Assembly (NCBI GenBank): GCA_002423545.1
Contig: DIWP01000056.1
Coordinates: 69,110 to 133,109 of the forward strand
DNA: 64,000 nucleotides
Reading direction: 5' to 3'
DNA from: Thermoleophilia bacterium UBA6103
Lineage (GTDB): Bacteria; Actinomycetota; Thermoleophilia; UBA2241
Positions 1 to 64,000 of this stretch are shown here, one piece after another. Positions within the stretch are counted from its first letter, which is position 1; every line of letters begins with the position of its first letter. The position numbers and the translations under genes are program-made. The notes below the pieces were generated by a model, which worked only from the letters and a program-made list of their open reading frames with translations, ran no database searches and had not been told where the DNA came from.

Positions 1-223
1 CGAGGTCCTCATCCAGGAGGCGATGGCCAGGCTGATGCGGGACCGCACCAGCTTCGTCATCGCCCATCGTCTCTCGACGATCCGCAACGCCGACACCATC
101 CTCGTCCTCGACCAGGGGCACGTGGTCGAGCAGGGGAGCCACGACGAGCTGCTGGCCGCCCGCGGCTTCTACCACGACATGTACGCCAGCCAGTTCGAAG
201 AGGCGCTCGAGGAGGTCTCGTGA
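1..223 (+). CDS. ABC transporter ATP-binding/permease protein, C-terminal fragment (5' end outside window)
   Basis: The translation ...[34 protein letters not shown]... matches the conserved C-terminus of MsbA-type ABC exporters (H-loop region). TGA stop at 221-223 overlaps the GTG start of the next gene. Confidence 0.7.
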
Positions 224-1692
224 CGGCCCGGCGGATCATGGAGCTGGGTGTCTCGCGCCCCTTCCGTGTGCTCTCCGAGGTGGACATCGAGCGTCTCGAC
301 GACGCGATCATGACGACGCTCGAGCGGGTAGGGGTCGCATTCCCGCTGGAACGCGCGCGGCAGGTACTGAAGGACGGCGGGGCCCGAGTCGATGACGGCA
401 CCGGTGTGGCGCGCCTGCCCCGGGCCGTGGTGCGCGAAGCGCTCGCCGCGGCGCCGCGACGGCTCCTGCTGGCCGGCCGCGATCCGGCCTGCGACCTGGT
501 CCTCGATCTGGAGCACGGCTACCTCTCCAACGACGCCAGCGGTACCGAGGTACTCGATCATCGCACCGGCCGGCGGCGCCCCTCGACGCTGGCCGATGTG
601 GCCGGATCGGCGCGCTTCGTCGACGGCCTGCCGGAGCTGGCCTACTACTGGGGCCCGATCGTGGCCGCCGGCGACACGCCCCTCGGCAGCCGGCCGGTGC
701 ACGAATCGGCCGCCGTGCTGGCCGGCACGAGCAAGCACTACCAGGCGGTCACGACCGTGGGCGAGCGGCCGACCCGCTTCCTGGTCGAGCTGGCGGCGGC
801 GCTGGCCGGCGGCAGCGCCGAGCTGCGGCGACGGCCGATCGTGAGCCTCATCCAGTGTCCGGTCGATCCGCTCGGCAACGACACGGTGGCTCTGGAGGCG
901 GGGCTGGTGGCGGCCGAGCACGGCATCCCGTGCGGCTTCCTGTCGCTGACCCTCGGGTGTGGCACGGCGCCGGCCACCATGGCCGGCAATCTGGTCGTCA
1001 ACGTGGCGGCGGTGATCGCCGACCTCGTCCTGCTGCAGCTCGCGTACCCCGGCGCGCCGGTCTTCATGGGCTCGGCCCCGTCGCTGATGGACCTCAGGAC
1101 CGGCGGCTACACCGGCGGCGGCCCGGAAGACCACCTGCTGGCCGCCGCCTGCACGCAGCTTGCACACCACTACGGTCTGCCGGTCGCCGTCGGCACCATG
1201 GCGACCGGCGCCAAGGATACCGGCTGGCAGGCGGCGGTCGACGACTCGCTGTCCACGTTCGCGAGCGTCATGAGCGGCGCCGACATGATGAACGGCGCCG
1301 GTCTGCTCAACGGCTCCACGATCCTGTCCTATCCGCACATGGTGCTGGAGAGCGAGATCCTCAGCACCGTGGCGGCGATGGCGCGGCGGCCGGTCGGCGA
1401 TGTCGATGAGGCGCCGGGAGCATCGGCGACGGCGCGTGCAGCGGCGGCACGGGCATGTACCACCGATGCCCTCGCGACGGCGCAAGCAGCGGTGGCAGCG
1501 ACGGGCATGCGGGTGGCAGCGGCGACGGGCGACCAGGCGACGTCGGCGGGCACCGATGATGCCCTGGAGCGGGCGACCGAGAGGGCGGCCGGCATCCTCG
1601 CTGGGCACCGGCCGCAGCCGCTCGGCGAGGACGTGACGGCTGCTCTGGCCGCCATCTGTGCGCGGGCCGACGCGGAGTTCGCCGACGCCTGA
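220..1692 (+). CDS. MttB-family (trimethylamine methyltransferase superfamily, COG5598) corrinoid methyltransferase paralog, non-pyrrolysine type
   Basis: 490 aa ORF with MttB-like core (…[14 protein letters not shown]…). It has no internal stop, and a sense codon (Ala) aligns to the TAG position of the second mttB copy. The C-terminal ~95 aa is an Ala/Thr-rich low-complexity tail. GTG start overlaps the upstream stop (GTGA). Confidence 0.55.
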
Positions 1693-1791
1693 TCGCGCCA
1701 CGGCGGGGCAGGCCGGCGCCTGGTCGCGCCGCCGTTGTCGGACGGCCCGGCGTGTGTGCGGCGCCTCGCGCGGCCGGTCTCGCGCCCTCGG

Positions 1792-2997
1792 TCAGTCGTC
1801 CCTGTGCCGCAGCTCCTTGCCGCAGCTCGGGCAGTAGTGCGCGTCGATGTCGGGCAGGTGGACGCCGCAGTAGCGGCAGAAGTGCGGACGATCCGCAGCT
1901 TCTGTGGTGCCCGTCGCCTCGCTTGCGTTCACGGTCGCCGCCTCTGGGGCGGCGGGGGTATCGGCCGTCGCCGCATCATCGGTCGCCCTCTCCGGGACCT
2001 CGGGGGTATCGGCCGGCGCTCCGGCATCGCTCGGCGGGAAGGCGGCGTCACCGGCCGACGGTGCTGCCGGCGCCTCCTCGACCGGCGGGCTCTCCACCGG
2101 CATCGTCGTCAGCACGGCTGCGGTGGTCGCCGGATCCGCGGCGACCGTCGGCGTCGCGCCGCCGGTCGAAGTCGCAGCTGACCGGTCCGGTGCGGCCGCC
2201 GCCGCGACCGGCGCCGTCCGTCGGCCGCGCAGCAGCACCGCTGTGGCGACAGCGAGCGAGCCGGCCATGAGGACGGCGAAGACCGCGATGAAGACGGCGC
2301 GGTTGTCCTGCAGCATGCCGCCGTCGTCGGCCGTCAGGGCCGCCAGCTGGGCCGGCATCTCCCAGACCACGGCCGAGTCGTCGTCGTCCCAGCGGATGCC
2401 CTCGGCCCCCTGCGGCAGGCTCACGTAGGTGGTCGTCTTGAAGTCGAGGTCCTGCCACAGCGTGTAGTCGCTGTTGATGGTGCTCTTCTCCTCGATGACC
2501 AGCTCGCGGCCGTCGATCCGGGTCGGCTTGGTGGAGAACCCGTACATGATCCAGTGGTCGCCCATGTTGTAGGCGCGGCCGGTCTCGCGGAAGGTGAGGG
2601 TGACGGTAGCGGCCGCCTTGTCGAGGTCGGCGCGGAAGTCCTGGATCTCGTTGACCTCCTCCATCGCCCGGTAGCGACGCGAGAGGAGGAACGGGTACTC
2701 CTCGAAGTTGGCGCTCTGCGAGTCGAAGAACTCGCGGTCGTAGACCAGCACGTCCTTGTGGATGACGTTGCCGACCGGGCTCACGCTGAGACGCGCCGTC
2801 TCTTCCACATCGTAGGTCTCGGCCGTGATGGCGTCCTCTTCCTGTGCGGCAGCGACGCCGATCGCGGACGGGGGACCCAGCGTGAGGAGCGCGACGAGCG
2901 CGATGATGGCGAGGCACGCGGCGGTCGCGAGGATCGCGGTGACGCCGGTGATGGTGGTCGTGCGTCTCACCATGTCGGCACCATCCCTCTCTGCCAC
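1792..2997 (-). CDS. membrane protein with two TM segments, extracytoplasmic domain, Pro/Ala/Thr-rich linker and C-terminal zinc-ribbon
   Basis: 401 aa ORF with N-terminal hydrophobic helix and a second TM (AVFIAVFAVLMAGSLAVATAVLL). C-terminal CRYCGVHLPDIDAHYCPSCGKEL is a zinc-ribbon motif. Overlaps the next gene by 31 nt (operon). Confidence 0.5.
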   Translation of the reverse strand: MAERDGADMVRRTTTITGVTAILATAACLAIIALVALLTLGPPSAIGVAAAQEEDAITAETYDVEETARLSVSPVGNVIHKDVLVYDREFFDSQSANFEEYPFLLSRRYRAMEEVNEIQDFRADLDKAAATVTLTFRETGRAYNMGDHWIMYGFSTKPTRIDGRELVIEEKSTINSDYTLWQDLDFKTTTYVSLPQGAEGIRWDDDDSAVVWEMPAQLAALTADDGGMLQDNRAVFIAVFAVLMAGSLAVATAVLLRGRRTAPVAAAAAPDRSAATSTGGATPTVAADPATTAAVLTTMPVESPPVEEAPAAPSAGDAAFPPSDAGAPADTPEVPERATDDAATADTPAAPEAATVNASEATGTTEAADRPHFCRYCGVHLPDIDAHYCPSCGKELRHRDD

Positions 2998-4028
2998 GCG
3001 TCCTGGACGTCGATGAACGTGAACAGGCTCTGGGCCGAATACTCCTGGTACCAGTCCCAGGCCGAGTCGAAGGACTGCTGCAGGGTGCTGTCGGGGTCGT
3101 CGACCAGGGTCGCCTCCACCGGGATGATGGTGCCCTTCTCGGGAAGCTCGATGCAGAGCTGGCAGTGGCCGGGGGAGATGGTCAGGTAGGTCTTGACGCC
3201 GACCGCCTCGAGCATCGAGGCGAACAGGACGGAGAGGTCGACGCAGTTGCCGCCGCGATGGGCGATGGTCTCACGCGGGAACTGCACGTGTTGCGCGGCG
3301 TCCTCGGTCCAGAAGGAATCGGGCTCGGTGACGTACTTGAAGGACGCGTCGCGCAACGCGTAGTAGATGCGGCCCAGCGCTTCGATGGCCTCGTCGTCGT
3401 TGACGGTGAACAGGCCGCCGGTGAGCTGCTTGGCCCAGGCTTGCACCTCGGGGTCCTTAGGGGTGACGAAGGCGGCCAGGAACGTGTCGTTGTCGTGCCA
3501 GTCGTGGAAGACCAGACGCTCCTCCTCGGGGATGGTAGTGCGCACCCACTCGTTGTGGCCCAGGAAGTCGAAGCGCTCTGTGGTGGTCACGGGGCGATCC
3601 ATGCCGTCGCACTCGTAGGTGACCACCAGCTCGGCGGAGGTCTCGCTGTCGATGCCGGCCATCTGATCGGGGTCGAAGATCGGGTAGCAGTAGTCGCGCA
3701 CGGTCTGGCCGGGGAGAATGAGCGGGTACTCCTCGGCCGACGTGGTCTCCACGTAGCCGGGGACCTTGTACTCGATGCGGAAGTCGCGGATCGGCGTCGA
3801 TCCGGTATTGGTGATGGCGGTGCGTGCCAGCCAGCGGTCCGAGTAGTCGCCGCCGTAGACCTTGTAGACGGCGGTCATGACCTCAGGGACCGCGTGGACG
3901 TCGACCGACACCTGCGGCTGAGCCGGTGCCGGCTCGGACGAAGCCACCGTGGCGACCAAGCCGACGAGCGCGCCGACGAAGACGAGCGCGCTGACGGTCA
4001 GGACGACGAGCGTGCGTACGTTGCGCAC
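2967..4028 (-). CDS. secreted/membrane-anchored transglutaminase-like (papain-fold) domain protein
   Basis: 353 aa with an N-terminal signal/TM helix. Region HRGGNCVDLSVLFASMLEAVG resembles the Cys-containing core of transglutaminase-like cysteine peptidase domains. Confidence 0.4.
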   Translation of the reverse strand: MRNVRTLVVLTVSALVFVGALVGLVATVASSEPAPAQPQVSVDVHAVPEVMTAVYKVYGGDYSDRWLARTAITNTGSTPIRDFRIEYKVPGYVETTSAEEYPLILPGQTVRDYCYPIFDPDQMAGIDSETSAELVVTYECDGMDRPVTTTERFDFLGHNEWVRTTIPEEERLVFHDWHDNDTFLAAFVTPKDPEVQAWAKQLTGGLFTVNDDEAIEALGRIYYALRDASFKYVTEPDSFWTEDAAQHVQFPRETIAHRGGNCVDLSVLFASMLEAVGVKTYLTISPGHCQLCIELPEKGTIIPVEATLVDDPDSTLQQSFDSAWDWYQEYSAQSLFTFIDVQDAWQRGMVPTW

Positions 4029-4167
4029 TGGACCACCCCCCTTGCGGCCGCCAAGCGGCCGGCATGTGGCCGGACGTATGAAGCCTAGCGCTCGATCCGG
4101 GTGACGACAAGGGTGCGGCGATGGGGAGCACGATGATGCGGCGATGGAGCGTCGGCGCGGCCGGCGC

Positions 4168-5060
4168 TCAGCCGGCGGTCGGCGACCCCAGCACCGCCAG
4201 CTTGGCGGCCAGGAAGCGGCCGATCGGCGCCGTCCGCGGGCCGCCGGCGCTGAGGATCTGCGCGAGCAGCTCGTAGTGCACGGCGGCCAGGCGGCCGTTG
4301 AAGGCCGCCAGCAGCTTGCCGCGGAGCTCCGCGACCTGCCGCTCGATGGGGTCGGCGGTGGCCGCCGGGACCGCGGCGACGGCGGCGAAGAAGACGGTGC
4401 CGGGCGGCCGCCCGGCGGTCGTCTCGCGCCGCCGGGCCGCCTCGGCGGCGAAGAACAGCGTGCGCGCGAGCTGGAAGGACCGCTGCAGCGGGCAGCTCCC
4501 CGGCTCGCGTCCGTACGCCAGGGCGGCGGGCTGCAGCAGCCGCTCGGCGACCGACCAGTAGCGCCGCGCCTGCCGTCGTCCTTCCGCCACGGCGAGACGG
4601 CAGGGCGCGCCGGTGCGCGTCCTGAGGTCGGAGCCGGGGCCGTGGAAGCCGCGGCAGGCGCGCGGGTACTGGCTGCAGCGTCCGGCGCCGCCGGCGGCGT
4701 CGCCGAGGTACTTGGATTCGAGGCCGATCACGGCGTCGCCGGCCTCGAGCAGGACGTCGATGCGGCTCGGCGGTCCGCCGACCTCGCCCAGCAGCTCCGG
4801 GCGCGAGACCTCGACCGACACGGTCCAGCGGCGGTCGCCCGGCGATCGGGGCAGCTCGGGGAGCGCCTCGTGCAGGAATGTCTCGATCACGGCGTGCCGC
4901 TCCGTGAGCTCCGCCAGCGGCACCCAGACGCTCAGGCAGAGCGCCTGTGACGAGCGTGCGCCGGCGGCGTGTGTGTGCCAGGGGAAGTCTGGCCCGAGCG
5001 CCTCGGCAACGCCGGGATACAGAGCCGGACTCTGCAGGATACGCGTGAAGCGGTCGCCGG
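4168..5060 (-). CDS. hypothetical protein with PD-(D/E)xK nuclease-like motif
   Basis: Long minus-strand ORF. The N-terminal part of the called ORF overlaps the upstream HEAT gene, so the true start is probably a GTG/TTG near 5040-5100. The motif RIDVLLEAGDAVIGLESKY fits a D…E-x-K restriction-endonuclease-fold signature. Confidence 0.35.
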
Positions 5061-5062
5061 AC

Positions 5063-5482
5063 TCAGCGCCGGCGGCGCCGCGACTCGCGGCGCGCCTCAC
5101 GCCGTTCGCGGGCCTCTTCATAGGCATCGAGCACGGCACGGACCTCGTCGGGGTCCTTGTCGTGCAGCTGCTTGAGTGCCTTGCGCACCTTCTTGCGCGT
5201 GAAGCGGTCGGTAGTGGTGTACATGAGCTCCACGAGCGGTGCGGCAGCCACGGGGTCACCGATCTTCACCAGAGCCTGCATCGCGTGCTGCCAGAGGTCG
5301 GGATCGTCGAGGACGGCGACCAGCGGCGCCACGGCCCGGCGAGCCTGGAGATCGCCGAGGGCCGCGGCGGCGAAGCGCCGCTCGGTGCCGGAGCGCTCCT
5401 CGTCTTCCAGGGTCGCCAGCAGGCCGGCGACGTCGCGACGCTGTTTCAGCTCCTGCAGCCTCGCCATGTCTTTGATGCCCAT
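5063..5482 (-). CDS. HEAT/PBS-lyase repeat protein
   Basis: 139 aa with repeated ...AAAALGDLQARRAVAPLVAVLDDPD...AMQALVKIGDPVAAAPLVEL... HEAT-like repeats and a basic C-terminus. Confidence 0.55.
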   Translation of the reverse strand: MGIKDMARLQELKQRRDVAGLLATLEDEERSGTERRFAAAALGDLQARRAVAPLVAVLDDPDLWQHAMQALVKIGDPVAAAPLVELMYTTTDRFTRKKVRKALKQLHDKDPDEVRAVLDAYEEARERREARRESRRRRR

Positions 5483-5561
5483 GCGCGGTCTCCGCGGGCT
5501 CGATTGCGCGGCGGATGCCTCTGCCAGGCAGCCAGTCTAGTCCATTCGCGGCGGGCGATGC

Positions 5562-6860
5562 TCAGCCCGTCTCGGAGAAGCGTGTCTGGGCGAGATGCGA
5601 GGAGAGGGATGGTCCCCGATTCGGCAGGCCGAGCTTGCGGCGCAGGTTGCGGCGATGGAACGCCACCGTGGCCGGCGAGATGAAGAGGGCGGCGGCGATC
5701 TCGGCCGAGCTCTTGCCGGCCCGGATGAGCGTCGCGATCTCGCGCTCGCGAGCCGTCAGGCCGCCGGACGCGCCTGCCAGTGCATCGAGCCGCTGGGCGA
5801 ACGGGCTCACCAGCTCGCGCAGGTTCTCGGCGATGGCGTCGACGTAGATGGCCTCCGGGGTCGTGGCGAGGTGCCGCTGCAGACGGTCGAGCAGCGGCAC
5901 GATGGTCGCCTCGACGTTGCTCACGATCGTGCGCTCCAGCTCGGCGCGGTCCTTGTTGCGCTGGTCGAGGATCACACGCAGCGCCGTGTTGGCGTCTTCC
6001 AGGGCGTCGGCCTGGCGTCGCAGCGACGCCTCCGACGCCTCGAGGGCCCGCTGCAGCGTGCGATGCTCGGTGAGATCGGTACCGAGGGCGAAGCAGGTGC
6101 GGCGGCCACCGTAGCGGCTGGGGACGAGGGTCAGGGCCAGGGCCCGCGGTGTATCGCCGATCGCCAGGTCGAGGTCGAAGGTGGCGCCCACCCGGCCGCG
6201 ATCGACTACCGCCCGCACGGCCGCCATCGCCTGTTCTCCCCACAGTGAGACGACCGTCTTGCGCAGGAGGCTGGTCCGGGTCATCTGCAGGAAGGCGGTC
6301 GCGGCGCCGTTGGCGTCGAGGAAGCGTCCGTCTTCGGCGATGTGGAACGCGGGGTTGACCACCTGCGCGAACAGCGTGTGGTAGAGCTCGGCCGACTCGC
6401 GCTGGGCGCGACTGGCGTCCTGCTCGGCGGCGATGTCGCGCACCGCGCCGATCATGTGCGACGGCCGCCCGGCCGCATCGACCAGCGTCAGGCCGCGTTC
6501 GCGGACCCAGACGTAGGTGTCGTCGCCGCGGCGGATACGATACTCGTCCTCGTAGACACCGGCCTCCCGGACCGCGCGGCGGGTGTTCTGCAGCGTCTTC
6601 TCCACGTCATCGGGATGCAGTCGCTCGGCGTATGCCTCAAAGGTGTCCGGCAGTCGCTCGACGGGGAGCCGGAAGACCTCTGCCATCTGCTCGGACATCT
6701 CCATGCTGTCGGTCTGAATGTCCCAGTCGTAGTAGGCGTCGAAGACGGCATCGACGAAGGCTCGCAGGCGCACGTCGCTGGAGATCTGCCGCGGTCCCGG
6801 TGGCCGCTCGGCAGCCGCTGTCGCGGTGATCGGTTCTGAATGTGAGGTATGGCCAGTCAT
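5562..6860 (-). CDS. PAS domain-containing LuxR-family transcriptional regulator
   Basis: 432 aa with two PAS-like segments, a coiled-coil, and a C-terminal LuxR HTH (LTAREREIATLIRAGKSSAEIAAALFISPATVAFHRRNLRRKLG). Confidence 0.7.
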   Translation of the reverse strand: MTGHTSHSEPITATAAAERPPGPRQISSDVRLRAFVDAVFDAYYDWDIQTDSMEMSEQMAEVFRLPVERLPDTFEAYAERLHPDDVEKTLQNTRRAVREAGVYEDEYRIRRGDDTYVWVRERGLTLVDAAGRPSHMIGAVRDIAAEQDASRAQRESAELYHTLFAQVVNPAFHIAEDGRFLDANGAATAFLQMTRTSLLRKTVVSLWGEQAMAAVRAVVDRGRVGATFDLDLAIGDTPRALALTLVPSRYGGRRTCFALGTDLTEHRTLQRALEASEASLRRQADALEDANTALRVILDQRNKDRAELERTIVSNVEATIVPLLDRLQRHLATTPEAIYVDAIAENLRELVSPFAQRLDALAGASGGLTAREREIATLIRAGKSSAEIAAALFISPATVAFHRRNLRRKLGLPNRGPSLSSHLAQTRFSETG

Positions 6861-7110
6861 AAAACTCGTAACAGACTAGCATGACCGGGAGCCTTGTGTC
6901 GCGTACACTGCAGACGTGCTTGTATGACATACGCCTCGATGCACAGAGACGAAGTCAGGCAGCATCCCCCCGGCCCCGTGGCTGTGACCCTCCCCCGACG
7001 GTCACAGGCGCGGGGCCGGCCCCGTCCCGGATCCCGGCTTCTCCATCCCGCGCCGTACCTTCCGCTCGCGGTGTTCCGTCCCGTCGCCGGCGTACCCTTG
7101 CCTGGAGCTG

Positions 7111-7362
7111 GTGAGCGACGCCGGTGGTGTGCGCCGAGAGACGGCAGCCGGGAGGAGCATGAGCGGTCTTGTCGAGTGTCCGTCCTGCGGGCGTTTGGTG
7201 TCGCGGGAGGCGAGCGCCTGTCCGTCCTGCGGGCAGCCGATCCGCAGAAGCGGCTGCCGCATCCTCGATGAAGCTCTCGGTGCCTTCCTCGGCTGTGCCG
7301 GCACGCTCTTCTCCCTGCTCGTCATCGCGTTCGTCATCGCGTTCCTGTTCGGTGGCTGCTGA
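7111..7362 (+). CDS. small zinc-ribbon membrane protein
   Basis: 83 aa with CPSCGRLVSREASACPSCGQ (CxxC…CxxC) followed by a hydrophobic helix LFSLLVIAFVIAFLF. The start may instead be the internal Met (MSGLVECP). Confidence 0.35.
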   Translation: MSDAGGVRRETAAGRSMSGLVECPSCGRLVSREASACPSCGQPIRRSGCRILDEALGAFLGCAGTLFSLLVIAFVIAFLFGGC

Positions 7363-7486
7363 GGTGACGCTGTCGGGGCGCCGTCCGCATGAGGCCGGCC
7401 CGCTGCGGGAATGGTGTCGGGTATGCGCAGCGGCGCGGCCGGCAGCGGCCGGTCGGCTCCGGAGACCCGGAAGCGGAGGTAAGCGT

Positions 7487-8663
7487 GATGGTCGGACTCC
7501 ACCGCAGCGATCTGGACAAGCTTCTCGAGACGCATGGGGGGCCGTGCGTCTCGGTCATCGTGCCGACGGAGCGAGCGGGTCGCGATGCTCGGCAGAACCC
7601 GTTGCGCTTCAAGCATGGGCTCGATGAGGCCGAGGAGCGGCTCGTCGCCGTCGGCCTGCGCGCACCGGAGGCGCGCGATCTGCTGCAGCCGGCACGCGAC
7701 CTGCTGGCCGACAGTCACTTCTGGAACCAGCAGTCCGATGGGCTGGCGTTGTTCCTGGCGCCCGGCTTCGAGCATCTGGTCAAGCTGCCGGTGGTGCCCG
7801 CGCAGCGAGTCGTGGTGGGCGAGCGTTTCCACGTGCGCCCGTTGCTGCCGGCCTTCTGGCCGGAGCAGGCTTTCTACCTGCTGGCTCTGAGCCAGAGCGA
7901 GGTGCGGCTCTTCGAAGGAGCGCGGTTCGGCGTGCGCGGGATCCCGCTGACCAACGTGCCGGAAGGGATCGAGGACGTCACACGCTTCGTCCAGGGTGAG
8001 ACGTCGCGGCAGATGCACAGTAGCGAACGTCGCGGCGCCGCCGTGGTGGGTGTCTCGCACGGTCACGGGGGCGTCAAGGACGATCGCGACGAACGGGTCT
8101 GGGAGTACATCCGGGCGGTCGCTCAGGGAGTCGGCGAGACGCTTCGTTCGGCCGGGAAGAGCAACGGAGCCCCTCTGGTCCTGGCCGGCGTCCAGTACCT
8201 GTGCGGCCTTTATCGGGAGGTCCACGGCGCTGCCGGCCCGGCTCACGCACCGATCCTCGACGAAGGCATCGAGGGCAATCCCGATCAGCTCAGCGAAGAG
8301 GAGCTGCATCTGCGTGCCTGGCCACTGGTGGCGCCGCTGGCGGAGGTGCAGGTGACGTCGGCTCTGGAGCGCTACCCGGAGGCGTACGGCCGCGGTGAAG
8401 CGCGGCGCGACGTCGAAGGTGTGCTGGTCGCTGCCCTGCAGGGTCGCGTCGAGACGCTGCTGCTCGCCGGCGACGCGATGCAGTGGGGACGGTTCGACGC
8501 GGACAAGGGCCGCGCCCGCCTGCACGATGCCTGGCGTCCCGGCGACGACGACCTCCTCGACCTGGCGGCCGCCCAGACGGTGCAGACCGGCGGCGTTGTC
8601 TACACGGTGGCCGCCGAGCAGATGCCCGAGGGTCGGCCGCTGGCGGCGCTGCTGCGGTACTGA
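7487..8663 (+). CDS. hypothetical protein, possible bacterial eRF1/Pelota-like (baeRF-type) fold
   Basis: The ORF track starts at 7389, but GGAGGTAAGCGTG-ATG gives a good RBS plus ATG at 7487 (MVGLHRSDL…). The C-terminal region (VLVAALQGRVETLLLAGDAMQWGRFD…GGVVYTVAAEQ…) is reminiscent of eRF1 domain-3-like proteins. Confidence 0.4.
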
Positions 8664-8754
8664 CGCCTCGTCGCCGGCGGCGTGCACAGATCCTGCCGGC
8701 TGAGGAGGCCGCCGCGGGCGGCCGCTCCTTCCGGGTCGCCGCCGTGGCCGTCGC

Positions 8755-10572
8755 TCAGCGGCGTCTGAGCGGCGGGACGATGCGTAGCCAGATCGCGTTG
8801 GAGCGGCCGGCGGCGGTGCGGACGCGCACGCGGACCCGTCCGGCGGGGCGCAGCGGCACCTTGACGCGGATGCGTCCATCACGCCATGAAGCGTAGACGT
8901 GCGCCCGGCGTGAGCCGAAGAAGACCGACGCCTTCCGTTTGGCGTGCGATGCGGCCGCTGCCGCCCGGCTGCGGCCGAAACGTATGCCGCGGAGGGTCAT
9001 CCAGCGTCCGGGGCGCACCCGCGCGGCGCCGAGCGACCGCAGGCGTGGTGGGCGCGCCGCGTCCGGGTCGGGCTGTGGCGCCGGCTCGGCGCCGTACTCG
9101 AAGGCGCCGATGTCGAAGCCTGCACCGGCCGGGCGCCGGCCGCCGGCCAGATCGAACGCCGGGGCGCCGTTCGCCGTGCCGGCGTCGATGAGCGGGCTGC
9201 CGGCCCGCGGCCGGAAGTCGCCACGGGTGCCCCACGCCGGCCGTGTGAAGCGCGGCGGCGCCGAGAGGTTGCCGGCGCCCAGGGCGCCGGCCCGGAGCTG
9301 GGCCGCCGTGTAGTCGCGGCCGTTGGCGTGGACCTGCACGTCGGCCCCCGGCCGGTGGAAGTCGCAGTGGTCGATGTGGGCGGTCACGGCGTCGCCCAGG
9401 TACACCTCGCCGTGACCGTTGGCGATCAGGGTGTTGCGGATCAGTACCGTCATCGGCTCCGGCTCGCCGTACTGCATGTAGACGGGGTATGCGTGTCGTG
9501 CCGGGTCGTCGTGGACCGTCACGTTGACGATGGTGAACGTCGCTCCCGGCTCGCCGCCCATGACGATGCCGGCCCATGGCGAGGCGCCGCCGACGCCGTC
9601 GCCCATGCCGTAGATGAGCGTGTTCTCGACTCGGCCGCCGGCCCACAGCTTGACGCCGTCGCAGCTGTTGTTGGCGACCGTGCAGCACCGGATGGTGGTC
9701 GCCGCCGCCTTTGAGTCGAGGCCGTCGCCGCGGTTGTGCTCGGCCACCGTGTCTTCGATGAGGATCGGCCCGGCCGACGGCTCGATGCCGAAGCCGTCGG
9801 GTCGGTCGTAAGAGCCGGGCCCGGGGCCGCCCCGGTAGTAGTGGCCGGAGTAGCCGAGGTAGCAGTCGCGGACGGTCACGTTCCGGTTGCCGCCGTGCCG
9901 TCCCTCCGGTCCGCCGATGCAGCCGAAGCCGCAGTGGGAGAAGCGACAACGCTCGACGAGCAGATGGCGCACGTCGCCGATGTTCAGCGCCATCTCGTCG
10001 ATGTGGTGGATCGAGAGGTCGCGGAGGACGAGGTGGTCGACCGGGTCGCCGGCGGCGTCGATGCCGCCGCGGAAGCGCGTGCCGCCGTCCGCGGTGATCT
10101 CGAGGTTCTCGAGCGTCACGTAGCTGGTGCCGGAGACATCGACGGCCGCGAAGAGGTCGTCGCGCCCGGCCAGGACCGGCCGCTGCCCGGCCTCGCCGAC
10201 GATGCGGGTCGGGGCCGCGGCCGTGCCCGACGGCGGCGTGATCATGTCGTACCAGAAGGTGCGCAGCACGTAGCGGCCGCGCAGGATGACCAGCGTGTCG
10301 CCGCCGTGCAGGCGCTTTGAGGCCGGTCCGGGACTGCGCCAGGGCCTGGCCCGGCTGCCGGGTGCACCGTCGTCACCCGACGGCGAGACGAAGTAGGTGG
10401 CGGCGGCGGCTGTGGCCGGCCCGGCGATGCCGGAGGGCAGGCCGCCGAAGAGGCACCAGGTGAGCACCGCCGTCGTCGCGGCGAGGGCGACGAACGACCC
10501 GCGGGTCGGCCTCGAACGTGCGCCGTCTGCGGCCCGCCGCCGACGGCCGCGCAGCGTGCGCCTCAACGTCAT
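8755..10572 (-). CDS. secreted right-handed parallel beta-helix (pectate-lyase fold) protein with C-terminal Ig-like/TIG domain
   Basis: 605 aa with an N-terminal signal-like helix. Repeated beta-helix turns (…NIGDVRHLLVERCRFSHCGFGCIGG…NVTVRDCYL…) and a C-terminal Ig-like tail. Confidence 0.55.
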   Translation of the reverse strand: MTLRRTLRGRRRRAADGARSRPTRGSFVALAATTAVLTWCLFGGLPSGIAGPATAAAATYFVSPSGDDGAPGSRARPWRSPGPASKRLHGGDTLVILRGRYVLRTFWYDMITPPSGTAAAPTRIVGEAGQRPVLAGRDDLFAAVDVSGTSYVTLENLEITADGGTRFRGGIDAAGDPVDHLVLRDLSIHHIDEMALNIGDVRHLLVERCRFSHCGFGCIGGPEGRHGGNRNVTVRDCYLGYSGHYYRGGPGPGSYDRPDGFGIEPSAGPILIEDTVAEHNRGDGLDSKAAATTIRCCTVANNSCDGVKLWAGGRVENTLIYGMGDGVGGASPWAGIVMGGEPGATFTIVNVTVHDDPARHAYPVYMQYGEPEPMTVLIRNTLIANGHGEVYLGDAVTAHIDHCDFHRPGADVQVHANGRDYTAAQLRAGALGAGNLSAPPRFTRPAWGTRGDFRPRAGSPLIDAGTANGAPAFDLAGGRRPAGAGFDIGAFEYGAEPAPQPDPDAARPPRLRSLGAARVRPGRWMTLRGIRFGRSRAAAAASHAKRKASVFFGSRRAHVYASWRDGRIRVKVPLRPAGRVRVRVRTAAGRSNAIWLRIVPPLRRR

Positions 10573-10881
10573 GACCGTCGCCGTGACGCGGGTGCCTGCC
10601 GGTCGCCACCGACGCCCACTCTGCCGTTCTCCATCGCAGCCTCCTCACGGCAATGGTCGGCACGATCGACCGGCACGGCAAGCCCTCTGGAGACGAAGGC
10701 GCTCCAGATGCGTCGTCTTGTCAGGCAGCGCCGCCCTGTGCGGGCGCCCGACGCGCACGTGCCGGTCGGCGCACGAGCCGCGTCGTCTCGTCAGGCAGCG
10801 GCCGCGCGACCCACGCCGCCCGGGGCTCGCGGCGCCCGCCCGGGGCCACGCGAGCCGCCCGGGGCGACGGCATCCGGCCGG

Positions 10882-12138
10882 TCAGCCGTGCTGCGGCGAC
10901 TTCTGGTCGTCGTCGCGCGGACCGACCGCCGCGGCCAGCTCGCCCAAGGCGTCGTCGACGCCGGTCTGGTCGGTGTGACGCACCTCGACTGCGGCGTCGC
11001 GGAACACGTACGCCGGGCCCTTCTTGACCTCATGGGTCACCAGCAGGACGTCGACGGCGAAGCCGACGAGCCACTCCGCCGTGACGATGCCCTTCTGACG
11101 GTCGTCGTGCTGGTGCGGGTTGTCGCGGACAGCCTTGTCCACGATCGTCCCGTCTGCGGTCTTCAGCTTCACGAAAGCGAAGCGAGACGCCGAGCCGAAC
11201 TCGTCGCTGAGCCGCTCGGGGTCGGCGGCGAGCGGCAGACAGACGGTGAGCACGTCGGTGCGCTGCGGCTCCAGGTGCAGGGTCATGTGATCGACGCCCG
11301 GCAGCTCGTCGCGCACGCTTGCTTCCAGGCGGTCGGCGGCGGCGTGTGCCTTCTCCAGATCGTCGGTGCGCACCGCGACGATGGCTTCCACGAAGACGTA
11401 GCGGCCGGCGCTGCGGGCGGTGAGGTCGCGCACCTTGACGACCAGTGGGTCGGCCTCCAGGGTCTCCTCGATGAGGCGCAGGGTGCGCGAGTCGACCGAG
11501 GCGTCCAGCAGCACCTTCATGCCGTCGGTGAGCAGTCCCCAGCCGGAGTAGACGACGATGGCCAGGATGGGGAAGGCGGCCCAGCGGTCGATGTCGAAGC
11601 CGATGAAGGTGGAGGCGACGGCGACCAGGGCCAGCGTGCCGCTCATCACGTCGACCAGACGGTGCTTGCCGTCGGCCACCAGAGCCGGCGAGGACGTGCG
11701 CCGGCCGCGCGAGGTGGCGTACAGGCTGTAGGCGAGCGTGATGGCGATGGAGACCACGACACCGGTGATGACCCACCAGGTGATGACCGGCGCCTCCTCC
11801 TGCGGCGCCAGCGCCTGCGCAGCGATCTCGTAGGCGCCGACGAAGATGAGGATGGCGACGATGACCTGAAGGACGTTCTCGATCTTGTAGAGACCGAAGG
11901 GGAAGCGCGACGACTTGCGTGCCGAGAGGCGCAGTCCGGCCCAGAGCACGATGGCGCCGACGACGTCGACCGCCGAGTCGACCGCCGTCGCGGTCAGCAC
12001 CAGACTCTTGGAGAAGATGGCCAGGGAGCCCTTGATGGCGACCAGCAGAAGGCTGATCAGGATGCCGTAGACGGCGACACGCTGGACCTCGCGGTCGCCG
12101 GCCTGGGCTGGTGTGGGCGTCGGGTCGTTCATGGCCAT
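10882..12138 (-). CDS. cation diffusion facilitator (CDF) transporter fused to C-terminal NifX/NifB-like (dinitrogenase FeMo-cofactor-binding fold) domain
   Basis: 418 aa with six TM helices and a CDF-type cytoplasmic domain. The extra C-terminal ~100 aa (…FAFVKLKTADGTIVDKAVRDNPHQ…GIVTAEWLVGFAVDVLLVTHEVKKGP…) resembles the NifX/NafY family. Confidence 0.6.
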   Translation of the reverse strand: MAMNDPTPTPAQAGDREVQRVAVYGILISLLLVAIKGSLAIFSKSLVLTATAVDSAVDVVGAIVLWAGLRLSARKSSRFPFGLYKIENVLQVIVAILIFVGAYEIAAQALAPQEEAPVITWWVITGVVVSIAITLAYSLYATSRGRRTSSPALVADGKHRLVDVMSGTLALVAVASTFIGFDIDRWAAFPILAIVVYSGWGLLTDGMKVLLDASVDSRTLRLIEETLEADPLVVKVRDLTARSAGRYVFVEAIVAVRTDDLEKAHAAADRLEASVRDELPGVDHMTLHLEPQRTDVLTVCLPLAADPERLSDEFGSASRFAFVKLKTADGTIVDKAVRDNPHQHDDRQKGIVTAEWLVGFAVDVLLVTHEVKKGPAYVFRDAAVEVRHTDQTGVDDALGELAAAVGPRDDDQKSPQHG

Positions 12139-12266
12139 CTCGGCAGCATATGCTTCTTCTGCGCGCCGGCGTCTGTGCCTGCGGCCCCGACGGCCGCGGG
12201 ACGTCGGTCGCGAGCGAGGAGGTGTCCGGCGTGGATCCGGAACGGCCGTCGATCGAGCCGGTCACC

Positions 12267-12761
12267 ATGCGTCCGATCGGCATCATCCACAGTCCGCACC
12301 ACGATCCGGCGCAGACGCCGATCCAGCCGGTCTGCGCCCGTGGGGTGGCCGGCACGGTCGAGGTGTTCGCCGACTATGTCGAAGGTCTTGCCGATGTGGA
12401 CGGCTTCTCGCATCTGCACCTCATCTACTGGTTCCACCGCAGCGCCGCGGTACAGATGGGGTCGGACCCGCCGGCAGGGCCGTTCTCGCTGAAGGTCGTC
12501 CCGTATCTCCAGGACGTGCCGCGTGGCGTGTTCGCCACGCGGGCGCCACGGCGTCCCAACGCGATCGGCCTGAGCCTTGTCCGCCTCGTGGAGCGGCGTG
12601 GTGCCGAGTTGCACGTGGAAGACCTCGATGTGCTCGACGGCACGCCACTGCTGGACATCAAGCCGTACGTGGAGGGGTTCGATCTGCGCCTCGGCACGCG
12701 CGGGGGATGGACCGAAGCCGTCGGAGAGACCGAGTTCACCGAGCGGGGGCGGCGGCGCTGA
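12267..12761 (+). CDS. TsaA/TrmO-family SAM-dependent tRNA methyltransferase (YaeB-like)
   Basis: MRPIGIIHSPH…VFADYVEGLADVDGFSHLHLIYWFH…RRPNAIGLSLVRL… are hallmark TsaA-like motifs. The ORF track begins earlier (12111, GTG), but a conserved N-terminus starts at the internal ATG. Confidence 0.7.
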   Translation: MRPIGIIHSPHHDPAQTPIQPVCARGVAGTVEVFADYVEGLADVDGFSHLHLIYWFHRSAAVQMGSDPPAGPFSLKVVPYLQDVPRGVFATRAPRRPNAIGLSLVRLVERRGAELHVEDLDVLDGTPLLDIKPYVEGFDLRLGTRGGWTEAVGETEFTERGRRR

Positions 12762-13662
12762 AGTACAGACGGCCGTCGACCCGTCGCTTGTCCAGCAGTC
12801 CCTCGCCGTCGAGCTCCTCCACATATTTGAGGATCTCGTTGCGATGTGCGCCGAGACCCTCGACGATGTCCTCGAGTGAGCAGGGGCGGCGGGCCAGCAT
12901 GTCGAGCACCGCCGCCCGCGTGGCGCCGAACTCGGGCAGAGCGTGGACGCCGCGATAGTCGGCCACCACCTCGGCCGGTGGATCGAAGTACGTGGCGATC
13001 TCTTCCATGCGGGCGCGGTCGACGGCGACGGCGAACTCCTCGGCCGGCGGCCGCGTCACGGTGTTGAGCTGGACCCGGTCCGGCCGGATGTCGCGGGCGT
13101 GGTCGACGATGCGGCGTGCCTCGGCCGGGATGGCCGTATAGCCGCCGAGGATGAACGCTTCCAGCCAGATCGGCCCCTGGTACTCCCGCCGGAAGGCGAC
13201 CAGGCCGGCGAGCATCTGGGCGAAGGAGATGTACGGATGCGGCCGGTTGACCGCCTGGAACAGCGACTCGTCGCCGGCGTCCAGAGACGGCACCACAAGG
13301 TCGGCGGCGGCGATCTGTGCGCGCACCTCTGGGTCCCAGAGCAGCGAGCCGTTGGTGAGCACGGCGACCGGGACGTCGGTGAGGGCGTGGATGCGCTCGA
13401 TCAGCTCGTCGAGTCGCGAGTACAGGGTCGGCTCGCCGGAGCCGCTCAGCGTGATGTAGTCGGGTCGTGACGGGAGCGAGCCGCGCAGCTCCTCGATCAC
13501 GTCATCAAGCGGGACCCACTCGCGGCGCTCCACCGTCTTGTGGGTGGTGCGTCCGAGCTGGCAGTACACGCAATCGTAGGTACAGGTCTTGAAGGGGACG
13601 AGGTCGAGGCCCAGCGAGCGGCCGAGACGGCGCGAGGGGACCGGACCGAACACGTATGTCAT
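12736..13662 (-). CDS. radical SAM domain protein with C-terminal winged-helix-like region
   Basis: 308 aa with a CxxxCxxC cluster (KTCTYDCVYCQ) near the N-terminus, a Gly-rich SAM motif (LSGSGEPTL), and a TIM-barrel-like remainder. Start overlaps the upstream stop (ATGA). Confidence 0.7.
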   Translation of the reverse strand: MTYVFGPVPSRRLGRSLGLDLVPFKTCTYDCVYCQLGRTTHKTVERREWVPLDDVIEELRGSLPSRPDYITLSGSGEPTLYSRLDELIERIHALTDVPVAVLTNGSLLWDPEVRAQIAAADLVVPSLDAGDESLFQAVNRPHPYISFAQMLAGLVAFRREYQGPIWLEAFILGGYTAIPAEARRIVDHARDIRPDRVQLNTVTRPPAEEFAVAVDRARMEEIATYFDPPAEVVADYRGVHALPEFGATRAAVLDMLARRPCSLEDIVEGLGAHRNEILKYVEELDGEGLLDKRRVDGRLYFSAAAPAR

Positions 13663-14462
13663 CTCTCTTCGCCTCCCGGGTCATTGCTTGACTCGCCATC
13701 CGATCCGCCATCCGGCCCGTCTCCCGGCCCGTCGCACTCGTCGGAGCTATCGAAGGCCGGCTGCGGGTGCGACTGGGGCTGCGACTGGGGCTGCGGCTGC
13801 GGCTGCGACTGGGGCTCTGAACGCAGCTGCGACTGCGACGATCGCTGCGGTGGGGCCGGCGGGAGCGGCGGCCCCGGCCGCTGCATCTCCCGCACGAGGT
13901 CTGTCGGCAACGCCACGACCAGGCGGTCGGCGCCGAGTCCTCCGTACTCGCGGGCGTCGCCGCACCCGAAGGAGAAGGCGGGCAGACCGGCGCTGCCGGC
14001 GGCGGCGACACACGAGCAGACGGACATGAACGAGGACAGGCTCGTCTGCAGGGTACGGCCGTGCACGAGCTGCCAGCGCCGCAGCAGCTTCATGGCGGCG
14101 GCCGGCGTCAGGTAGGCGAGCAGGACGTCGGGGTCGTCGAGACGGCCGATGCGGATGAAGTGCAGCGGCCGTCGGAAGCAGGGCGTCTCCGCGACGATCC
14201 GGGTGGCGCGTTCGCGGGGCACGCCGGCGTGTTCGGCCATGCGCGCGACCAGGGTGTCATCGTCGCCGTCGCGGCCGAGGTTGCGGGGTGCGCCGACGCA
14301 GGTGAGGTCGGCGCAGTCGAGGACCACCTCTTCCCGGAACGACCGACCCACGGCGGCACAGAGCCGGACGAAGCCTCCCGGAGGCAGCGTGGCGGCCTCC
14401 TCGAAGCGCAGGGCCGTCCAGGGCTCGCCGGTGATGCCCTCCAGCAGCTCTATCTCGATCAC
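13659..14462 (-). CDS. hypothetical Cys-rich protein (possible DUF169-like) with Gln/Pro/Ser tandem-repeat C-terminus
   Basis: 267 aa with a GTG start overlapping the upstream stop. Several conserved-looking Cys (…CSCVAAAG…FGCGDAREYGG…). The C-terminal QSQPQPQPQSQPQS repeat is encoded by a DNA tandem repeat. Confidence 0.4.
   Translation of the reverse strand: MIEIELLEGITGEPWTALRFEEAATLPPGGFVRLCAAVGRSFREEVVLDCADLTCVGAPRNLGRDGDDDTLVARMAEHAGVPRERATRIVAETPCFRRPLHFIRIGRLDDPDVLLAYLTPAAAMKLLRRWQLVHGRTLQTSLSSFMSVCSCVAAAGSAGLPAFSFGCGDAREYGGLGADRLVVALPTDLVREMQRPGPPLPPAPPQRSSQSQLRSEPQSQPQPQPQSQPQSHPQPAFDSSDECDGPGDGPDGGSDGESSNDPGGEER
13690..13830. repeat. in-frame tandem repeat (CAGCCCCAGTCGCAGCCG-type hexamer/dodecamer units) encoding QSQPQP repeats
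   Basis: Visible as cagccccagtcgcagccgcagccgcagccccagtcgcagccccagtcgcac on the minus-strand coding frame. Confidence 0.6.
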
Positions 14463-15493
14463 GAGTCCGCTCTCGTCCTGTCTGCGTCATGCCGGCTGGG
14501 GGCGGCCGATCGGCCGTTGGCGACGGGGCCACCATCGGCGGCAGCGTGGCCGGCGGCGCCGGTGCAGCCGTCGGCACCGGCGTATCCGCCGGCGCCGGTG
14601 CAGCCGTCGGCACCGGCGTATCCGCCGGCGCCGGGGCGACCGTCGGCGCTCCGCAGCAGTGCCTGCGTGCCGCGGTCGAGCCCGGTGAGCGCGGCCACCA
14701 CCGGGCACTTGACGGTGAAGAGGAAGAAGATGTCGGCCGGCTCGTCGCTGAGCGACTCGTAGTTGCCCTGGCCCTTGGCGATGATGAGGTCGGCGGCGGC
14801 GAACCGGGCGCGGAAGTCCGGGGTGCAGTCCGACAGAAGGGTTCCCGGGGCGTCGGAGCCGTTGCTCACGACCTCACCGAACCGTCCCAGGCCGGCGACC
14901 TCGGCGTCGGCCAGCGTGGCGTCGTTGAGCACCGGCGCGCCGCGTACCGCGAACGTGACGCGTCCCGCCGGAAGCTGCTCGGCCAGCAAGGCGTCGAAGA
15001 CGATCTCGCCGGCATTGTCGGCGAGGTAGAGGATGCTGTCGGCGTCGGCCAGGGCGCGGCGGAACGCCTCGACATCACCGTGGAACGGCTGGTCGTGCGA
15101 TCCGTCGATGGCCTCTTCGATGCATTCCGTGCTGCGGGTGCCGGAGGCGCCGACGTCGATGGTGTTGCCGGCGATCGCCACGCGTATGGCGGCGGTCAAC
15201 GGATCGGGGGCGGTGCGCACGCGTTCGGCGAGCGACGGCAGCATGGCGAGCGCCGCCTCGTTGGAGTGTCGCTTGAGCTCTCCGAACGGGTCTTCGTCAC
15301 CGGCCAGCTCGCGGATGCGACGCTGCATGCGCTGCACCACCGGCAGCGGCGAGCCGCTGAGGTCGGCCGCGGCCGTGATCACCAGCGCCTCGCGCATGAT
15401 CCGTTCGCGCAGGTCGGCGTCCCCGTCGACGATCCGGGACGCCTCGAACGCCTGGCGGACAAGACAGGGCAAGCACTCCAACGTGGTCTTCAT
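14459..15493 (-). CDS. DUF89/ARMT1-family protein (damage-control phosphatase-like)
   Basis: The N-terminal MKTTLECLPCLVRQ (CxxC) and overall ~300 aa alpha/beta layout match the DUF89 family. The C-terminus carries a GAGGYAGADGCT repeat. First gene of a three-gene, minus-strand, translationally coupled operon. Confidence 0.55.
   Translation of the reverse strand: MKTTLECLPCLVRQAFEASRIVDGDADLRERIMREALVITAAADLSGSPLPVVQRMQRRIRELAGDEDPFGELKRHSNEAALAMLPSLAERVRTAPDPLTAAIRVAIAGNTIDVGASGTRSTECIEEAIDGSHDQPFHGDVEAFRRALADADSILYLADNAGEIVFDALLAEQLPAGRVTFAVRGAPVLNDATLADAEVAGLGRFGEVVSNGSDAPGTLLSDCTPDFRARFAAADLIIAKGQGNYESLSDEPADIFFLFTVKCPVVAALTGLDRGTQALLRSADGRPGAGGYAGADGCTGAGGYAGADGCTGAAGHAAADGGPVANGRSAAPSRHDADRTRADS
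14545..14650. repeat. ~36-nt tandem duplication inside the DUF89 gene 3' end
   Basis: cggcaccggcgtatccgccggcgccggtgcagccgt occurs twice consecutively and encodes GAGGYAGADGCTGAGGYAGADGCT. Confidence 0.6.
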
Positions 15494-15666
15494 CGCGGCG
15501 CCGCTGACCTCCTCGTTTTTTCTGGCGTATGCCCATAATACCGCGGACGGGGCCGCGTGTCTTCACCGCGTGCGGGTCGACGCATGTCATGCCGTCTCTG
15601 CGGGGTCGACGGCTGGAAGGACTCCGTCGACCGTCCGGCCGGGAATGGATGGATGGGGGCAGCCGA

Positions 15667-17136
15667 TCAGGAGGTCTCGAACGCCGCTCCGGCGTCGAGC
15701 TCAAAGCCCGCGGCGAAGAGCTGTTCGCAGGCGGCCACGACGTCGCGGTCGTAGCGCGTACCGGCGCCGTTCCGTACCTCGGCGAGCGCGATCTGGGTGC
15801 CGAAGGCCGGCCGATACGGCCGGTGACTGGCCATTGCCTCCACCACGTCGGCCACCGCCAGGATACGGGCCTCCGGCAGGATGTCGTCGCCCGTCAGGCC
15901 GCGCGGATAGCCGGAACCGTCGCGCCGCTCGTGATGCTGGTAGACGACCTCGGCGACCGGTCCGTCGAACGCGATCGGCTTGAGGATCTCGTAGCCGAGC
16001 ACCGGATGTCGGGTGATGAGGTTGCGCTCGATCGTGGTCAGCGCGCCGGGCTTGCTGAGGATCTCCGCCGGCACGCCGATCTTGCCGACATCGTGCACCT
16101 CGCCGGCCAAACGGATCGTCTCCACGGCGCTCTCTTCGAGGCCCATCGCGGCGGCGATGGCGACGGCAAGGCCGGTGACCCGACGCTCGTGGCCGCTGGT
16201 GTATGGATCGCGCAACTCGACCACGGCGCCCATGGCATGCACGGTGTCGTGCAGGGCGGTGCGGAGGCGCTCACTGCTCTCGGCCAGCGCCTCCTCGGCG
16301 GCCTTGCGCTCGCTGATGTCCAGCATGACGCCGATGATGCCGGCCGGCCGGCCATCGGGTCCGATGAAGGTGGCCTTGTTGAAGACGACGTCCCGCAGAG
16401 CCCCGTCTGCGGCCTGCACCTTCCACTCGTATGACTGTCGGCCTGGCTTTCGGAGCAGCGCGCGGTCCATGTCGGCGTACCTGGCGGTGACGTTCGCGGG
16501 TCCGGTGGACTCCACCTGGGTACCGACGATCTCGTCGCGGGGCCGGCCGAGCAGCTCCTCGAAGGCGCGGTTGCAGCCGAGATAGACCCCCTCGGCGTCC
16601 TTGTAGAAGACGGGACTGGGGATGGTGTCGAGCAGGGTGGCGAGAAAGCCCGCCTGCCGGGCCAGCTCGGCCGACTTCTCTTGCAGCGCCTCCTCGGCCC
16701 GTCGCTGGGCGCGTTCGCGCTCGGCGTCGGCCAGCGTCCGCTCCACCGCCAGCGGCAGTCGGGCGAGGCGGTCCTTGAGGACACAGTCGGCGGCGCCTTC
16801 CCTGACGATGGCGACCGCCTTCTCCTCACCGATGGTGCCGGAGACGCAGATCAGCGGGATGTGGGGGGCACGTTCCTTGACGATCTCCAGCGCCGCCGGT
16901 GCATCGAAGCCGGGCAGCTTGTAGTCGGCCAGGACGATGTCGTACGGGGCGGTGGTCAGAAGGCGCTCGAACTCCGCGCGGCCTGCAGTCACATCCATCT
17001 CGATCGTCAGGCCGGCAGCGCGCAGCAGCTCGCCGATCAGCTCGGCGTCGTCGGGCTCGTCCTCCAGGAGGAGGATGCGCAGCCGGCGCAGTATGTGAGT
17101 GCCGGCTTTCGGGTCGCGGTCCTGGGGCTCGTTCAC
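15667..17136 (-). CDS. response regulator receiver-PAS-HD-GYP domain protein (putative c-di-GMP phosphodiesterase)
   Basis: The receiver domain (LLLEDEPDDAELI…DIVLADYKLPGFDA), a PAS domain, and an HD-GYP domain (…HERRVTGLAVAIA…EVHDVGKIG…HHERRDGSGYPRGL) are all recognisable. Confidence 0.75.
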   Translation of the reverse strand: MNEPQDRDPKAGTHILRRLRILLLEDEPDDAELIGELLRAAGLTIEMDVTAGRAEFERLLTTAPYDIVLADYKLPGFDAPAALEIVKERAPHIPLICVSGTIGEEKAVAIVREGAADCVLKDRLARLPLAVERTLADAERERAQRRAEEALQEKSAELARQAGFLATLLDTIPSPVFYKDAEGVYLGCNRAFEELLGRPRDEIVGTQVESTGPANVTARYADMDRALLRKPGRQSYEWKVQAADGALRDVVFNKATFIGPDGRPAGIIGVMLDISERKAAEEALAESSERLRTALHDTVHAMGAVVELRDPYTSGHERRVTGLAVAIAAAMGLEESAVETIRLAGEVHDVGKIGVPAEILSKPGALTTIERNLITRHPVLGYEILKPIAFDGPVAEVVYQHHERRDGSGYPRGLTGDDILPEARILAVADVVEAMASHRPYRPAFGTQIALAEVRNGAGTRYDRDVVAACEQLFAAGFELDAGAAFETS

Positions 17137-17189
17137 GTCACCTCGTTCACGTCACCCTCGTGGTCTTGTCGCCGGGATCGAACCCGTCG

Positions 17190-17651
17190 TCACTCAGCGC
17201 CCTTTGTACCCGTATCGTCAGGTGGCAGCTCGTTGATGAGTGCCCAGAACACGCCGAGCTGACGCACGGCATGCATGAACTCCTCGAACTGGACCGGCTT
17301 GACCACGTAGGCGTTGGCGCCGAGCTGGTAGCTGGTGACGAGGTCCTGCTCCTGTCGCGACGAGGTCAGGATGACCACCGGCAGCGTCCGCAGCTCCGCG
17401 TCGGCGCGGATCTCGCGCAGCAGCTCGAGTCCGTCCATGCGCGGCATCTTGATGTCAAGGAGCAGGAGCGCCGGCCGACGCCCGCCGCGGGCCGCCCACG
17501 GTCCCTGGCGGCGCAGATACTCGAGCGCCTCCACGCCGTCGCCGACCACGTCCACCCGATTGGCCAGGCCCTCCTTCCTGAGCGCCTCCAGCGTCAGCTC
17601 CACGTCGTCGATGCTGTCCTCCGCCAGGAGGATGGGTCGCAGATCGTCCAC
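17190..17651 (-). CDS. single-domain CheY-like response regulator
   Basis: 153 aa with PILLAEDSIDDVELT…LLLLDIKMPRMDGLELLREIR…VVILTSS, a canonical receiver domain. Confidence 0.75.
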   Translation of the reverse strand: MDDLRPILLAEDSIDDVELTLEALRKEGLANRVDVVGDGVEALEYLRRQGPWAARGGRRPALLLLDIKMPRMDGLELLREIRADAELRTLPVVILTSSRQEQDLVTSYQLGANAYVVKPVQFEEFMHAVRQLGVFWALINELPPDDTGTKGAE

Positions 17652-17653
17652 GG

Positions 17654-20600
17654 TCAGCGTCCTTTCGGGCCGGGAAGCGCGAAGTAGAAGGTGGCGCCCT
17701 GTTCCACGGCGCCCTCAGCCCAGGTGCGCCCACCCATCCTGGCGATCACCCGTCGGACGGTGGCCAGGCCGATGCCGGCGCCGGCGAACTGATCGGGCGG
17801 ATGCAGCCGCTGGAACACGCCGAAGAGCTTGCCGGCGTAGCGCTGGTCGAAGCCGATGCCGTCATCGCGCACCCAGAAGACCAGCTCGTCGCCGTCCTCG
17901 TCGTAGCCGACCTCGATGCGAGCCGCGTCGTGAGGAGCCGAGTACTTGACCGCGTTGTCGAGCAGATTGATCCAGACCAGGCGCACCATGGCTTCATCGC
18001 CGCGTACGTCGGGCAGAGCGGCGATGCGCCACTCGATGGGCCGCTCCGCGGCGTCGGGCAGCACGGCCTCCCAAGCCTCGGCGACGACCCGGTCCATGTC
18101 CACGGTCGTCATCCTGATCTCGCTGCGGCCGGTCCGCGAGAACTCGAGCAGCTCGTCGATGAGGCGGCCCATCCGCTCGACGGCGGCTGTGATGCGGTCG
18201 ATGTAGTGCTGCAGGTCGCCCTGCGGCTCGTCGCCGGCACGCTCCTGCAGTAGCGTGGCGAAGCCGGCGATGTGCCGCAGCGGTGCCCGCAGATCGTGCG
18301 AGACGGTGTAGGTGAAGGCCTCGAGCTCCGTGTTCACCGCCTCCAGCTCCGCCGTGCGGTCCCTGACCCGCTGCTCCAGCTCGGCGTTGAGACGTGCCAC
18401 GGCCGCTTCCGCCCGCTTGCGCTCGGTGATGTCCTGGACCGTGGCGAACACTCTGACCGGCGTACCGTCGCTGTCGTGCTCGATGACACCCACGGTCCGA
18501 ACATGCAGCACCTCGCCGTCCCGACGGACGATCCGGTACTCGTTCGGCGTCAGCTTTGACGCACCTGACGCGAGGCACTCCTCCAGCCAGCGCGTCACAC
18601 GGTCGAGGTCGTCCGGGTGGTGCATCTCGGCGTTGACGCGCGAGTAGTCGATCGTCTCCTCCGGTCCATAGCCGAGCAGAGCGTACAGGCCGTCCGACCA
18701 GTCGACGGCCCCGGTCTGCACGCTCCAGGTGAAGTCGCCCATCCGGGCGATGCGCTGCGCCTGTCGCAGCTTCTGCTCGCTCTCGCTCACGGCCTCCTCG
18801 GCGGTCACCCGCTCGGTGATGTCGAGGACCGCCGTCATGAAGTAGAGCGGCTCACCATGCTCGTCGCGGCGCAGCGTCGTCGACACGTCGGCCCAGAGGA
18901 TCGATCCGTCCTTGCGCAGATATCGCTTGCTGAAGCGGGCCGAGTCGCTCTCGCCATTGAACAGCGGCGCGATGGCGGTCTCGTTGGCGGCGACATCGCC
19001 GGGATGGGTGATGTCCTGCCAGCGACGGCGCTGCAGCTCGTCGGTGGTGTAGCCCAGCATGTCCCGGAATGCCTGGTTGGTCTCCATGCGCCCGTCCGGG
19101 TAGGTCAGAGACTTGCCGACGATCGAACGGTCGAAGACGTACCGGAACTTGTCCTCGCTCTCCTGCAGCGCCTCCTCGATGCGCTGGCGCTCGGTGATGT
19201 CCTCGAAGATGGTCGCGAAGGTCCCGGGAAGCGGGGAGACCACGCTGATCTTGAAGTGGCGCTGCAGCGGTGGCCAGTACGTCTCGAAGCTGCGCGCGGG
19301 AGCGCCGCCCGCCACCGCCGCGTACTCGGCGAGGAACGGCGGCTCAGGACTACCGTATGCTCCGCGTGACGACCGTCCGCGGACCTGCTCGGGCGACCAT
19401 CCCGTGTGCGTCTCGAACGCCGGGTTGACGTCGAGGACGCGGTAGTCGACCGGCCGCCCGTCCTCGTAGACGACCTCGTGCAGGGCCACGCCCTCCGTCA
19501 TGCTCTCGAACAGCGAGCGGAACCTGGCCTCGCTGGCGCGCAATGCCTCCTCGGCCTGCTTGCGCTCGGTGATGTCGTCGAAGACCACGCAGAACCGCTC
19601 GCTCGTGTCCCACGGCCGGTAGACGGTGCAGTCGTAGAGCTTGCCGGTGGGCTGATGGAACATCTCGAAGCGCCGTGTCTCGCCGGAGACGGCCACGGCG
19701 CCGTAGCTCTCGATCCAGCTTGCCTCGGTCTCCGGCCATACCTCGTGGACCGTCTTGCCGCGCACCTCGTCCAGGGTCACGCCGGTGATCTGCTCGTAGG
19801 CCTCGTTGATGTACTCGAAGCGGTAGCTCACGAAGCCGCCGTGCTCGTCGAACACGGACTGGAAGACGACGAACGCGTTGCTCATGCTGCGCAGGAGGTC
19901 GGCACGTTCCCGGAACAGCGTCAGCCGCTCCTCCTCGGCGTGCCGGCGCTCGGTGATGTCTTCGGTGAAGCCGAGATAACGGGACGCGGAGAGCCTGACG
20001 GCCGAGATCGACCACCAGCGTCTCTCTCCGGCCTTCGTGATGAACGGTCCCTCCCCGTAGGCCTGCCCTGTCTCCAGCAGCCGCGCGAAGTGGTCGCGGC
20101 CGTACTCCATCTCGTTCGGCGGCAACATGTCGGGGATGACCATGCCGAGCAGCTCGGCTTCCGGGTACCCGGTCACCTTGCACGCCCGCGGGTTGGCCTG
20201 CAGGCAACGACCGGTCTCGTCGCTGATGAAGACACCGTACGGGGCGTTCTCGAAGTAGCTGCGCCACAGCTGCTCGCTGTCCCTCAGGGCTTCCTCGGCC
20301 TGCTTGCGCTCCGTGACGTCTTCGTAGATGGCGACGATCTCGCCGCTCGGCAGGCGGTAGACGAAGTTGTCGCGCCAGCCCGTCAGGCGCTCGTCGGCAT
20401 ACTGCGAGACCGGAAGCTCTTCCGGCGTGCCGGTCCGCTGGACGCGGCGGAAGACGTCCAGCAGCCCGAACTCCTCCACGCCGGGGAAGACTTCCGTCAC
20501 GCGCCGCCCGATGACGTCCGCCCGGTCGAGCCTCTCCATCGCCTCGGCGGCGGCGTTGAACTCGCGGAAGATGAAGTCCTGCCCATCTTCCGTGGCCTCG

Positions 20601-22513
20601 TAGACGGCGACGCCGGCGTTGATCCGCTCGACCAGCTCCCGGTAGCGCTCGCCGGTCTCGCGGAGCTTCTGCTGGGTCCGGGTCCTTTCTACGATCTCGC
20701 CGATGAGGCGCGCCGCGGAATGCAGGCGGACCTTGGCGAGCTGGATCATGTACTCGGGTCGGCTCTCGTAGGCGGCGGCCTCCTGCCGAAGGCGTTCGAG
20801 CGGTACGCGATAGAGCCGCGCCAGCTCCTGTAGCTTGTCGGAGCCCGAAGGCGGGTCGCCGTAGCCGACGTTGATGGCCCCCACGACCTCGTCGCCGGCG
20901 CGGATCGGCACGGCGTAGAGGTGAAGGCCGCCGTGGCACTCCATGTCGACCGGCTCGCCGGTCTCGATGGCCAGCCGTGAGCAGTCGGTCCAGCAGGACT
21001 CGTGACAGAGCCAGTCGCCGCTTGCGAGGGCCTGCGCGTCGTCGTCGGTGGCACAGAGTCGCCGCGCTGCGTCGTCGAGGCAGCGGCACCAGCCCGACGA
21101 GAAGATGCCGAGAGCGTAGTCGCCGTTCTTCTCGTAGACGGCCGACGAGGTGCCGAGCAAGTCGAGGAAGTCGCCGGCGATGATGCGCAGCGTGTCGGCT
21201 CCCACGGCGTCGAGGATGGTCCGGTCGGCGTTGAGCTCGGTCAGGTCCCCGTAGGACTGCGTCGCCGAGGCGGTCGGTGCAGCTTGGCCGTTGGAACGGC
21301 TCGACAGCATCCACTCGATGCGGCGCAAGTCGGCCTCGGCCTGCCGGCGCTCGGTGATGTCGTCGAATGTGGCGTACACGCTGGTCACGTCGCCTGAGCC
21401 GTCGGCAAGCTCCGGTACGGCGTTGATCTCTATCCAGCGATAGCCTCCGGACACCGGGTTGAACACGCCCATGACGACGCCCAGGACCGGCTCGCCGGTG
21501 TGCAGCGCCACCATGCCCGGATGATCGTCACCGGGGAAGTCGCTGCCGTCTTCGTGGATCGCCCGCCAGCGCGGGTCGGTGGAGGTGCGGCCCTGCATCT
21601 GGTCGAGCGTGAGGCCGAGGATGCGCTGAGCGGCGGGGTTGGCGTCGGTGATGCGGCCGTCGGTGGCCTGATAGACCACGCCCTGCGTCATCGTCTTGAA
21701 CAACCTGCGGTAGCGGGCCTCGCTCGAGCGGGCGCGCTCCTCGCGCTCGTCCAGCAGCTGCTGCTGCCGGGCGAGTCCGTCGAGCAGGCCGTCGACCTCG
21801 CGGGCGACTCTGTCGGGACCCAGGAACTCCAACGGCGGCAGGTAATGGTCGTTGCGCAGCACGCGGCCGCCGTGGATCACGAGCGGGTGCGTCAGGATGA
21901 TGTCGCGCATGGTCTCGGCCGGGAAGCGAGCGCGATGGTACTGGCAGATCGCTAGGCAGTCGTGCGCGGGCAGAAAGTCGTTGAGCCTGGCCTCGTATTC
22001 GACGAGGCGGTCGGCACCGGAGGCGTCGCCGACCGCCCAGGTCATCTCGCCGGTCACCCGCAGGGCGGCGAAGCCGTCGGCTCGGGCGGCGGCCGTCGAC
22101 TCGGCGAGGTAGGCGATCATGCGCTCGGGGTCAAAGGCGCCGTCGCGGAGGTACGTCTCGCGTTTCGTGAGTACGGCCAGCGCTCCCGACGCCTGAGCCG
22201 CGGCCGTGTCGACGCCGTCGTCCCGCAGCGCGGCCAGCACCGTCGCGGCGGTCGTCTCGTCGATCACGCACACGCAGCGGTCGCCGCGCTCCAGGCCCAG
22301 GCGGGCGAACGGTACGACGGCGGCACGCTGCTCATCCGGAGTCTCGTAGATGAGGCAGAGGTGCGCGTGCGGAAGCAACGCCTCCAGTGCGGAGAGCAGG
22401 GTGCCACCGCCGCTCAGCGCCGACTCGTCGAGCCCCCGGTCCGTGGGCGTGTGTCCGGGCATGTCGCCCGCCTTCCCCCGAGATCCGTGCCACGCCTCGG
22501 AGGGAGTGTACAC
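17654..22513 (-). CDS. giant hybrid sensor histidine kinase: N-terminal MEDS-like sensory domain, about eight PAS/PAC domains, HisKA and HATPase_c
   Basis: 1,619 aa. The N-terminal ~200 aa (HLCLIYETPDEQ…GFAALRVTGEMTW…CLAICQYHRARF…THPLVIHG) matches my recollection of the MEDS domain. Many PAS repeats follow, separated by coiled coils. The C-terminus carries H-box VSHDLRAPLRHI and an ATPase (…DDGIGF…GAGIGLATV). The true start may be the internal Met (MPGHTPTD, near 22465). Confidence 0.75.
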   Translation of the reverse strand: MYTPSEAWHGSRGKAGDMPGHTPTDRGLDESALSGGGTLLSALEALLPHAHLCLIYETPDEQRAAVVPFARLGLERGDRCVCVIDETTAATVLAALRDDGVDTAAAQASGALAVLTKRETYLRDGAFDPERMIAYLAESTAAARADGFAALRVTGEMTWAVGDASGADRLVEYEARLNDFLPAHDCLAICQYHRARFPAETMRDIILTHPLVIHGGRVLRNDHYLPPLEFLGPDRVAREVDGLLDGLARQQQLLDEREERARSSEARYRRLFKTMTQGVVYQATDGRITDANPAAQRILGLTLDQMQGRTSTDPRWRAIHEDGSDFPGDDHPGMVALHTGEPVLGVVMGVFNPVSGGYRWIEINAVPELADGSGDVTSVYATFDDITERRQAEADLRRIEWMLSSRSNGQAAPTASATQSYGDLTELNADRTILDAVGADTLRIIAGDFLDLLGTSSAVYEKNGDYALGIFSSGWCRCLDDAARRLCATDDDAQALASGDWLCHESCWTDCSRLAIETGEPVDMECHGGLHLYAVPIRAGDEVVGAINVGYGDPPSGSDKLQELARLYRVPLERLRQEAAAYESRPEYMIQLAKVRLHSAARLIGEIVERTRTQQKLRETGERYRELVERINAGVAVYEATEDGQDFIFREFNAAAEAMERLDRADVIGRRVTEVFPGVEEFGLLDVFRRVQRTGTPEELPVSQYADERLTGWRDNFVYRLPSGEIVAIYEDVTERKQAEEALRDSEQLWRSYFENAPYGVFISDETGRCLQANPRACKVTGYPEAELLGMVIPDMLPPNEMEYGRDHFARLLETGQAYGEGPFITKAGERRWWSISAVRLSASRYLGFTEDITERRHAEEERLTLFRERADLLRSMSNAFVVFQSVFDEHGGFVSYRFEYINEAYEQITGVTLDEVRGKTVHEVWPETEASWIESYGAVAVSGETRRFEMFHQPTGKLYDCTVYRPWDTSERFCVVFDDITERKQAEEALRASEARFRSLFESMTEGVALHEVVYEDGRPVDYRVLDVNPAFETHTGWSPEQVRGRSSRGAYGSPEPPFLAEYAAVAGGAPARSFETYWPPLQRHFKISVVSPLPGTFATIFEDITERQRIEEALQESEDKFRYVFDRSIVGKSLTYPDGRMETNQAFRDMLGYTTDELQRRRWQDITHPGDVAANETAIAPLFNGESDSARFSKRYLRKDGSILWADVSTTLRRDEHGEPLYFMTAVLDITERVTAEEAVSESEQKLRQAQRIARMGDFTWSVQTGAVDWSDGLYALLGYGPEETIDYSRVNAEMHHPDDLDRVTRWLEECLASGASKLTPNEYRIVRRDGEVLHVRTVGVIEHDSDGTPVRVFATVQDITERKRAEAAVARLNAELEQRVRDRTAELEAVNTELEAFTYTVSHDLRAPLRHIAGFATLLQERAGDEPQGDLQHYIDRITAAVERMGRLIDELLEFSRTGRSEIRMTTVDMDRVVAEAWEAVLPDAAERPIEWRIAALPDVRGDEAMVRLVWINLLDNAVKYSAPHDAARIEVGYDEDGDELVFWVRDDGIGFDQRYAGKLFGVFQRLHPPDQFAGAGIGLATVRRVIARMGGRTWAEGAVEQGATFYFALPGPKGR

Positions 22514-22634
22514 CCGGCTTGCTCAAGGACCCCGATGCCATCGGCCGATAGGTTTGAGCAGCATTGACAGGCGGAGGGCACTCGTCTAGCCTCCGCTGCG
22601 CATCAGTCAGCCGGATGACTGAGAGGAGGGGAGC
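22513..22634. promoter_or_regulatory. divergent intergenic region between the sensor-kinase operon and the mttB operon, with a sigma70-like promoter and two hairpins
   Basis: TTGACA (cattgacagg) is followed after about 17 nt by TAGCCT. Two inverted repeats are present: GCGGAGG-N12-CCTCCGC and TCAGTCA-N6-TGACTGA. The RBS GAGAGGAGGGG sits before the mttB ATG. Confidence 0.35.
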
Positions 22635-24104
22635 ATGAAGCGCAACGCACAGGCCGGCGCCGTACGCAACGCCGGACTTTCATTCGGCGTCTTCAGCGAG
22701 GCGGACATCGACGACATCCACCTGGCCACGCTCGAGGTGCTCGAGCGCACCGGGGTGTTCGTGGAACAGGAGGAGGCTTTCGACATCTTCGCCGACGGCG
22801 GCTGCCGCGTGGACAGGGAGGGGCGGGTGGTCCGCATCCCGGCGCACGTGGTGGAAGACGCTATCCGCAGCACGCCGCCGAAGGTGGTCCTCGCCAGCCG
22901 CGATCCGAAGAACGATGTGGTGCTGGAGGCCGGGCGGGTGGCCTTCACCAACTTCAGCGAGGGCATCAAGGTCATCGACCCCTACACCGGCGAGCTGCGG
23001 GACTCGGTGAAGGACGATGTGGCCGCCATCGCGCGCCTCAACGACTACCTGTCGGAGATGGACACCTTCGAGCTGGCGGTCGGCGCCAAGGACGTGCCGG
23101 AGGAGACCGCCTCGCTGCACAACGTGGAAGCGGCGCTGCTCAACACCACCAAGTGCGTCGCCGGCCAGGCGCTCTCCGAGTGGGAGAGCGAGGCGATGAT
23201 CGACATGGCGGCGGCGCTGGTCGGCGGCCGCGACGCCCTGCGCGAACGGCCGATCATCTACCTGGGCGTCTGCCCGGTGAGCCCGCTGCAGCTGCCGCGC
23301 GAGGTCACCGAGGTCGTCATCTCCTCGGCCCGGGCCGGCATCATGGACCTGGTTCTCAGCATGGCCATGGCCGGCGGCTCGTCGCCGGTGACCCTGGCGG
23401 GGACCATGGTCACCCACAACGCCGAGGTGCTGGCCGGCATCACGCTGGCGCAGCTCACCGAGCGTGGCGCCCCCTGCGTCTACGGGTCATCTACCACCGG
23501 GCTCGACCTGCGCTTTGCGGCCGCCTGCGTCGGCTCACCGGAGCTGGCCCTGATCAGCGCCGCCGTCGCCCAGATGGCCCAGCGCTACAGGATCCCGAGC
23601 TTCGTGGCGGGGTTGTAGGCGGACAGCAAGACGTGCGACGTCCAGACCGGTCACGAGAAGACCCTCACCGGACTCCTGGCGGCGTTGGCAGGCGCCAACC
23701 TGATCTACGGAGCCGGCATGATCGAATCGGGCGTCACCTTCGACTGCGGGCAGTTCGTCATCGACAACGAGCTGGCGCGGATGATCAAGCACACGGTGGC
23801 CGGGATTCCCGTCAACGACGACACGCTGGCGGTCGAGGACATCCACGCCGTGGGCCCCTTCAAGGACTTCCTCTCCCTGGACAGCACGCTGCGGCGGATG
23901 CGCGAGCAGAGCCAGCCGAAGCTGCTCGACCGGCGCGTGCGGGAGGACTGGGAGGCCGACGACGGACGCCAGATCCACGCGGTGGCGCTGGAGCAGGCCA
24001 GAGAGATCATGGCCGAGCACGTGCCGCTGCCGGTACCGGACGAGAGCGTCGAGCTCATGCGGCGGATCGTGGCCGACGCCGACAGGCAGTACGCCGGCGC
24101 CTGA
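22635..24104 (+). CDS. mttB: MttB-family trimethylamine (methylamine):corrinoid methyltransferase with a single in-frame TAG codon (candidate pyrrolysine codon) at 23616-23618
   Basis: ORF 22635..23618 and ORF 23685..24104 are in the same frame. The only interruption is a TAG after …IPSFVAGL. Conserved MttB sequence continues immediately afterwards (ADSKTCDVQTGHEKTLTGLLAALAGANLIYGAGMIESG…). This is the position where genuine MttBs carry Pyl. If read through, the protein is ~489 aa, typical for MttB. Confidence 0.6.
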
Positions 24105-24276
24105 AGCCGATCGCCCGTACGCCGGCCGGGTCTTCCGCGGGGGCTGCCACCGGCTGCTGTGGCGGGTCAGGCTCGTGACTCGTGCGGAGCGACCTCGTTG
24201 CCGAAGTAGAGAGCGATATCGTGTCGATCCGGCTTGGCCGTCGCCGGCGGCCGGCCGATGGGAGGAGACGACTCAT

Positions 24277-24640
24277 GATCGAGATCATCGACGCTGCCCC
24301 CGACAACGTGCTTGCGTTCAAGGCGGTCGGGGAAGTCGAGGCAGCCGACTACGATGCGGTGCTCAAGCCGGCTCTGGACCGCATGCTGCAGAGTGGCGAG
24401 AAGGTGCGCTGCGTGTACGTGCTGGGGCCTGAGTTCAAGGGATACTCCGCGGGCGCGGCCTGGGAAGACGCCGAGCTGGGCATGGCGCACGTGACCAAGT
24501 GGCATCGCTGCGCTGTCGTCACCGACGCCGACTGGCTGCGCCATCTCGTGAAGGGCTTCGGCTGGCTGATGGTCGGCCACATGAAGCTGTTCGCCGTCGC
24601 CGAGCTGCAGCAGGCGATGGAGTGGGCCGCCGCCGACTGA
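24277..24640 (+). CDS. STAS/SpoIIAA-like domain protein
   Basis: MIEIIDAAPDNVLAFKAVGEVEAADYDAVLKPALDRMLQSGEKVRCVYVLGPEF… is a ~120 aa STAS-type fold. An RBS GGGAGGAG precedes the ATG. The ORF track begins earlier at 24182. Confidence 0.5.
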
Positions 24641-24781
24641 CCGCGGCCGGCGGCCGGCCCGGCCGCCCGATCCTTCATGTGGACGGCACCGAAGCGTAAG
24701 CTTGGACAGGATGGTCGGAAGTCGTCACCGCACACACCGGTGCGACGCCATCGGGAGGCCACAGCAGGAGCGGAGGGTGTC

Positions 24782-25957
24782 ATGAGCGCACAGGACGCGG
24801 CGGGCGGAGAAGGGAGTACGGGCGCTCGGACCCCTCTCGAGAAGGCGGCGGACTCCCTGACGCCGGTCTCCGAGAGGGCGGCGTCTGACTATGCGGCGCA
24901 GAAGGACCGGTTGCGCGAGATGGTCGATCGCGCCATGGCCGGCAGAGCGGACATAGAGACGCTCCTCGGCGGCGGCTCGCTGCGCGTCATGTACGACAAC
25001 GACCGCAACCACGTCGCGTTCATGGCCACCGTCTTTGAGTCCAACGACTTCGGCCTGCTCGCCCGGACGCTGCCGTGGGTGTATGGCGCGTATCGCTCCC
25101 ACGGCTACAGCGACGACTACTTCCCGGCGGTGCTGAACGCGTGGATCGGCGCTGTGCGTCGGTACGTGCCGGCCGCGCATGCGGCAGAGATCGTGCCTGT
25201 CTATGAGTGGATGCTCGACCATCAGCCGGAGCTCATCGCGGCGGCCGATGTCGCCGCCGGCGCCGCCGCCGGTCGCGAGCCGGCCGAACAGGTCCGTGCC
25301 TTCCTCGGCGCTCTGCTGGCCGGTCGCGCCGCGGACTGTCAGGAGATCGCCGACGAGCTGACGCAGCGACCTGAGGATCTGGCGGGCTTCTATCTCGACG
25401 TCGTGCAGCCGGCCATGGAAGAGGTCGGCCGTCTCTGGGAGCGCGACGAGATCTCGGTGGCCGAGGAGCATCTGGCCAGCGCCATCGTCTCGCGGACGAT
25501 GGCGGTCCTCTACACGCGCCTGGTCCATCGCGACGTCACCAGGGGGTCGGCGGTCGTGACGGCGGCGACCAATGAGTTCCACGACATCGGCAGCCGCATG
25601 GCCGCCGATCTGCTCGAGGTGGACGGTTGGGATGTCACGTTCCTGGGCGCCAACACGCCCGACGACGAGCTGCTCAAGCTGATGCGCAAGCTGCATCCCG
25701 ACGTGTTGGGAGTCTCGGTCGCCATGCCGTTCAACCTCGATCATGCCAGGCGGACGGTGGCCGCCCTGCACGAGGACCCCGACCTCGGTGGGACGCGGGT
25801 GCTGGTCGGCGGACGGGCGTTCGCGCTGCGACCGGAGTCGGCTGAGTGGGTCGGCGCCGACGCGCTGGCCGTCGATGCCCGCGACGGGGCACGGATAGCC
25901 GCCGCCTGGTGGGGCACCGACCCTCGCGACGCCGCCGGCCACCTCCCGGGGGACTGA
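24782..25957 (+). CDS. cobalamin (B12)-binding domain protein with an uncharacterised ~170 aa N-terminal domain (corrinoid protein / B12-dependent sensor)
   Basis: A B12-binding cap helix bundle is followed by a Rossmann-like B12-binding domain carrying the DxHxxG motif (NEFHDIGSRMAADLLEVDGWDV). The N-terminal domain (…RVMYDNDRNHVAFMATVFESNDFGLLARTLPWVYGAYRSHGY…) is unassigned. Start chosen at MSAQDAAG. Confidence 0.65.
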   Translation: MSAQDAAGGEGSTGARTPLEKAADSLTPVSERAASDYAAQKDRLREMVDRAMAGRADIETLLGGGSLRVMYDNDRNHVAFMATVFESNDFGLLARTLPWVYGAYRSHGYSDDYFPAVLNAWIGAVRRYVPAAHAAEIVPVYEWMLDHQPELIAAADVAAGAAAGREPAEQVRAFLGALLAGRAADCQEIADELTQRPEDLAGFYLDVVQPAMEEVGRLWERDEISVAEEHLASAIVSRTMAVLYTRLVHRDVTRGSAVVTAATNEFHDIGSRMAADLLEVDGWDVTFLGANTPDDELLKLMRKLHPDVLGVSVAMPFNLDHARRTVAALHEDPDLGGTRVLVGGRAFALRPESAEWVGADALAVDARDGARIAAAWWGTDPRDAAGHLPGD

Positions 25958-25958
25958 G

Positions 25959-26933
25959 ATGCCGGCCGTCGATCTGGTCCTGCGCGAGTACCCCGACCTG
26001 CTGGCGGCGTACCTCGACGCCGGGGGTCAGGTCTGCGTCATCGTGCTCGATTTCGAGGGAGCGGTCGAGGGCTGCAACGCGGCGTTCCGCCGTCTGCTGT
26101 CGCCGGACGAAGACCCGCGTGGCCGGACGTTCCGTGACTTCCTCGGCCGTGGTGACTGGGAGCGATTGACCGCCTCCGGCTCGCCCGGCGGTGCCGATTC
26201 CATGGCCGGCCGCTTCCCCTTCCGCCGGGCGGTCGTGACCGTGCGCTCCGACCGCTTCAGCGGCCGGCCGCTTTCGCTGGTCGTCTTCGAAGCCGGTGAG
26301 CGCCGCATCGTGTTCGGCGAGCGGATCGAGGCGAGCGAGAGCGAGATCGTGGAGCGCATGTCGGCTCTGACCAGCGAGATGGCCGACCTGAACCGCGAGC
26401 TCAGCAAGACGAACGCGTCGCTGGAGCGGGCCAACGCCACCATCACCCGACTGATGAACTCCGATCCGCTCACCGGAATCGCCAATCGGCGGTTCTTCAG
26501 CGAGATGCTGGAGCGGGCGGTGAGCTTTGCGCGCCGCCATCGGCAGTCGCTGGCCTTGACCATCTGCGACATCGACCGCTTCAAGCAGATCAACGACTGC
26601 TGTGGCCACGCGGCCGGCGACAAGGTGCTCATCGGCTTCGCGCGCCTGCTACAGGACAGCTGCCGGGCAGAGGACGTGGCGGCGCGCTTCGGCGGCGACG
26701 AATTCTGTGTGCTGCTGCCGGCCACGGACATCGAGAGCGGGCGCAGCTTCGTCGAGCGATTGCGCGAGCGCTGGCGTGGGATCGCGTTCGACGAGCTTCC
26801 GGAGCCGGTCACGGCCAGCTTCGGGCTGGCGGTGCTGGCCGACGGTGACGGTGTGGAAGATCTCCTGCAGCGAGCCGACACCGCCCTGTATCAGGCCAAG
26901 CGCGGCGGTCGCGATGCCGTGGACTGCGCCTGA
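25959..26933 (+). CDS. diguanylate cyclase (GGDEF) with N-terminal sensory domain
   Basis: GGDEF signature RFGGDEF plus the surrounding conserved GGDEF-domain sequence (…LTGIANRRFF…DIDRFKQINDCCGHAAGD…). ATG at 25959 is 1 nt after the TGA of the B12-binding gene, so the two are translationally coupled. Confidence 0.75.
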   Translation: MPAVDLVLREYPDLLAAYLDAGGQVCVIVLDFEGAVEGCNAAFRRLLSPDEDPRGRTFRDFLGRGDWERLTASGSPGGADSMAGRFPFRRAVVTVRSDRFSGRPLSLVVFEAGERRIVFGERIEASESEIVERMSALTSEMADLNRELSKTNASLERANATITRLMNSDPLTGIANRRFFSEMLERAVSFARRHRQSLALTICDIDRFKQINDCCGHAAGDKVLIGFARLLQDSCRAEDVAARFGGDEFCVLLPATDIESGRSFVERLRERWRGIAFDELPEPVTASFGLAVLADGDGVEDLLQRADTALYQAKRGGRDAVDCA

Positions 26934-27065
26934 GCGGCGGGACCGGCGCCATCGGGGGACAGGTCGAGGACCGCAGACACCGGGCTGGGGATGGTCGCTG
27001 TGGCCAGACGGCGCCTGTGGCCGGCCGCCGCGGCCCTCCGTGCAGCCTGTGGTCACGCGTGAATG

Positions 27066-27107
27066 ATGAAGGGGCGGACGGCCGAGTGGCCGCCCGCCCC
27101 TTCGTGT
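27066..27107. terminator. bidirectional intrinsic terminator-like hairpin between convergent genes
   Basis: GAAGGGGCGG-ACGGCCGAGTGGCCG-CCCGCCCCTTC is a GC-rich nested inverted repeat located between the GGDEF gene (end 26933) and the SBP gene (end 27212). Confidence 0.4.
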
Positions 27108-27211
27108 GACCACCGCCGGCTCGACCCAGGTCCGCGGGCAGGCGGGCCGGGCCGGCGGTGAGCATCACCTCAGTGAGTCACGTCCTGTCGCGCCTCCTTG
27201 ACGGCGCGCAC

Positions 27212-29047
27212 TCAGACCTCCTCCGCGGGTCCGCCACGGCGGCCGCGCATCACGAAGAACACGACCAGGCCGATGACCACGACGGCGGCGATGCCGATGC
27301 CGATCCAGAGGCCTACGTTGGTGCCTCCCCCGGTCGTCTCGGCGACCACCGGCTTGAGGTTGTAGTAGGCCCACGGGAAGGAGGCGCCGCACGCCACCGG
27401 CCCCTCGCCGAAGTTGCAGCGTTCCCAGCCGGTCCACTTGTCCGTGCGGTAGGCCTGCAGCTTGAGCGGATGCGTGGTGACGATGACCGGGCAGTCCTCG
27501 TACATCACCTGCTGCATCTGGTGGATGAGGTCTGCCCGCTTGTCCGGGTCCATCTCCTGGTTCTGGGCGGTGTTGAGCTCGTCGTACCTCTCGTTCGACC
27601 AGCCCTGCTCGTTCCAGCCCTCGATCTGGGCGGTGGTCCAGCAGTCGAGCGTCTGGCCGGGGTCGGCGTAGCCGTCCCAGTTCCAGTAGTAGGCGTCGAA
27701 GTCCGGGGCGTAGGTGTCGCCCTCGTAGTTCCAGATCTTGTCGAAGAACACGCCCTCGTCCTGGACCGTGAGGACCACGTCGATGCCGCACTCCTCCCAC
27801 CAGCCGGCGATCAGCTTGGTGGCGCGCTGGCTCTCCGGGTTGTCCGCCAGGGCCCAGAGGCGGAGCTTGACCGGCTCGCCCTGCTTGTCCTCGCGGACGC
27901 CGTCGCCGTCGCTGTCGGCGTAGCCGGCGTCGTCGAGCATCTGGTTCGCGAGCTCGAGGTCGAAGCCGCGCGCCTCGCTCTCGGCCGGTGCCCAGGCGAA
28001 GTCGGGATCGCGCCAGGTGCTGGGCGGCAGCATCGTGTGTCCGACCCAGGCGTGACCGCTATAGGCCACGTCGACGAGCTTCTGACGGTCGACGGCGTGC
28101 TCCAGCGCGATGCGGAGTTCTTTGTCGAGCAGCGCCGGGTTGCCGAGCGACGCCTTGTCGTCGTAGCAGTTGAAACCGACGTAGTCCCAGTTGTACCAGG
28201 GGTACTCGATGGCCTCTATGCTCTCGGTGTCCTGCAGCTCCTTGAACTGCGCCTGCGGGAACATGTAGGCCACGTCGATGGCGCCGCTCTTGAGGTCCTG
28301 CACCAGTGTGTCGCCGTTCTTGTAGACCACGAACAGGACCTCGTCGACAGCCGGCGCACCGAGGTAGAAGTCCTTATAGGCTGCCAGCCGCAGGTAGCGG
28401 TTCTTCTTCCACTCGACCACCTGGAACGGGCCGCTGCCGATGACCGGCGGATCGTTGGCGAAGGTCGAACCCGCTTCCTCGCCCGACATCTTGCCCCAGA
28501 TGTGCTCCGGCAGGACGGGTATCCACAGGCCCAGAAGGTTGGACTTGGGGTGGCTGCAGTAGACCTTGTAGGTGAGGTCGTCGATCTGCTCGGCCTTCTC
28601 GACGCCCTCCAGGAAGCCGATGTAGGACGAGATCTCGTTCTCGATGATGAAGTTGTAGGTGAAGACCGCGTCCTTGGCCGTGATCGGCGTGCCGTCGTGC
28701 CAGGTCATGCCCTCGTTGATGGTGAACGTCCATTCGAGCTCGTCGGCGGACAGCTCCCAGCTCTTGTTGATGCCCTTGTCGTCCGGCTTGAGGTCTTCGA
28801 TGGCGCGTCCTGTGAGGAGCAGGTACTCGTTGACGTAGACCTCGTAGACGTTGTTGCTCCAGCCGATGAGCGGGTTCATGTTGTCGACCTCGCCCATCCA
28901 GCCGATCTTGAGCACCTTCTTGCCGGCGGAACCGGTCTCCTCGTCCTGGGCGGTCGCCAGCCCGCCGAAGGCGAAGACCGCCGCGATCGCGATCAGCGCG
29001 CAAGCCGCGATCACCGACCAGCTGCGTCGCATGCGTGGATTCCTCAT
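27212..29047 (-). CDS. ABC transporter substrate-binding protein, family 5 (peptide/nickel/opine type), with C-terminal membrane anchor
   Basis: 611 aa with a signal peptide and the SBP_bac_5 architecture. Unusual C-terminal TM helix (VGLWIGIGIAAVVVIGLVVFFV) plus a basic tail. No adjacent permease or ATPase genes. Confidence 0.75.
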   Translation of the reverse strand: MRNPRMRRSWSVIAACALIAIAAVFAFGGLATAQDEETGSAGKKVLKIGWMGEVDNMNPLIGWSNNVYEVYVNEYLLLTGRAIEDLKPDDKGINKSWELSADELEWTFTINEGMTWHDGTPITAKDAVFTYNFIIENEISSYIGFLEGVEKAEQIDDLTYKVYCSHPKSNLLGLWIPVLPEHIWGKMSGEEAGSTFANDPPVIGSGPFQVVEWKKNRYLRLAAYKDFYLGAPAVDEVLFVVYKNGDTLVQDLKSGAIDVAYMFPQAQFKELQDTESIEAIEYPWYNWDYVGFNCYDDKASLGNPALLDKELRIALEHAVDRQKLVDVAYSGHAWVGHTMLPPSTWRDPDFAWAPAESEARGFDLELANQMLDDAGYADSDGDGVREDKQGEPVKLRLWALADNPESQRATKLIAGWWEECGIDVVLTVQDEGVFFDKIWNYEGDTYAPDFDAYYWNWDGYADPGQTLDCWTTAQIEGWNEQGWSNERYDELNTAQNQEMDPDKRADLIHQMQQVMYEDCPVIVTTHPLKLQAYRTDKWTGWERCNFGEGPVACGASFPWAYYNLKPVVAETTGGGTNVGLWIGIGIAAVVVIGLVVFFVMRGRRGGPAEEV

Positions 29048-29148
29048 CGATCAGACCCCCTTGTCATGACCTTCCGTACGGGACGCTGCCCGCACGGCGT
29101 TCCGCCCGTCTGGGCTCCATCTGAGCAGGACGGGTGTGAGCGCGGCGC

Positions 29149-29991
29149 TCACGCGGCTCTCCCCGTGCGCCAGGGCAGCTGCCTCATCGCATGACGGGTG
29201 ATGGGGCAGACGCTCTGACAGACGCCGCAGGTACCATCCCACTCGGGGTGTTCGTAGGTCTTGGCCTCGCAGGCTTTCTCATCGTAGAGCTCGTCGCGGG
29301 TCATGCCGGCTTGCCACAGGACGTCGATGCCGGCGCCTTGTGGGCAGGAGGCCACGCAACTGGTGCAGCGGCCACAGCGGCTTTCGGTGATCGGCCGGCC
29401 GGGAGTCAGCGGCATGTCGGTGAACACGCTGGTGAGGCGCACTCCGGGACCGAAGCGCGAGGAGACGAACAGCGCCGTCTTGCCGATCCAGCCCAGACCG
29501 GCTTGCGTGGCTGCCGTCTTGTGGGGAAAGACGCCGGCGTCGCCCCAGTCCGGCAGCGGCGGGTCGTCGTGTGGGCCGGCCATGACGTTGCTGTTCTGGA
29601 TGGCTCGGAAGCCCGCGTCGCGGGCGAGTCGGACGAGCGCCGCGGCGGCGGCGTCGAGCTCGCCGAAGAGCCGCGCGTAGTCGTCGAAGAACGCCTGCGA
29701 CATATGGTGGTCGCGGCCGATGCTGCCCAGTGCGTGTGGTGAGTGGCGGCCGACCAGCGCGATCACATAGGGCAGCGATGGGGTGCACGGCCACCCGGGA
29801 TTGCGAGCGACACCCCACTCGTCGATCCGCTGCTCTGCGCAGACGTTCCCCACGTCTGCCGTCAGCTCGGTCATCGACCGACCCCCGTCAGCCTCCGGCT
29901 CGGTGCCGGAGATCGTGCTGCCTCCCCACGGTAGGACACTCGGCGCAGGTCTGCAACTCTTCAGCCTCGAGTCGCGACCGGCGTTGCGCAT
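29149..29991 (-). CDS. 4Fe-4S di-cluster protein, epoxyqueuosine reductase (QueG)-like
   Basis: Two ferredoxin-type motifs (CGRCTSCVASCP and CGVCQSVCP) in the C-terminal half. The N-terminal ~40 aa of the called ORF are probably untranslated; the likely start is MTELTADVG. Confidence 0.5.
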   Translation of the reverse strand: MRNAGRDSRLKSCRPAPSVLPWGGSTISGTEPEADGGRSMTELTADVGNVCAEQRIDEWGVARNPGWPCTPSLPYVIALVGRHSPHALGSIGRDHHMSQAFFDDYARLFGELDAAAAALVRLARDAGFRAIQNSNVMAGPHDDPPLPDWGDAGVFPHKTAATQAGLGWIGKTALFVSSRFGPGVRLTSVFTDMPLTPGRPITESRCGRCTSCVASCPQGAGIDVLWQAGMTRDELYDEKACEAKTYEHPEWDGTCGVCQSVCPITRHAMRQLPWRTGRAA

Positions 29992-30124
29992 CCGGCCGCC
30001 GTCTCAGTCGACCCGCCGGCGCGGCATTGACGCCGTCGCCGCACGTGCGAGAATCCCACTGGTCTCTTTGAGTACCACGCGAATCCGGTCAAGTCAAGGC
30101 CGCCGCGCAACGAAGGGGGTAGCT

Positions 30125-31873
30125 TTGCAGCCCGCAGACCTCATTCTCGTCAACGGCTCGTTGCACCGGGGTCGGGTGCCTGGATCGCCGGGTGACGCCG
30201 GCGTCGCCGACTCGGTCGCCGTTCGCGACGGCAGGATCATGGCTGTTGGGCCGGCGGCCCAGGTGCTCGAACTGCGGGGGTCACGCACCGAGACCATCGA
30301 CCTGCGCGGCCGTCTGCTGCTGCCGGCGTTCGGCGACGCTCACGCCCATGCCAGCGCTGCCGTCGCCGAGCTGTACTCGGCCCAGCTGTTCCACCTGCCG
30401 ACCGTTGACGCCTGTCTCGACGCTCTGCGGGGCTTTCTGCGCGAGCACCCCGATCTGCCGGTGGTCTCCGGCGAAGGCTGGACCAACACGATCGCGCCGC
30501 GGCTTGGGCCGCGCAAGGAGGTGCTCGACGAGCTGGTGGGCGACCGTCCCGTCGTCCTGAGCTCGGAGGACTACCACTCGCTGTGGGTCAACTCGCGGGC
30601 CCTCGAACTGGCCGGTATCACGACCGCGACCGTCGATCCGCCGGGCGGCGTCATCGAGCGGCTTCCGGACGGGGAGCCCGCCGGGACGCTGCGTGAGACG
30701 GCCATGGACCTGGTCACCAGCGTGCTTCCCGACTTCAGCGAAGAGCAGTATCGGGAGGGCATCCTTCACTATCAGACCCGGATCGCGGCGCCGGCCGGCA
30801 TCACGCTGGTCTTCGACCCTGTGCTGCCCACTCCGGGAAGGCCGCTGGGCGAGTCGGCGTCGCTGCGCGCGTACCGGCGGATGGCCGAGGCGGGCGAGCT
30901 GACGCTGCGTGCCCGTCTGGGTCTCACGATGGGGCCGCAGGACGATCTGACGAGCTGGGTGGAGCAGGCGACGGCCGCCGGGGACGATCTGGCCGCCGTG
31001 GCTGCCGCCGGGCGCCCTCGGCCGGCGACCGGCGAGCCGGGGCGTGGCGGACGGCCGGTCATGGGAGACACCGCGCCGGTGGCCGTCTCGGCGGCCAAGT
31101 TCTTCGAGGATGGCGTCATCGAGGGTCATACGGCGTACCTGCTCGAGGACTACGCCGATGCGCCGGGCGACCGCGGCCGGCCGCTCTGGGACAAGGCCGC
31201 GCTGGGCCGTGCCTTCGCCGCCGTCGATGCGGCCGGTCTGCAGATCCACGTGCACTGCATCGGCGATGCCGCCACCGCCGAGACACTCGACGCCCTCGAA
31301 CATGCTCGCCGGACCAACGGCGCCCACGACTGGCGCCCGGCGATCACCCATGTCCAGATGGTCGCGCCGGCGGACTTCCGGCGCTTCGCCGAGATGGGGG
31401 TCGTGGCCGCCGTGCAGCCGTTCTGGTTCGTCCTCGGCGACTACTACCACGACCTCGAGGTCCCGTACCTCGGCGAGGACCGGGCGGCGGCCGAGTACCC
31501 GCTGCGGAGCTTCTACGATGCCGGCGCGACGGTCGCCGGCGGCAGCGACTTCCCGGTCACCAAGCCCTGCGATCCGCTCATCGGTATCCAGGCCGGCGTG
31601 ATGCGGTGGCTGCCGCAGCTCAGCGACGGCGATGCGGTGCTCGGCCTGGACCAGCGCTGCTCGGTGGCGCAGCTCATCGACGCGTACACGAGCGGCGCAG
31701 CCTACGCTCACCGGCTCGAGTCGGTCACCGGCTCCGTGGCGGTGGGCAAGAGTGCCGACCTCGTCGTGGTGGACCGCGATCTCTTCGCGGTCGAGCCGGC
31801 CGAGATAGGTGAGTCTCGGGTGCTGCTGACCCTCTTCGAGGGCCGGCCGGTGCACACCGACCCGACCCTCTGA
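30125..31873 (+). CDS. amidohydrolase family protein (Amidohydro_3-type metal-dependent hydrolase)
   Basis: Metal-binding GDAHAHA near the N-terminus, then …HVHCIGD…, …GSDFPV… typical of the amidohydrolase superfamily. A TTG start at ~30125 is preceded by GAAGGGGG. The ORF-track Met at 29783 lies inside the upstream gene. Confidence 0.65.
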   Translation: MQPADLILVNGSLHRGRVPGSPGDAGVADSVAVRDGRIMAVGPAAQVLELRGSRTETIDLRGRLLLPAFGDAHAHASAAVAELYSAQLFHLPTVDACLDALRGFLREHPDLPVVSGEGWTNTIAPRLGPRKEVLDELVGDRPVVLSSEDYHSLWVNSRALELAGITTATVDPPGGVIERLPDGEPAGTLRETAMDLVTSVLPDFSEEQYREGILHYQTRIAAPAGITLVFDPVLPTPGRPLGESASLRAYRRMAEAGELTLRARLGLTMGPQDDLTSWVEQATAAGDDLAAVAAAGRPRPATGEPGRGGRPVMGDTAPVAVSAAKFFEDGVIEGHTAYLLEDYADAPGDRGRPLWDKAALGRAFAAVDAAGLQIHVHCIGDAATAETLDALEHARRTNGAHDWRPAITHVQMVAPADFRRFAEMGVVAAVQPFWFVLGDYYHDLEVPYLGEDRAAAEYPLRSFYDAGATVAGGSDFPVTKPCDPLIGIQAGVMRWLPQLSDGDAVLGLDQRCSVAQLIDAYTSGAAYAHRLESVTGSVAVGKSADLVVVDRDLFAVEPAEIGESRVLLTLFEGRPVHTDPTL

Positions 31874-32157
31874 CACGCTCAGCGTCGGCCGGCCGCCGTA
31901 CGCCGCTCAGCGTCGGCCGGCCGGTGCGTCGGCGGAGAGCGACGTCGCATGATGGATCCGGTCTGTGCTTGCGTGGGGGGGTCGGACATGATCTCGTGAG
32001 TGGCGGTCGCGGGTGCTGATCCCGGGCAGGTGCGGGCGCCGATCTCGCGCGGGTGTAGCCGGCGAGGCCGGTGGTCGATAAGCACGGGGTGACATCCGGA
32101 AGGAGCGGCGCGTGGCGTCGCACCCGCCTTCCGGCTCGGACTGTGAAGGGAGCGAGG

Positions 32158-32541
32158 ATGGTGCGGAAGCTGGTCTTGGGCTCGCTGATCGCGGCCCTGC
32201 TGGTCGTGGGCGGCCTCACCGTGGGCTGCGGCAGCGACCCCTTCGTCGGTACGTGGGGAGTGGACGACCCGATGCCCGGTACCGAACGTCTCGAGATGGT
32301 GATCACCAGAGACGGCGAGACGTACACGGTGGATCCCACGGCCGGCATCGAGGACGCCCGCAAGGTCGAGGCGCAGAAGGACGGCGATGAGCTGGTGGGC
32401 ACCGTCGCCATCGAGGAGATGACGATCGAGCTGCGCTTTGTACCGGGCGAGGAGGCCGATACGCTGGATCTGAAGCTGACGGGGCGCCAGGAGGGCAAGC
32501 CCAGCGTGAGCTTCGACTGCACGCTGCAACGGAAGCAGTGA
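32158..32541 (+). CDS. lipoprotein (hypothetical)
   Basis: MVRKLVLGSLIAALLVVGGLTVGCGSD is a signal peptide with a lipobox (LTVGC). Small beta-rich body. RBS GGGAGCGAGG. Confidence 0.5.
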   Translation: MVRKLVLGSLIAALLVVGGLTVGCGSDPFVGTWGVDDPMPGTERLEMVITRDGETYTVDPTAGIEDARKVEAQKDGDELVGTVAIEEMTIELRFVPGEEADTLDLKLTGRQEGKPSVSFDCTLQRKQ

Positions 32542-32685
32542 ACAGCCGACCGGCTCGCGCGCTGCACACACGCCGGCCATGTCTGGCTCATGCATCTGTG
32601 GACATCATGATGAATCCGTCGCGGGATGCGCATGCCGGGGGATGGAGAAGCGGATGCCCGTCGCGGGCAGAGGGAGAGGGCGGCT

Positions 32686-34218
32686 ATGACGAGACGACCG
32701 AAGAGCGTGGCTATCATCGGCGCCGGCATCGCCGGCCTGAGCGCCGGCTGCTATGCTCAGATGAACGGCTACTCCTCGCGCATCTACGAGATGCATACGG
32801 TCCCCGGCGGGCTGATGACCGCCTGGGATCGCCGGGGCTTCACTATCGACTACTGCATCCACTGGCTCTTCGGGTCGCGACCCGGGTCGGCCATGTATCC
32901 GCTCTGGGAAGAGGTGGGCCTCATCCAAGGCTTGGAGCTGGTCTACGTGGACCGCTTCCTGACCGTGGAATGCACCGACGGGCGCACCGTCACCTTCTGG
33001 TGTGACCTCGATCGTCTGGAGAAGGAGCTGTGCTCCTTCTCGCCGGCCGACGCCGACCTGATCAAGGAGATGGTGGGCGACGCGCGGCGGCTGCTGGGCA
33101 AGGACATGCCCATGGACCTGCCGCCGCGCGAGATGATGAGCCTGCGCCAGTCGGCGAAGGCCGCGGCGGCGATGTTCCCCTTCATGCGCCCGTACCGGAA
33201 GTGGAGCAAGGTGAGCGGCACCGAGGTCGCCGCCCGGTTCAAGGACCCGGCGCTGGCCGAGGTCTTCCGGGCGTTGTGGCCGCCAGAGATGAACTTCTTC
33301 TTCATGATCGTCAACATGGCGCGCATGAGCGCCCGCAGCGACGGCTACCCGCTCGGCGGCTCGCTCCCGATGGCCCGCAACGTCGAACGGCGCTATCTCG
33401 ATCTGGGCGGGGAGCTGCGTTGCGGTACGCGCGTGGAGAAGGTCCTCGTTGAGTCCGGTCCGGACGGCGACCGCGCCGTAGGCGTGCGCCTGGCAGACGG
33501 TACCGAGGAGCGCACCGACGTGGTCGTCTCGGCCGCCGACGGGTACGCGACGATCTTCGACATGCTGGATGGCCGCTACGTCGGTGAGACGTTCCGCAAG
33601 CTCTTTGACGCCGGAACGACGTTCCCGGCCCTGCTCTTCCTCGGTATCGGCATCGAGGGCACGCTGGACGGCTACGAGCCGGCGGTGAGCGGCATCAGCC
33701 TGCCGTTCACCGAGCCGCTCGTGGCGGGGTCGGCGACGAAGGACCGCATGACCCTGCACCCGTACACGCACGATCCGCGCATGGCTCCCGACGGCAAGAC
33801 GGTCATGACCGCGATGATCGAGGCCGATCCGGACTACTGGTGCGGATTGCGCGAGGGCGACCGCGGACGGTACAGGGCGGAGAAGCAGCGCGTCGCCGAT
33901 GTGGTCGTGGCCGAGCTCGATCGGCGCTGGCCCGGGCTGGCGGAGCGGGTGGAGATGCTCGATGTCGCGACGCCGGCGACCACGGTGCGCTACACCGGCA
34001 ACTGGAAGGGCAGCTTCGAGGGCTGGCTGGCGACGCCGGAGTACTCGAGCGGCGAGCTGCCCAAGACGCTGCCCGGCCTCGCAGGCTTCTACATGGCCGG
34101 GCAGTGGGTGGCACCGGGCGGCGGCCTGCCGCCGGGCGTCATGACCGCCCGCCAGGTGCAGCAGCTCATCTGCAAGGCCGACGGCGTCGAGTTCCGCACC
34201 AGCGTCCCAGAGGGCTGA
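32686..34218 (+). CDS. FAD-dependent oxidoreductase, phytoene desaturase (CrtI)/amine-oxidase family
   Basis: An N-terminal dinucleotide-binding motif (SVAIIGAGIAGLSAG), ~510 aa, and an NAD(P)/FAD-binding Rossmann fold. Start taken at MTRRPKS. Confidence 0.65.
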   Translation: MTRRPKSVAIIGAGIAGLSAGCYAQMNGYSSRIYEMHTVPGGLMTAWDRRGFTIDYCIHWLFGSRPGSAMYPLWEEVGLIQGLELVYVDRFLTVECTDGRTVTFWCDLDRLEKELCSFSPADADLIKEMVGDARRLLGKDMPMDLPPREMMSLRQSAKAAAAMFPFMRPYRKWSKVSGTEVAARFKDPALAEVFRALWPPEMNFFFMIVNMARMSARSDGYPLGGSLPMARNVERRYLDLGGELRCGTRVEKVLVESGPDGDRAVGVRLADGTEERTDVVVSAADGYATIFDMLDGRYVGETFRKLFDAGTTFPALLFLGIGIEGTLDGYEPAVSGISLPFTEPLVAGSATKDRMTLHPYTHDPRMAPDGKTVMTAMIEADPDYWCGLREGDRGRYRAEKQRVADVVVAELDRRWPGLAERVEMLDVATPATTVRYTGNWKGSFEGWLATPEYSSGELPKTLPGLAGFYMAGQWVAPGGGLPPGVMTARQVQQLICKADGVEFRTSVPEG

Positions 34219-34319
34219 CGGCCGCAACGCGCCTCACCGCGACGCTTCTCACCGCGCCGTCGCACGGCTGACGGCCCGTCGAGCCGCCGCGGCGGTCGCC
34301 GGGCCGAGCGAGGCGGCGG

Positions 34320-35122
34320 CTACTGGCGGATGTCGCGGCGCAGGAAGGTGGGGAAGGCGACCGCGAGGCAGACGGCGATGCAGGCCAGCAGGACCGCTAC
34401 GTGGACGCCGTCGAGGCCGCGGATGAGCACCTGACCGCCGCCGTAGTAGTAGAAGAACGAGAGGTCACGCAGCCACTCGAGACCGCTCACCAGCAGGCCG
34501 AGCGTGTCGAGCAGGTAGGTGACCAGCAGCAGCCCGGCGGCGACCGCCGTCGCCGTGCCGCGGCGGGCGCCGGCGGCCCCGGCGGCGAAGGTCAGCGAGG
34601 CGCCCAGTACCGTCAGCAGCCAGAGGCTGAGGCTCGCCTGCAGGAGACGGCCGACGCTGACGTCCATGCCGACCGCGGCGACGCCGATCAGCAGGCCGAT
34701 CAGGTGTGCCGCCACGACCACCGCCGTGACCGTGAGCACCATCAGGTACTTCTTCGCGAGCGCCGCGCGACGGGCGATCGGATAGGCGAGGATGACGCCC
34801 ATGGTGCCGCCGTCCTCCTCGCCGGCCACCGTGCGGCCGCCGACGCCGACGGCGAAGATGAGCACCACCAGGGGGCTCAGCAGGGCGAAGACGCGGGCGC
34901 CGAGGTAGCCGGCTGGCGTGAAGAAGTCGCCGGCCTGGCCCATGATGTAGTTCTTGAAGGCCGGCGGCATGGAGTCGATGAGCTCCTCCAGTGCCACCTG
35001 GCTCTCGCCGATGGTGGGGTAGACGGCGCACATCAGCACCACGTAGCCGACGATCGAGAGCGACCAGAGGAGCAGGCTCCAGCGTTGGTCGCGCAACTCC
35101 TTGAGGTAGAGGTCGCCGAGCA

Positions 35123-35126
<4 letters not shown>
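34320..35126 (-). CDS. ABC-2 type transporter permease
   Basis: 268 aa with six predicted TM helices. Start overlaps the stop of the upstream ATPase gene. Confidence 0.6.
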
Positions 35127-36108
<982 letters not shown>

Positions 36109-36112
<4 letters not shown>

Positions 36113-36944
36113 TCGACGTCGGTCGGGTCCCAGGCGACCCGGAAGCCCTCATCGAGGGCGTCGAGCGCGTCCATGTCGGCGGCCGCAAGCTCGACGTGGA
36201 GGGCGGCGATGTCTTCCTCGATGTGCTCCCGCTTGAGCGACTTGACGAGCGTCACCAGCCCGTGCTGGATCGCCCAGCGCAGCAGGACCTGGGCGACGCT
36301 GAGGCCGCTGCGCGCGGCGACGACACGCAGCTGCTCGTCCTTGAGGCGCCGCTTGCGCGTCAACGGGCTGTAGGCCTCGACCTGGATGCCGTGCCGGGCG
36401 CAGTAGTCGCGGAGCGTGCGCTGCTGCAGGAACGGCGAGAGCTCGACCTGGTCCACCGCCGGCGGGACGTCGGCCCAGGAGAGCAGCTGCTCGAGGTGGC
36501 CGACCGTGTAGTTGCAGACGCCGATGGCCCGCGCCCGGCCGTCGCCGGCCAGGGTCTGCAGCGCCCGCCATGTGTCGTCCCTGGACTCCGGGACCGGCCA
36601 GTGCACCAGGTAGAGGTCGATGTGGTCTGTCCCCAACTCCTCCAGGCTGCGCTCGCAGGCGCGCAGGGTGCGGTCGTAGCCCATGTCGTCTTTCCAGACC
36701 TTGGTGGCGATGAACACCTCGTCCCGACGGAGGCCGCTCTGCTCGATCGCGACGCGCACGTCGGCCTCGTTGTCGTACAGGCTGGCGGTGTCGATGTGGC
36801 GGTAGCCGGCGGCCAGCGCCCAGGCGACGGCCCGGCGGCTGCGTTCGCCGGGCGGCGCCTTGTACAACCCCAGGCCGAGCGTCGGGACCTCGACGCCGGC
36901 GCCCAGCGTGAGGGTGGTCTTACTGCCGTCTTCTGCGCCCATAG
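36109..36944 (-). CDS. aldo/keto reductase
   Basis: …GYRHIDTASLYDNE…IATKVW…LDHIDLYLVHWP… are AKR signatures. ATG at ~36942 has an AGGTGA RBS. The ORF-track extension to 37344 is not supported. Confidence 0.75.
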
Positions 36945-37035
36945 TGCTCACCTGCCCTGCGACCGCCGCCGTCCGCCGCCATCCTACGCCCGGCAGGCAG
37001 GATGAGGGAGCCTGCGGCGCGAATCTGGCGGCGAT

Positions 37036-38200
37036 GAGCCAGAACGACCTCGTCAGCCTTGCCGTCATCGCCGCCGCCGCCGTGGCCGCCGTGCTGCTGG
37101 CGTCGCTGCTGCGACGGGCGCGCATCCCCGGTGTGGTGCTCGAGATCGCCCTCGGCATCCTCGTCGGTCCGCAGGTTCTGCGCCTGGCCGAAGAGACCGA
37201 CTTCATCACCGCGCTGGCCGACTTCGGCCTCACGTTCCTGCTGTTCCTGGCAGGTTTCGAGGTCGAGATCGCGCGCATCAAGGGGCGGCCGCTCAAGCTC
37301 GCCGGCGGCGGCTGGCTGGTGTCGCTGGCGCTGGCGTTCGGCATCGGCGGCCTGCTGCAGGTCGAGGGTCTGGTGCGCTCCGATCTCTACTTCGGCCTGG
37401 CGCTCACGACCACGGCGCTGGGCACGCTGCTGCCGATACTGCGCGACGAAGGTCTCCTCGAGACAGACATGGGCCGCCATCTGCTCGCCGTCGGCGCCGT
37501 CGGTGAGTTCGGCCCGGTGGTCGCCGTCGCCGTGCTGCTCAGCGGCGGGCGTCCCCTGCTGAGTACCGTGCTTTTGGCGGCCTTCGTCGTCTGTGTTCTG
37601 GCGGTCGCCTTCGTCACCGTCCGCATGCCGGCGCCTCACGTCGGCCGGCTGCTCCACGAGACCCTGCGCACCAGCGGCCAGCTCATGGTGCGTATCGTGG
37701 TCCTGCTGCTCGTGGTCCTGCTGCTGCTCGCCTCGGAACTCGGCCTCGACATCCTGCTCGGCGCCTTCGCCGCCGGCCTCATCCTCCGTCGTCTGACTAC
37801 CGAGCGGACGATGGAGCATCTGCAGACCCGGCTCGACACGCTCGGCTACGGCTTCTTCATCCCCATCTTCTTCGTCGTCACCGGCATCCGCTTCGACATC
37901 GTCCATCTGGTGACCAGCGTGCATGCCATCGTCATCCTGGTCGTCGTCCTGCTCCTCATGCTTGTGGTGCGCGGCCTGCCGGCGCTGCTCTACCGCCGGG
38001 ATCTCGACGGCCGACAGCAGCTCTCGCTGGCGTTCTTCTCGGCTACCGGCCTGCCGCTGATCGTGGCCATCACGACGATCGGGCAGGAAGCGGGGACCAT
38101 CGGCGCCACCGCGGCCGTCGCCATGGTGGGCGCCGGCATGGTCTCTGTGTTCGTCTACCCCCTGATCGCCCTCGCGATCCTGCGCCGCTCGCGGGCCTGA
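37036..38200 (+). CDS. cation:proton antiporter (CPA2/Kef-type Na+/H+ exchanger family)
   Basis: ~388 aa polytopic membrane protein with about 12 TM helices (…GVVLEIALGILVGPQVL…). Start taken at MSQNDLVSLAVI. Confidence 0.7.
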
Positions 38201-38346
38201 GCCGCTTCCCATGCCGCAGGCTGAGGACCGGGCCGGCGCCGCGGGGCCGCGTCTGAGGTCCCAGCCGGGTCGGAGCGGGCCGGACCCGGGACGGCGCCGG
38301 GGGAGACGTGCGACATGTCCTGTAGGCTTGCGCCGGACACGCGGCG

Positions 38347-39603
38347 GTGATGGAGGGACCTGTGGAGGCCTGGTTCGACCGGATCATCGAGCGGCGCGGC
38401 AGCGCCAGCTTCAAGTGGGACACGTATCCGCCGGATGTACTGCCGGCCTTCGTCGCCGACATGGACTTCGTCTCGCCGCCGGCCGTCCTGGAGGCGCTGC
38501 ATCACCGCGTCGATCACGGCGTCTTCGGCTATGCGCGCGTCTCGGACTCTCTGACCGAGGCGGTCTGCGAGCACGCGCGCTGCGAACACGGGTGGCACAT
38601 CGATCCCGACTGGCTCGTCTTTCTGCCCGGCGTCTGGTCGGCCCTGGGACTCACCGTGCGAGCGTTCACGCGGCGCGGCGAAGGCGTGCTGATGGTGACC
38701 CCGATCTACCACCCCTTCCTGGAGATCGTCGCCGACCAGGGCCGGCGCCTCGACGCCGTGCCGGCGGTGCTGCGCAACGGCCGCTGGCGCCTGCCGCTGG
38801 ACGAGCTGGAGGCGGCGATCCGCCAGGATACGCGGGTACTCCTCTTCAGCAGCCCGCACAATCCCCTGGGCCGCGCCTTCGACCGTGACGAGATCGCCGC
38901 CGTGGTCGATCTCTGCCGGCGGCGCGACCTGGTCTTCTGCTCCGATGAGGTGCACTGCGATCTGATCCTCGATCCGGTGCCGCACGTTCCCAGCCTGACG
39001 ATCCCCGGCGCCGATGAGGTCACCCTGGCCTTCCTCTCGCCGAGCAAGACGTACAACCTTCCGGGCCTGCAGCTGGCATGGGGCGTGATCCCCGACGAGC
39101 GGCTGCGGCGGCGCTTCCGCGAAGCCGCCGGCGGTCTGGTCGAGCTGGACATGCCGGGCGTGCTCGGCATGGCCGCCGCCGAGGCCGCCTACCGGCAGGG
39201 CGGCGAGTGGCGGGCGGCGCTGCTCGAGTACCTGCGCGGCAACGCCGCCCTCATCGAACGCTTCGTCGCCGACGAGCTGCCCGGCGTGACCACCACGCAT
39301 GTGGAGGCGACCTATCTGGCCTGGCTCGACGCGCGCCGGGCGCCGGCCGTCGTCGCCGCGCAGGCCGCGTCCGCGACGCCCGCGGTCGTTCCCGAGGCGC
39401 CGTCCGGCGTGCCGGGCGACGCCGCAGCGCGCGTGCCGTCTCCGTACGAGCTCTGCCTGGCCGCCGGCGTGGCCGTCTCGGACGGCGCCGCGTTCGGCGG
39501 CCCCGGCTTCGTGCGTGTGAACCTCGGCTGTCCGCGCGCGACGCTCCAGGAGGTCCTGAGGCGCGTGCGCCGCGGGCTGACCGGCCTGGCGGGGTCGCCG
39601 TGA
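38347..39603 (+). CDS. PLP-dependent C-S lyase (MalY/PatB-type cystathionine beta-lyase family, aminotransferase class I/II fold)
   Basis: …KWDTYPPDVLPAFVADMDF…SPHNPLGRAF…SPSKTYNLPGLQ… are MalY/PatB hallmarks. 418 aa. Confidence 0.7.
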   Translation: MMEGPVEAWFDRIIERRGSASFKWDTYPPDVLPAFVADMDFVSPPAVLEALHHRVDHGVFGYARVSDSLTEAVCEHARCEHGWHIDPDWLVFLPGVWSALGLTVRAFTRRGEGVLMVTPIYHPFLEIVADQGRRLDAVPAVLRNGRWRLPLDELEAAIRQDTRVLLFSSPHNPLGRAFDRDEIAAVVDLCRRRDLVFCSDEVHCDLILDPVPHVPSLTIPGADEVTLAFLSPSKTYNLPGLQLAWGVIPDERLRRRFREAAGGLVELDMPGVLGMAAAEAAYRQGGEWRAALLEYLRGNAALIERFVADELPGVTTTHVEATYLAWLDARRAPAVVAAQAASATPAVVPEAPSGVPGDAAARVPSPYELCLAAGVAVSDGAAFGGPGFVRVNLGCPRATLQEVLRRVRRGLTGLAGSP

Positions 39604-41024
39604 GCGGCGGCTCGCGGCCGGCCGACCCGCTCGGTCTTCAGCCAGATGAGATGCGGGCGTTGGGCTACTGGGTCGTCGACCGGGTGGTCGGACATTTGGA
39701 GGGTATCGCCGAGAGCCCCGCGGTCGTGACGGGTACACCCGACGAGCTGCGCGCCGCGCTCGGCGGGCCGCCGCCCGAGGACCCCGGCGATCCGGCGGCG
39801 GCTCTCCGCACGCTGGCCGACGTGGCGCTGGCTCACATGCAGCACGGCGAGCATCCGCGCAACTTCGCCCGCGTGCCGGGGCCGTCTTCGTATGCTGGCG
39901 TCCTCGGCGAGTGGCTGGCCACCGGCTTCAATGCCATCGCCGCTTCGTGGACCGGCGGATCCGGTCCGGCGACCGTCGAGCTGGTGGTGATCGACTGGCT
40001 GCGTCAGCTGCTGGGGTTGCCCGACACAACCGAGGGCATCCTGGTCAGCGGGGGTTCGTTGGCCAGCGTCACCGCCCTGGTGGTGGCCCGCAACGAGGTC
40101 GGCGCCGGGACCGTCTACCTCTCCGACCAGACCCACTCCTCGATCGTCCGCGGCCTCTTCGCGCTGGGCTTCCCGGGCTCGGACGTCCGTGTCCTGACTT
40201 CGGACGGGCGTCAGCGGCTGTCCGTGGAGGCGCTGCGGGAGGCGCTGGATGCGGACCGGACGGCCGGCCGGCGGCCGGCCATCGTGATCGCCAACGCCGG
40301 CACCACGAACACCGGTGCCGTGGACCCCCTGCCCGAGCTGGCCGGGATCTGTGCCGCCGAAGGCCTTTGGCTCCATGTCGACGGCGCCTACGGTGCCCCG
40401 GCCGCTTTGTGCGACGCCGGCCGCCGCCTGCTGGCCGGCATCGAGCGGGCCGACTCTCTGGTGCTGGACCCGCACAAGTGGCTCTTCCAGCCCTACGATC
40501 TCGGCTGCTTGCTGGTCCGGCGGCACGGTGCCCTGGAACGTGCCTTTCGCACCACGCCGGACTACCTGGCCGACGTGACCGGGGTCGACGACGAGGTCGA
40601 CCTGCGCGACCGCGGGCTGGAGCTCAGCCGACGGGGTCGTGGCGTGAAGCTCTGGCTGACGTTCCGCACCTATGGAGTGGTGCGCATCCGGGCCGCCATC
40701 GCCCACGGTATCGGGCTGGCCGAGCGGGCGGAGCGTCTGGTGGCCGCCGACCCGGACTGGCGGGTCGTGACGCCGGCTCAGTTGGGGATCGTGACCTTCA
40801 CCCTGCGCCGCCCGGCCGCCGGCCGTGATGCCTACGACGAGCTGGCCGCCAGGGCGGCCGGCGTGGCGGCCGACGGTTCCGCGCATCTCACGACCACCCG
40901 GGTATCGGGGACGCCTGTGCTGCGACTCTGCACGATCAACCCGAGGACGACGCCGGACGACATCACGCAGACGCTCGCCGGCCTCGGTGTGGGGTCGTGC
41001 ATTCGGCGGGGCGCGGCGGGGTAG
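39600..41024 (+). CDS. PLP-dependent group II amino-acid decarboxylase
   Basis: The GTG start overlaps the upstream TGA (GTGA), indicating translational coupling. It carries …SGGSLASVTALVVARN…HVDGAYG…LVLDPHKWLFQPYD… with the PLP-lysine motif. Terminates with TAG. Confidence 0.7.
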   Translation: MSGGSRPADPLGLQPDEMRALGYWVVDRVVGHLEGIAESPAVVTGTPDELRAALGGPPPEDPGDPAAALRTLADVALAHMQHGEHPRNFARVPGPSSYAGVLGEWLATGFNAIAASWTGGSGPATVELVVIDWLRQLLGLPDTTEGILVSGGSLASVTALVVARNEVGAGTVYLSDQTHSSIVRGLFALGFPGSDVRVLTSDGRQRLSVEALREALDADRTAGRRPAIVIANAGTTNTGAVDPLPELAGICAAEGLWLHVDGAYGAPAALCDAGRRLLAGIERADSLVLDPHKWLFQPYDLGCLLVRRHGALERAFRTTPDYLADVTGVDDEVDLRDRGLELSRRGRGVKLWLTFRTYGVVRIRAAIAHGIGLAERAERLVAADPDWRVVTPAQLGIVTFTLRRPAAGRDAYDELAARAAGVAADGSAHLTTTRVSGTPVLRLCTINPRTTPDDITQTLAGLGVGSCIRRGAAG

Positions 41025-41075
41025 GGGAGAGCGGCACGCTCACGCGGATCCGGGTCTTGAGGCCCTTCTCGCTTT

Positions 41076-41140
41076 GGCAGCCCACTCCGGCAGCGGCGGG
41101 AACCGGTCGGGCCCGCGAGCATCCCGCACGCGGTCGTTCG
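41076..41140. repeat. ~65-bp imperfect direct repeat, copy A (copy B at 42192..42256 inside the 3' end of the tsaA-like gene)
   Basis: Shared core CCGGGCCCGCGAGCATCCCGCACGCGGTCGTT plus upstream similarity (GCAGCCCACTCCGGCAGCGGCGGGAACC / GCAGGCCCATTCCGCCATCAGTGGGAACC). The two copies bracket the VapBC cassette. Confidence 0.55.
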
Positions 41141-41169
41141 ATCGAGCTCCGCGAGCTCGTCCGGCGGTC

Positions 41170-41601
41170 TCAGCTCGCGACGAACGGATCGACGATCCGC
41201 ACGGGGCTCTCGAGCCTGAGCAGGTGCTTATCTTCGGTGTAGAGGACGTCGGCGCCGCAGGACTCGGCGGCCGTCAGGATCAGTGCGTCCCAGATGGGGG
41301 CACCGCACTCTTCGACTCGGCCCATGGCCGCGAGCACCATGTCGACGGACGGAGCCACGATGTGAGCGCTGCGGAGCTGCTGCGCGAGACCGCGAGCTGC
41401 GGCCGGTGACAACGGGACCTCAAGGCGCCGCGTCGTGGTCCAGAAGAACTCCTGGAAGACCTGGGTGCTCAGGGCGAGAGAGCCGGCGCCGAGATGATCG
41501 AGGACGAGCGCTCGGGCGATGTCCCGCTTGCGGGGGGCATCATGGTCGACCATGTAGACGAGCACGTTCGAATCGAGGAACGCTCGTGCGACAGCGCTCA
41601 T
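41170..41601 (-). CDS. vapC: type II toxin VapC (PIN domain ribonuclease)
   Basis: MSAVARAFLDSNVLVYMVD…ALILTAAESCGADVLYTEDKH… is a PIN-domain acidic-residue pattern. 143 aa. Confidence 0.75.
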   Translation of the reverse strand: MSAVARAFLDSNVLVYMVDHDAPRKRDIARALVLDHLGAGSLALSTQVFQEFFWTTTRRLEVPLSPAAARGLAQQLRSAHIVAPSVDMVLAAMGRVEECGAPIWDALILTAAESCGADVLYTEDKHLLRLESPVRIVDPFVAS

Positions 41602-41604
41602 CGC

Positions 41605-41874
41605 TCAGTCCCGGCAGGTGTCGTAGATCTCCTCGCGAGAGAACGTGATGCCACCGGAGTGTGCCGGCGCCTCATCGAAGAGCTGTTTGATGCGGGTCAC
41701 GGCCAGCTTCCGGCGTGCTTCTTCGTCGACGTAGTCCTGCAGACAGCGCTGCAGGTAGGCGTTGACGGAATCACCCTCCTGGAGCGCTCGGATCCGGGCG
41801 CGCCGCAGGATCTCGACGTCGACGGTGATGGTCAGGTTCGTCATACCGTTCCTGGCGGTAGGCTCGGCCTTCAT
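41605..41874 (-). CDS. vapB: type II antitoxin (ribbon-helix-helix, VapB-like)
   Basis: Small ORF immediately upstream of vapC, separated by 3 nt. NLTITVDVEILRRARIRALQEGDSVNAYLQRCLQDYV is an RHH/CopG-like motif. Start ambiguous (MKAEP or MTNLT). Confidence 0.55.
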   Translation of the reverse strand: MKAEPTARNGMTNLTITVDVEILRRARIRALQEGDSVNAYLQRCLQDYVDEEARRKLAVTRIKQLFDEAPAHSGGITFSREEIYDTCRD

Positions 41875-42145
41875 CACGTCCTCCCATGGCGGTCGATCAC
41901 GGGGTCGGGTCTGTGCCGCAGGCATCCGCGTCGCTGGACCGTGTTCAAGCGGGCGGTCAGCACGAATACAGTGTAGCACGAAACTCGTGTTCAAGGTCGC
42001 CGCGATGCCTGGCGGCGGATCCGCCTGACATGGTGCATCTGGGGCGCGATCAGCTGCTGCGGCTCGACGAATGCCCTTGCCCGGCCGCGCCTCGGGGTGG
42101 GTCAGGGGTCCGCCGAAGCGTCGAGGTGCCGCGCTTCGGGGTGGG

Positions 42146-42715
42146 TCAGGGATCCGCCGAAGCTCCCGATTCGCCGCGCCCCTCCTCCTCGCAGGCCCAT
42201 TCCGCCATCAGTGGGAACCAGCCGGGCCCGCGAGCATCCCGCACGCGGTCGTTGGAGGGGAGATAGGGCTTGAGGTCGAGGACCGGGGTACCGTCGGCGG
42301 CGTCGAGGTCGTCGACGTGCAGGATGCCGGTCGCCGCATCGACGGAGCGAAGGCGACAGACCGTGACCGCGATGGGGTTGGGACGGGCTGGCGAGCGGGT
42401 CGCGAAGACCCCCATCAGGTGCTCCGGCGCCGGGCGCGGGTGGACGCGCAGGGTGGCGCGGTCGGTGTCGTTGTCGTGACCCTGTGCCCACCACAGCACC
42501 AGGACGTGACTGAACTGCTCCAGGTGGAGCAGGGCGGCGCGGTAGGCCTCCGCGATGTGCAACTCGGCGGGGCCGCGGTCGGTGTCCGTAGCTGAGTTTG
42601 CGAAGTCGCCTGCGGTAGAGGAGGGTCGCCGCAGGACGCGGCCGACGGGCACGAGCCTCAGGGGCTCCGTGCCACGTGGCTGCGAGTCCGAGCTGTGGGC
42701 GTCGAGCGGCGTCAT
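42146..42715 (-). CDS. TsaA/TrmO-family protein (second paralog)
   Basis: …LRLVPVGRV…HLEQFSHVLVLWW…RSPARPNPIAVTVCRL…DGTPVLDLKPY… are TsaA-like conserved motifs. The last ~12 codons are encoded by repeat copy B. Confidence 0.6.
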   Translation of the reverse strand: MTPLDAHSSDSQPRGTEPLRLVPVGRVLRRPSSTAGDFANSATDTDRGPAELHIAEAYRAALLHLEQFSHVLVLWWAQGHDNDTDRATLRVHPRPAPEHLMGVFATRSPARPNPIAVTVCRLRSVDAATGILHVDDLDAADGTPVLDLKPYLPSNDRVRDARGPGWFPLMAEWACEEEGRGESGASADP

Positions 42716-42795
42716 GGTAGACGGGAGTCTACCGCGATGGGCCCGGACCGCGAGGCGGCAAGCCTGCCGCGATCCCGCGCGCCCCGGCCTTGGGT

Positions 42796-43257
42796 TCAGC
42801 GGGCGCCGGCCTCGCGCAGCGCGTCGTCGATGGCCGTCACGGCGCCGAAGTCACGCTCGCCTTCGACGGCGATGGCGAGCGGCCCCCACGTCCACAGATG
42901 GACGAGCGAGCGCTCGAAAGGTCGCCAGGCGACGACGTCGATGGCGTTGTCGCGGGTCGCGCGGCTGTCGAACTGCACGACGAAGACGGAGGCGCTCTCA
43001 TCGCCGTCCTCATGGCCGCTGCGCACGCTCAGGAAGAGGCCCTCGACGAAGCCGGGGACGTCTCGCCAGACGATCGGCGTCGCCTCGACCTGCAGGCCGA
43101 CATCCTCCAGCACCCGGACCACCGACGCCGGCGTCAGCGGCTCGCCGTCGGGTCCGGTGGCATCGAACGCGGAGCGCCCGCAGCCGCCGACCGGCAGCAG
43201 CGTCGCGACGAGCGTGACAAGGGCCAGCGAGGCGAGCAGAGCGATCCGGCGCGTCAC
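42796..43257 (-). CDS. lipoprotein (hypothetical)
   Basis: GTG start, signal peptide and lipobox (LLPVGGCG). 153 aa. Confidence 0.45.
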   Translation of the reverse strand: MTRRIALLASLALVTLVATLLPVGGCGRSAFDATGPDGEPLTPASVVRVLEDVGLQVEATPIVWRDVPGFVEGLFLSVRSGHEDGDESASVFVVQFDSRATRDNAIDVVAWRPFERSLVHLWTWGPLAIAVEGERDFGAVTAIDDALREAGAR

Positions 43258-43261
43258 GGCC

Positions 43262-44884
43262 TCATACCTCCGTCTCTCCGGTCGACGTCAGCGGCTCCGG
43301 CCGGCCGTCGCCTGCCCCGGCGAGCGCGCCGGCCGCACTGCTCGCGGCGGCTCCACTGTTCGCGCCGGCTTCACCGTTCGCGCCGGCCTCACCGTCGGCG
43401 TCCCCGGACCCGCGCCCGGCGGCCATCGCCGCTCGCTTGTCCTTCGTCAGCCGGGTCATGATGAACGGTGGCGCCAGAAGGATGAGGAAGCCGACGAGCA
43501 TGGTACCGATGTACTCCCAGGTGCCTCCGAAGTGGGTCTGGCTGGGTGGCAGCAGAGAGATGATGAGCGTGGCGCCGCAGGAGAGGGCGCCCAGGCCGCC
43601 GAGGATCCAGACGCCGACCTTGCCGCCGGGCGCCCGGAACGGTCGCGGCGTGTCGGGCTGGCTGTAGCGCAGCTTGATGAACGACGCGAAGACCATCACG
43701 TACATCAGGCAGATCAGCAGGGTCGTCATCGCCGAGAGCATCCAGTACACGGTGTCGACGCCGGGGACCAGCAGGTAGGCCGTGGCGATCACGGTGCCGA
43801 TGCCGGCCTGCATGAGCAGCACGCCGCTCGGCGCCTTGCGCTTGTTCACCCTGGCGAACACCGCCGGCATGAAGCCCTCGTCGACCGCCACCTTGAGGCC
43901 GCTCGACGGGCCGCCGAGCCATGTCTGCAGGCAGGCGATGCCGCCCAGCGCCACCATGAGCGCCGTGGGAATGACCATCCAGCCCATGCCGAAGTCGTCG
44001 AAGAAGAGGCTGAAGGCCTGCATGAGGCCGGCCGACAGGCTGAGCTGCTTCTCCGGCACCACCCAGGCGACCGCCAGCGTGCCGATGACGGCGAGGACGA
44101 AGATGACGGCGGCCGAGATGAACATGGCCGCCGGCAGGTCGCGCTGCGGCTTGCGGACGTTGGCGGCGTGGAAGCCGATCATCTCCATGCCGGCGAACAT
44201 CAGGATGGCATTGCCGGCCAGCGCGATGGTGCCGAAGCTGAACTCCGGCAGCAGGGCGTCGAAGGTGAGCGGCGGCGTCTCCATCGGCTCGCCGCCGGCG
44301 ATGTACACGATGCCCAGGGCGCTGATGATGAGCGCCGGGATGATGGTGCCGATCACCACGCCGAAGGTCCCCAGGGCGTTGCCGGCGCGCTCGCCGAAGA
44401 GGGCCACGACTGTGGTGCCCCAGAAGATGGTCATCATCGTCGCGAACATGAAGACGTTGTTCGCCGCCAGATCGGGGGAGATAGCGAAGGCCAGCGTGGA
44501 GCCGATGAACGCCAGCACGGCCGGATACCACACCACGATCGAGGCCCACTCGGCGTAGATGGCCACAAAGCCGGAACTGTCGCCGAACGCCTCGCGGACC
44601 CAGCCGTACAGGCCGCCGCCCTTCTGCCAGGTGGTGGCCAGCTCGACGCCGGCGAAGCCGATGGGGATGAGGAAGCAGACGCCGCCGAGCACGTACCAGC
44701 CGACCGACGACCAGCCGTAGACGGCCATGGCGGGCAGGTTGCGCAGGCCCAGCACGGCGGCGACGTTGATCATCGCCAGGACGAAGATGCCGGTCTTCCT
44801 GACATCAGCGCCCGCCACGTCCGCCTCCTTGCCGGATCGACGTCCCCTCTCGGCTGCGGTCTGACCGCGTGCCTGCGACGGCAT
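43262..44884 (-). CDS. APC-family amino acid/polyamine permease (glutamate:GABA-antiporter-like)
   Basis: 540 aa with 12 TM helices of the APC fold. The C-terminal tail has a GEAGAN repeat. Confidence 0.75.
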   Translation of the reverse strand: MPSQARGQTAAERGRRSGKEADVAGADVRKTGIFVLAMINVAAVLGLRNLPAMAVYGWSSVGWYVLGGVCFLIPIGFAGVELATTWQKGGGLYGWVREAFGDSSGFVAIYAEWASIVVWYPAVLAFIGSTLAFAISPDLAANNVFMFATMMTIFWGTTVVALFGERAGNALGTFGVVIGTIIPALIISALGIVYIAGGEPMETPPLTFDALLPEFSFGTIALAGNAILMFAGMEMIGFHAANVRKPQRDLPAAMFISAAVIFVLAVIGTLAVAWVVPEKQLSLSAGLMQAFSLFFDDFGMGWMVIPTALMVALGGIACLQTWLGGPSSGLKVAVDEGFMPAVFARVNKRKAPSGVLLMQAGIGTVIATAYLLVPGVDTVYWMLSAMTTLLICLMYVMVFASFIKLRYSQPDTPRPFRAPGGKVGVWILGGLGALSCGATLIISLLPPSQTHFGGTWEYIGTMLVGFLILLAPPFIMTRLTKDKRAAMAAGRGSGDADGEAGANGEAGANSGAAASSAAGALAGAGDGRPEPLTSTGETEV

Positions 44885-44935
44885 ACCGGTGAAGGGACCC
44901 GCCGTGGTGCCTATCGGCAGGCGGGTGCTCGAGCT

Positions 44936-46732
44936 TCACCTCCGGCGGCGGCGATTCTCGCGGAAGCGGCGCACCATGGCCAGCAGCAGCGAGCCGAGCA
45001 GGCCGATCGCCACCAGCGCGGCCAGCACGAGGATCACAGCCGCGACGGCCTGGATCCAGTCGGGCAGCGACTCCTGGGCCGAGACATACGCGAAGGCGAG
45101 CACGAACGCCGAGAGCAGCAGAGCGAAGGCCAGGCGGTTGGCGACCTCTTCGAGGCCGCGGATCAGCTCCTCGTAGTGCTCCGGCCGCACGGCGAGCCGG
45201 AACTCGCCCTCGCTGGCCCTTCGCAGGGCGCGAGTCAGCGCCACCGGCAGATCCTCCAGCAGCCGCCGATAGCGGCGCAGGGCACGCCCGATCTCCCTGG
45301 TCCACGACTGCGGCCCCAGTGTGCGCACCACGTAGCGCTCGGCGAACGGCCGGGCCGCTTCCAGCAGGTCGAACGACGGCTCGATCTGACGGGCGACGCC
45401 CTCCAGCACGCCCATCGTGGTCATCAGCACGACGATCTCGCCGGGCAGCGCCAGACGGTGCCGGCGGGTCAGCGAGAGCAGCTCCTGCAGGGTGCGCTGC
45501 AGGGCGTCGGGGCGGGTCTGACCCTCGCGATAGAGGCTGAGGATGCGGCGCATGTCGGTCTGCAGGACGGCGACATCGAGAGTCGGGTCGGCGGCGGCCA
45601 TGGCCAGCAGCGCCTCGGTGGCGTCGAGCGGATCGTCGTCGAGCACCGAGAGCAGGAACTCGAAGACGGCGTTGCGGTTGGAACGCGAGACGGCCGCCAC
45701 CCGGCCGAAGTCGACGAAGCCGACGCGGCCGTCGGGCATGGCGAACAGGTTCCCGGCGTGCGGGTCGGCGTGGTAGAAGCCCAGGTCGAGGATCTGACGG
45801 AAGTAGCAGTCGACGCCGACCTCGACCATGCGCCGGGTATCGACGCCGGTCTCGCGGTCGTTCTCCAGCCGCGAGCCTGGGACTCCCTCGACGTACTCCA
45901 TCGTGAGCACGCGCCGGGCCGTGAGGTCCCAGATCGGCTCCGGGAAGAAGACATCGTGGTCCTCCGCGAACGCCTCGCGGAAGCGGGCCAGGTTGCGCGC
46001 CTCGTGCAGGTAGTCCAGCTCGGCGCGCAGTACGCGCACGATGTCGTCGACGATGCCGGCCACGTTCTGGTCGCGGCCCCACGAGGTGCGCTCGACGATG
46101 AAGTGGGCCTGGGTGACGAGGATGTCGAGGTCGGTGTCCATGACCTCGATGACCCCCGGCCGCTGGACCTTGACGGCAACGGTGCGGCCATCGTGCAGGG
46201 TGGCCTTGTACACCTGGGCGATCGAGGCCGAGGCGATCGGCTCCGGGTCGAACGACCCGTACAGCTCGTCGACGGTGCCGCCCAGCTCCTGCTCCACGAC
46301 GCCGGCCATCTCCTCCCATGGGACGGTGGGTACGTGGTCCTGCAGCTTCGTGAGCTCGGCGGCCAGCGCCGGATCGATCAGGTCGCGGCGGGTGGAGAGG
46401 ATCTGGCCCAGCTTGACGAATGCCGGTCCCAGCCGCTCCAGCGCGTGCCGGATGCGGATCTGGCGCGGCAGATGCTTCTCGTCGACCGCTTCCTCGAGGT
46501 GGTCGGCGTCGGCGACGGCGAAGGTCGAGTCGGCGCCGCCCTCTTCGAAGCCGGGTCCCGCCACATCGTCGGGCGGGCAGACCAGGGCGTCGTCGGCCGT
46601 GATCGGTCCGGGGGCGTGCGACTCGATCTCGCTGCCCCGCGACAGGCTGAAGACGCGCTCCTCCCAGAGCACGTGGGCGATCTCGCGGTAGCGGTGCCAG
46701 CGGCGGCCGCGGCGTGTCTGTGCCTTGCTCAT
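44936..46732 (-). CDS. ABC1/UbiB-family atypical protein kinase
   Basis: …LGPAFVKLGQILSTRRDLI…AQVYKATLHDGRTVAVKVQRPG…HADPHAGNL… are ABC1 kinase motifs, followed by C-terminal TM helices. Confidence 0.75.
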   Translation of the reverse strand: MSKAQTRRGRRWHRYREIAHVLWEERVFSLSRGSEIESHAPGPITADDALVCPPDDVAGPGFEEGGADSTFAVADADHLEEAVDEKHLPRQIRIRHALERLGPAFVKLGQILSTRRDLIDPALAAELTKLQDHVPTVPWEEMAGVVEQELGGTVDELYGSFDPEPIASASIAQVYKATLHDGRTVAVKVQRPGVIEVMDTDLDILVTQAHFIVERTSWGRDQNVAGIVDDIVRVLRAELDYLHEARNLARFREAFAEDHDVFFPEPIWDLTARRVLTMEYVEGVPGSRLENDRETGVDTRRMVEVGVDCYFRQILDLGFYHADPHAGNLFAMPDGRVGFVDFGRVAAVSRSNRNAVFEFLLSVLDDDPLDATEALLAMAAADPTLDVAVLQTDMRRILSLYREGQTRPDALQRTLQELLSLTRRHRLALPGEIVVLMTTMGVLEGVARQIEPSFDLLEAARPFAERYVVRTLGPQSWTREIGRALRRYRRLLEDLPVALTRALRRASEGEFRLAVRPEHYEELIRGLEEVANRLAFALLLSAFVLAFAYVSAQESLPDWIQAVAAVILVLAALVAIGLLGSLLLAMVRRFRENRRRRR

Positions 46733-46804
46733 CGCGGTCCGGTCGGCATCGTCGCTGCCTCCTCGCGGTCGGTCGTGATCACGGCGACCCGTCGAGTCTG
46801 TTCG

Positions 46805-47380
46805 TCACAGTGTCCGCGTTCCCCTGTCCCGCGCGCCCGGTGGGAGCTTGTCGTCCGGGCTCCGGGTGGCGAACTGGAAGGCCAGGCCGGCGATGAACAG
46901 GGCCGCCCAGATGATGAGGAAGACCAGGTCTCCCCACGACAGCCTCGATTCGAGCGCGTTGACGATGCCGGCGGCGCCCGAGAGGGAGGTGATGACGATG
47001 ACCGCCGGCACGAAGAGCTTCCAGGCGGCTATGGCCCCCAGGATGCCGACGCCGACGAAGATGAGCCAGTAGGCCCAGTCGGGCAGCGAGATCCACACGT
47101 CCAGCAGCGCCACAGCGGTGCCCCCGAGGGCGATGAAGCCGGCGATCGCGGCGGCCGGCTTCTGCAGCAGGATGGCCAGGAAGGCGAGTACCACGCCGAG
47201 GCCGAGTCCGACGACCACGTGGATCCAGGTCGCGGCGCCGCCGGCGACCACCGAGCCCAGGATGAAGCCGAGGGCGAAGCCGGTGATGCCCACGTAGAGC
47301 CAGAACAGGCGCAGTCCGAAGAGCAGCACGATGGTGCTCATCACAAGAGCGAGGATGAACTGCAGCAGCGTCGACTCCAT
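46805..47380 (-). CDS. integral membrane protein (hypothetical, ~6 TM)
   Basis: 191 aa from MESTLLQFILALVM with RBS GACGGAGG. Highly hydrophobic. The longer ORF-track extension (to 47950) is low-complexity and is probably not translated. Confidence 0.45.
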   Translation of the reverse strand: MESTLLQFILALVMSTIVLLFGLRLFWLYVGITGFALGFILGSVVAGGAATWIHVVVGLGLGVVLAFLAILLQKPAAAIAGFIALGGTAVALLDVWISLPDWAYWLIFVGVGILGAIAAWKLFVPAVIVITSLSGAAGIVNALESRLSWGDLVFLIIWAALFIAGLAFQFATRSPDDKLPPGARDRGTRTL

Positions 47381-47561
47381 GTGCGCCTCCGTCTGTCTCG
47401 GCGTCGGTGCCGGCGACGGTCCCTGGGTGCGGACCGCGCGTCGGGCCTGTAGGCATGGTATCGGCAGCCGGCCGCCGGCGCGAGAGTCGGCGGGGGGGTC
47501 GCCACCGCTGTCTGCGGCCGCCGCGGCCCCCCTGCCGGGCGGGTGGCGGCCGCCGGCGCGG

Positions 47562-49121
47562 TCACGCTGAGGCGGCGCCGAGCCAGTCGCGCAGGCTCTG
47601 CTCCACCGCCTCGCGGGTGCGGTCGACGCAGCGGTCGAAGCGCACCGGGCGTTCGCGGACGGCGCGCAGCTGGATGGGCACCACGGCCTGCGGCGCCTGT
47701 TGGACCACGCGATCGAGGAGCGCCAGGCCGTCGCCGCCGGACCCTCCGGCCAACGGCGAGCCGGCCGGCGTGCCGGTGAGGGCGCGCAGCGTGTCGGCGG
47801 CGAACTTGCTCCAGTGCGCCGTGCTGGCGACCAGTACCGGCGCGTCGGTGGCCAGATCGCCGGCGACCTTCCAGCCGACGGCGGTGTGCGGGTCGAGCAG
47901 GTAGCCGTGCTCACGGTGCACCGCGCCGATGGTGCGCAGGCAGGTGTCATTGTCGACCCAGGCCCCGGTCAACAGGTCCTGCAGCCTGCGGCGCACATCG
48001 TCGTCGACGGTGAAACGCCCGTCGGCGCGGAGCCGCGCCATCCAGTCGCGGATGCGGCCGGGATCGTGGGCGCCGGCGGGAGCGGCGCTGAGGTCGTAGA
48101 GCAGGCGCTCCAGGTTCGAGGAGACGAGGATGTCCATGGACGGTGACGGCGTCTTGATCAGGGTGCGCGACGAGATGTCGTAGGTGCCGGTGGCGATGAA
48201 GTCGGTGAGGACGTTGTTGGTGTTGCTGGCGCACAGCAGGCGGCGGATCGGCGTGCCGCAGCGCCTGGCGTAATAGGCGGCGAGGATGTTGCCGAAGTTG
48301 CCGGTGGGGACGCAGACGTCGAGCGGGTCGCCGGCGGCGAGGTGGCCGGCGGCGACCATGTCGGCGTAGGCGCTCATGTAGTACACGACCTGCGGTAGCA
48401 GACGGCCCCAGTTGATCGAGTTGGCCGAGCTGAGCGCCAGACCGTGCTCGGTCGACAGCTCGGCCGCGAACTCGGCGTCGTCGAAGACCGCCTTGACGGC
48501 GTTCTGGCAGTCGTCGAAATCGCCGGCCAGGCGGAAGACGCTCAGATTGTCACCCGGCTGGGTGACCATCTGGCGCTCCTGGACCGCAGAGACGCCGGCG
48601 TCGGGGTAGTAGACGACGATGCTGGTGTGCGGCCGGTCGGCGTAGCCGTTGAGGGCCGCCACACCGGTGTCGCCGGAGGTGGCCACCAGGATGAGGTAGT
48701 CGAGGTCGGTGCGGCCGGCGGCGTGGGCCATCTCCAGCGCCTCGCTGAAGAACAGCGGCATGCACTGCAGGGCCATGTCCTTGAAAGCGAGGGTGGGGCC
48801 GTGCCACAGCTCGAGGACGAAGTGGTCGCCCACCTTGTGTACCGGGGCGACCGCCGGATCGTCGAAGTTGTCGCCGTACGCGGCCGCCGAGATGGCGGCG
48901 ATGCGGGCGGCGCTCATGTCGAGGCCGAAGGCCTCGTAGACCAGCGCCGCCCGCTCGTGGTACGGCCGCGCGGCCAGCGCCACGATGTCGGCGAGCGGGA
49001 AGGCCGGCAGCTCGACCGGTATGAACAGGCCGCCGCCGGGCGCCAGTCCCTCGAGGATCGCCTCGCTGAAGGCACGCGGCCGGTCTGTCAGCCCGCGGGT
49101 GTCGGTGTACTCGATCACGTG
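47562..49121 (-). CDS. thrC: threonine synthase (long form)
   Basis: …IEYTDTRG…FKDMALQ…VATSGDTG… are ThrC/PLP-fold signatures. GTG start with a GGAG RBS at ~49121. Confidence 0.75.
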   Translation of the reverse strand, partial: HVIEYTDTRGLTDRPRAFSEAILEGLAPGGGLFIPVELPAFPLADIVALAARPYHERAALVYEAFGLDMSAARIAAISAAAYGDNFDDPAVAPVHKVGDHFVLELWHGPTLAFKDMALQCMPLFFSEALEMAHAAGRTDLDYLILVATSGDTGVAALNGYADRPHTSIVVYYPDAGVSAVQERQMVTQPGDNLSVFRLAGDFDDCQNAVKAVFDDAEFAAELSTEHGLALSSANSINWGRLLPQVVYYMSAYADMVAAGHLAAGDPLDVCVPTGNFGNILAAYYARRCGTPIRRLLCASNTNNVLTDFIATGTYDISSRTLIKTPSPSMDILVSSNLERLLYDLSAAPAGAHDPGRIRDWMARLRADGRFTVDDDVRRRLQDLLTGAWVDNDTCLRTIGAVHREHGYLLDPHTAVGWKVAGDLATDAPVLVASTAHWSKFAADTLRALTGTPAGSPLAGGSGGDGLALLDRVVQQAPQAVVPIQLRAVRERPVRFDRCVDRTREAVEQSLRDWLGAASA

Positions 49122-49490
49122 TCGCTCCTCTGTCGCCTCGCCGGCGCGGTGCCGGTCGATTCTATCGACCGCGCGGATCCTTCGCCGCCGCCGAGAGACG
49201 GTCATCCGGCCGTGAGCCGACAGCGCGGCGGACCGCGGCGTGCCGCGCAGGTGCAGTGCTCGCCGGACGGCGCTCCGGTCACGGCAGGCGCCGTGCGGAT
49301 GCGGTGTCCGTCCGGCGGGGTCCCGCTCGCCGCAGGTGTGGAGCAGGTGCGGTGCCGCTGTGGCGCGTCTCGCGCGTCGGTGAGGTCCCGACCGGGGTGC
49401 TAAAGTAAAAGCTCGTCATACGGACACGTGAGAACGTCTGGCGGACACCAGATCCGGCGGCGTCGTTCTTGCAGTAGGGGGGGGTCATCG

Positions 49491-50246
49491 ATGCCCGATG
49501 AAGGGCGCAGCAACGGAGTCCAGGTGCTGACACGGGCGGCGCGCATCATGCGGCTGCTCAGCGAGCATCCCGACGGCGTCACGTTCACCGAGCTCGCGAA
49601 CCTCGTGGGTCTGCCGCGCTCCACGGTGCATCGTATCGTCGGCACGCTGGAGGAAGAGGGCTTCGTCGTCACCCTGCCCTCGGGCAAGCTCCGCCTCGGT
49701 CCGGCTCTCATCCGTCTGGCGGTGACCAGTCGCCGCGAGCTGCGCCACGAGGCAGCACCGTATCTGGAGGCGCTGTCGCACGAGCTCAACGAGACGGTCG
49801 ATCTGGCCGTCCTCGACGGCGGCGAGGTCCTGTTCATCGACCAGCACACGCCGCGCCGCCGCCTGCGCATCGTCTCGGAGATCGGGGCTCGCTTCCCGGT
49901 GCACTGCACCGCCAACGGCAAGGCGCTGCTCGCCCGGCTCTCCGACGACGAGGTGCGGCGCATACTGCCCAGGCGCCTGGAGGCGCTCACCGAGCACACC
50001 ATCACCGACCGCGACCGGCTCCTGCACGAGCTGGCCACGGTGCGGGCGCACGGGTACGCCATCGACGATGAGGAGCATCGACTCGGCATCTGCGCCGTCG
50101 GCACGGCCGTCAGCGACGTGGTCGGCACCACGGCGGCATTCACCGTCGTCGTGCCTTCGGCGCGCTTCCACGGCAGCGAGCAGCGCATCATCACCGCCCT
50201 GCTGCAGATGCGCACGACCGTCCAGGGCGTGCTCAGCGGGGGCTGA
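49491..50246 (+). CDS. IclR-family transcriptional regulator
   Basis: N-terminal HTH (VQVLTRAARIMRLLSEHPDGVTFTELANLVGLPRSTVHRIVGTL) and a C-terminal IclR effector domain (…VHCTANGKALLA…). Confidence 0.75.
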   Translation: MPDEGRSNGVQVLTRAARIMRLLSEHPDGVTFTELANLVGLPRSTVHRIVGTLEEEGFVVTLPSGKLRLGPALIRLAVTSRRELRHEAAPYLEALSHELNETVDLAVLDGGEVLFIDQHTPRRRLRIVSEIGARFPVHCTANGKALLARLSDDEVRRILPRRLEALTEHTITDRDRLLHELATVRAHGYAIDDEEHRLGICAVGTAVSDVVGTTAAFTVVVPSARFHGSEQRIITALLQMRTTVQGVLSGG

Positions 50247-50357
50247 CGCGGCCGCGCCGCGCGGCGTGTAGAATCAGTCTCTCTGGAGATCCACGGCGGG
50301 CGGTGCGTCCACGCTGTGCCCGTCGTCGTCACAAACGCAGCGAAAGCGAGCTTCATC

Positions 50358-51546
50358 ATGACCACCTCAGCCGAAGCACTCGTGCAGCTCGAGGCGCTCC
50401 GCGAGCGGCAGCGAGACGTCTCCGAACGTCTCGCGCTGCTGCGGAGCTATCTTTGACCCCGCTCACCTGACTTCACAGATAGCAGCGCTCGAGGAGCGCC
50501 TGCAGGCGCCGGACTTCTGGGACGACCAGGAGGTGGCCGGCAAGGTCTCGGCGCACTACTCCAGGTTGAAGAAGCGTCTCGCCGAGCTCACCGAGCTCGA
50601 GGAACGGTTCGGCGATCTGGAGACCACCGACGAGCTGGTCCGCGAGGCGCTCGCCGACGACACGGTCGATGAGGACCTGCTGCGCGAGCTGGCCGACGGC
50701 CTCACAGCTATCGAGAATGAGCTGGACCGCGGCGAGGAGCGGCGCTACTTCAGCGGCCGCTTCGACGAAGGCGGCGCCGTCGTCACCATCCATCCCGGCG
50801 CCGGCGGCACCGAGAGCCAGGACTGGTCGGAGATGCTGCTGCGCATGTACCTGCGCTGGTTCGAGCGCCGCGGCTTCAAGGTCGAGGTCAACGACGTCCA
50901 GGAGGGCGACGAGGCCGGGATCAAGAGCGCCACCCTCTCGGTGGAGGGCGACAACGTCTACGGGCTGCTGGCCGCCGAGAAGGGCGTGCACAGGCTGGTG
51001 CGGCTCTCGCCCTTCGACTCCGCCAACCGCCGCCACACGAGCTTCGCCGCCGTCGAAGTGAGTCCGCTGGTCAGCGACGACGTCGGTGACATCGAGATCG
51101 ACGAGAAGGATCTGCGCATCGACACCTACCGCTCCAGCGGCGCCGGCGGACAGCACGTCAACAAGACCAGCTCGGCGGTGCGCATCACGCATCACCCCAG
51201 CGGTATCGTGGTGCAGTGCCAGAACGAGCGCTCGCAGATCCAGAACCGCGTCGTCGCCATGCGCATCCTCAAGAGTCGTCTCCTCGAGCTCGAGGAACAG
51301 AAGCGGGCGGCGGAGATGGCCAAGGAGCGCGGCACGGCGCTCAACATCAACTTCGGCAGCCAGATCCGCAGTTACGTCCTGCACCCGTACCAGATGGTCA
51401 AGGACCTGCGCACCGGTCACGAGACCGGCAACACGCAGGCGGTCCTCGACGGCGATCTGGACGGCTTCGTGCACGCCTATCTCACCTGGCGCGCCGGCGG
51501 CGGCGTCGACCATCGCCTCGGCGAGAAGGTCGAGGACGAGGCGTGA
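50358..51546 (+). CDS. prfB: peptide chain release factor 2 with programmed +1 ribosomal frameshift (join ~50358..50453, ~50455..51546)
   Basis: A short ORF ([32 protein letters not shown]) ends at the classical CTT-TGA-C slippery site, preceded by the SD-like GGAGC. The +1 frame continues in frame into the long RF2 ORF (…[11 protein letters not shown]… GGQ motif). Confidence 0.8.
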
Positions 51547-51626
51547 GCGCCGCCCGCACGGCCCGGCGAACGGCACCCTTCGTGAGCGGGCGGGTGCCGT
51601 GAGCGCCCGCACGCGCGCCGAGAGGA

Positions 51627-52090
51627 TGCGCTTCCGCGATCAGATCGCCTCGGCCATCTTTTTCGCGGCCGGTCTCTACGTCGTCCTCGTCGGTGTGCTC
51701 GGGTTCGCCGGCCACCCGCGCGGCGTGGCGCCGGACATCGGGCCCGGCATGTACTGGTTCACCTACGTGGTGAGCGGCTGTGCCCTGCTGGCCGGCGGCG
51801 TGCTGATCCTGCGTCGCGGCCGGCCGCCGAAGACGGCCTGGTGGCTCACCCTCATCGCCGCCGCACCAGGCTTCCTGCTCTGGCTCTGGGGTGTCGCCGT
51901 GGGGCTCGTGCAGCTGGCGGCCAACACCGGCCCCTCGGCGACCTCGGAGCTGGCCGCGCTGGGCGTGCTGGTCGGCTACGCGGTCCTGTTCTGGCTCGGC
52001 TGGCGCCGCGTCCGCCGGGGCCCTGCCGGCCGCGGCGACGCCGCGGCTCCCCCCGGCACGACGCCCCCGGCCGGACCGTCGTCCCGATAG
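51627..52090 (+). CDS. small integral membrane protein (hypothetical)
   Basis: Four hydrophobic helices and a Pro-rich tail. ATG with a GAGAGG RBS. Confidence 0.4.
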
Positions 52091-52261
52091 CCGGCGCCGG
52101 CGAGCGTCGACTGACCGGCGTCCGGTTCTCGCGCGCCGCTGTGGGGAAGAGTCTCCTCGAGTGGAGATCGATAGCGGAGGCCGGACATGCGCGACCCCTG
52201 GGGCGCCGGCGTTCGCCGCCCGCGGGGCGGATGCGCAGCGTCCGAGACGGGGGGTGGAGAT

Positions 52262-52802
52262 GATGGCAGGCAAGCCTGGAGCCGGCTCGATCGATGAGTA
52301 CATCGCCGGGTTCCCGCCGGCGACGGCCCGGATGCTGCAGGACCTCCGGACGCTGATCCGGTCGACGGCACCCGGAGCGACCGAGACCATCAGATACGGG
52401 ATCCCCACGTTCGACCTCGAGCGGACGCACCTGGTGCACTTTGCCGGCTACAGGGCGCACATCGGGCTGTATCCGGCGCCCAGCGGTATCGCAGCATTCC
52501 GGGATGAGCTGGAGCCGTACAAGCCCGCCAAAGGCTCCGTCCGGTTCCCCCTCGATCGGCCGCTGCCCTCAGATCTGATCCGTCGCATGGTGGCCTTCAG
52601 GGTCGACGAGGTCGTGGGCGCGTCGCAGAAGCAGGGAGGGCGAGGCGCTCGTTACGAGCGCCCCGCCCTCCCTGATGCCATCGTGTCCGGCGCGCCGACA
52701 GCCGCCCGGCCTCTGGCGGACGGCGGCTCGCCTGTCGCCGCACGCTGCCGGCGTATCGTGTTCAGGCTTTCTTGTGATCCTCGGCGCCGAACGCCTTCTT
52801 GA
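52262..52802 (+). CDS. DUF1801 (YdhG-like) domain protein
   Basis: …SIDEYIAGFPPATARMLQDLRTLIRSTAPGATETIRYGIPTFDL…VHFAGYRAHIGLYP… is the typical DUF1801 sequence. The C-terminal extension is uncertain. Confidence 0.45.
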
Positions 52803-53280
52803 GCTTGCGCTCGTCCTCCTCGGAGAGGCTGGTCCGCAGCACCCGGGCCTTGCTGCCCTCGACCTCGGCGTCGAACTTGTCCTGGGTGATCTTGGCGACG
52901 ATGAGGAACCAGCCGGCCTGACCGGGCTTGATGGCGTCGCCCATCTGCTCGATGAACTGGTGGTCGACGCCGGTGTCGCCGATCCAGCCGAACAGGGCGC
53001 CGAGTCCGCCGCCGACGGCGGCGCCGGCCACGGCGCCGAGCGGGGCCACCGGCAGGAAGAAGATGATCCCGAAGAGCATGCCCCAGAAGGCACCCCCGGC
53101 GGCGCCGATGCCGACCATGTGGTGAGCATGCTTGACCTTCGGCTTGCCGTTCTCGTCGCGGACCACCTCGGCCGCGTCGGCCAGCTCGACGATGAGGTCG
53201 TTCTGCATGCGCTGCAGGGTGTCGCCGAACGCATCCGCTTCGGCCTCGCTGTCGAAGCCCAGCACGATCAGTTCGCTCAT
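52762..53280 (-). CDS. DUF1269-family membrane protein
   Basis: 172 aa with a Gly-rich two-TM core (GIGAAGGAFWGMLFGIIFF…GAAVGGGLGALFGWIG) flanked by charged segments. Confidence 0.5.
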   Translation of the reverse strand: MSELIVLGFDSEAEADAFGDTLQRMQNDLIVELADAAEVVRDENGKPKVKHAHHMVGIGAAGGAFWGMLFGIIFFLPVAPLGAVAGAAVGGGLGALFGWIGDTGVDHQFIEQMGDAIKPGQAGWFLIVAKITQDKFDAEVEGSKARVLRTSLSEEDERKLKKAFGAEDHKKA

Positions 53281-53391
53281 GGGTGTCCCTCCGTGAGTCC
53301 GTATCCGGTGGCCGCCGCCGGCAGCCGGTCCTCACTCCATGTCGGCCGTGGACCCGGGGACCTTGACTTCGGAGAGGTGTCTCGCCGGACC

Positions 53392-54207
53392 TCAGCCGCC
53401 GGTGCTGCTGAAGTGCTGGTAGTCCTTGGTCCCCGGCCAGTCGCCGCCCCACTTCCAGCCGATGGACCGGAAGGCGCGCACGACCACATCGCCGCTGTGG
53501 ACCATGCCTTTGGCTTTGCGCGACCGGTCGGCGTACTTGCGTCCCGCCTTGGGGCTCACGTAGCTGCCGGAGACGTAGGGGTTCTCGACCGGGTTGATGT
53601 CGATGGCCAGGCCGTACGCGTGCATCGACCAGCGCGTGGTGCCGCTGACGTAGCGGCCGTTGAAAGCGGAGGTGTTGTCGGCGTTCATCGATCGGCGGTC
53701 GCTGGCGCCGTACACGTCGATGAGCTTCATGCGGCGGATCGGGAAGCGCGCCTTGTACAGCTTGCGGAAGACGCCCACCAGCGGCTTTGCCCACTGCCGG
53801 GCGACCACGAGCTTGCCGGTGTGGGCGCGCTTGTCGAAGCCCCAGTAGGTGAGCTTGAGCAGGCGCAGATCGCCGAAACGCACCGGGCAGCCCGGCTTCC
53901 AGGCGCCGCTCTGACGCATCATGGCCTTCATCTGCGGCGTGATGGCGTGGATGGTGCCCCTGAACGGGCGCGCGGCGCGAGTCATGGCACGCGAGAGTGC
54001 CGGTTCGGCGGTCGTCTGGGACGAGGGAGTGGCGACCGCATCGGAGGCGGGAGCGGCGACGGCGGACTCGCCGGCGAGTGCGGTACACGGGACAATCGCG
54101 GCAAGCAGCCAGACGGCGCCGCCCAGGAGCAGCGCGTGGGCGCGGCGCCCGCGGGAGCCGGGTCCATGTCGCTGTCGCTGTATACCGGATCGACCGGTCG
54201 TCGTCAT
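53392..54207 (-). CDS. peptidase M15 family (D-Ala-D-Ala carboxypeptidase / VanY-like), secreted
   Basis: Signal peptide, then …SMHAYGLAIDINPVENPY… zinc-binding His/Asp motifs characteristic of M15 peptidases. Confidence 0.6.
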   Translation of the reverse strand: MTTTGRSGIQRQRHGPGSRGRRAHALLLGGAVWLLAAIVPCTALAGESAVAAPASDAVATPSSQTTAEPALSRAMTRAARPFRGTIHAITPQMKAMMRQSGAWKPGCPVRFGDLRLLKLTYWGFDKRAHTGKLVVARQWAKPLVGVFRKLYKARFPIRRMKLIDVYGASDRRSMNADNTSAFNGRYVSGTTRWSMHAYGLAIDINPVENPYVSGSYVSPKAGRKYADRSRKAKGMVHSGDVVVRAFRSIGWKWGGDWPGTKDYQHFSSTGG

Positions 54208-54228
54208 CGCGATCCTCTCCTCATGCCG

Positions 54229-54621
54229 TCAGCCTGCGGCGATCTCATCGTCACCGTGCCGCCCTGTCCCGGGCCGCAGTGCCAGCGACCGGCAGAGGGC
54301 GGCATCGACCTCGGCCATGGTCTCTCGCGGCAGCACGGCGGCGCGCCCCAGCAGGTGAGCCTTCTCGAAGGTCCGGATGATGTCGCAGCGCACCGTCGCC
54401 GGGCGGCCGAGCAGGTCGGTGGATATCGGGACCACTTGAGGATACCGCTTCCGCGGCGCCTCCGCAGACACCACGGCGGCGATGACCGTGCGCGCGTGGG
54501 CATTGCCGACGTCGTTCTGGACGATGAGCACCGGCTGCCGCGCCGTCTCATCGCTCTCCTCACCGGGAGACGTAGTCCACCAGATCTCGCCGCGGAACGG
54601 GGTGGAGGGGGCGCTCACCAT
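54229..54621 (-). CDS. mazF: type II toxin, MazF/PemK-family mRNA interferase
   Basis: …FRGEIWWTTSPGE…PVLIVQNDVGNAHARTVIAAVVS… is a MazF/Kid-fold signature. Start at the internal Met (MVSAPS), overlapping the antitoxin stop. Confidence 0.65.
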   Translation of the reverse strand: MVSAPSTPFRGEIWWTTSPGEESDETARQPVLIVQNDVGNAHARTVIAAVVSAEAPRKRYPQVVPISTDLLGRPATVRCDIIRTFEKAHLLGRAAVLPRETMAEVDAALCRSLALRPGTGRHGDDEIAAG

Positions 54622-54863
54622 GCCGGTCGCGTCCCGTGCCCACCGAAGGCGCCGGGCCCGTCGAGCAGCTCGTCCTGCGCCGGGAGGCTCTCGTAGCCCT
54701 CGGCCATCAGCTCTTCGAGCTCCTGCTCCTGCAGGCATTGCAGCGCGTCGAGCACCACCTGGGTCTTCGTCGTGTGCCGCTGTGCCGCCGCCCGCTCGAT
54801 GAACTGCAGAGCCCAGGGCGGCAGTCGGAACTGGGTCTGCTTGCTCGGCTGTCCTCGTGGCAT
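54615..54863 (-). CDS. mazE: type II antitoxin (RHH/MazE-like)
   Basis: 82 aa, MPRGQPSKQTQFRLPPWALQFIERAAAQRHTTKTQVVLDALQ, an RHH-like motif, with an acidic C-terminal tail. Immediately upstream of mazF with a 7-nt overlap. Confidence 0.5.
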   Translation of the reverse strand: MPRGQPSKQTQFRLPPWALQFIERAAAQRHTTKTQVVLDALQCLQEQELEELMAEGYESLPAQDELLDGPGAFGGHGTRPAW

Positions 54864-55041
54864 GTCGGCCGTCTCCCTCTCCGGTCGTGTCGCAGTCGCT
54901 CCAGGTATCGGCAGTGTGTGCAGGATGTGGAGCAGTTCGTGGTGCCGAGCGTCATTCCTCGCGGCGATACGGAGGGGGCGGGCGCGCGACGTAGTAAGCT
55001 GCGTCGGGACCGTCAGTCGGGCGGGGCGAGGGGGGGCAGAC

Positions 55042-56244
55042 ATGGCTTCGGTGCAGGGCGGCGGCCACGAGATGGCGTCGCGCCGGGCGCTGGCGGCGGC
55101 GTCGGCGGCGTCGGCCGTGGTCGATCGTGAGCTGGCGCCGATCCTGCGCCGCATCGAGGAGCTGGTGCGCATCGACTCCGGGGGCGATGCGCCGGTGGGT
55201 CGCGAACGGGTGGCCGACCTGATCGGTGAGTGGGCGGTCGAGGCGGGCTGTGACATCGAGTTCCTGGCCGGCGAGGGGGGCACGGCCATGGTGGCGACCC
55301 TGTCGGGCTACGGGCAGGGCCGCATCGTCCTGCTCGGCCACCACGACACCGTCTTCCCGGCCGGTACCGCTGCGGAGCGCCCGTTCGTGCTGCGCGAGAA
55401 GTCCGCCCTGGGGCCGGGGATCGCCGACATGAAGGGCGGCCTGGTGCTGGCGCTGGCCGCCCTCAGTTGCCTGGCGGAGGGCGAGCGGCCGTTCGCGACC
55501 GTCGAGCTGCACAGCGTGGCCGACGAGGAGAGCCGGCCACACGGTGCCTTCAAGACGCTCGACCGGGTGCGCGATGCCGATGCGGTGCTGGTGCTGGAGT
55601 GCGCCCGCGGCAACGGCGACCTCGTCCTGGAGCGCAAGTCGCAGTGCAACCTGCGCCTGATGGCGCGCGGCCGCAGCGCGCATGCCGGCACTCACCCCGA
55701 GCAGGGTCGCAGCGCCCTGCTCGCACTCTGCCGCGAGATCCTGCGCTGCGATGCGCTCAACGGCATGCGCGACGGGCTGACCGTCACCGTCGGGACGTTC
55801 CACTCGGGGATGGCATTCGGGGTCGTGCCCGATGAAGCCGAGGCCGAGATCGATCTGCGGGCCTGGGCCACCGCCGATGTCGCCTGGGCACTGGAGCAGG
55901 TCGGGGCCACGAGCGTCCACGAGGGTGTCAGCTTCGAGACCGAGGGCGTGTCGCTGTGGCCGGCCATGGCGGCCGACGCCCGGAGCCGTCATCTCTACGA
56001 AGTCGCGGCGGGCGTCGCGCAGCATCTGGGCATCCCGGCCGGGGCGCGTCGCTCGGGCGGCACCTCAGACGGCTGCTGGTCGGCGGCCGCCGGTGTGCCC
56101 ACGCTCGACGGACTGGGGCCGGTCGGCGGTCACGATCACTCACCGGACGAGTACATCGAGGTCGCGTCGTTCCCCGAGCGCTGCGGCCTGCTCGTTGGAC
56201 TGGTGACCGCGCTCGGCCTCGATCGGAACACGGTCGCAGAGTAG
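55042..56244 (+). CDS. peptidase M20 family (carboxypeptidase G2/ArgE/DapE-like)
   Basis: …IVLLGHHDTVFP…GIADMKGG…VADEESRPHG…HAGTHPE… are M20 metal-binding motifs. ATG at 55042 after a G-rich RBS. Ends with TAG. Confidence 0.7.
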   Translation: MASVQGGGHEMASRRALAAASAASAVVDRELAPILRRIEELVRIDSGGDAPVGRERVADLIGEWAVEAGCDIEFLAGEGGTAMVATLSGYGQGRIVLLGHHDTVFPAGTAAERPFVLREKSALGPGIADMKGGLVLALAALSCLAEGERPFATVELHSVADEESRPHGAFKTLDRVRDADAVLVLECARGNGDLVLERKSQCNLRLMARGRSAHAGTHPEQGRSALLALCREILRCDALNGMRDGLTVTVGTFHSGMAFGVVPDEAEAEIDLRAWATADVAWALEQVGATSVHEGVSFETEGVSLWPAMAADARSRHLYEVAAGVAQHLGIPAGARRSGGTSDGCWSAAAGVPTLDGLGPVGGHDHSPDEYIEVASFPERCGLLVGLVTALGLDRNTVAE

Positions 56245-56275
56245 CGGGGCAGGCGAAGCGTCGCCCGCAGGCAGG

Positions 56276-56884
56276 TCAGTGGCGCAACAGGCCGGTCAGC
56301 GTCAGCTCGACCACGTTCTCGGCGGCGGCGGCCAGCCGTGCCGGGTCGGCGGCGGTGTCGGCGAGCGGGCCGTCGACCAGCAGCGTCGCGAAGCCGTGCA
56401 CGGTCGCCCAGGCGAAGAGCGCCAGGTCGGGTACCTCACCGGCGCGGAACAGCCTGGTGTGCTGCCCGGCGGCCACGGCGGCCAGCAGTGGACGGTAGGA
56501 CTCCTCGCCGGCAAGCGCCACGACCTCGCCGGGCGCGCCGGGGCCGCGCAGCTCCGGCCGCCACATGAGGCGGAAGCGGTTGGGCCGCTCCACGGCGTAG
56601 TCGATGTAAGAGCGGCCCAGCTCGCGGACCTGCCGGTCGGGTGAGGCCCCGGCGGCCCGGGCGCGGACCATCCTGTCGCGCAGGTCGGCGAAGCACTCGG
56701 CCGCCACCGCGGCGCGCAGATCGGCGAGGTCCGCGAAGTGGTGGTAGGGGGCGGCGTGCGAGACGCCCGCCCGGCGCGCCACGCCGCGCAGCGTGAGCGC
56801 GTCCACACCGTCCTCATCGATCACGGCCAGCGCCGCCTCGACGAGGGCGCGCCGCAGATCTCCGTGGTGATAGGCGTCGACCAT
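56276..56884 (-). CDS. TetR-family transcriptional regulator
   Basis: N-terminal HTH (…LTLRGVARRAGVSHAAPYHHF…) and a C-terminal ligand-binding helical domain. Start chosen at MVDAYHHG. Confidence 0.7.
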   Translation of the reverse strand: MVDAYHHGDLRRALVEAALAVIDEDGVDALTLRGVARRAGVSHAAPYHHFADLADLRAAVAAECFADLRDRMVRARAAGASPDRQVRELGRSYIDYAVERPNRFRLMWRPELRGPGAPGEVVALAGEESYRPLLAAVAAGQHTRLFRAGEVPDLALFAWATVHGFATLLVDGPLADTAADPARLAAAAENVVELTLTGLLRH

Positions 56885-56894
56885 GCCGTTCGTC

Positions 56895-56990
56895 CCTTCC
56901 GCTACGAGCATCCTGAACGGCAATGTTGACAATGTCAAGATACGTGGTATCTTACCGGTGTCAAGATAAGTCGACCGAGGAAGCGGAGGC
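56895..56990. promoter_or_regulatory. divergent promoter/operator region with three short palindromes (putative TetR operators)
   Basis: TTGACAATGTCAA, GATACGTGGTATC and CTTACCGGTGTCAAG lie between the TetR gene and the divergent epimerase gene. Confidence 0.4.
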
Positions 56991-56994
56991 GGCG

Positions 56995-58008
56995 ATGAGC
57001 GATGAGGCGAGAAGCGGCGGGAGCGGCACCGGCGTGACGGGGACAGGCAAGACCGGGGAGCTGCACGTGGTCCTGGGTGCGAGCGGCGGCACCGGCGGCG
57101 CGCTGGTGAAGGAGCTGGCGGCCCGCGGGCGTCGGGTCCGCGCCGTGGCTCGGCATCGGATCGACGATCGCCCGCATGGGGTGGAGGCGCTCACGGCCGA
57201 TCTGAGCGTCCCCGATCAGCTGGCGCACGCCGTCGACGGCGCCGCGGTCGTGTATCACGCCGTCCAGCCCGACTACACCAAGTGGTTGCGCGAGTTCCCG
57301 GCTCTCACGCGCGGCATCATGGAGGCGACCGCCGCTGCCGGCGCGCGTCTGGTGTTCGCCGACAACCTGTACATGTACGCGCCCGAAGACACCCCGCTGC
57401 GCGAGGACTCGGCCATCGGCTCGCCGGCCGCCAAGGGCCGCCTGCGGGCGGCGATGGCCGAGGAACTGCTGAGCGCCCATCGCGACGGTCGCGCGCGGGT
57501 GGTCATCGCCCGTTCTTCCGACTACTACGGCCCCGGAGGCACCGGATCGTTCGTCGGGGAGCGCTTCTTCGGAGCTCTTCTGAGCGGTCGCAAGGTCCAG
57601 TGGATGGCCGACCTCGACCAGCCCCATACGCTCAGCTACCTGCCCGACATGGCGCGCGCGATGGCGGTCCTCGGCGAGCGCCCGGACGGCGACGGCCGGG
57701 TCTGGCACCTGCCGGCCGCCGAGCCGCTCACCGGACGCCGGGCGATCGAGCTGGCGGCTCGCGCGGCCGGCGTCGAGCCGCGCCCGGCGGTCATCACCCC
57801 CGGTCAGCTCAAGCTGGTCGGTCTCTTCAATCCATTCCTGCGTCAGATGCCGGAGCTGCTCTATCAATGGCAGCGTCCGTTCCTCAGCGACGCGAGCGCC
57901 TTCGAGGCGGCCTTCGGCCCCTTCGAGGTCACGCCGCACGAGGAAGCGCTGCGGGCCACCATCGGGTGGTATCGGGATCGCGAGGAGGGTGGCCGCCTGG
58001 CTGCCTGA
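56995..58008 (+). CDS. NAD-dependent epimerase/dehydratase (extended SDR) family protein
   Basis: Gly-rich dinucleotide motif (VLGASGGTGGALVKEL) and a ~335 aa NmrA/epimerase-like fold. RBS GGAGG before the ATG. Confidence 0.7.
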   Translation: MSDEARSGGSGTGVTGTGKTGELHVVLGASGGTGGALVKELAARGRRVRAVARHRIDDRPHGVEALTADLSVPDQLAHAVDGAAVVYHAVQPDYTKWLREFPALTRGIMEATAAAGARLVFADNLYMYAPEDTPLREDSAIGSPAAKGRLRAAMAEELLSAHRDGRARVVIARSSDYYGPGGTGSFVGERFFGALLSGRKVQWMADLDQPHTLSYLPDMARAMAVLGERPDGDGRVWHLPAAEPLTGRRAIELAARAAGVEPRPAVITPGQLKLVGLFNPFLRQMPELLYQWQRPFLSDASAFEAAFGPFEVTPHEEALRATIGWYRDREEGGRLAA

Positions 58009-58264
58009 AGGGCCCTTCACCTGGGCTCCGGCGGCGTAGCGTCACACGCGCTGTCACCGTATCGCGTCCGATCCGAGCGGCGGCAGGGAGGGCAGTACAC
58101 CCGAGGCCCTCCGGCCCCATCGACAGCCACGAGGGCATGGCACCCGGTGTCGTCTGGTCCCAGCGGCGGGCGGGAGGCATCATCTGACGGTCGCGCGGCT
58201 GCACGGTCACGGGGCCGTCTGGTATACTGCGGCCCCTCCGGCGGCCCAGTGCGGCCGCCTGCGT

Positions 58265-58340
58265 GGGCGACTAGCTCAGTTGGGAGAGCGCCAGCTCGAC
58301 AAGCTGGAGGTCGTTGGTTCAATTCCAACGTCGCCCACCA
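58265..58340 (+). tRNA. tRNA, anticodon read as GAC (Val) with unusual C33
   Basis: GGGCGAC-TA-GCTC-AGTTGGGA-GAGC-G-CCAGC-TCGACAA-GCTGG-AGGTC-GTTGG-TTCAATT-CCAAC-GTCGCCC-A-CCA. Perfect 7-bp acceptor stem, D, anticodon and T arms, and an encoded CCA. Confidence 0.8.
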
Positions 58341-58473
58341 TCTCTCAGGCCCCTCGCCCCCGCCCTCACCGCTCCCTGAAGGCCCCCTCGCCACCTCGCC
58401 ACACGCGCCGGTCCCTCTCGCAGCGCACACCCGTCTCACGCCGAGAGTCACACCCATCAGGGGTCGCATCTAA

Positions 58474-58734
58474 GTCCAGGTTCCCCTGAGGATCCGCCAA
58501 CGTCACCCGAGCGAGCGAGCCACTGTCATCCTCCACCGGCGTCCACTCTCGGAGCCGGCGTTCTTGGCCGGCACGTGCTTCGTTCGCTGCAGACACTCGG
58601 GCGGGGCGCGCAACGCCCCGTTACCCGACTTCTTCATCGGCGCGCATGCGGCGGTGCGCGGGTTCCGCCTGCTCACCCGCGATACCCGGCGGTACGCGAC
58701 GTACTTCCCGACGGTCGAACTGATCGCTCCGTGA
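58474..58734 (+). pseudogene. truncated VapC (PIN-domain toxin) remnant, C-terminal ~70 codons only
   Basis: An open frame without a start codon translates to …LSEPAFLAGTCFVRCRHSGGARNAPLPDFFIGAHAAVRGFRLLTRDTRRYATYFPTVELIAP*, which matches a VapC C-terminus. The N-terminal half is missing; the remnant lies ~130 nt downstream of the tRNA. Confidence 0.4.
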
Positions 58735-58741
58735 CCCCGCC

Positions 58742-59071
58742 TCACGGCGCGAAGAGCTCGTGCAGGACCCGCAGGACGGCGTCGGCCTCGCCGGCGCTCA
58801 GCGTGCCGAGCCGCCGGGCGAGCCGTGTCTTGTCGATGGTGCGCAGCTGGTCGAGCACTATCTGACCCCGCTTGTCCTGGAAGCGGGTCTCCACGCGCGA
58901 AGGGTAGGACCTGCGGGCGGTCATCATCGGCGCGACGATCACGGTACGCAGGTGCCTGTTCATCTCGTCCGGCGAGACGATCACGCATGGGCGCGTCTTC
59001 CGGATCTCGCTGCCGATGGTGGGGTCGAGGATCACGAGGAAGACGTCGAAGCGCGCTACTTCCACTCCCAC
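58742..59071 (-). CDS. type II toxin, PemK/MazF-family endoribonuclease
   Basis: …RFDVFLVILDPTIGSEIRKTRPCVIVSPDEMN…TVIVAPMMT… is a Kid/PemK-fold signature. 109 aa. Confidence 0.65.
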   Translation of the reverse strand: MGVEVARFDVFLVILDPTIGSEIRKTRPCVIVSPDEMNRHLRTVIVAPMMTARRSYPSRVETRFQDKRGQIVLDQLRTIDKTRLARRLGTLSAGEADAVLRVLHELFAP

Positions 59072-59328
59072 TCCTCGCCGGCCGACTCGTCCACGCCGGC
59101 CGTGCCGCCGGCGATGAGATCGGCGTCGAGAAGCCGGTCGTCGCCGTGCGACGCCATCTCCCGGAACGCGTCGTCCCAGCCAAGGCGCGCGCTGCGCGCG
59201 GACCGGACGACGAGCGCGTCGCCGCGGATGGTGATCTCGACCTCGTCCTGCAATCCCGCCTCCTCCAGCAGGGCCTTCGGGATGCGGAGACCCCGTGAGT
59301 TGCCGATCCTGACTATGCGTGCCCTCAT
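59056..59328 (-). CDS. type II antitoxin, AbrB/MazE (SpoVT-AbrB) family
   Basis: MRARIVRIGNSRGLRIPKALLEEAGL is a SpoVT/AbrB swapped-hairpin motif. Overlaps the toxin start by 16 nt. Confidence 0.6.
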   Translation of the reverse strand: MRARIVRIGNSRGLRIPKALLEEAGLQDEVEITIRGDALVVRSARSARLGWDDAFREMASHGDDRLLDADLIAGGTAGVDESAGEEWEWK

Positions 59329-59637
59329 GTCACCACCTCACCGTGTAATCACAGTGTAATTACGCAAGCGCCGAGTGGCAAGAACGCACGGGCCGTTCTG
59401 TTCACTGGCGAAGGGTAAGCCGCGGCACCGGCGGAAGGAAGCTCTGAGAACGGCACGATGGGTGACGTTGGGGTCGACCGGCGGTGGACGTTGCAGTCGC
59501 AGGATGGTGGACCGGATCAGGGGAGTGTGTCGTAGAGTACGGGCATCGCTGCGAAGCACGTCGTGCCCGCCTGCTTCAGGCGGGCGTTCGGGTCCTGATG
59601 GGAGGGGCGCGCTCGGTCCGTGACGGGAGGGAAAGCT

Positions 59638-59949
59638 GTGGCAGACGACGACGAGATCCAGGTGGTGTCCCAGGGCGACGCAGCTCTGCGCGAGATGGCG
59701 ATGCGGAGCCTCAAGGCGAAGAGCGACTTCAAGATCCACGCGGTCGTCTACGTGCTCGTCAACCTGCTGTTGGTGGTCATCTGGCTGATCAGCGCCTGGG
59801 TGAGCGGCGAGTGGTTCCCCTGGTTCCTCTTCCCGCTCTGCGGATGGGGCGTCGGACTGGGCATCCATGCCTGGACCGTGTACGGACAGCGGTCGATCAC
59901 CGAGGATGACGTGCACCGGGAGATGGAGAAGCTGCGCGGCAGGAGTTGA
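59638..59949 (+). CDS. 2TM-domain small membrane protein
   Basis: …KSDFKIHAVVYVLVNLLLVVIWLISAW…WFPWFLFPLCGWGVGLGIHAW… are two TM helices typical of the 2TM family. GTG start with [10 protein letters not shown]. Confidence 0.45.
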   Translation: MADDDEIQVVSQGDAALREMAMRSLKAKSDFKIHAVVYVLVNLLLVVIWLISAWVSGEWFPWFLFPLCGWGVGLGIHAWTVYGQRSITEDDVHREMEKLRGRS

Positions 59950-59990
59950 GCAGGCCGGCGGCGGCCGGCCCAGCTGTGGCTCGTGAGTCG

Positions 59991-60995
59991 ATGAGCGTGA
60001 ACGGCGGGCCGTGCCCGAAGATCGAGCTGCATGTGCACCTCGAGGCGACGGTGGAGCCGGCGACGCTGCTCGCCATGGCGCGGCGGAACGGCGAGCGGCT
60101 GCCGGCCGATACCGTCGAAGGCCTGCGCGACTTCTGCCGCTTCACCACGTTCCCGCATTTCATCGCCGTCTGGATCGCGGTGACCAACGTGATGCGGCGG
60201 GCCGACGACTTCCGCCGCGTCGTCGTGGACTATGCGGCCCGGGCGGCCGACGTCGGCTGCGTCTACGTGGAGGGCATCTTCTCGCCGGCCGAGCGGGTGC
60301 GCCGCGGCGTGCCCTGGCAGGACCTGTTCGAGGGCTACTGCGACGGCGCCGCCGAGGCTCGCGAGCGACACGGGGTCGAGGTGCGCCTCACCCCGGACAT
60401 CACGCGCGACTTCCCGCTCGGCGAGGCCTGGCCGATCGTCGAGTGGGCGGGCCGGTATCGGGAGCGCGGCGTGGTGGGCGTCGGGCTCGGCGGGTCGGAG
60501 CAGCGCTACCCGCCGGAGCTGTTCGCGCCGGTGTTCCAACGGGTGCGCGAGGACGGCCTGGGCAGCGTGCCGCACGCCGGGGAGATGCGTGGACCGGCGT
60601 CGGTGCGCACGGCCCTGGAGGCGCTCGGCGCCGACCGTATCCGGCACGGGGTGCGGGCCGCGGAAGACCCCGGACTGGTCCGCGAGCTGGCGGCGCGCGG
60701 CACCGTGCTCGACGTCACGCCGGTGAGCAACGTGCGCACCGGCGTCGTCGGTGATCTGGCGGCACATCCACTGCGCGAGCTGGCGGCGGCCGGCGTGCGC
60801 TGCTCGGTCTCCAGCGACGATCCGGTGCTCATGGAGACGAGCCTGGAGGAGAACGTGGCGGCGGCAGCGGCCCTCGGCGTACCGCCGCGCGACCAGTTCT
60901 TCAACGCCCTCGACGGCGTACTCTGCGAACCGGGCGTCAGAGAGCGTCTGCGGCGCCTCGGCGAAGCCTACGACTGGGAGGGCGTCAGCGCCTGA
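59991..60995 (+). CDS. add: adenosine deaminase
   Basis: PKIELHVHLEAT (HxH metal motif), …SDDP… (catalytic Asp) and ~335 aa TIM-barrel family conservation. Confidence 0.7.
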   Translation: MSVNGGPCPKIELHVHLEATVEPATLLAMARRNGERLPADTVEGLRDFCRFTTFPHFIAVWIAVTNVMRRADDFRRVVVDYAARAADVGCVYVEGIFSPAERVRRGVPWQDLFEGYCDGAAEARERHGVEVRLTPDITRDFPLGEAWPIVEWAGRYRERGVVGVGLGGSEQRYPPELFAPVFQRVREDGLGSVPHAGEMRGPASVRTALEALGADRIRHGVRAAEDPGLVRELAARGTVLDVTPVSNVRTGVVGDLAAHPLRELAAAGVRCSVSSDDPVLMETSLEENVAAAAALGVPPRDQFFNALDGVLCEPGVRERLRRLGEAYDWEGVSA

Positions 60996-62521
60996 TCGTC
61001 GTCGTCGGTCGTCGGGCTCGCATCGGCGGGTGTGGCGGCGTGCCGGTGCCCGATCTCTGGCCGGCTCACATCCGCGCCCGCGGCGTCGCCGGCGTCCGGC
61101 GATCGTTCCCGCTTGGCCGATGCAGCGGCGCGCCGACGGTACATGTCGGCGTCGGCGGCGCTCAGCAGGGCGTCGAGGTCGGTCTCCCGTGGGTCGGCGA
61201 GCGCCACGCCCATCGTCACTCGCACTTCAGTGACGCCTTCGACCGGGGGCGACGCGCTGGCGAGGGTGTCGCGCAGGCGCGTCATGACGGTGTCGGCGTT
61301 CTCGGTGAGCGGCCCTACGGTGAAGGCGGCGAACTCGTCGCCGCCGATGCGTGCCACCACGTCGGCTGAGCGGAAGCTGCTGCTCAGAGCCTCCGCGGCG
61401 GTCACGATCAGGGCGTCGCCGGCGGTGTGGCCGAGGGTGTCGTTGACCTTCTTGAGGTCCTCGACGTCGGCGTAGAAGAGCGCCACCGGACGGTGCTCGC
61501 GGGCGGCCAGGCTGAGCAGTGTGCCGGCGGTGTGCAGGAAGCCGCGCCGGTTGAGCAGTCCGGTCATCTCATCGTGGCTGGAGAGGAAGGCCAGCGCCGT
61601 GGATTCGGCGCCGAGCTGGGCCACCAGGCGGCCGTAGGCGCGGTTCATGCCGCCCTGGATCAGCGCCTGGTAGACGAGCAGCACGGCGATCAGCATGAGC
61701 AGATGGCCGATGAGATTGGGCGTGGCGTAGACGCCCACGTAGAGGGTGAAGGCGATCTCCGCCGCCGCCGAGAGCAGCAGCGCGGCGATGAGCTGCAGAC
61801 GGTTGGATCGCGGCAGCGAGCGCGGCCAGACGACGTGGATGCCGGCGGCGACCACGAAGCCGCCGGCGATGACGTACTCGCTCACCACCTTGAAGGTGGT
61901 GAGACCCGCGCCCTCGACGTAGCAGGCAGGAAACACGTCCCACCAGAAGATGGTCGCCAGCAGCAGGAACGTGACGAGGACGAAGCTGCCGACGGCCAGG
62001 CTCGTGTGCATGGTGCGTCCGCCGCCGCAGAACGGCGCCGCCAGGAAGGTGGCCACTGTGAGCGCCCGCGCCGCGATCCACAGCTGCGTCGGGAGGTCGG
62101 CGTCGGCGTCGGGGAAGACGCCCATGCCCTTGTAGGCCAGCAGGTGCAGGAGCTGGATGAGCGCCACGCAGAGCAGGCCGAGGCCGACGAGGGTGGCGTA
62201 GGAGTCGGGGACGATGCTCCGCAGGCTCCAGCTCATGGCGAAGACCACCACGGCGACGGCAAGCACGGTCGTCTCCACCAGGCTGTGGAAGAGCAGGTAG
62301 CTGACCTCGGTGGTGGCCCAGAAGGCTGCCAGGACGGCGATGCCGACGAGGGTGATGACGAGCGTGCGGACGGCGAGCGTCCGCGGACTGCGGCCGGGCG
62401 ACAGCTCGGCGCCGGAGGTCAGGCCGAGGTCGGGCCGGGAGGTACCACCGGTGGGCGCCGGGCTTGCCGCGGGTGCAGGGCCCGCCGCCTCACTGTCTGC
62501 TTGTCCTTTCGGCCGAACCAA
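60968..62521 (-). CDS. membrane-anchored diguanylate cyclase (MASE1-like polytopic N-domain + GGDEF)
   Basis: About eight TM helices, then …LTGLLNRRGF…ADVEDLKKVNDTLGHTAGD…RIGGDEFAAF… (GGDEF). Ends with TAG, overlapping the add gene 3' end by 28 nt on the opposite strand. Confidence 0.7.
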   Translation of the reverse strand: MVRPKGQADSEAAGPAPAASPAPTGGTSRPDLGLTSGAELSPGRSPRTLAVRTLVITLVGIAVLAAFWATTEVSYLLFHSLVETTVLAVAVVVFAMSWSLRSIVPDSYATLVGLGLLCVALIQLLHLLAYKGMGVFPDADADLPTQLWIAARALTVATFLAAPFCGGGRTMHTSLAVGSFVLVTFLLLATIFWWDVFPACYVEGAGLTTFKVVSEYVIAGGFVVAAGIHVVWPRSLPRSNRLQLIAALLLSAAAEIAFTLYVGVYATPNLIGHLLMLIAVLLVYQALIQGGMNRAYGRLVAQLGAESTALAFLSSHDEMTGLLNRRGFLHTAGTLLSLAAREHRPVALFYADVEDLKKVNDTLGHTAGDALIVTAAEALSSSFRSADVVARIGGDEFAAFTVGPLTENADTVMTRLRDTLASASPPVEGVTEVRVTMGVALADPRETDLDALLSAADADMYRRRAAASAKRERSPDAGDAAGADVSRPEIGHRHAATPADASPTTDDDDQALTPSQS

Positions 62522-62623
62522 GCGTAGTCCGATCTGTCGACACGGAGTCTACGCCCTTCATCGGTCGGGTGGACGAGAATGTTGAAGTCCGTGATCCAGG
62601 CTCGGGGACCTGAGCCGGACACC

Positions 62624-62890
62624 TCAAGCCTTGCGCACCACGCGGGCGAACTCGGCCGGCACTGCCAGGACCTCGCCGGCCTTGTCCTGCAGATCGAGCT
62701 GCTCGTTGTGCAGGATGCGGGTGATCCGCCACTCCCGTCCGTCGGGCGTCTCGACAAAGTCGCCGATCTCCGGCGTCGCCTCGTCGCGCCGCCGTCGTGC
62801 TTCGATCTGCGCAAGGTAATCCTGGAAGCGCCGTACCGTCTCCGCATCCCACTCGACCACGTCGTGCCTTTCGTCAGGTTCCAGGGACAT
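62624..62890 (-). CDS. hypothetical small protein
   Basis: 88 aa ORF with good codon usage (MSLEPDERHDVVEWDAETVRRFQDYLAQIEARRRR…). No recognised domain. Confidence 0.3.
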   Translation of the reverse strand: MSLEPDERHDVVEWDAETVRRFQDYLAQIEARRRRDEATPEIGDFVETPDGREWRITRILHNEQLDLQDKAGEVLAVPAEFARVVRKA

Positions 62891-62917
62891 CGCCTCTGGG
62901 CGCCTCGCCGCGTCGGC

Positions 62918-63487
62918 TCAGGTGCCCAGGAAGTTCCTCATGAGCGCCTCGCCGGCGTCGGTGAGCACGCTCTCGGGGTGGAACTGCACGCCCTCCACCG
63001 GCAGCGAGCGATGGCGGACGCCCATCACCACGCCGTCGTCGAGCCAGGCGGACAACTCCAGGGCCGGCGGCAGGCCGGCGTCGACTATCAGGGAGTGGTA
63101 GCGGGTGGCGGTGAAGGGCTGCGGCAGGCCGGCGTAGATGGTCCTGCCGTCGTGGTGCACCTCGCCGGTCTTGCCGTGGATGGGATAGCTGCCGCGGTGC
63201 ACGCTGCCGCCGTAGACCTGTCCGATGCACTGATGACCGAGGCAGATGCCGAGGACCGGCAGACGCTCGCCGAAGTGGAGGATGGCCTCCATCGAGATGC
63301 CGGCCTCGTTGGGAGTGCAGGGGCCGGGCGAGATGACCAGGTGGGTCGGCCCGGCGGCCTCGATCTCGGGGATCGTCACCTTGTCGTTGCGGGCCACCAG
63401 GATCTCGGCGCCGACCTCGCCCATGAGCTGGACGACGTTGTAGGTGAACGAGTCGTAGTTGTCGATGAGGAAGACTCTGGGCTTCAC
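62918..63487 (-). CDS. glutamine amidotransferase class I, anthranilate/aminodeoxychorismate synthase component II (TrpG/PabA)
   Basis: …VFLIDNYDSFTYNVV…PVLGICLGHQ…GVQFHPES… is the catalytic Cys-His-Glu triad context of TrpG/PabA. Confidence 0.75.
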   Translation of the reverse strand: MKPRVFLIDNYDSFTYNVVQLMGEVGAEILVARNDKVTIPEIEAAGPTHLVISPGPCTPNEAGISMEAILHFGERLPVLGICLGHQCIGQVYGGSVHRGSYPIHGKTGEVHHDGRTIYAGLPQPFTATRYHSLIVDAGLPPALELSAWLDDGVVMGVRHRSLPVEGVQFHPESVLTDAGEALMRNFLGT

Positions 63488-64000
63488 GTTGTCGCCCCCT
63501 CGGCCGTCTGCCGCAGTGCCGCGTCGATGCCGCCGAGCAGCTCCGCGGCTGCGCGGGCGCCGGCCCGTGCACGCTCGGCGACGCCGTCCGCGGCGTCCGC
63601 ACGAGCGCTGCCGGCAGCCGTCGCGACGCGCCCGGCCGGTGCTCGCTCTTCCGCGACGGCAGTCGCGGTCGCAGCGCCGGCGACCGCCTCCGCGACGCGC
63701 GCGATCAGCGCGCTGCCGATTATGACACCGTCGGCGACGGCTGCCACCTCGGCCGCCTGTCCGGGGGTGGAGATGCCGAAGCCGGCGACCAGCGGGGTGG
63801 CAGTGCGCCGGCGCAGACGCGCGACGAGCCCGGGCAGTTCGCCGCCGAGGTGTGCCCGCGCGCCGGTGACGCCGGTGACGGCCACGCAGTAGATGAAGGA
63901 CGTGGCCGCCGCCGCCACCATGTCGAGCCGTGCGTCGGTGGAAGTGGGGGTGGCCATGGGGACGAGGCTGAGGCCGGCACCGGCGGCCACGGCCGCCAGC
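63484..64000 (-). CDS. trpA: tryptophan synthase alpha chain (partial, N-terminus beyond window end), with Ala-rich C-terminal extension
   Basis: …FIYCVAVTGVTGAR…LVAGFGISTPGQAAEVAAVADGVIIGSAL… is the TrpA C-terminal half. The gene continues past position 64000. Confidence 0.6.
   Translation of the reverse strand, partial: LAAVAAGAGLSLVPMATPTSTDARLDMVAAAATSFIYCVAVTGVTGARAHLGGELPGLVARLRRRTATPLVAGFGISTPGQAAEVAAVADGVIIGSALIARVAEAVAGAATATAVAEERAPAGRVATAAGSARADAADGVAERARAGARAAAELLGGIDAALRQTAEGATT

Follow-up and report, generated by a model that had tools for sequence, protein, structure and literature searches.

A probable pyrrolysine-encoding trimethylamine methyltransferase gene with a conserved in-frame amber codon in a high-GC actinobacterium

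Among the closest described counterparts of the gene reported here is the trimethylamine methyltransferase MttB of Methanosarcina barkeri, a solved enzyme (PDB 7xcl, 7xcm, and 7xcn) with a catalytic pyrrolysine (Pyl) residue, Pyl334. The MttB superfamily also contains non-Pyl proteins of the same fold family, such as the glycine betaine methyltransferase MtgB (PDB 2qne and 9yce). Among bacteria, Desulfitobacterium hafniense, Acetohalobium arabaticum, and Bilophila wadsworthia are known to carry the synthetase for tRNA-Pyl in split form, as separate PylSc and PylSn proteins. PylRS has been reported from two Actinobacteria (Guo et al., 2022; PMC9630628), and Actinobacteriota MAGs express Pyl-encoding mttB and mtbB genes (Ellenbogen et al., 2023; PMC10805028). 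Additionally, NCBI already names PylS in MAGs of the Thermoleophilia. In view of these records, the preliminary description of the DNA studied here overstated its case when it called a high-GC actinobacterial Pyl user unusual. Earlier work has described Actinobacteria that encode Pyl, and the mttB gene presented below is a further example of the reported kind.

The gene lies in a 64-kb stretch of DNA (the window), and its source material is a toluene-degrading methanogenic enrichment. Translation of 22635..24104 gives a frame that ends with TGA at 24102-24104 and has a single internal stop, the TAG at 23616-23618. The two ORFs within it, 22635..23618 and 23685..24104, are in the identical frame, which bears out the earlier claim of one MttB frame of about 489 aa broken only by that TAG. 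GC content at codon positions 1/2/3 is 0.69/0.46/0.94 on the 5' side of the TAG and 0.70/0.41/0.94 on the 3' side, and hence the coding signal is unbroken. The mttB product matches the Pfam MTTB family (PF06253) over residues 7-480 (E=7e-91, 305 bits). Over residues 16-483 it scores 687.4 bits with the NCBIfam equivalog for MttB (TIGR02369), whose cut-off is 525. Using phmmer, residues 2-488 align with PDB 7xcm/7xcl (E~1e-115), and the Pyl (X) of 7xcl stands opposite the TAG ('VAGSXSDAK' vs 'VAGL*ADSK' in the window). The alignment to Methanosarcina MttB thus upholds the earlier placement of this codon at the pyrrolysine position; it is the exact Pyl column. Coordinates of the gene and of other features of the window are given in Table 1.

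Table 1. Positions of mttB, of elements within it, and of other genes in the window.
Feature	Position	Strand	Basis
mttB, Pyl-type trimethylamine:corrinoid methyltransferase	22635..24104	+	489 sense codons including one UAG; translation, Pfam, NCBIfam, PDB
In-frame TAG, codon 328, probably decoded as Pyl	23616..23618	+	Opposite X of 7xcl; homologue conservation
Shine-Dalgarno-like AGGAGG, 5 nt 5' of ATG 22635	22624..22629	+	Sequence reading
Codons +1 to +30 past TAG, conserved active-site segment (ADSK..Q.GHEKTLT..ALAGAN.IY)	23619..23708	+	Excess synonymous-site conservation
MEDS-PAS sensor histidine kinase, divergent from mttB	17654..22513	-	Pfam MEDS, PAS, HisKA, HATPase_c
Response-regulator gene after the histidine kinase, same strand	17190..17651	-	Pfam Response_reg/HD-GYP matches for the pair
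Second response-regulator gene, same strand	15667..17136	-	Pfam Response_reg/HD-GYP matches for the pair
B12-binding protein, N-terminal extension of ~200 aa, motif E-F-H-D-I-G	24677..25957	+	Pfam B12-binding_2 and B12-binding
Non-Pyl MttB-superfamily paralogue, Ala at Pyl column	220..1692	+	Pfam MTTB; TIGR02369 315 bits, under the cut-off of 525

A lone in-frame stop resembles a fresh nonsense mutation, and the gene might be a recent pseudogene or the product of an assembly error. However, an independent JGI assembly (locus L001) has this TAG as well, and contigs from NCBI, JGI, and ENA, three in all, encode the identical MttB N-terminal product, which rules out a sequencing error. The TAG is invariant in seven homologous mttB genes although the genes compared are just 61-73% identical. 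The codon is TAG in loci L001-L007 and in three L103 paralogues located on a single contig, and in all of them the frame then runs for 160-168 codons to a TGA. Among the 120 best database homologues of MttB, 83 are annotated with a length of exactly 327 aa, ending in SFVAGL at the TAG codon. Purifying selection is the same on both sides of the TAG, with dN/dS among relatives of 0.34-0.51 (well under 1) downstream and 0.27-0.45 upstream, and the downstream part of mttB contains neither frameshifts nor further stops. The earlier statement that mttB is not a decayed pseudogene agrees with these results. The comparative data effectively refute the pseudogene and the assembly error, to which we assign next to no probability, and an interpretation as amber recoding, not as a pseudogene, is strongly supported by the sequence comparisons.

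The TAG could also be a true stop, with polypeptides of 327 aa and ~139 aa (the latter starting at TTG 23685) that assemble, or with an N-terminal part that functions alone. Two ORFs are what gene callers annotate, and TAG also ends other genes of the window. The stops of the 42 confidently called genes in the window are 39 TGA, no TAA, and three TAG, one of the three being the internal codon of mttB. This is close to the earlier count, in which TAG was a rare stop (3 of about 55), and that TAG still terminates some genes was also noted correctly; it does so for two genes in the window and for about 15-20% of genes in the loci of the clade. Among the three TAG-terminated ORFs of the window, mttB is the only one in which coding-type composition continues past the TAG. 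Few parts of the protein are as conserved as the 22 codons between this TAG and the first possible start (ADSK..Q.GHEKTLT). Synonymous changes occur directly 3' of the TAG (for example Ser AGC<->TCG and Ala GCG/GCA/GCC), which implies that these codons are translated. There is no conserved start codon or ribosome-binding site past the TAG; the called starts vary by locus and give fragments of 128-160 aa. The residue lost by such a split would be the catalytic Pyl of the solved enzyme. With this evidence against it, termination at the TAG with two functional parts, or one, is highly improbable.

Probable amber recoding is not confined to mttB in the clade. More than one Pyl-type gene with a conserved in-frame TAG is found at clade level, and the window holds one such gene. 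A TAG also breaks the dimethylamine methyltransferase gene mtbB, after its first 344 codons, in L002, L003, L004, L006, and L014, and in the first four of these loci mtbB lies beside a TAG-containing mttB. Two other TAG-ending ORFs with long in-frame extensions, an AOR gene in L083 and a CitMHS gene in L002, were considered as further Pyl genes and rejected. What extends each of these ORFs is simply the following gene, which shares its frame.

The machinery for Pyl was sought both in the window and in the clade. Neither pylT nor pylS/B/C/D was found in the window by ARAGORN, Rfam, Pfam on about 45 ORFs, or tblastn with the PylSc/Sn/B/C/D proteins of the clade. An exact 54-nt pylT probe gave no match in the window's own JGI samples (3300001567 and 3300002498). 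No PylSc was tied to the window's organism; relatives of a high-GC PylSc (P0281) are found in other samples, and the PylSc of D. hafniense as a probe matched Firmicutes only. The high-GC Thermoleophilia/Actinomycetota clade to which this mttB belongs has a full cassette, pylT-pylSc-pylSn-pylBCD, which is widespread and embedded in core-genome synteny. A tRNA-Pyl with a CUA anticodon is found in L008, L009, L015, L019, L021, L022, and L024. It is 73 nt long (GGGGGGTCGATCGRAAGGATCAGCGYGGGCTCTAAACCCACGCAGGCGGGTGTGACTCCCGCACTCCCCGCCA), and 71 of the 73 nt are invariant in Thermoleophilia-type contigs. The PylSc, PylSn, PylB, PylC, and PylD proteins of the clade all exceed their NCBIfam cut-offs. 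The 54-nt probe matches 20 GTDB species genomes, 16 of them named Thermoleophilia, along with 55 JGI metagenome contigs, and in nearly all of the 75 probe-positive loci pylBCD/Sn/Sc are found alongside pylT. At 90% identity, PylSc forms at least 120 clusters. On a single contig of 1.14 Mb (L014), PylSc adjoins the TAG-containing mtbB. Because these pyl genes were not found in the window and could not be linked to this genome, the case for Pyl machinery is made at the level of the lineage, from which we infer that the genome carries the cassette.

The same lack of a link speaks for another explanation, namely that the cassette was lost or never present and that a near-cognate or other suppressor tRNA reads through the TAG at a low level, inserting a canonical residue (Gln, Tyr, Trp, Lys, or Leu/Trp as in uninterrupted relatives). 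Close homologues of MttB without the interruption do exist; their residue at the Pyl column is Leu, Trp, Val, or Ala, and they still score above the MttB equivalog cut-off. However, the TAG is kept in the 83 homologue clusters and the three paralogues, although, if Pyl were unneeded, a sense codon at this site would be the much simpler solution. The wide distribution of the clade cassette in core-genome synteny and the lack of decay in mttB also argue against a canonical residue, and we regard its insertion as unlikely.

It is very probable that 22635..24104 encodes one full-length MttB in which pyrrolysine is inserted at UAG codon 328 by means of tRNA-Pyl, PylSc/PylSn, and PylBCD encoded elsewhere in the genome. 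Pyrrolysine would be made by PylB, PylC, and PylD, the split synthetase would charge the amber-suppressing tRNA-Pyl, and the charged tRNA would read the UAG. Because TAG still ends other genes, readthrough in mttB must compete with termination, and Pyl insertion would thus be set against the action of RF1. The Pyl side chain of MttB would then bind and activate trimethylamine, the presumed substrate, and the methyl group would be passed to a corrinoid protein.

The corrinoid partner does not follow from the immediate neighbourhood. In the window, no canonical MttC corrinoid protein, MT2 methyltransferase, or permease is found beside mttB; in relatives, a corrinoid protein of ~210 aa adjoins mttB or pylS. 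The B12-binding protein encoded downstream of mttB is, as judged from its predicted domains, the sole corrinoid-binding candidate nearby and is not a canonical MttC. It scores 49.8 bits against the pyl_corrinoid model of NCBIfam (cut-off 215), its best match is CarH-like, and its N-terminal 210 aa match no Pfam family at E<=1. The claim that the paralogue at 220..1692 has Ala at the site aligned with the TAG was confirmed by alignment.

A PYLIS-like hairpin 3' of the TAG had also been suggested. The segment 23616..23715 matches Rfam RF02510 (PYLIS_3) with 77.7 bits, above the gathering score of 38. The model has 8 base pairs only, of which 4 are non-canonical in the window match. No stable RNA fold is found 3' of the UAG (fold z-scores of -0.6 to +0.4). 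Across the seven genes the Rfam consensus pairs show no covariation and are 62.5% paired, while local hairpins in this segment consist of invariant columns, except for two variable columns that break pairs. The Rfam score is genuine, but it is explained by conservation of the coding sequence; with neither thermodynamic nor covariation support, PYLIS was rejected at this gene and the suggested hairpin is unsupported.

At the nucleotide level the segment past the TAG does stand out. Codons +1 to +30 have a synonymous identity of 0.82-0.85, the highest in the gene, whose mean is 0.64. Corrected for amino acids, the synonymous excess is +0.119 (a-priori p~0.002, gene-wide p~0.06). These codons include invariant rare ones such as GCA, and GGT is found in five of the seven genes. 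The excess is modest and unexplained. Because synonymous conservation has its gene-wide maximum here, a bacterial PYLIS-like signal is conceivable. One may speculate that the ~90 nt past the UAG act as a context or structure signal of this type, favouring Pyl over RF1 termination where TAG is a common stop, and that the clade represents a large actinobacterial lineage of Pyl users, inherited vertically and with a tRNA-Pyl that hardly varies. We hold this combined proposal to be doubtful.

The gene is due for annotation as one Pyl-containing MttB, and neither as two fragments nor as a pseudogene. With this annotation, anaerobic trimethylamine demethylation is assigned to an actinobacterium of a hydrocarbon-degrading methanogenic consortium, in which the organism and the methylotrophic methanogens would be rivals for methylamines. 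With at least 20 GTDB species carrying the clade tRNA-Pyl, at least 120 PylSc clusters, and 83 of the 120 best MttB homologues ending at the Pyl codon, the sequence data point to a far wider use of Pyl among Thermoleophilia-type Actinomycetota than the 2022 survey, with its two Actinobacteria, had indicated. The high-GC set of PylSc, PylSn, and tRNA-Pyl may be of some interest for genetic-code-expansion tools.

Compared with M. barkeri MttB, the window gene aligns over its full length, has its stop at the Pyl position, passes the same equivalog model, and shares the flanking motifs PS(F/Y)VAG-x-O-(A/S)D(S/A)K, GHEKT, and LAGAN.IYGAGM. It differs in its bacterial host and GC content of ~70%, in about half of its residues, in having no adjacent mttC or mttP, and in not keeping the archaeal PYLIS_3 structure. 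The paralogue at 220..1692 belongs with the non-Pyl superfamily, whereas mttB has a TAG at the Pyl column and exceeds the equivalog cut-off that the paralogue does not reach. Like the bacteria with split PylSc/PylSn, the clade has a separate PylSc (~285 aa, ~52% identical to that of D. hafniense) and PylSn (~108 aa), pylB/C/D, and a CUA tRNA-Pyl, and in both TAG is still a stop for other genes. Unlike them, the clade is of Thermoleophilia-type Actinomycetota with high GC, and its pyl genes are dispersed over ~6-9 kb among housekeeping genes (Amidase_3, TldD/PmbA, gltX, cysS, and leuBCD), whereas the others have one compact operon by methyltransferases. The earlier reports on Actinobacteria describe the same phenomenon, with MAGs whose mttB and mtbB are truncated at an amber codon and with PylRS genes from this phylum (Guo et al., 2022; Ellenbogen et al., 2023). 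In contrast to those survey-level statements, the present case is an individual mttB from a toluene-degrading methanogenic enrichment, set in a neighbourhood of signalling genes.

Translation of the window mttB, a gene of 489 sense codons, gives one frame that is interrupted by a single TAG and closed by a TGA, and in a mechanical ORF list the two pieces share that frame. GC at codon positions 1/2/3 is 0.69/0.46/0.94 upstream of the TAG and 0.70/0.41/0.94 downstream, and among the window's three TAG-terminated ORFs only this one has coding-type composition beyond its stop. The TAG is also present in an independent JGI assembly (L001), and contigs from NCBI, JGI and ENA, three in all, carry an identical N-terminal product. 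Pfam MTTB spans residues 7-480, and the protein scores 687 bits on the NCBIfam equivalog for [trimethylamine--corrinoid protein] Co-methyltransferase (curated cut-off 525). Its top PDB matches are the trimethylamine methyltransferase structures 7xcl, 7xcm and 7xcn (E about 1e-115, residues 2-488), and the TAG falls exactly opposite the X (pyrrolysine) of 7xcl ('PSYVAGSXSDAK' vs 'PSFVAGL*ADSK'). The paralog, with Ala in this column and an equivalog score of just 315 bits, belongs to the non-Pyl members of the superfamily. The preliminary description had proposed one MttB frame split by a TAG at the pyrrolysine position, together with a non-Pyl paralog carrying Ala; the frame is fully confirmed and the alignment agrees on the other two points.

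The 120 best matches to full-length MttB among 5.8 billion proteins were analyzed. Gene calls of exactly 327 residues account for 83 of the 120; 80 of these 83 end in ...SFVAGL, with 67-82% identity to the window MttB. Conservation of a stop at this position thus extends across a large, diverged clade. The codon is TAG in every case checked, namely L001-L007 and three paralogs on L103 whose mutual identity is just 61-69%, and the reading frame stays open for another 160-168 codons before a TGA. Codons of four genes (those of the window, L002, L003 and L006) were aligned: dN/dS is 0.27-0.45 before the TAG and 0.34-0.51 after it, amino-acid identity is 64-78% downstream vs 66-81% upstream, and neither frameshifts nor further stops occur. 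Synonymous substitutions occur right after the TAG (Ser AGC<->TCG, Ala GCG/GCA/GCC) with the peptide ADSK..Q.GHEKTLT kept, so these codons are translated. Re-initiation or a split gene is ruled out because the earliest possible start in the window lies 23 codons downstream and the codons between are translated. With the TAG conserved in the clade, the downstream part constrained and the frame intact, mttB is, as had been argued, no decayed pseudogene, and a pseudogene, an assembly error and a split gene are in effect ruled out as explanations.

The three L103 paralogs (JGI 3300037657, a 265-kb contig) lie within 8 kb, each with TAG as codon 328 of 489, near three non-Pyl MTTB genes, an ABC transporter and FAD/FeS oxidoreductases. 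Uninterrupted homologs (P0002, P0004-P0014 and others) make up 35 of the best 120; they are 482-504 aa long (one is a 433-aa fragment), are 49-61% identical to the window MttB and have Leu, Trp, Val, Ala, Ser or Thr in the Pyl column ('VAGG-L/W-GDSK'). P0002 and P0004 score 650-687 bits against the same cut-off of 525. Characterised non-Pyl members are much farther from Pyl-MttB than these 35.

The machinery for pyrrolysine was found on related contigs. A dimethylamine methyltransferase gene (mtbB, Dimeth_Pyl) lies 1-2 kb from TAG-mttB in L002, L003, L004 and L006 and has its own single in-frame TAG after 344 codons, within 'DGL-O-VG.GDP'. A further TAG-mtbB, again interrupted after 344 codons, directly adjoins PylSc on the 1.14-Mb contig of L014. 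mtbB is a second Pyl-dependent enzyme family of the lineage. Just upstream of the L014 mtbB, beside PylSc, an 89-aa MTTB-family fragment matching the C-terminal end of the window MttB (49% identity) looks like the remnant of an mttB gene. A D. hafniense PylSc query, verified against PDB 3dsq, matched Firmicutes only. The high-GC PylSc P0281 was recovered from a 50%-representative library and, used as query, matched 284-286-aa proteins in at least 120 clusters, 63-78% identical to it; those with a name are annotated as 'pyrrolysine--tRNA(Pyl) ligase large subunit [Thermoleophilia bacterium]' or '[Actinobacteria bacterium]'. The cassette order is Amidase_3 - PylSc - PylSn - Germane-domain protein - tRNA-Pyl - pylD - pylC - pylB, surrounded by the housekeeping genes gltX, cysS, TldD/PmbA, leuBCD and gatB.

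ARAGORN finds a tRNA-Pyl with CUA anticodon in L008, L009, L015, L019, L021, L022 and L024. It is invariant at 71 of 73 nt across lineages whose PylSc is only 69% identical. Of its two variable positions, one (U26/C26) faces A40 in the anticodon stem; with C in place of U, the two form a C-A mismatch. A 54-nt tRNA-Pyl probe has matches in 55 metagenome contigs from JGI and in 20 species-representative genomes of GTDB (by title 16 Thermoleophilia, 2 Actinomycetes, 1 Actinomycetota and 1 Zixibacteria), and pylB/C/D/Sn/Sc lie beside the tRNA in nearly all of these loci. The locus titled 'candidate division Zixibacteria' (L089, CAVTJJ010000002.1, a 165-kb contig) has the exact actinobacterial-type tRNA-Pyl and pylB/C/D/Sn/Sc proteins 62-90% identical to those of L008; mis-binning of the contig is the probable explanation, with lateral transfer as the alternative.

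Coordinates and model scores of the features (L008, L014, L019 and L103 are DNA loci of relatives)
Feature	Sequence	Position	Strand	Remarks
mttB	window	22635..24104	+	
ORF ending at the TAG	window	22635..23618	+	
In-frame TAG	window	23616-23618	+	codon 328
ORF after the TAG	window	23685..24104	+	
Shine-Dalgarno AGGAGG	window	22624-22629	+	good; precedes mttB ATG
Rfam PYLIS_3 match	window	23616..23715		77.7 bits
30 codons past the TAG	window	23619..23708	+	
Non-Pyl paralog	window	220..1692		
aeRF1-like domain gene	window	7389..8663	+	
prfB	window	50358..51546	+	frame 0 from ATG 50358; CTT 50451-53, TGA 50454-56
M20 peptidase	window	54772..56244		ends in TAG
MASE3-GGDEF	window	60968..62521		ends in TAG
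Signalling genes enclosing mttB	window	15667..26933		
MEDS-PAS histidine kinase, two response regulators (one PAS-HD-GYP)	window			upstream of mttB, divergent
SpoIIAA-like/STAS protein	window			downstream of mttB
391-426-aa B12-binding protein	window			after STAS protein; E-F-H-D-I-G motif
GGDEF protein	window			after B12-binding protein
Three TAG-mttB paralogs	L103	10001..17764		
tRNA-Pyl	L008	15237..15309	-	alignment A2
tRNA-Pyl	L019	12227..12299	-	alignment A2
MTTB fragment	L014	12561..12830	-	
PylSc	clade cassette			312 bits, NCBIfam equivalog cut-off 178, passed
PylSn	clade cassette			123 bits, NCBIfam equivalog cut-off 51, passed
PylD	clade cassette			208 bits, NCBIfam equivalog cut-off 150, passed
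PylC	clade cassette			338 bits, NCBIfam equivalog cut-off 248, passed
PylB	clade cassette			444 bits, NCBIfam equivalog cut-off 348, passed

Within the 64-kb window, ARAGORN reports tRNA-Val only and no tRNA-Pyl, and neither Pfam scans of about 45 ORFs nor tblastn with clade-specific Pyl proteins found pylS/B/C/D. The window's organism is present in two JGI samples, 3300001567 and 3300002498 (the latter, 'TOLCLC', from a methanogenic culture that degrades toluene), as well as in Logan runs SRR943311-14, and proteins near-identical to the window's carry the NCBI name 'Actinobacteria/Actinomycetota bacterium'. The exact pylT probe had no match in its two JGI samples. The search for pyl genes that had been proposed thus recovered pylT/Sc/Sn/B/C/D from related contigs but none from the window. 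Because searches of the window and of these JGI samples did not link the cassette to the window's own genome, the case that this genome would decode UAG as Pyl is strong at the level of the lineage and not direct. In the main alternative, a genome lacking the cassette reads through the TAG by inserting a canonical residue; the empty searches would fit it, the conservation of the TAG and the cassettes of the relatives argue against it, and we consider it improbable. The mttB UAG very probably encodes pyrrolysine.

TAG has kept its role as a stop, as the preliminary description had held: non-coding sequence lies behind the TAG of both the M20 peptidase and the MASE3-GGDEF gene, and roughly 15-20% of ORFs in clade loci end in TAG. 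Release factor 2 (prfB; PCRF and RF-1 domains, SPF motif) is encoded in the window with a classical programmed +1 frameshift, in which frame 0 ends at 'TAT CTT TGA C' and the body follows in the +1 frame. This is a second recoding event in the window. The window also encodes a bacterial aeRF1-like domain (Pfam baeRF_family3/7/6), whose top NCBIfam match, 'AOC03_06830 family ribosome hibernation factor', scores 137 bits, under the 330 cut-off.

A PYLIS-like hairpin just 3' of the TAG had also been suggested. The Rfam model matches here, but the 100 nt past the TAG are no more stably folded than shuffled sequence (z -0.6 to +0.4 in four lineages), the consensus pairs are only 62.5% paired and lack covariation across seven genes, and two local hairpins are invariant while the columns that vary break pairs. 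These tests give the PYLIS_3 structure no support, and the match reflects conserved coding sequence. Synonymous-site identity peaks gene-wide in the 30 codons past the TAG (0.82-0.85 vs a mean of 0.64; mttB codon alignment A3). After amino-acid-specific codon-bias correction the excess is +0.119 in seven non-independent sequences, with an a-priori p of about 0.002 and a gene-wide max-window p of about 0.06. In this stretch a rare A-ending GCA is invariant and a T-ending GGT is kept in 5/7 genes despite a gene GC3 of 0.94. This conservation appears to be a modest, unexplained signal.

The window mttB lies outside any catabolic operon. In relatives, by contrast, the operon around mttB also contains mtbB, permeases, non-Pyl MttB paralogs and the gene of a roughly 210-aa corrinoid protein. 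The window neighbourhood yielded neither a corrinoid partner nor a downstream methyl acceptor. Its B12-binding protein reaches just 49.8 bits against a cut-off of 215 for the cognate-corrinoid model. The N-terminal domain of that neighbour (200 aa) has no family assignment.

Pyrrolysine in a high-GC actinobacterium had been called unusual, and here the earlier record takes precedence. PylRS genes were reported in 'two Actinobacteria' among 81 bacterial genomes (Guo et al. 2022, PMC9630628), Actinobacteriota MAGs express Pyl-encoding mttB and mtbB, recognised via amber truncation (Ellenbogen et al. 2023, PMC10805028), and NCBI's pipeline has already named PylS in Thermoleophilia MAGs. With Pyl in Actinobacteria on record, the case is not surprising to specialists; what is new for the clade is the scale, a conserved position of the cassette in the core genome and a near-invariant tRNA-Pyl. 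The machinery of the clade is of the same type as the bacterial split PylSc/PylSn systems. Judged by its sequence, the window mttB groups with Pyl-type MttB in the features tested and would work alike. Because TAG remains a genuine stop, Pyl insertion must compete with termination, as it does in other Pyl bacteria.

Follow-up and report, generated by a model that had tools for sequence, protein, structure and literature searches.

The sensor gene and its partner

We identified two adjacent genes on the forward strand of the 64-kb window (the whole stretch of DNA analysed). The first encodes a 391-residue B12-binding protein, here called the sensor. It is followed, after a spacer of one nucleotide, by a gene for a 324-residue protein with PAS, coiled-coil and GGDEF regions, here called the partner (Table 1). 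The first-pass annotation had described a B12-binding protein of about 390 residues lying 1 nt from the start of a GGDEF cyclase, and the reading frames and their TGAgATG junction bear this out. The same junction occurs in the relative L001, and a Shine-Dalgarno-like run, GGGGGA, lies directly upstream of it in the window. The GC content of the window is 70%, and third-position GC in both frames shows the bias typical of real genes. The arrangement of the two genes suggests that they are translationally coupled.

Table 1. Features of the sensor and partner genes and of the gene preceding them
Feature	Position	Strand	Basis or detail
SpoIIAA-like (STAS-fold) gene, directly upstream of sensor	24182..24640	+	Pfam PF11964, E 2.6e-23
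Sensor gene, 391-aa globin/cobalamin-binding protein	24782..25957	+	ORF and translation; GC3 0.85
Predicted globin-fold domain, sensor residues ~17-163	24830..25270	+	AF2, Foldseek and hhalign
Putative pocket motif N73-D-R-N-H77	24998..25012	+	Family consensus NHRNH; register from profile/BLASTP alignments
Four-helix-bundle cap, Pfam B12-binding_2, residues 173-243	25298..25510	+	E 1.5e-16
W219-x9-E229-H230, CarH-type adenosyl-pocket signature, after G216	25436..25471	+	Invariant in 47 aligned homologues
Rossmann-type cobalamin-binding domain, Pfam B12-binding, residues 256-364	25547..25873	+	E 6.8e-20
E265-F-H267-D-I-G270, lower-axial His motif (E/DxHxxG)	25574..25591	+	E265, H267 and G270 invariant
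Junction TGAgATG	25955..25961	+	Reads GGGGGACTGAgATG; TGA 25955-25957, 1 base, ATG at 25959
Partner gene, 324-aa PAS/coiled-coil/GGDEF protein	25959..26933	+	ORF and translation; GC3 0.87
PAS-like domain, partner residues ~14-122	25998..26324	+	Weak PAS_4 match at 24-70
Coiled-coil stalk, PAS to GGDEF, residues ~123-166	26325..26456	+	Helix call by inspection
GGDEF domain	26457..26915	+	Pfam, residues 167-319, E 3.6e-44
RAED I-site; intact GGDEF motif	26664-26675; 26691-26705	+	RAEDVAARFGGDEF at residues 236-249

An Rfam search of positions 22400-27300 returned no cobalamin riboswitch and no c-di-GMP riboswitch. A scan for sigma-70 promoters and terminators between the genes gave nothing useful, such a scan being ill-suited to an actinobacterium of 70% GC, and the 141-nt spacer 5' of the sensor gene folds no better as RNA than its shuffled versions (z = 0.29). 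STAS neighbours of photoglobin genes are on record (PMC8717448, PMC10979010). The SpoIIAA-like gene, which has a STAS fold, lies beside the sensor gene in no relatives but the near-identical L001 and L003, and because it is lineage-specific it is uncertain whether it belongs to the cassette.

The cobalamin-binding domain

The sensor has the same two Pfam domains as the corrinoid proteins MttC, MtbC and MtgC, the family against which the first-pass annotation had measured it. Judged by its sequence and predicted structure, however, the cobalamin-binding domain is of the CarH/photocobilin type and is not a methyl carrier of the MttC type. Its cap carries the GxxWx9EH signature, as defined in PMC10979010 and PMC11796333, which 147 of 150 family members share. 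S312 and G344 do not vary among 47 homologues, and the pair G343-G344 is conserved. The light-response signature used by SignatureFinder also includes the elements GxxH and GxxxP (PMC11796333). GxxxP is present in the sensor as G289ANTP293, and the GxxH element reads N264-E-F-H267, with N at the first position in 114 of 146 sequences and G in 13.

Among PDB sequences, the photocobilins matched the B12 domain best, led by AbDPcob (8J2Y, E 8e-24) and followed by 8J2W/8J2X (E 3e-20). Matches to CarH (E 1e-11), MttC (9e-7) and AppA (E 0.005) were weaker. Foldseek placed the sensor model close to the cobalamin-binding domains of CtMerR and TtCarH (TMt 0.79-0.83) and to the AbPcob structure 8J2Y (rmsd 2.6 Å), with MttC at TMt 0.54-0.55 and an rmsd of 9 Å. 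The full-length AF2 model has a pLDDT of 93 and a pTM of 0.88, the latter indicating that the globin and B12 domains would form a fixed assembly.

CarH and LitR, which are MerR-family repressors, share with the sensor the motifs W-x9-EH and E/DxHxxG as well as the arrangement of bundle and Rossmann domains. In contrast to these repressors, the sensor has no DNA-binding domain and would give its output through the partner enzyme. In the sensor the Trp is followed by Glu, where TtCarH has His132, the residue behind its bis-His light state; a light state like that of the photocobilins is therefore the more likely.

The N-terminal domain

The first-pass annotation regarded the N-terminal domain as novel, and a Pfam search of sensor residues 1-172 gave no match. 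The AF2 model of the domain is nonetheless confident (pLDDT 93.8), and the closest folds found by Foldseek are those of allophycocyanin and smURFP (TM 0.60-0.64, rmsd 2.6-3.0 Å). On the evidence of this model, the domain has a phycobiliprotein-type globin fold.

The globin that binds bilin in photocobilins, photoglobin, was described in 2021 (PMC8717448) and shown experimentally in 2024 (PMC10979010). In hhalign comparisons, our N-terminal domain matched N-terminal photoglobins with probabilities of 84% and 68% (E 8e-6 and 5e-5) and the SasPcob-type domain with 15%; the N-terminal photoglobins themselves match the SasPcob bilin domain at 97% in profile comparison. BLASTP with the family member P0055 extends into the N-terminal domain, and a profile built from that domain picks up 635 cluster representatives. 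Searched against PDB sequences, an HMM of the domain gave only chance matches and did not match 8J2W, which was in the set. A distant relationship to photoglobin at the profile level thus has moderate support from sequence. Of the two analyses that the first-pass annotation had proposed for this domain, structure prediction gave a confident globin fold, and remote homology placed it near photoglobin with moderate probability (68-84%).

The bilin-binding Asp of photoglobins and phycobiliproteins has been described, together with the bilin-binding Cys (PMC10151467). Its position in helix 3 (D49 of photoglobin, Asp270 of SasPcob) is occupied in the sensor by N73, which is preceded by M-Y-D, and the CxQD motif of photoglobin and SasPcob reads MxxN in the sensor family. 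The residue is N in 119 of the 124 family members scored and D in one. Because M-x-x-N replaces the Asp and Cys, a second, bilin chromophore is doubtful in this family. AbPcob has His as its key bilin-binding residue where the sensor has Asn, and Trp296 of SasPcob aligns with W99 of the sensor. Among aligned homologues, H77 never varies and N73 is kept in at least 90%. N73, H77 and H148 are near-invariant across the family, suggesting a different ligand or a contact surface.

We also considered a heme globin. This reading was rejected, since helix 4 has no conserved proximal His; H105, which is common but not invariant in the family, is Arg in the sensor.

The partner protein and the conserved pairing

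A profile of 67 members of the partner PAS module matches PAS domains in the PDB, the best being that of PpsR (4HH2, E 5e-8) over a span of only about 52 residues. The Pfam models PAS_8, PAS_9 and PAS_4 match 23, 15 and 7 members of this set, respectively. The stalk contains a conserved block, MSxLxNExxxLxRELSKKNxELExAN (alignment A7). RxxD is present in 35 of 36 partner cyclases and GG[DE]EF in 33 of the 36. The partner is predicted to be an active, product-inhibited diguanylate cyclase.

The sensor protein occurs in at least 538 species genomes, and its full-length homologues form about 50 clusters with 37-66% identity. Among 76 usable GTDB species-level loci, 70 have an adjacent downstream gene with the same PAS/coiled-coil module. 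In these 70 loci the partner start lies between -11 and +7 nt from the sensor stop; besides the TGAgATG junction of the window and L001, 68 other loci have a start in this range, most often with an overlap of 4 nt. An overlapping GGDEF gene of about 310 codons is present in six of seven annotated homologue contexts. Behind the PAS/coiled-coil module we found GGDEF domains in 36 loci, a short Cys-motif tail in 21, histidine kinases in five and SpoIIE in one. We looked for a fusion of sensor and partner within the family and found none; the sole long member, P0163 (529 aa), owes its length to extra N-terminal sequence that looks like junk.

Compact operons commonly have tightly spaced genes, and PAS-GGDEF proteins often sense ligands alone, so the two genes could be mere neighbours, with the cyclase governed solely by its own PAS domain. 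We consider this extremely improbable. The tight pairing is kept across at least 10 phyla although the surrounding genes differ, and the recurrence of the junction with the same kind of partner argues that the pairing is not accidental. Moreover, the PAS/coiled-coil module persists while the output domain changes, the pattern expected of a dedicated sensor-receiver pair. The two-gene arrangement with interchangeable outputs is family-wide.

The neighbouring mttB gene

A gene for the trimethylamine methyltransferase MttB, with a genuine pyrrolysine UAG codon and a PYLIS element, lies two genes upstream of the sensor gene on the same strand. We found no MttC and no other B12-binding ORF in the 64-kb window, and homologues of the sensor carry the JGI label "methanogenic corrinoid protein MtbC1". 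These observations would fit a sensor that is an elongated MttC, carrying methyl groups for the pyrrolysine-containing MttB, with the cyclase merely adjoining it. We rejected this reading as very unlikely. Against the NCBIfam models the sensor scores far below the cut-offs (50.1 bits against 215.3 for TIGR02370 pyl_corrinoid, 56 against 370 for MtgC and 46 against 350 for MtbC), and the weak PDB match to MttC is joined by a poor superposition. The cap has the photoreceptor W-x9-EH motif, the cap motifs differ from those of MttC, MtbC and MtgC, and the globin domain is additional to theirs. Outside the window lineage (the window, L001 and L003), the flanks (±5 kb) of 80 other species loci contained no MttB, as against the PAS partner in most of the loci counted above; the gene conserved beside the sensor gene encodes a signalling protein and not a methyltransferase.

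A gene for a MEDS/PocR kinase is also found alongside. Given this kinase, the co-oriented mttB and the lack of a separate corrinoid protein in the window, the cassette might have been recruited beside an orphan MttB in this actinobacterial lineage, where the pair would be a methyltransferase-driven corrinoid chemosensor and not a photoreceptor. MttB would then methylate the cobalamin of the sensor, and a methyl upper ligand, as opposed to adenosyl or none, would report trimethylamine to the cyclase. Our confidence in this proposal is very low.

A proposed split photocobilin-type sensor

We favour, with a probability of about 55%, the interpretation that the two genes specify a cobalamin sensor of the photocobilin type in split form, which acts on its partner through protein contact. 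The sensor would join a photoglobin-like globin to a CarH-type cobalamin-binding domain. Most probably H267 holds adenosylcobalamin in the base-off/His-on form, and W219, E229 and H230 surround its adenosyl group in the pocket. If the upper ligand of the cobalamin changes state, the cap and the oligomeric state of the sensor would be altered, the likeliest such change being cleavage of the Co-C bond by green light, as in CarH and the photocobilins. The PAS domain and coiled-coil stalk of the partner would serve as the docking and transducing module. Through the PAS contact, which the gene arrangement suggests, the change would reach the cyclase dimer and shift c-di-GMP synthesis, with a sign that, like the identity of the cofactor and the role of light, we infer. 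AppA and AerR have a cobalamin-binding-type domain that binds a PAS protein, PpsR or CrtJ. We draw the comparison as a working analogy and claim no membership for the sensor in either group; the partners of AerR and AppA(SCHIC) are transcription factors, whereas here the partner is an enzyme or kinase.

The first-pass annotation had proposed a CarH/AerR-style cobalamin sensor linked to c-di-GMP synthesis, and the photoreceptor signature and the PAS-GGDEF pairing kept across phyla are in line with it. Precedent comes from AbDPcob, in which cobalamin photochemistry controls c-di-GMP synthesis and illumination raises cyclase activity more than 10-fold, and from stand-alone photocobilins, which modulate the cyclase in trans (PMC10979010).

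Light as the signal is not assured, given the change of Asp to Asn in the globin, NxxH in place of GxxH, and the hosts. These are mostly (strict) anaerobes from sediments, digesters and the subsurface, with Smithella, Syntrophus, Syntrophomonadaceae, Desulfuromonadales and Halanaerobiaceae among them, and light is not an obvious cue in such settings. The wiring could be the same, with the globin/B12 sensor acting on its PAS partner, and the signal could be the supply of cobamides, the kind of upper ligand, the redox state of cobalt or a ligand in the remodelled globin pocket. Such a signal would suit dark, anoxic habitats and the exchange of the bilin-binding CxQD or Asp for NHRNH with its near-invariant residues; binding of adenosylcobalamin alone, moreover, lowers the cyclase activity of AbDPcob relative to the apo-protein (PMC10979010). 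Against this, the adenosyl pocket is kept almost throughout the family, all signature-bearing proteins tested so far are light-responsive (PMC11796333), adenosylcobalamin is intrinsically photolabile, and illuminated mats and hot springs are among the host habitats. We regard a signal other than light as possible but rather unlikely.

Relationship to known photocobilins

Among the closest known systems is AbDPcob of an Acidimicrobiaceae bacterium (Zhang et al. 2024, PMC10979010), which likewise brings together a GGDEF domain, a globin resembling phycobiliproteins and a cobalamin-binding domain of the CarH type. In AbDPcob one chain holds all three, and the globin follows the B12 domain; in the window the globin precedes the B12 domain, and a second protein, which has a PAS/coiled-coil input module, provides the cyclase. 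SasPcob (8J2W/8J2X), like the sensor, is a stand-alone globin and B12 protein, and it modulates a cyclase in trans in vitro; the similarity of its globin to that of the sensor is at the profile level only. Photoglobin has been reported both before and after B12 domains, and its operons include GGDEF, HD-GYP, STAS and kinase genes (Schneider et al. 2021, PMC8717448).

The suggestion of a new sensory module is accordingly not supported as it stands, since sensors of globin and B12 domains with GGDEF, STAS and HD-GYP neighbours were described in 2021 (PMC8717448) and a light-activated fusion of photocobilin and diguanylate cyclase was shown in 2024 (PMC10979010). We regard the cassette as a so far unstudied variant of the B12 light sensors known as photocobilins. 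Family accessions from Thermodesulfobacterium, Halarsenatibacter and Pelovirga were not found in the supplements of two photocobilin papers, and the family may have escaped signature-based mining that requires GxxH.

The role of stand-alone photocobilins was left open in 2024. The window locus, together with several hundred related loci, suggests a natural answer, namely a conserved, dedicated partner module of PAS and coiled coil whose outputs can be exchanged (c-di-GMP synthesis, histidine kinase, PP2C phosphatase or Cys-motif tail). With such a module, two small soluble proteins are enough for a direct test of whether a B12 sensor regulates in trans. With the bilin Asp lost, NxxH in place of GxxH and hosts that are mostly anaerobes, the family could reveal a bilin-independent role of the globin or a non-photic CarH-type B12 domain.

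The sensor gene and its partner

In this window of 70% GC, open reading frame and GC3 analysis delimited a 391-residue sensor gene followed on the same strand by a 324-residue partner gene, whose ATG is preceded by GGGGGA. The sensor has Pfam matches to B12-binding_2 (residues 173-243) and B12-binding (256-364) and none in residues 1-172. The partner matches GGDEF (167-319) and, weakly, PAS_4 (24-70); its cyclase is canonical, with the motif RAEDVAARFGGDEF. The first-pass annotation had described a B12 protein adjoining a GGDEF gene, and the reading frames, GC3, junction and Pfam domains bear this out.

Features of the window discussed in the text
Feature	Position	Strand	Remarks
Second MTTB-family gene	220-1689	+	490 aa; no internal stop, non-Pyl paralogue; no adjoining corrinoid-protein gene
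baeRF (bacterial archaeo-eukaryotic release factor) family 3 gene	7389-8660	+	Curious near a UAG-recoded gene
Radical-SAM, DUF169 and ARMT1-like phosphatase trio	12736-15493	-	Downstream of signalling block; syntenic in L001
Signalling block	15667-22513	-	Divergent from mttB
mttB	22635-24104	+	Two genes upstream of sensor
mttB in-frame TAG	23616-23618	+	
PYLIS element	23616-23715	+	
SpoIIAA-like gene	24182-24640	+	STAS fold (PF11964); between mttB and sensor
Sensor gene	24782-25957	+	391 aa
Sensor stop codon	25955-25957	+	TGA
Partner gene	25959-26933	+	324 aa; ATG at 25959
Second GGDEF-domain ORF	60968-62548	-	Unrelated to cassette; without the partner's PAS module

Conservation of the pairing

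The pairing with the downstream gene is the strongest result of this analysis. The locus is the same in L001, a 96%-identical relative from a JGI metagenome. For five distant homologues (37-41% identity), including one from a complete genome, that of Proteinivorax, the next gene overlaps the sensor gene and encodes a GGDEF protein of some 310 residues; for a sixth it encodes a 210-residue PAS protein. A census with one genome per GTDB species gave at least 538 loci, of which the best 80 were kept; 76 of these had enough sequence beyond the sensor gene. Of these 76, 70 have as their next gene one on the same strand that starts between -11 and +7 nt from the sensor stop, most commonly with a 4-nt overlap, and encodes a homologue of residues 1-166 of the window's partner. 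Two further loci have a GGDEF gene directly upstream of the sensor, one with the PAS module, and another has the PAS/coiled-coil module 1.3 kb downstream. That the two genes are merely adjacent is contradicted by this conservation.

Residues 1-166 of the partner are, on sequence comparison, a PAS domain plus coiled coil: many of 67 members of the module match Pfam PAS families, and the best match of its profile in the PDB was the PpsR PAS domain (E 5e-8), followed by those of ThkA and WalK. The module carries various outputs. Among 63 complete partner genes, 36 encode GGDEF domains, 21 a short protein (about 210 residues) with a Cys-motif end lacking a Pfam match, five a HisKA/HATPase kinase (one a hybrid) and one a SpoIIE phosphatase. 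The partner cyclases retain GG[DE]EF in 33 of 36 cases and RxxD in 35, and the motif is degenerate in the lineage of the related proteins P0034 and P0037. A constant sensor gene and a constant receiver module with exchanged outputs are the pattern expected of a dedicated sensor-transducer pair.

Several individual loci deserve mention. At L022:6077-6730, L036:6080-6757, L064:6077-6715 and 18 others, a third of the partners, GGDEF is replaced by a short tail with the conserved motif IPICxYCKKIRDxxxxWxxxExYxxxHSxAxFSHGICPxC; it has no Pfam match and is possibly a zinc-binding output. At L005:7101-8036 and L008:6101-7036, loci of a single lineage, the partner has a degenerate active-site motif (GDGGEF/GGGAKF). 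Genes for a PAS kinase, a receiver-HDOD protein and a receiver-HD-GYP protein flank the cassette there; the partner may thus serve as a receptor or scaffold and not as a cyclase. At L056:321-1979, from a Brocadiaceae MAG, the sensor reading frame runs on upstream into sequence that shares 45% identity over 55 residues with the MEDS region of the kinase in the window; this may be a fusion of MEDS with the sensor or a neighbouring gene.

The B12-binding domain

Sequence and structural models place the sensor's B12 domain in the photoreceptor type. Across 47 aligned full-length homologues (37-66% identity), G216, W219, E229, H230, E265, H267, G270, S312 and G344 are invariant. They make up two motifs, GxxW-x9-EH in the cap and ExHxxG for the lower ligand, by which CarH-like light-responsive domains are defined (PMC10979010, PMC11796333). 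Among 150 full-length family members, GxxWx9EH is kept in 147 and [DE]xHxxG in 146. One of the four published signature elements deviates, GxxH being NEFH in the sensor, with Asn in 114 of 146 members.

Searched against PDB sequences, the domain matched the photocobilins 8J2Y (E 8e-24) and 8J2W/8J2X (E ~3e-20), the CtMerR B12 domain 8JBS (E 9e-17) and CarH (E ~1e-11). The AF2 model of the full-length sensor (pLDDT 93, pTM 0.88) superposed on photoreceptor B12 domains with TMt 0.79-0.83. The alternative that the sensor is an MttC-type corrinoid protein is poorly supported: MttC was a weaker match (E 9e-7) and superposed with TMt of just 0.54 (rmsd ~9 Å), the sensor fell far below every cut-off of the curated NCBIfam corrinoid-protein models (50 bits against 215 for TIGR02370), and the 5-kb flanks of the cassette at 80 loci of other species contain no mttB.

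The N-terminal globin domain

The N-terminal domain had initially been called novel. Modelled alone it is all-helical (pLDDT 93.8), and a Foldseek search of the PDB returned globins exclusively, so that the model identifies it as a globin. The best superpositions were with subunits of allophycocyanin and with smURFP, which binds biliverdin (TM 0.60-0.64, rmsd 2.6-3.0 Å, ~123 columns), with weak E values of 0.01-0.1. An HMM of the domain found no match among PDB sequences; among 1.84 billion proteins it matched 635 cluster representatives, almost all of them proteins of about 370 residues with the domain N-terminal, or fragments thereof.

By hhalign, the domain aligned with the N-terminal globins of related B12 proteins with probabilities of 84% and 68% (E 8e-6 and 5e-5) in a single consistent register of 104-110 columns. 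Those globins aligned with the SasPcob-like C-terminal domain at 97% probability (E ~1e-11); the direct comparison with the SasPcob-type domain gave 15% (E 1.7e-3). Because the related protein P0074 matches 8J2W from end to end (E 2e-99), this C-terminal domain is the crystallised bilin-binding photoglobin domain. The BLASTP alignment with another relative, P0055, continues from the B12 domain back into the N-terminal domain. On these sequence relationships the sensor globin is probably a divergent photoglobin. Schneider et al. placed the photoglobin "either before or after" two B12 domains (PMC8717448), and Zhang et al. divided photocobilins into those with an N-terminal and those with a C-terminal B12 domain (PMC10979010); both placements having been published, the architecture is already known.

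The pocket differs from that of the photoglobins. Where these have the bilin-binding Asp of the CxQD/CxRD motif (photoglobin D49, SasPcob Asp270; PMC10151467), the sensor has N73, an Asn shared by 119 of 124 members; Met takes the place of the motif's Cys. W99 aligns with SasPcob Trp296. The family pocket motif is NHRNH; H77 is invariant, and the H74 position is His in at least 90% of the family and Asp in the window's sensor.

Real weight must be given to the alternative that the same wiring conveys a non-photic signal, such as the availability of cobamide, its redox state or upper ligand, or a ligand that binds in the altered pocket of the globin. The absence of the bilin residues favours it, as do the hosts of the family, mainly strict anaerobes among the best 80 of at least 538 GTDB loci, and the shift in activity of the cyclase fusion AbDPcob on cofactor binding alone (PMC10979010).

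Genomic context

The in-frame TAG of mttB lies precisely where Methanosarcina MttB has pyrrolysine (VAGL*ADSK against VAGSXSDAK, E 4e-115), with an Rfam PYLIS_3 match directly at and after it (77.7 bits, gathering threshold 38), and is kept in L001. No MttC-like protein, no B12-binding ORF besides the sensor, and no pylT or pyl genes were found in the 64-kb window. The SpoIIAA-like gene lies beside the sensor in this lineage only; actinobacterial photoglobin genes repeatedly have STAS neighbours (PMC8717448). The signalling block encodes a 1619-residue histidine kinase with MEDS, PocR and at least six PAS domains, a stand-alone receiver (response regulator) and a receiver-PAS-HD-GYP c-di-GMP phosphodiesterase. 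Light-type B12 domains fused to MEDS have been mentioned (PMC11796333). The window's threonine synthase has its nearest relatives in Actinomycetota and Thermoleophilia MAGs, and the apparent host is an uncultured bacterium of Actinomycetota/Thermoleophilia-like affinity.

Neither mttB nor the SpoIIAA-like gene nor the signalling block accompanies the cassette in other species, and this unusual context is therefore treated as lineage-specific. It leaves room for the striking, low-probability reading that MttB controls whether the sensor's cobalamin is methylated.

Proposed mechanism

Our proposal starts from what is established for the cassette: its motifs and folds, the identity of its domains and the conserved coupling of the two genes. 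By analogy with CarH and photocobilin biochemistry, adenosylcobalamin would be held His-on via H267, its adenosyl group packing on W219, E229 and H230; illumination would release the adenosyl group, reshape the EH helix and change the oligomeric state. CarH has a bis-His light state, whereas that of photocobilin is hydroxo/aquo (PMC10979010). With Glu instead of His following the Trp, the sensor's light state is more likely photocobilin-like than bis-His. The sensor may then contact the partner's PAS/coiled-coil module and alter cyclase activity, as the gene pattern and the activation of AbDGC in trans by free photocobilins (PMC10979010) suggest.

Systems of this kind are already known: they were predicted in 2021 (PMC8717448), and in 2024 a fusion protein was shown to work in this way (PMC10979010). 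Named family members were looked for and not found in supplementary data of both photocobilin papers; in the alignment of the photoglobin paper (PMC8717448), a Halanaerobium sequence may be one. What appears unstudied is the divergent globin subfamily with its Asn pocket and NxxH, its anaerobe-rich distribution, and its highly consistent pairing with a PAS/coiled-coil receiver bearing interchangeable outputs.

Follow-up and report, generated by a model that had tools for sequence, protein, structure and literature searches.

A direct repeat framing a vapBC module as a probable scar of decarboxylase import next to tsaA in a Thermoleophilia bacterium

In the window, meaning the whole 64-kb stretch of DNA analysed here, a toxin-antitoxin gene pair is framed by a direct repeat of the 3′ end of the neighbouring tsaA gene. 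The arrangement is best explained, with a probability of roughly two in three, by import of the adjacent decarboxylase gene through homology-facilitated illegitimate recombination (HFIR), during which the tail of a donor tsaA would have been dragged along to become the second repeat copy, copy A. Comparison with related contigs indicates that the decarboxylase block, and not vapBC, is the apparent cargo of the indel accompanying copy A, which is a dead fragment of a tsaA 3′ end and does not derive from the resident tail.

The repeat pair and the surrounding genes

The repeat search returned one direct-repeat pair, 41080-41141 (copy A) and 42195-42256 (copy B), 62 nt long, 87% identical and spaced 1,115 nt from start to start, which bears out the duplication of the tsaA 3′ end described in the initial annotation; no further copies of the 62-nt repeat were found in the 64-kb window. 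The homology of the two copies spans about 100 nt, beyond the 62 nt, since the tail of copy A stays open in the tsaA frame, and it includes an exact 30-nt core (41109-41138 and 42224-42253) that has two matches in the window at up to 3 mismatches, a number reached in 0 of 100 shuffles. This core is the conserved coding stretch SNDRVRDARGP and recurs, with few or no changes, in the orthologous tsaA tails of the relatives L001 and L009; the same 31-mer, with two positions left free, was found in both of these tails, so that the identity of the core in the two copies is explicable by coding conservation alone. Among 62 fetched loci, the core is confined to tsaA tails and copy A.

The intact tsaA/trmO gene (42146-42715, minus strand, 189 aa) matches PF01980 (E = 1.7e-28, 99.6 bits) and the TIGR00104 equivalog on TsaA/TrmO (105.3 bits vs a cut-off of 93.25), and on this equivalog match its product is predicted to be a TrmO/TsaA tRNA m6t6A37 methyltransferase. 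Its native 3′ tail, ...SNDRVRDARGPGWFPLMAEWACEEEGRGESGASADP followed by the stop, holds copy B and fits the ortholog consensus ...WFPxxPEWACE..., seen in relatives with and without vapBC downstream. Copy B (42195-42256, minus strand) equals codons S154-A174 and hence lies in the 3′ end of the gene as annotated, although not in its last codons, 15 of which are still to come. Copy B shares 57/59 positions with the tail of L001 and 54/59 with that of L057, its closest relatives; L001 and the window differ in their resident tails at 2/59. A tandem duplication with a 44-nt period (42084-42163, minus strand, 2 units) runs over the tsaA stop codon, which is included in the unit, with 36-nt cores at 42084-42119 and 42128-42163 that are 94% identical; the small tandem repeat reported between the copies is real, its unit being longer than the approximately 27 nt first given. 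The 44-nt unit is present three times in L001, once in L006 and twice in L057, and the RNA fold of the units was not better than that of shuffles (z = 0.47). In L062, a 43-nt unit occurs in 2.8 copies at the end of vapC.

Between the two copies lie vapB, vapC and the tandem duplication. The vapB-like antitoxin gene (41605-41874, minus strand, 89 aa) ends 3 nt before the vapC start and gave a weak ribbon-helix-helix match (PF22513, E = 0.009, below cut-off) and no match in NCBIfam, and vapC (41170-41601, minus strand, 143 aa) encodes a PIN-domain toxin (PF01850, 37.6 bits vs a cut-off of 23.6; TIGR00028, E = 4e-6, below that model's cut-off). The layout of a PIN toxin after a small, closely spaced antitoxin suggests a VapBC type II toxin-antitoxin module, and the two genes are kept together in relatives. 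The GC content of vapC is 63-67% vs 70-75% in the flanks. Upstream of vapB, the stretch GAACACGAGTTTCGTGCTACACTGTATTCGTGC with the palindrome CACGAnnnTCGTG (41955-41995, minus strand) is kept in the window, L001, L006, L010, L057 and L061 in a surrounding spacer of only ~75% identity, and is on this conservation a putative vapBC promoter/operator, with no match to the sigma-70 consensus. VapC homologues were also seen in the unrelated contexts of L060 and L061, and the 30-nt core has no match in L060. Downstream of vapC follows the native spacer (41142-41169, minus strand), common in the alignment to relatives without copy A; its first ~28 nt are common to all post-vapC spacers.

Translated in the tsaA frame, copy A is a pseudogene fragment from a 3′ end, 33 codons long and closed by a stop of its own (41040-41141, minus strand), whose open tail reads NDRVRDARGPDRFPPLPEWAAKARRASRPGSA up to the stop at 41040-41138. 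As had been stated, it sits just downstream of the decarboxylase gene, the repeat beginning 56 nt beyond the decarboxylase stop at 41024. It has no start codon, is out of frame with vapC and has no detectable function; the Rfam search gave no match, and the RNA fold of the copy A region was no better than shuffles (z-scores of 0.4-1.3, the 44-nt units included). The orthologous but shorter remnant in L001 reads PEWVCQSEKASRPGSA before its stop, and the two versions differ by a compensated -1/+1 frameshift. The distal part of copy A (...CQSEKASRPGSA, then stop) is unlike any resident tail and is common to the L001 remnant beside the decarboxylase. In a comparison that comprises 59 nt only, copy A matches copy B at 52 and the L009 tail at 54 positions, and it retains FPPxPEW and the TCG serine codon, ancestral codons gone from the resident tail, its ancestral states being common to L009, L006 and L010.

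On the other side of copy A are a PLP-dependent decarboxylase gene (39600-41024, plus strand, PF00282, E = 7e-60), the start codon of which is uncertain, and an aminotransferase gene (38347-39603, plus strand), the 3′ part of which appears to be a donor-type allele.

Haplotypes of the relatives and boundaries of the indel

The comparison set consisted of related metagenome contigs with four vapBC-carrying haplotype groups, L057/L058/L059, L062, L006 and L010. In the first three of these, which extend past vapC, vapBC is located at the same place downstream of an intact tsaA tail, and neither a second repeat copy nor the decarboxylase was found; in L010, vapB comes after tsaA and the contig stops inside vapB. 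The initial annotation had proposed that relatives lacking the vapBC insertion would have a single repeat copy, and this comparison spoke against it, as the single-copy relatives L057/58/59, L062 and L006 still carry vapBC. The window and L001 both have the decarboxylase (93% aa identity), which is absent from L057, L006, L062, L007 and L009; its next homologues after L001 are ~72% identical and reside in unrelated contexts elsewhere in their genomes.

Relative to the closest relative, L057, the flanks of the window are 95-99% identical, and the only large indel between the two is the replacement of 78 nt of L057 by window positions 39565-41133 (1,569 nt), which take in copy A, the decarboxylase and the final 39 nt of the aminotransferase. 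In the alignment, colinearity of the window with L057, L058 and L062 extends from vapC through ...GACGAGCTCGCGGAG..CG.TCGAACGA, and the window-L057 blastn alignment ends at 41134, placing the recombination joint at the 8-nt microhomology TCGAACGA (41134-41141, minus strand). Immediately after TCGAACGA, L057 and L062 go on with G..., and the window goes on with CCGCGTG.... The eight nucleotides are common to the native post-vapC spacer and a donor-type tsaA tail using the TCG serine codon; the L009 tail reads TCGAACGACCG, and resident copy B has TCC. Past TCGAACGA, the spacer runs on for 47 nt in L057 and 32 nt in L062, followed by a divergent aminotransferase end, neither having a counterpart in the window, and no significant decarboxylase or tsaA remnant was found in these two spacers. 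The right joint lies within homologous aminotransferase sequence, where window-L057 colinearity resumes at 39564; this homologous boundary is diffuse, and the crossover is placed in or beyond the aminotransferase.

Allele incongruence is found on the same side. Across the aminotransferase gene, the window and L057 are 76-92% identical vs 95-99% in the flanks, and in the last 165 nt the window shares 92% with L001, 86% with L009, 80.5% with L006 and 79% with L057, L057 and L006 being 90% identical to each other. The 3′ end of the gene places the window and L001 with L009, against L057 and L006, a grouping at odds with that of TsaA and the flanks. Between the vapBC alleles of L057 and the window, identity is just 61-70%, and the region is highly mosaic, which makes tree-based parsimony weak.

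In L001, vapC is followed by a 50-nt spacer, a 41-nt remnant of an L006-type aminotransferase end, the shortened tsaA-tail remnant and the decarboxylase. The copy A joints of the window and L001 are not alike, and L001 appears to show an independent import into a vapBC-aminotransferase background, an arrangement that the 41-nt remnant proves to be older there than the decarboxylase. L009, of 1.2 kb only, has a 5′ decarboxylase remnant between aminotransferase and tsaA, abutting tsaA, with 63/72 nt matching (score 52, shuffles averaging 9.1 and reaching at most 14.5, 0/500 at that score; tblastn E = 2e-6). This remnant hints that a donor arrangement with tsaA and decarboxylase convergent may once have existed; none of the searches turned up an intact donor contig, on which a complete tsaA would converge on the decarboxylase. 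The gene order of L009 is vapB-vapC-tsaA, its tsaA start overlapping the stop of vapC, and vapBC upstream of tsaA means that an older tsaA/vapBC rearrangement happened somewhere in the group.

Import of the decarboxylase weighed against other histories

For the import, a recipient is envisaged that already had the order tsaA→vapB→vapC→spacer←aminotransferase, as still in L057, L062 and L006, and donor DNA from a related lineage with tsaA→←decarboxylase←aminotransferase. Homologous recombination would have taken place on one side, in or beyond the aminotransferase gene, and an illegitimate join on the other at the 8-nt TCGAACGA common to the recipient post-vapC spacer and the donor tsaA tail, leaving, in place of 78 nt, ~1.57 kb made up of the tail of the donor tsaA, the decarboxylase and an aminotransferase end of donor type, with resident tsaA and vapBC as bystanders. 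The vapBC pair would seem bracketed because the imported fragment happened to end inside the tsaA tail. The locus combines an insertion coupled to a deletion, a microhomology in the range of 3-10 bp, and a homologous anchor with donor-type alleles inside the insert, in line with the 3-10 bp microhomologies and insertions coupled to deletions that are hallmarks of HFIR (PMC3240628). The sequences themselves show the anatomy of the locus, the limits of the indel, the microhomology, the incongruence of the alleles and the decarboxylase remnant of L009, whereas which way the DNA moved, how it entered the cell and that RecA took part are what we infer. The earlier idea of a recombination scar with an intact tsaA and a displaced copy of its 3′ end is retained; its assignment of vapBC as the insert is replaced by the decarboxylase block, which makes up the indel.

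The opposite history is conceivable as well, in which a window-type ancestor later lost copy A and the decarboxylase in L057, L062 and L006. A related but unlikely account holds that the tsaA tail was duplicated in the event by which vapBC first came to lie between tsaA and the genes downstream, either by insertion into the tail or by tandem duplication and partial deletion from an L009-like vapBC-tsaA order, so that the original scar would survive in the window, with later loss of copy A and the decarboxylase from L057, L062 and L006 and remodelling of L001. L009 proves that tsaA directly behind vapC is a real arrangement in the group, the post-vapC spacers share their beginnings (those of L057 and L062 through TCGAACGA), and gaining the block twice differs from gaining it once and losing it by about one event. 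Simple deletion, however, cannot yield the 47/32-nt spacers and divergent aminotransferase ends of L057 and L062, and these spacers hold no significant trace of the decarboxylase or tsaA; the 41-nt remnant dates the vapBC-aminotransferase arrangement before the decarboxylase in L001, and the joints of copy A differ between L001 and the window.

That vapBC is a small mobile cassette moved by a site-specific recombinase in trans, with the tsaA 3′ end as attB and the copies as attL/attR, is highly improbable and largely refuted. The exact core in direct orientation flanks vapBC only, the module has a GC content below that of the flanks and VapC homologues recur in unrelated contexts; yet in relatives a single repeat copy accompanies vapBC at this very site, the repeat travels with the decarboxylase, the core is conserved coding sequence present in orthologous tails, and neither an integrase in the neighbourhood nor a core match in L060 was found. 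The attL/attR-like duplication of the initial annotation fails on two further points, as the joint is a microhomology with the native spacer and copy A does not come from the resident tail. Equally improbable is that slippage or unequal crossing-over recently duplicated the resident tail on the spot, as with the 44-nt units. Gene 3′ ends are tandemly duplicated at the locus (the 44-nt unit in 1-3 copies, the L062 unit in 2.8), but this reading is already contradicted by the substitution pattern, since copies A and B differ at 7/59 positions vs just 2/59 between the resident tails of the window and L001, copy A keeps the ancestral states shared with L009, L006 and L010, and its distal part agrees with the L001 remnant and not with resident tails. 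Slightly less remote, though still quite improbable, is a directed recombination hotspot at the junction of tsaA, vapBC and the convergent aminotransferase, where gene 3′ ends would be repeatedly duplicated or captured. The instances that it would gather are the tsaA-tail remnants (window, L001), the aminotransferase-end remnant (L001), the decarboxylase remnant (L009), the ~44-nt tandem duplications of tsaA and vapC ends and the occurrence of vapBC on either side of tsaA. If true, unrelated accidents would give way to a specific mechanism, linked either to the toxin-antitoxin module or to convergent transcription; candidates are template switching at stalled forks and use of the conserved vapC 3′ end with its spacer as a portable anchor for recombination.

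Known mobile elements were considered and rejected. The genes called over ~8 kb to the left and to the right include no recombinase or integrase (Pfam matches; contig L004, identical to the window), as the initial annotation had said, and no attC-type imperfect inverted repeat was found at the vapBC unit by repeat search and folds. A site-specific integrative element is dismissed as there is no integrase, the repeats do not bound a present/absent segment and one-copy relatives keep vapBC; an integron cassette, as attC inverted repeat and IntI are missing and folds are no better than shuffles; and a MITE/REP-like repeat, as there are 2 copies in 64 kb, both tsaA coding sequence.

Meaning and comparison with known systems

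What is described here is neither a new mobile element nor a new mechanism, and it is an ordinary recombination scar. The locus serves as a caution, because a toxin-antitoxin pair with a directly repeated 3′ end of the adjacent gene on either side mimics a mobile cassette with att sites, and population-level comparison assigns the repeat to another event, the import of a decarboxylase by one-sided homologous recombination. As such it would be a clean natural example of HFIR in an uncultivated high-GC lineage, in which a gene was added to an operon and a datable pseudogene fragment was left behind.

Integron toxin-antitoxin cassettes likewise place a small unit between short repeats, but here attC palindrome and IntI are missing and the repeat is coding sequence of the neighbouring gene. 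Integrase islands at gene 3′ ends share the 3′-end direct repeat (attL/attR), the intact gene and the accessory genes in between, and differ in that no integrase is present here, the repeat does not delimit the presence/absence polymorphism, the two copies stem from different alleles and are 87% identical, and the joint is a microhomology with the resident spacer.

Closer are the orphaned 3′ fragments of Rhs, CDI and T6SS effector-immunity arrays, where a displaced 3′ end also remains downstream after DNA import, a conserved gene part is directly repeated and HFIR has been proposed as the mechanism (PMC5361080). Unlike in those arrays, the duplicated gene here is a housekeeping tRNA-modification gene and not a polymorphic toxin, and the fragment, of 33 codons, is followed by no immunity gene, forms no array and bears no sign of selection.

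HFIR scars have been described in Streptococcus pneumoniae, Acinetobacter baylyi, Pseudomonas stutzeri and E. coli (PMC3240628). As in those cases, one end is homologous and the other lies at a short microhomology (8 nt here, 3-10 bp described), and a ~1.6-kb foreign insertion is accompanied by loss of resident sequence, with no mobile-element genes. The published scars were observed experimentally, whereas the present one is deduced from natural metagenome haplotypes. In contrast to the described cases, the donor would be a relative with the same gene neighbourhood, whose 'foreign' end brings a fragment of the recipient's own gene, and a direct repeat results because the recipient already has that gene.

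Organisation of the repeat and its neighbours

A repeat search of the window returned a single direct-repeat pair of 62 nt (41080-41141 and 42195-42256, 87% identical, spaced by 1,115 nt) sharing a 30-nt exact core at 41109-41138 and 42224-42253, confirming the repeat that the initial annotation had described around vapBC. No further core matches were present in the window at up to three mismatches, and two matches were reached in no shuffle. The second copy (copy B) corresponds to codons S154-A174 of an intact tsaA/trmO gene (42146-42715, minus strand; PF01980, E=1.7e-28; TIGR00104, 105 bits versus a cut-off of 93). In the tsaA frame, the first (copy A) forms a 33-codon open tail with its own stop, NDRVRDARGPDRFPPLPEWAAKARRASRPGSA*, spanning 41040-41138, and is therefore a gene-end fragment, more than a 62-nt repeat. 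The two copies frame vapC (41170-41601, minus strand; PIN domain, 37.6 bits versus 23.6) and vapB (41605-41874, minus strand), while a PLP-dependent decarboxylase gene (about 39600-41024) and an aminotransferase gene (38347-39603) are encoded on the plus strand. At 39600-39650 a GTG overlapped by the aminotransferase stop could serve as the decarboxylase start, which is uncertain (457 or 474 aa, depending on the source). The vapBC segment (41200-42000) has a GC content of 63-67% versus 70-75% in the adjoining genes, and the composition of the decarboxylase block is not distinct.

A fusion by read-through from vapC into the copy A fragment was ruled out, as the frames differ, with an offset of 34 nt from the vapC stop. 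Readings of the repeat as an attC site, MITE, ncRNA or terminator were all unsupported; Rfam gave no match at E<=1, no terminator or promoter consensus was found, and RNA fold z-scores were 0.4-1.3.

The copy B tail (...WFPLMAEWACEEEGRG...) fits the family consensus ...WFPxxPEWACE... in an alignment of TsaA homologues, and the same tail type occurs in relatives with nothing between tsaA and the aminotransferase gene, namely L007/L008 (TsaA 54% identical, the stop codons of both genes abutting) and the distant lineage L009 (TsaA 66% identical, 61-nt spacer). Thus, vapBC sits downstream of a complete, native tsaA, and the gene was not interrupted, which contradicts the earlier proposal of an insertion that regenerated the 3' end.

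Distribution among relatives

Contigs of relatives were obtained via exact-protein look-ups and typed with tblastn, revealing that the repeat associates with the decarboxylase, and vapBC does not track it. Two loci identical to the window (L004/L005) have the same arrangement with both copy A and the decarboxylase. Neither is present in the closest relative and its counterparts (L057/L058/L059; TsaA 88.6%, flanking genes 95-99% identical in nucleotides), featuring tsaA-vapB-vapC, an 82-nt spacer and the aminotransferase gene, nor in L062 (VapC 92%), which has the layout of L057, nor in L006 (TsaA 82%), where 50 nt separate vapC from the aminotransferase stop. As L057/L058/L059, L062 and L006 keep vapBC without copy A, the comparison with relatives speaks against the footprint of a toxin-antitoxin cassette, and only the recombination scar stands from the earlier interpretation. 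The L010 contig (TsaA 73%) carries tsaA then vapB and ends there.

L001/L002 (TsaA 87%, decarboxylase 93%) have the decarboxylase and lack the 62-nt repeat, reading vapC, a 50-nt spacer, a 41-nt aminotransferase remnant, a shortened tail remnant and the decarboxylase. The tail remnant begins at CCGGTT, carries a 9-nt deletion and reads PEWVCQSEKASRPGSA*. The aminotransferase remnant (L001 9688-9728), located between vapC and the tail remnant, is an L006/L057-type 3' end including the stop codon, that is, a second gene-end scar on another haplotype. The decarboxylase stop, TAG in the window (41022-41024), is CAG in L001 (9762-9800), where the ORF is 12 codons longer and overlaps the antisense tsaA-tail remnant. 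In L001, three tandem units of 15 nt (GCGGATCGGCCGGCC; 11192-11247) also separate the aminotransferase gene from the decarboxylase gene.

In a species-representative genome collection, a single-protein search with TsaA gave no match and a TsaA alignment search retrieved relatives of no more than 51% identity, so that collection lacks the lineage. A metagenome search with the TsaA alignment returned, beyond the relatives already listed, only distant ones.

Joints and candidate source of the decarboxylase block

In blastn, the window was colinear with L057 from 48000 down to 41134 and again from 39564, the indel measuring 1,569 nt in the window versus 78 nt in L057. The 1,569-nt block comprises copy A, the decarboxylase gene and the final 39 nt of the aminotransferase gene. 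At the joint on the left, no difference separates the window from L057, L058 and L062 through ...GACGAGCTCGCGGAG..CG.TCGAACGA, past which the three relatives keep a common spacer whereas the window runs on into tsaA tail (CCGCGTGCGGGAT...). In L009 the corresponding tail is TCGAACGACCG, and resident tails use TCC at that serine codon. The resident spacer thus meets an L009-type tsaA tail at 8 nt of microhomology (41134-41141). The L001 joint lies elsewhere, between its 41-nt aminotransferase remnant and CCGGTT, with an overlap of ~3 nt.

Of the first 59 nt of copy A, 54 agree with the L009 tail, 52 each with copy B and the L001 tail, and 51 with the L057 tail, the resident tails being mutually closer (window-L001 57/59, window-L057 54/59). 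Copy A retains the PEW/GAG states seen in L009, L006 and L010, whereas the derived MAEW is common to the window, L001 and L057. Two allele groups emerge from the 3'-terminal 165 nt of the aminotransferase gene, {window, L001, L009} at 86-92% and {L057, L006} at 90%, with 78-84% identity between groups, a grouping in conflict with TsaA and the flanks, which pair the window with L057.

Most tellingly, L009 holds a decarboxylase 5' remnant, made up of the 61-nt spacer and the antisense of the last tsaA codons. Its identity to window 39613-39685 is 63/72 nt (local score 52 versus a shuffled mean of 9.1 and maximum of 14.5, 0/500 shuffles), and tblastn aligns it with decarboxylase residues 1-29 at E=2e-6; the L009 lineage therefore probably had tsaA -> <- decarboxylase <- aminotransferase in the past. 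This former arrangement would be exactly the donor layout needed for a tsaA tail joined to the decarboxylase 3' end. The antisense of the remnant supplies the final ~7 codons of L009 tsaA (ETRPPTR*), so a deletion fused both genes. Among decarboxylase homologues, the donor haplotype was not found; L001 aside, the nearest were ~72% identical and in unrelated neighbourhoods.

An ancestral duplication of the tsaA tail with later losses is kept alive by L009 1-1242, where vapB-vapC lies upstream of tsaA, in the order opposite to the window, with the vapC stop overlapping the tsaA start (ATGA). This reading is weakened by L057 and L062, whose spacers past TCGAACGA and aminotransferase ends are without window counterpart and hold no significant tsaA or decarboxylase remnant in the spacers. 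Decayed remnants, if real, would favour it, but for L057, L006 and L001 local alignments of the spacer behind vapC did not exceed shuffles, and the borderline match of L006 TCGAGCGACCGC to the tsaA SNDR site was traced to the common spacer, at its aminotransferase-proximal end, which L062 also has.

A recent local duplication of the tsaA tail is rejected, since the substitution pattern contradicts it. Site-specific att duplication, the attL/attR-like origin suggested in the initial annotation, is largely refuted: no integrase occurs among the called genes within about 8 kb on either side, the repeats do not bound the presence/absence polymorphism, and the core, being conserved coding sequence, can be accounted for without such an event.

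Plasticity of the locus and a recombination model

The locus is notably plastic. A 44-nt unit across the tsaA stop codon is present in two tandem copies in the window (42084-42163) and L057 (6560-6650), three in L001 (8521-8675) and one in L006 (~610-660), each added unit re-encoding the final tsaA codons (...ASADP*) without special RNA fold. What had been annotated as two ~27-nt units is actually this 44-nt-period tandem duplication, stop codon included. In L062 (769-886), the vapC 3' end together with the stop codon occurs 2.8 times in tandem (43-nt period, 94% matches), a second ~44-nt gene-end duplication whose unit is unrelated in sequence to the tsaA one.

Between the window (41300-41750) and L057 (7000-7450), identity falls to 61-70% over the 3' half of vapB and the first two-thirds of vapC, versus >90% at the vapC 3' end and 95-99% in the flanking genes, and L057 VapC is nearer that of L009 (74%) than that of the window (68%), a pattern which indicates allelic replacement within the toxin-antitoxin module. 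VapBC homologues also occur in other contexts. In L061 (1-1194; VapC 69%) they come immediately after a gene similar to the 153-aa ORF of the window (42796-43257, minus strand); tsaA is missing there, and low-GC unrelated sequence follows. In L060 (5743-6459; VapC 60%) a contig of 1.57 Mb carries them amid unrelated genes. Over longer time scales, the family therefore does move.

In the window, L001 and L057, ubiB and tsaA are separated by the 153-aa hypothetical gene and a minus-strand gene for an amino-acid permease (43262-44884; both genes together 42796-44884). The distant relative L007 lacks the two at its syntenic locus (6279-8001), so they represent another insertion adjoining tsaA. Near the permease 3' end, 18-nt tandem repeats (43325-43396) encode GEAGAN-type repeats, and this stretch differs by 36 nt in length between the window and both L001 and L057.

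In homology-facilitated illegitimate recombination, one incoming end is homologous and the other joins at 3-10 bp of microhomology, with insertion coupled to deletion (PMC3240628), and the window features appear to match this process. In the favoured import, the recipient would be a chromosome already bearing vapBC, gaining a fragment of donor tsaA and a donor-type aminotransferase end along with the decarboxylase. The donor tsaA is expected to be intact, to end ...FPP[LM]PEW[AV]CQSEKASRPGSA* and to lie in convergent orientation to the decarboxylase. The joints differ between the window and L001, and so do the spacer backgrounds (L057/L062-like and L006-like, respectively); therefore two separate imports would be slightly more parsimonious than one import with loss and remodelling in this very mosaic region. 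The structure is a fresh instance of a well-known event type, its function not being evident. The recombination logic suggested here for the window scar is the same as that proposed for the orphaned 3' gene fragments of T6SS and Rhs arrays (PMC5361080).
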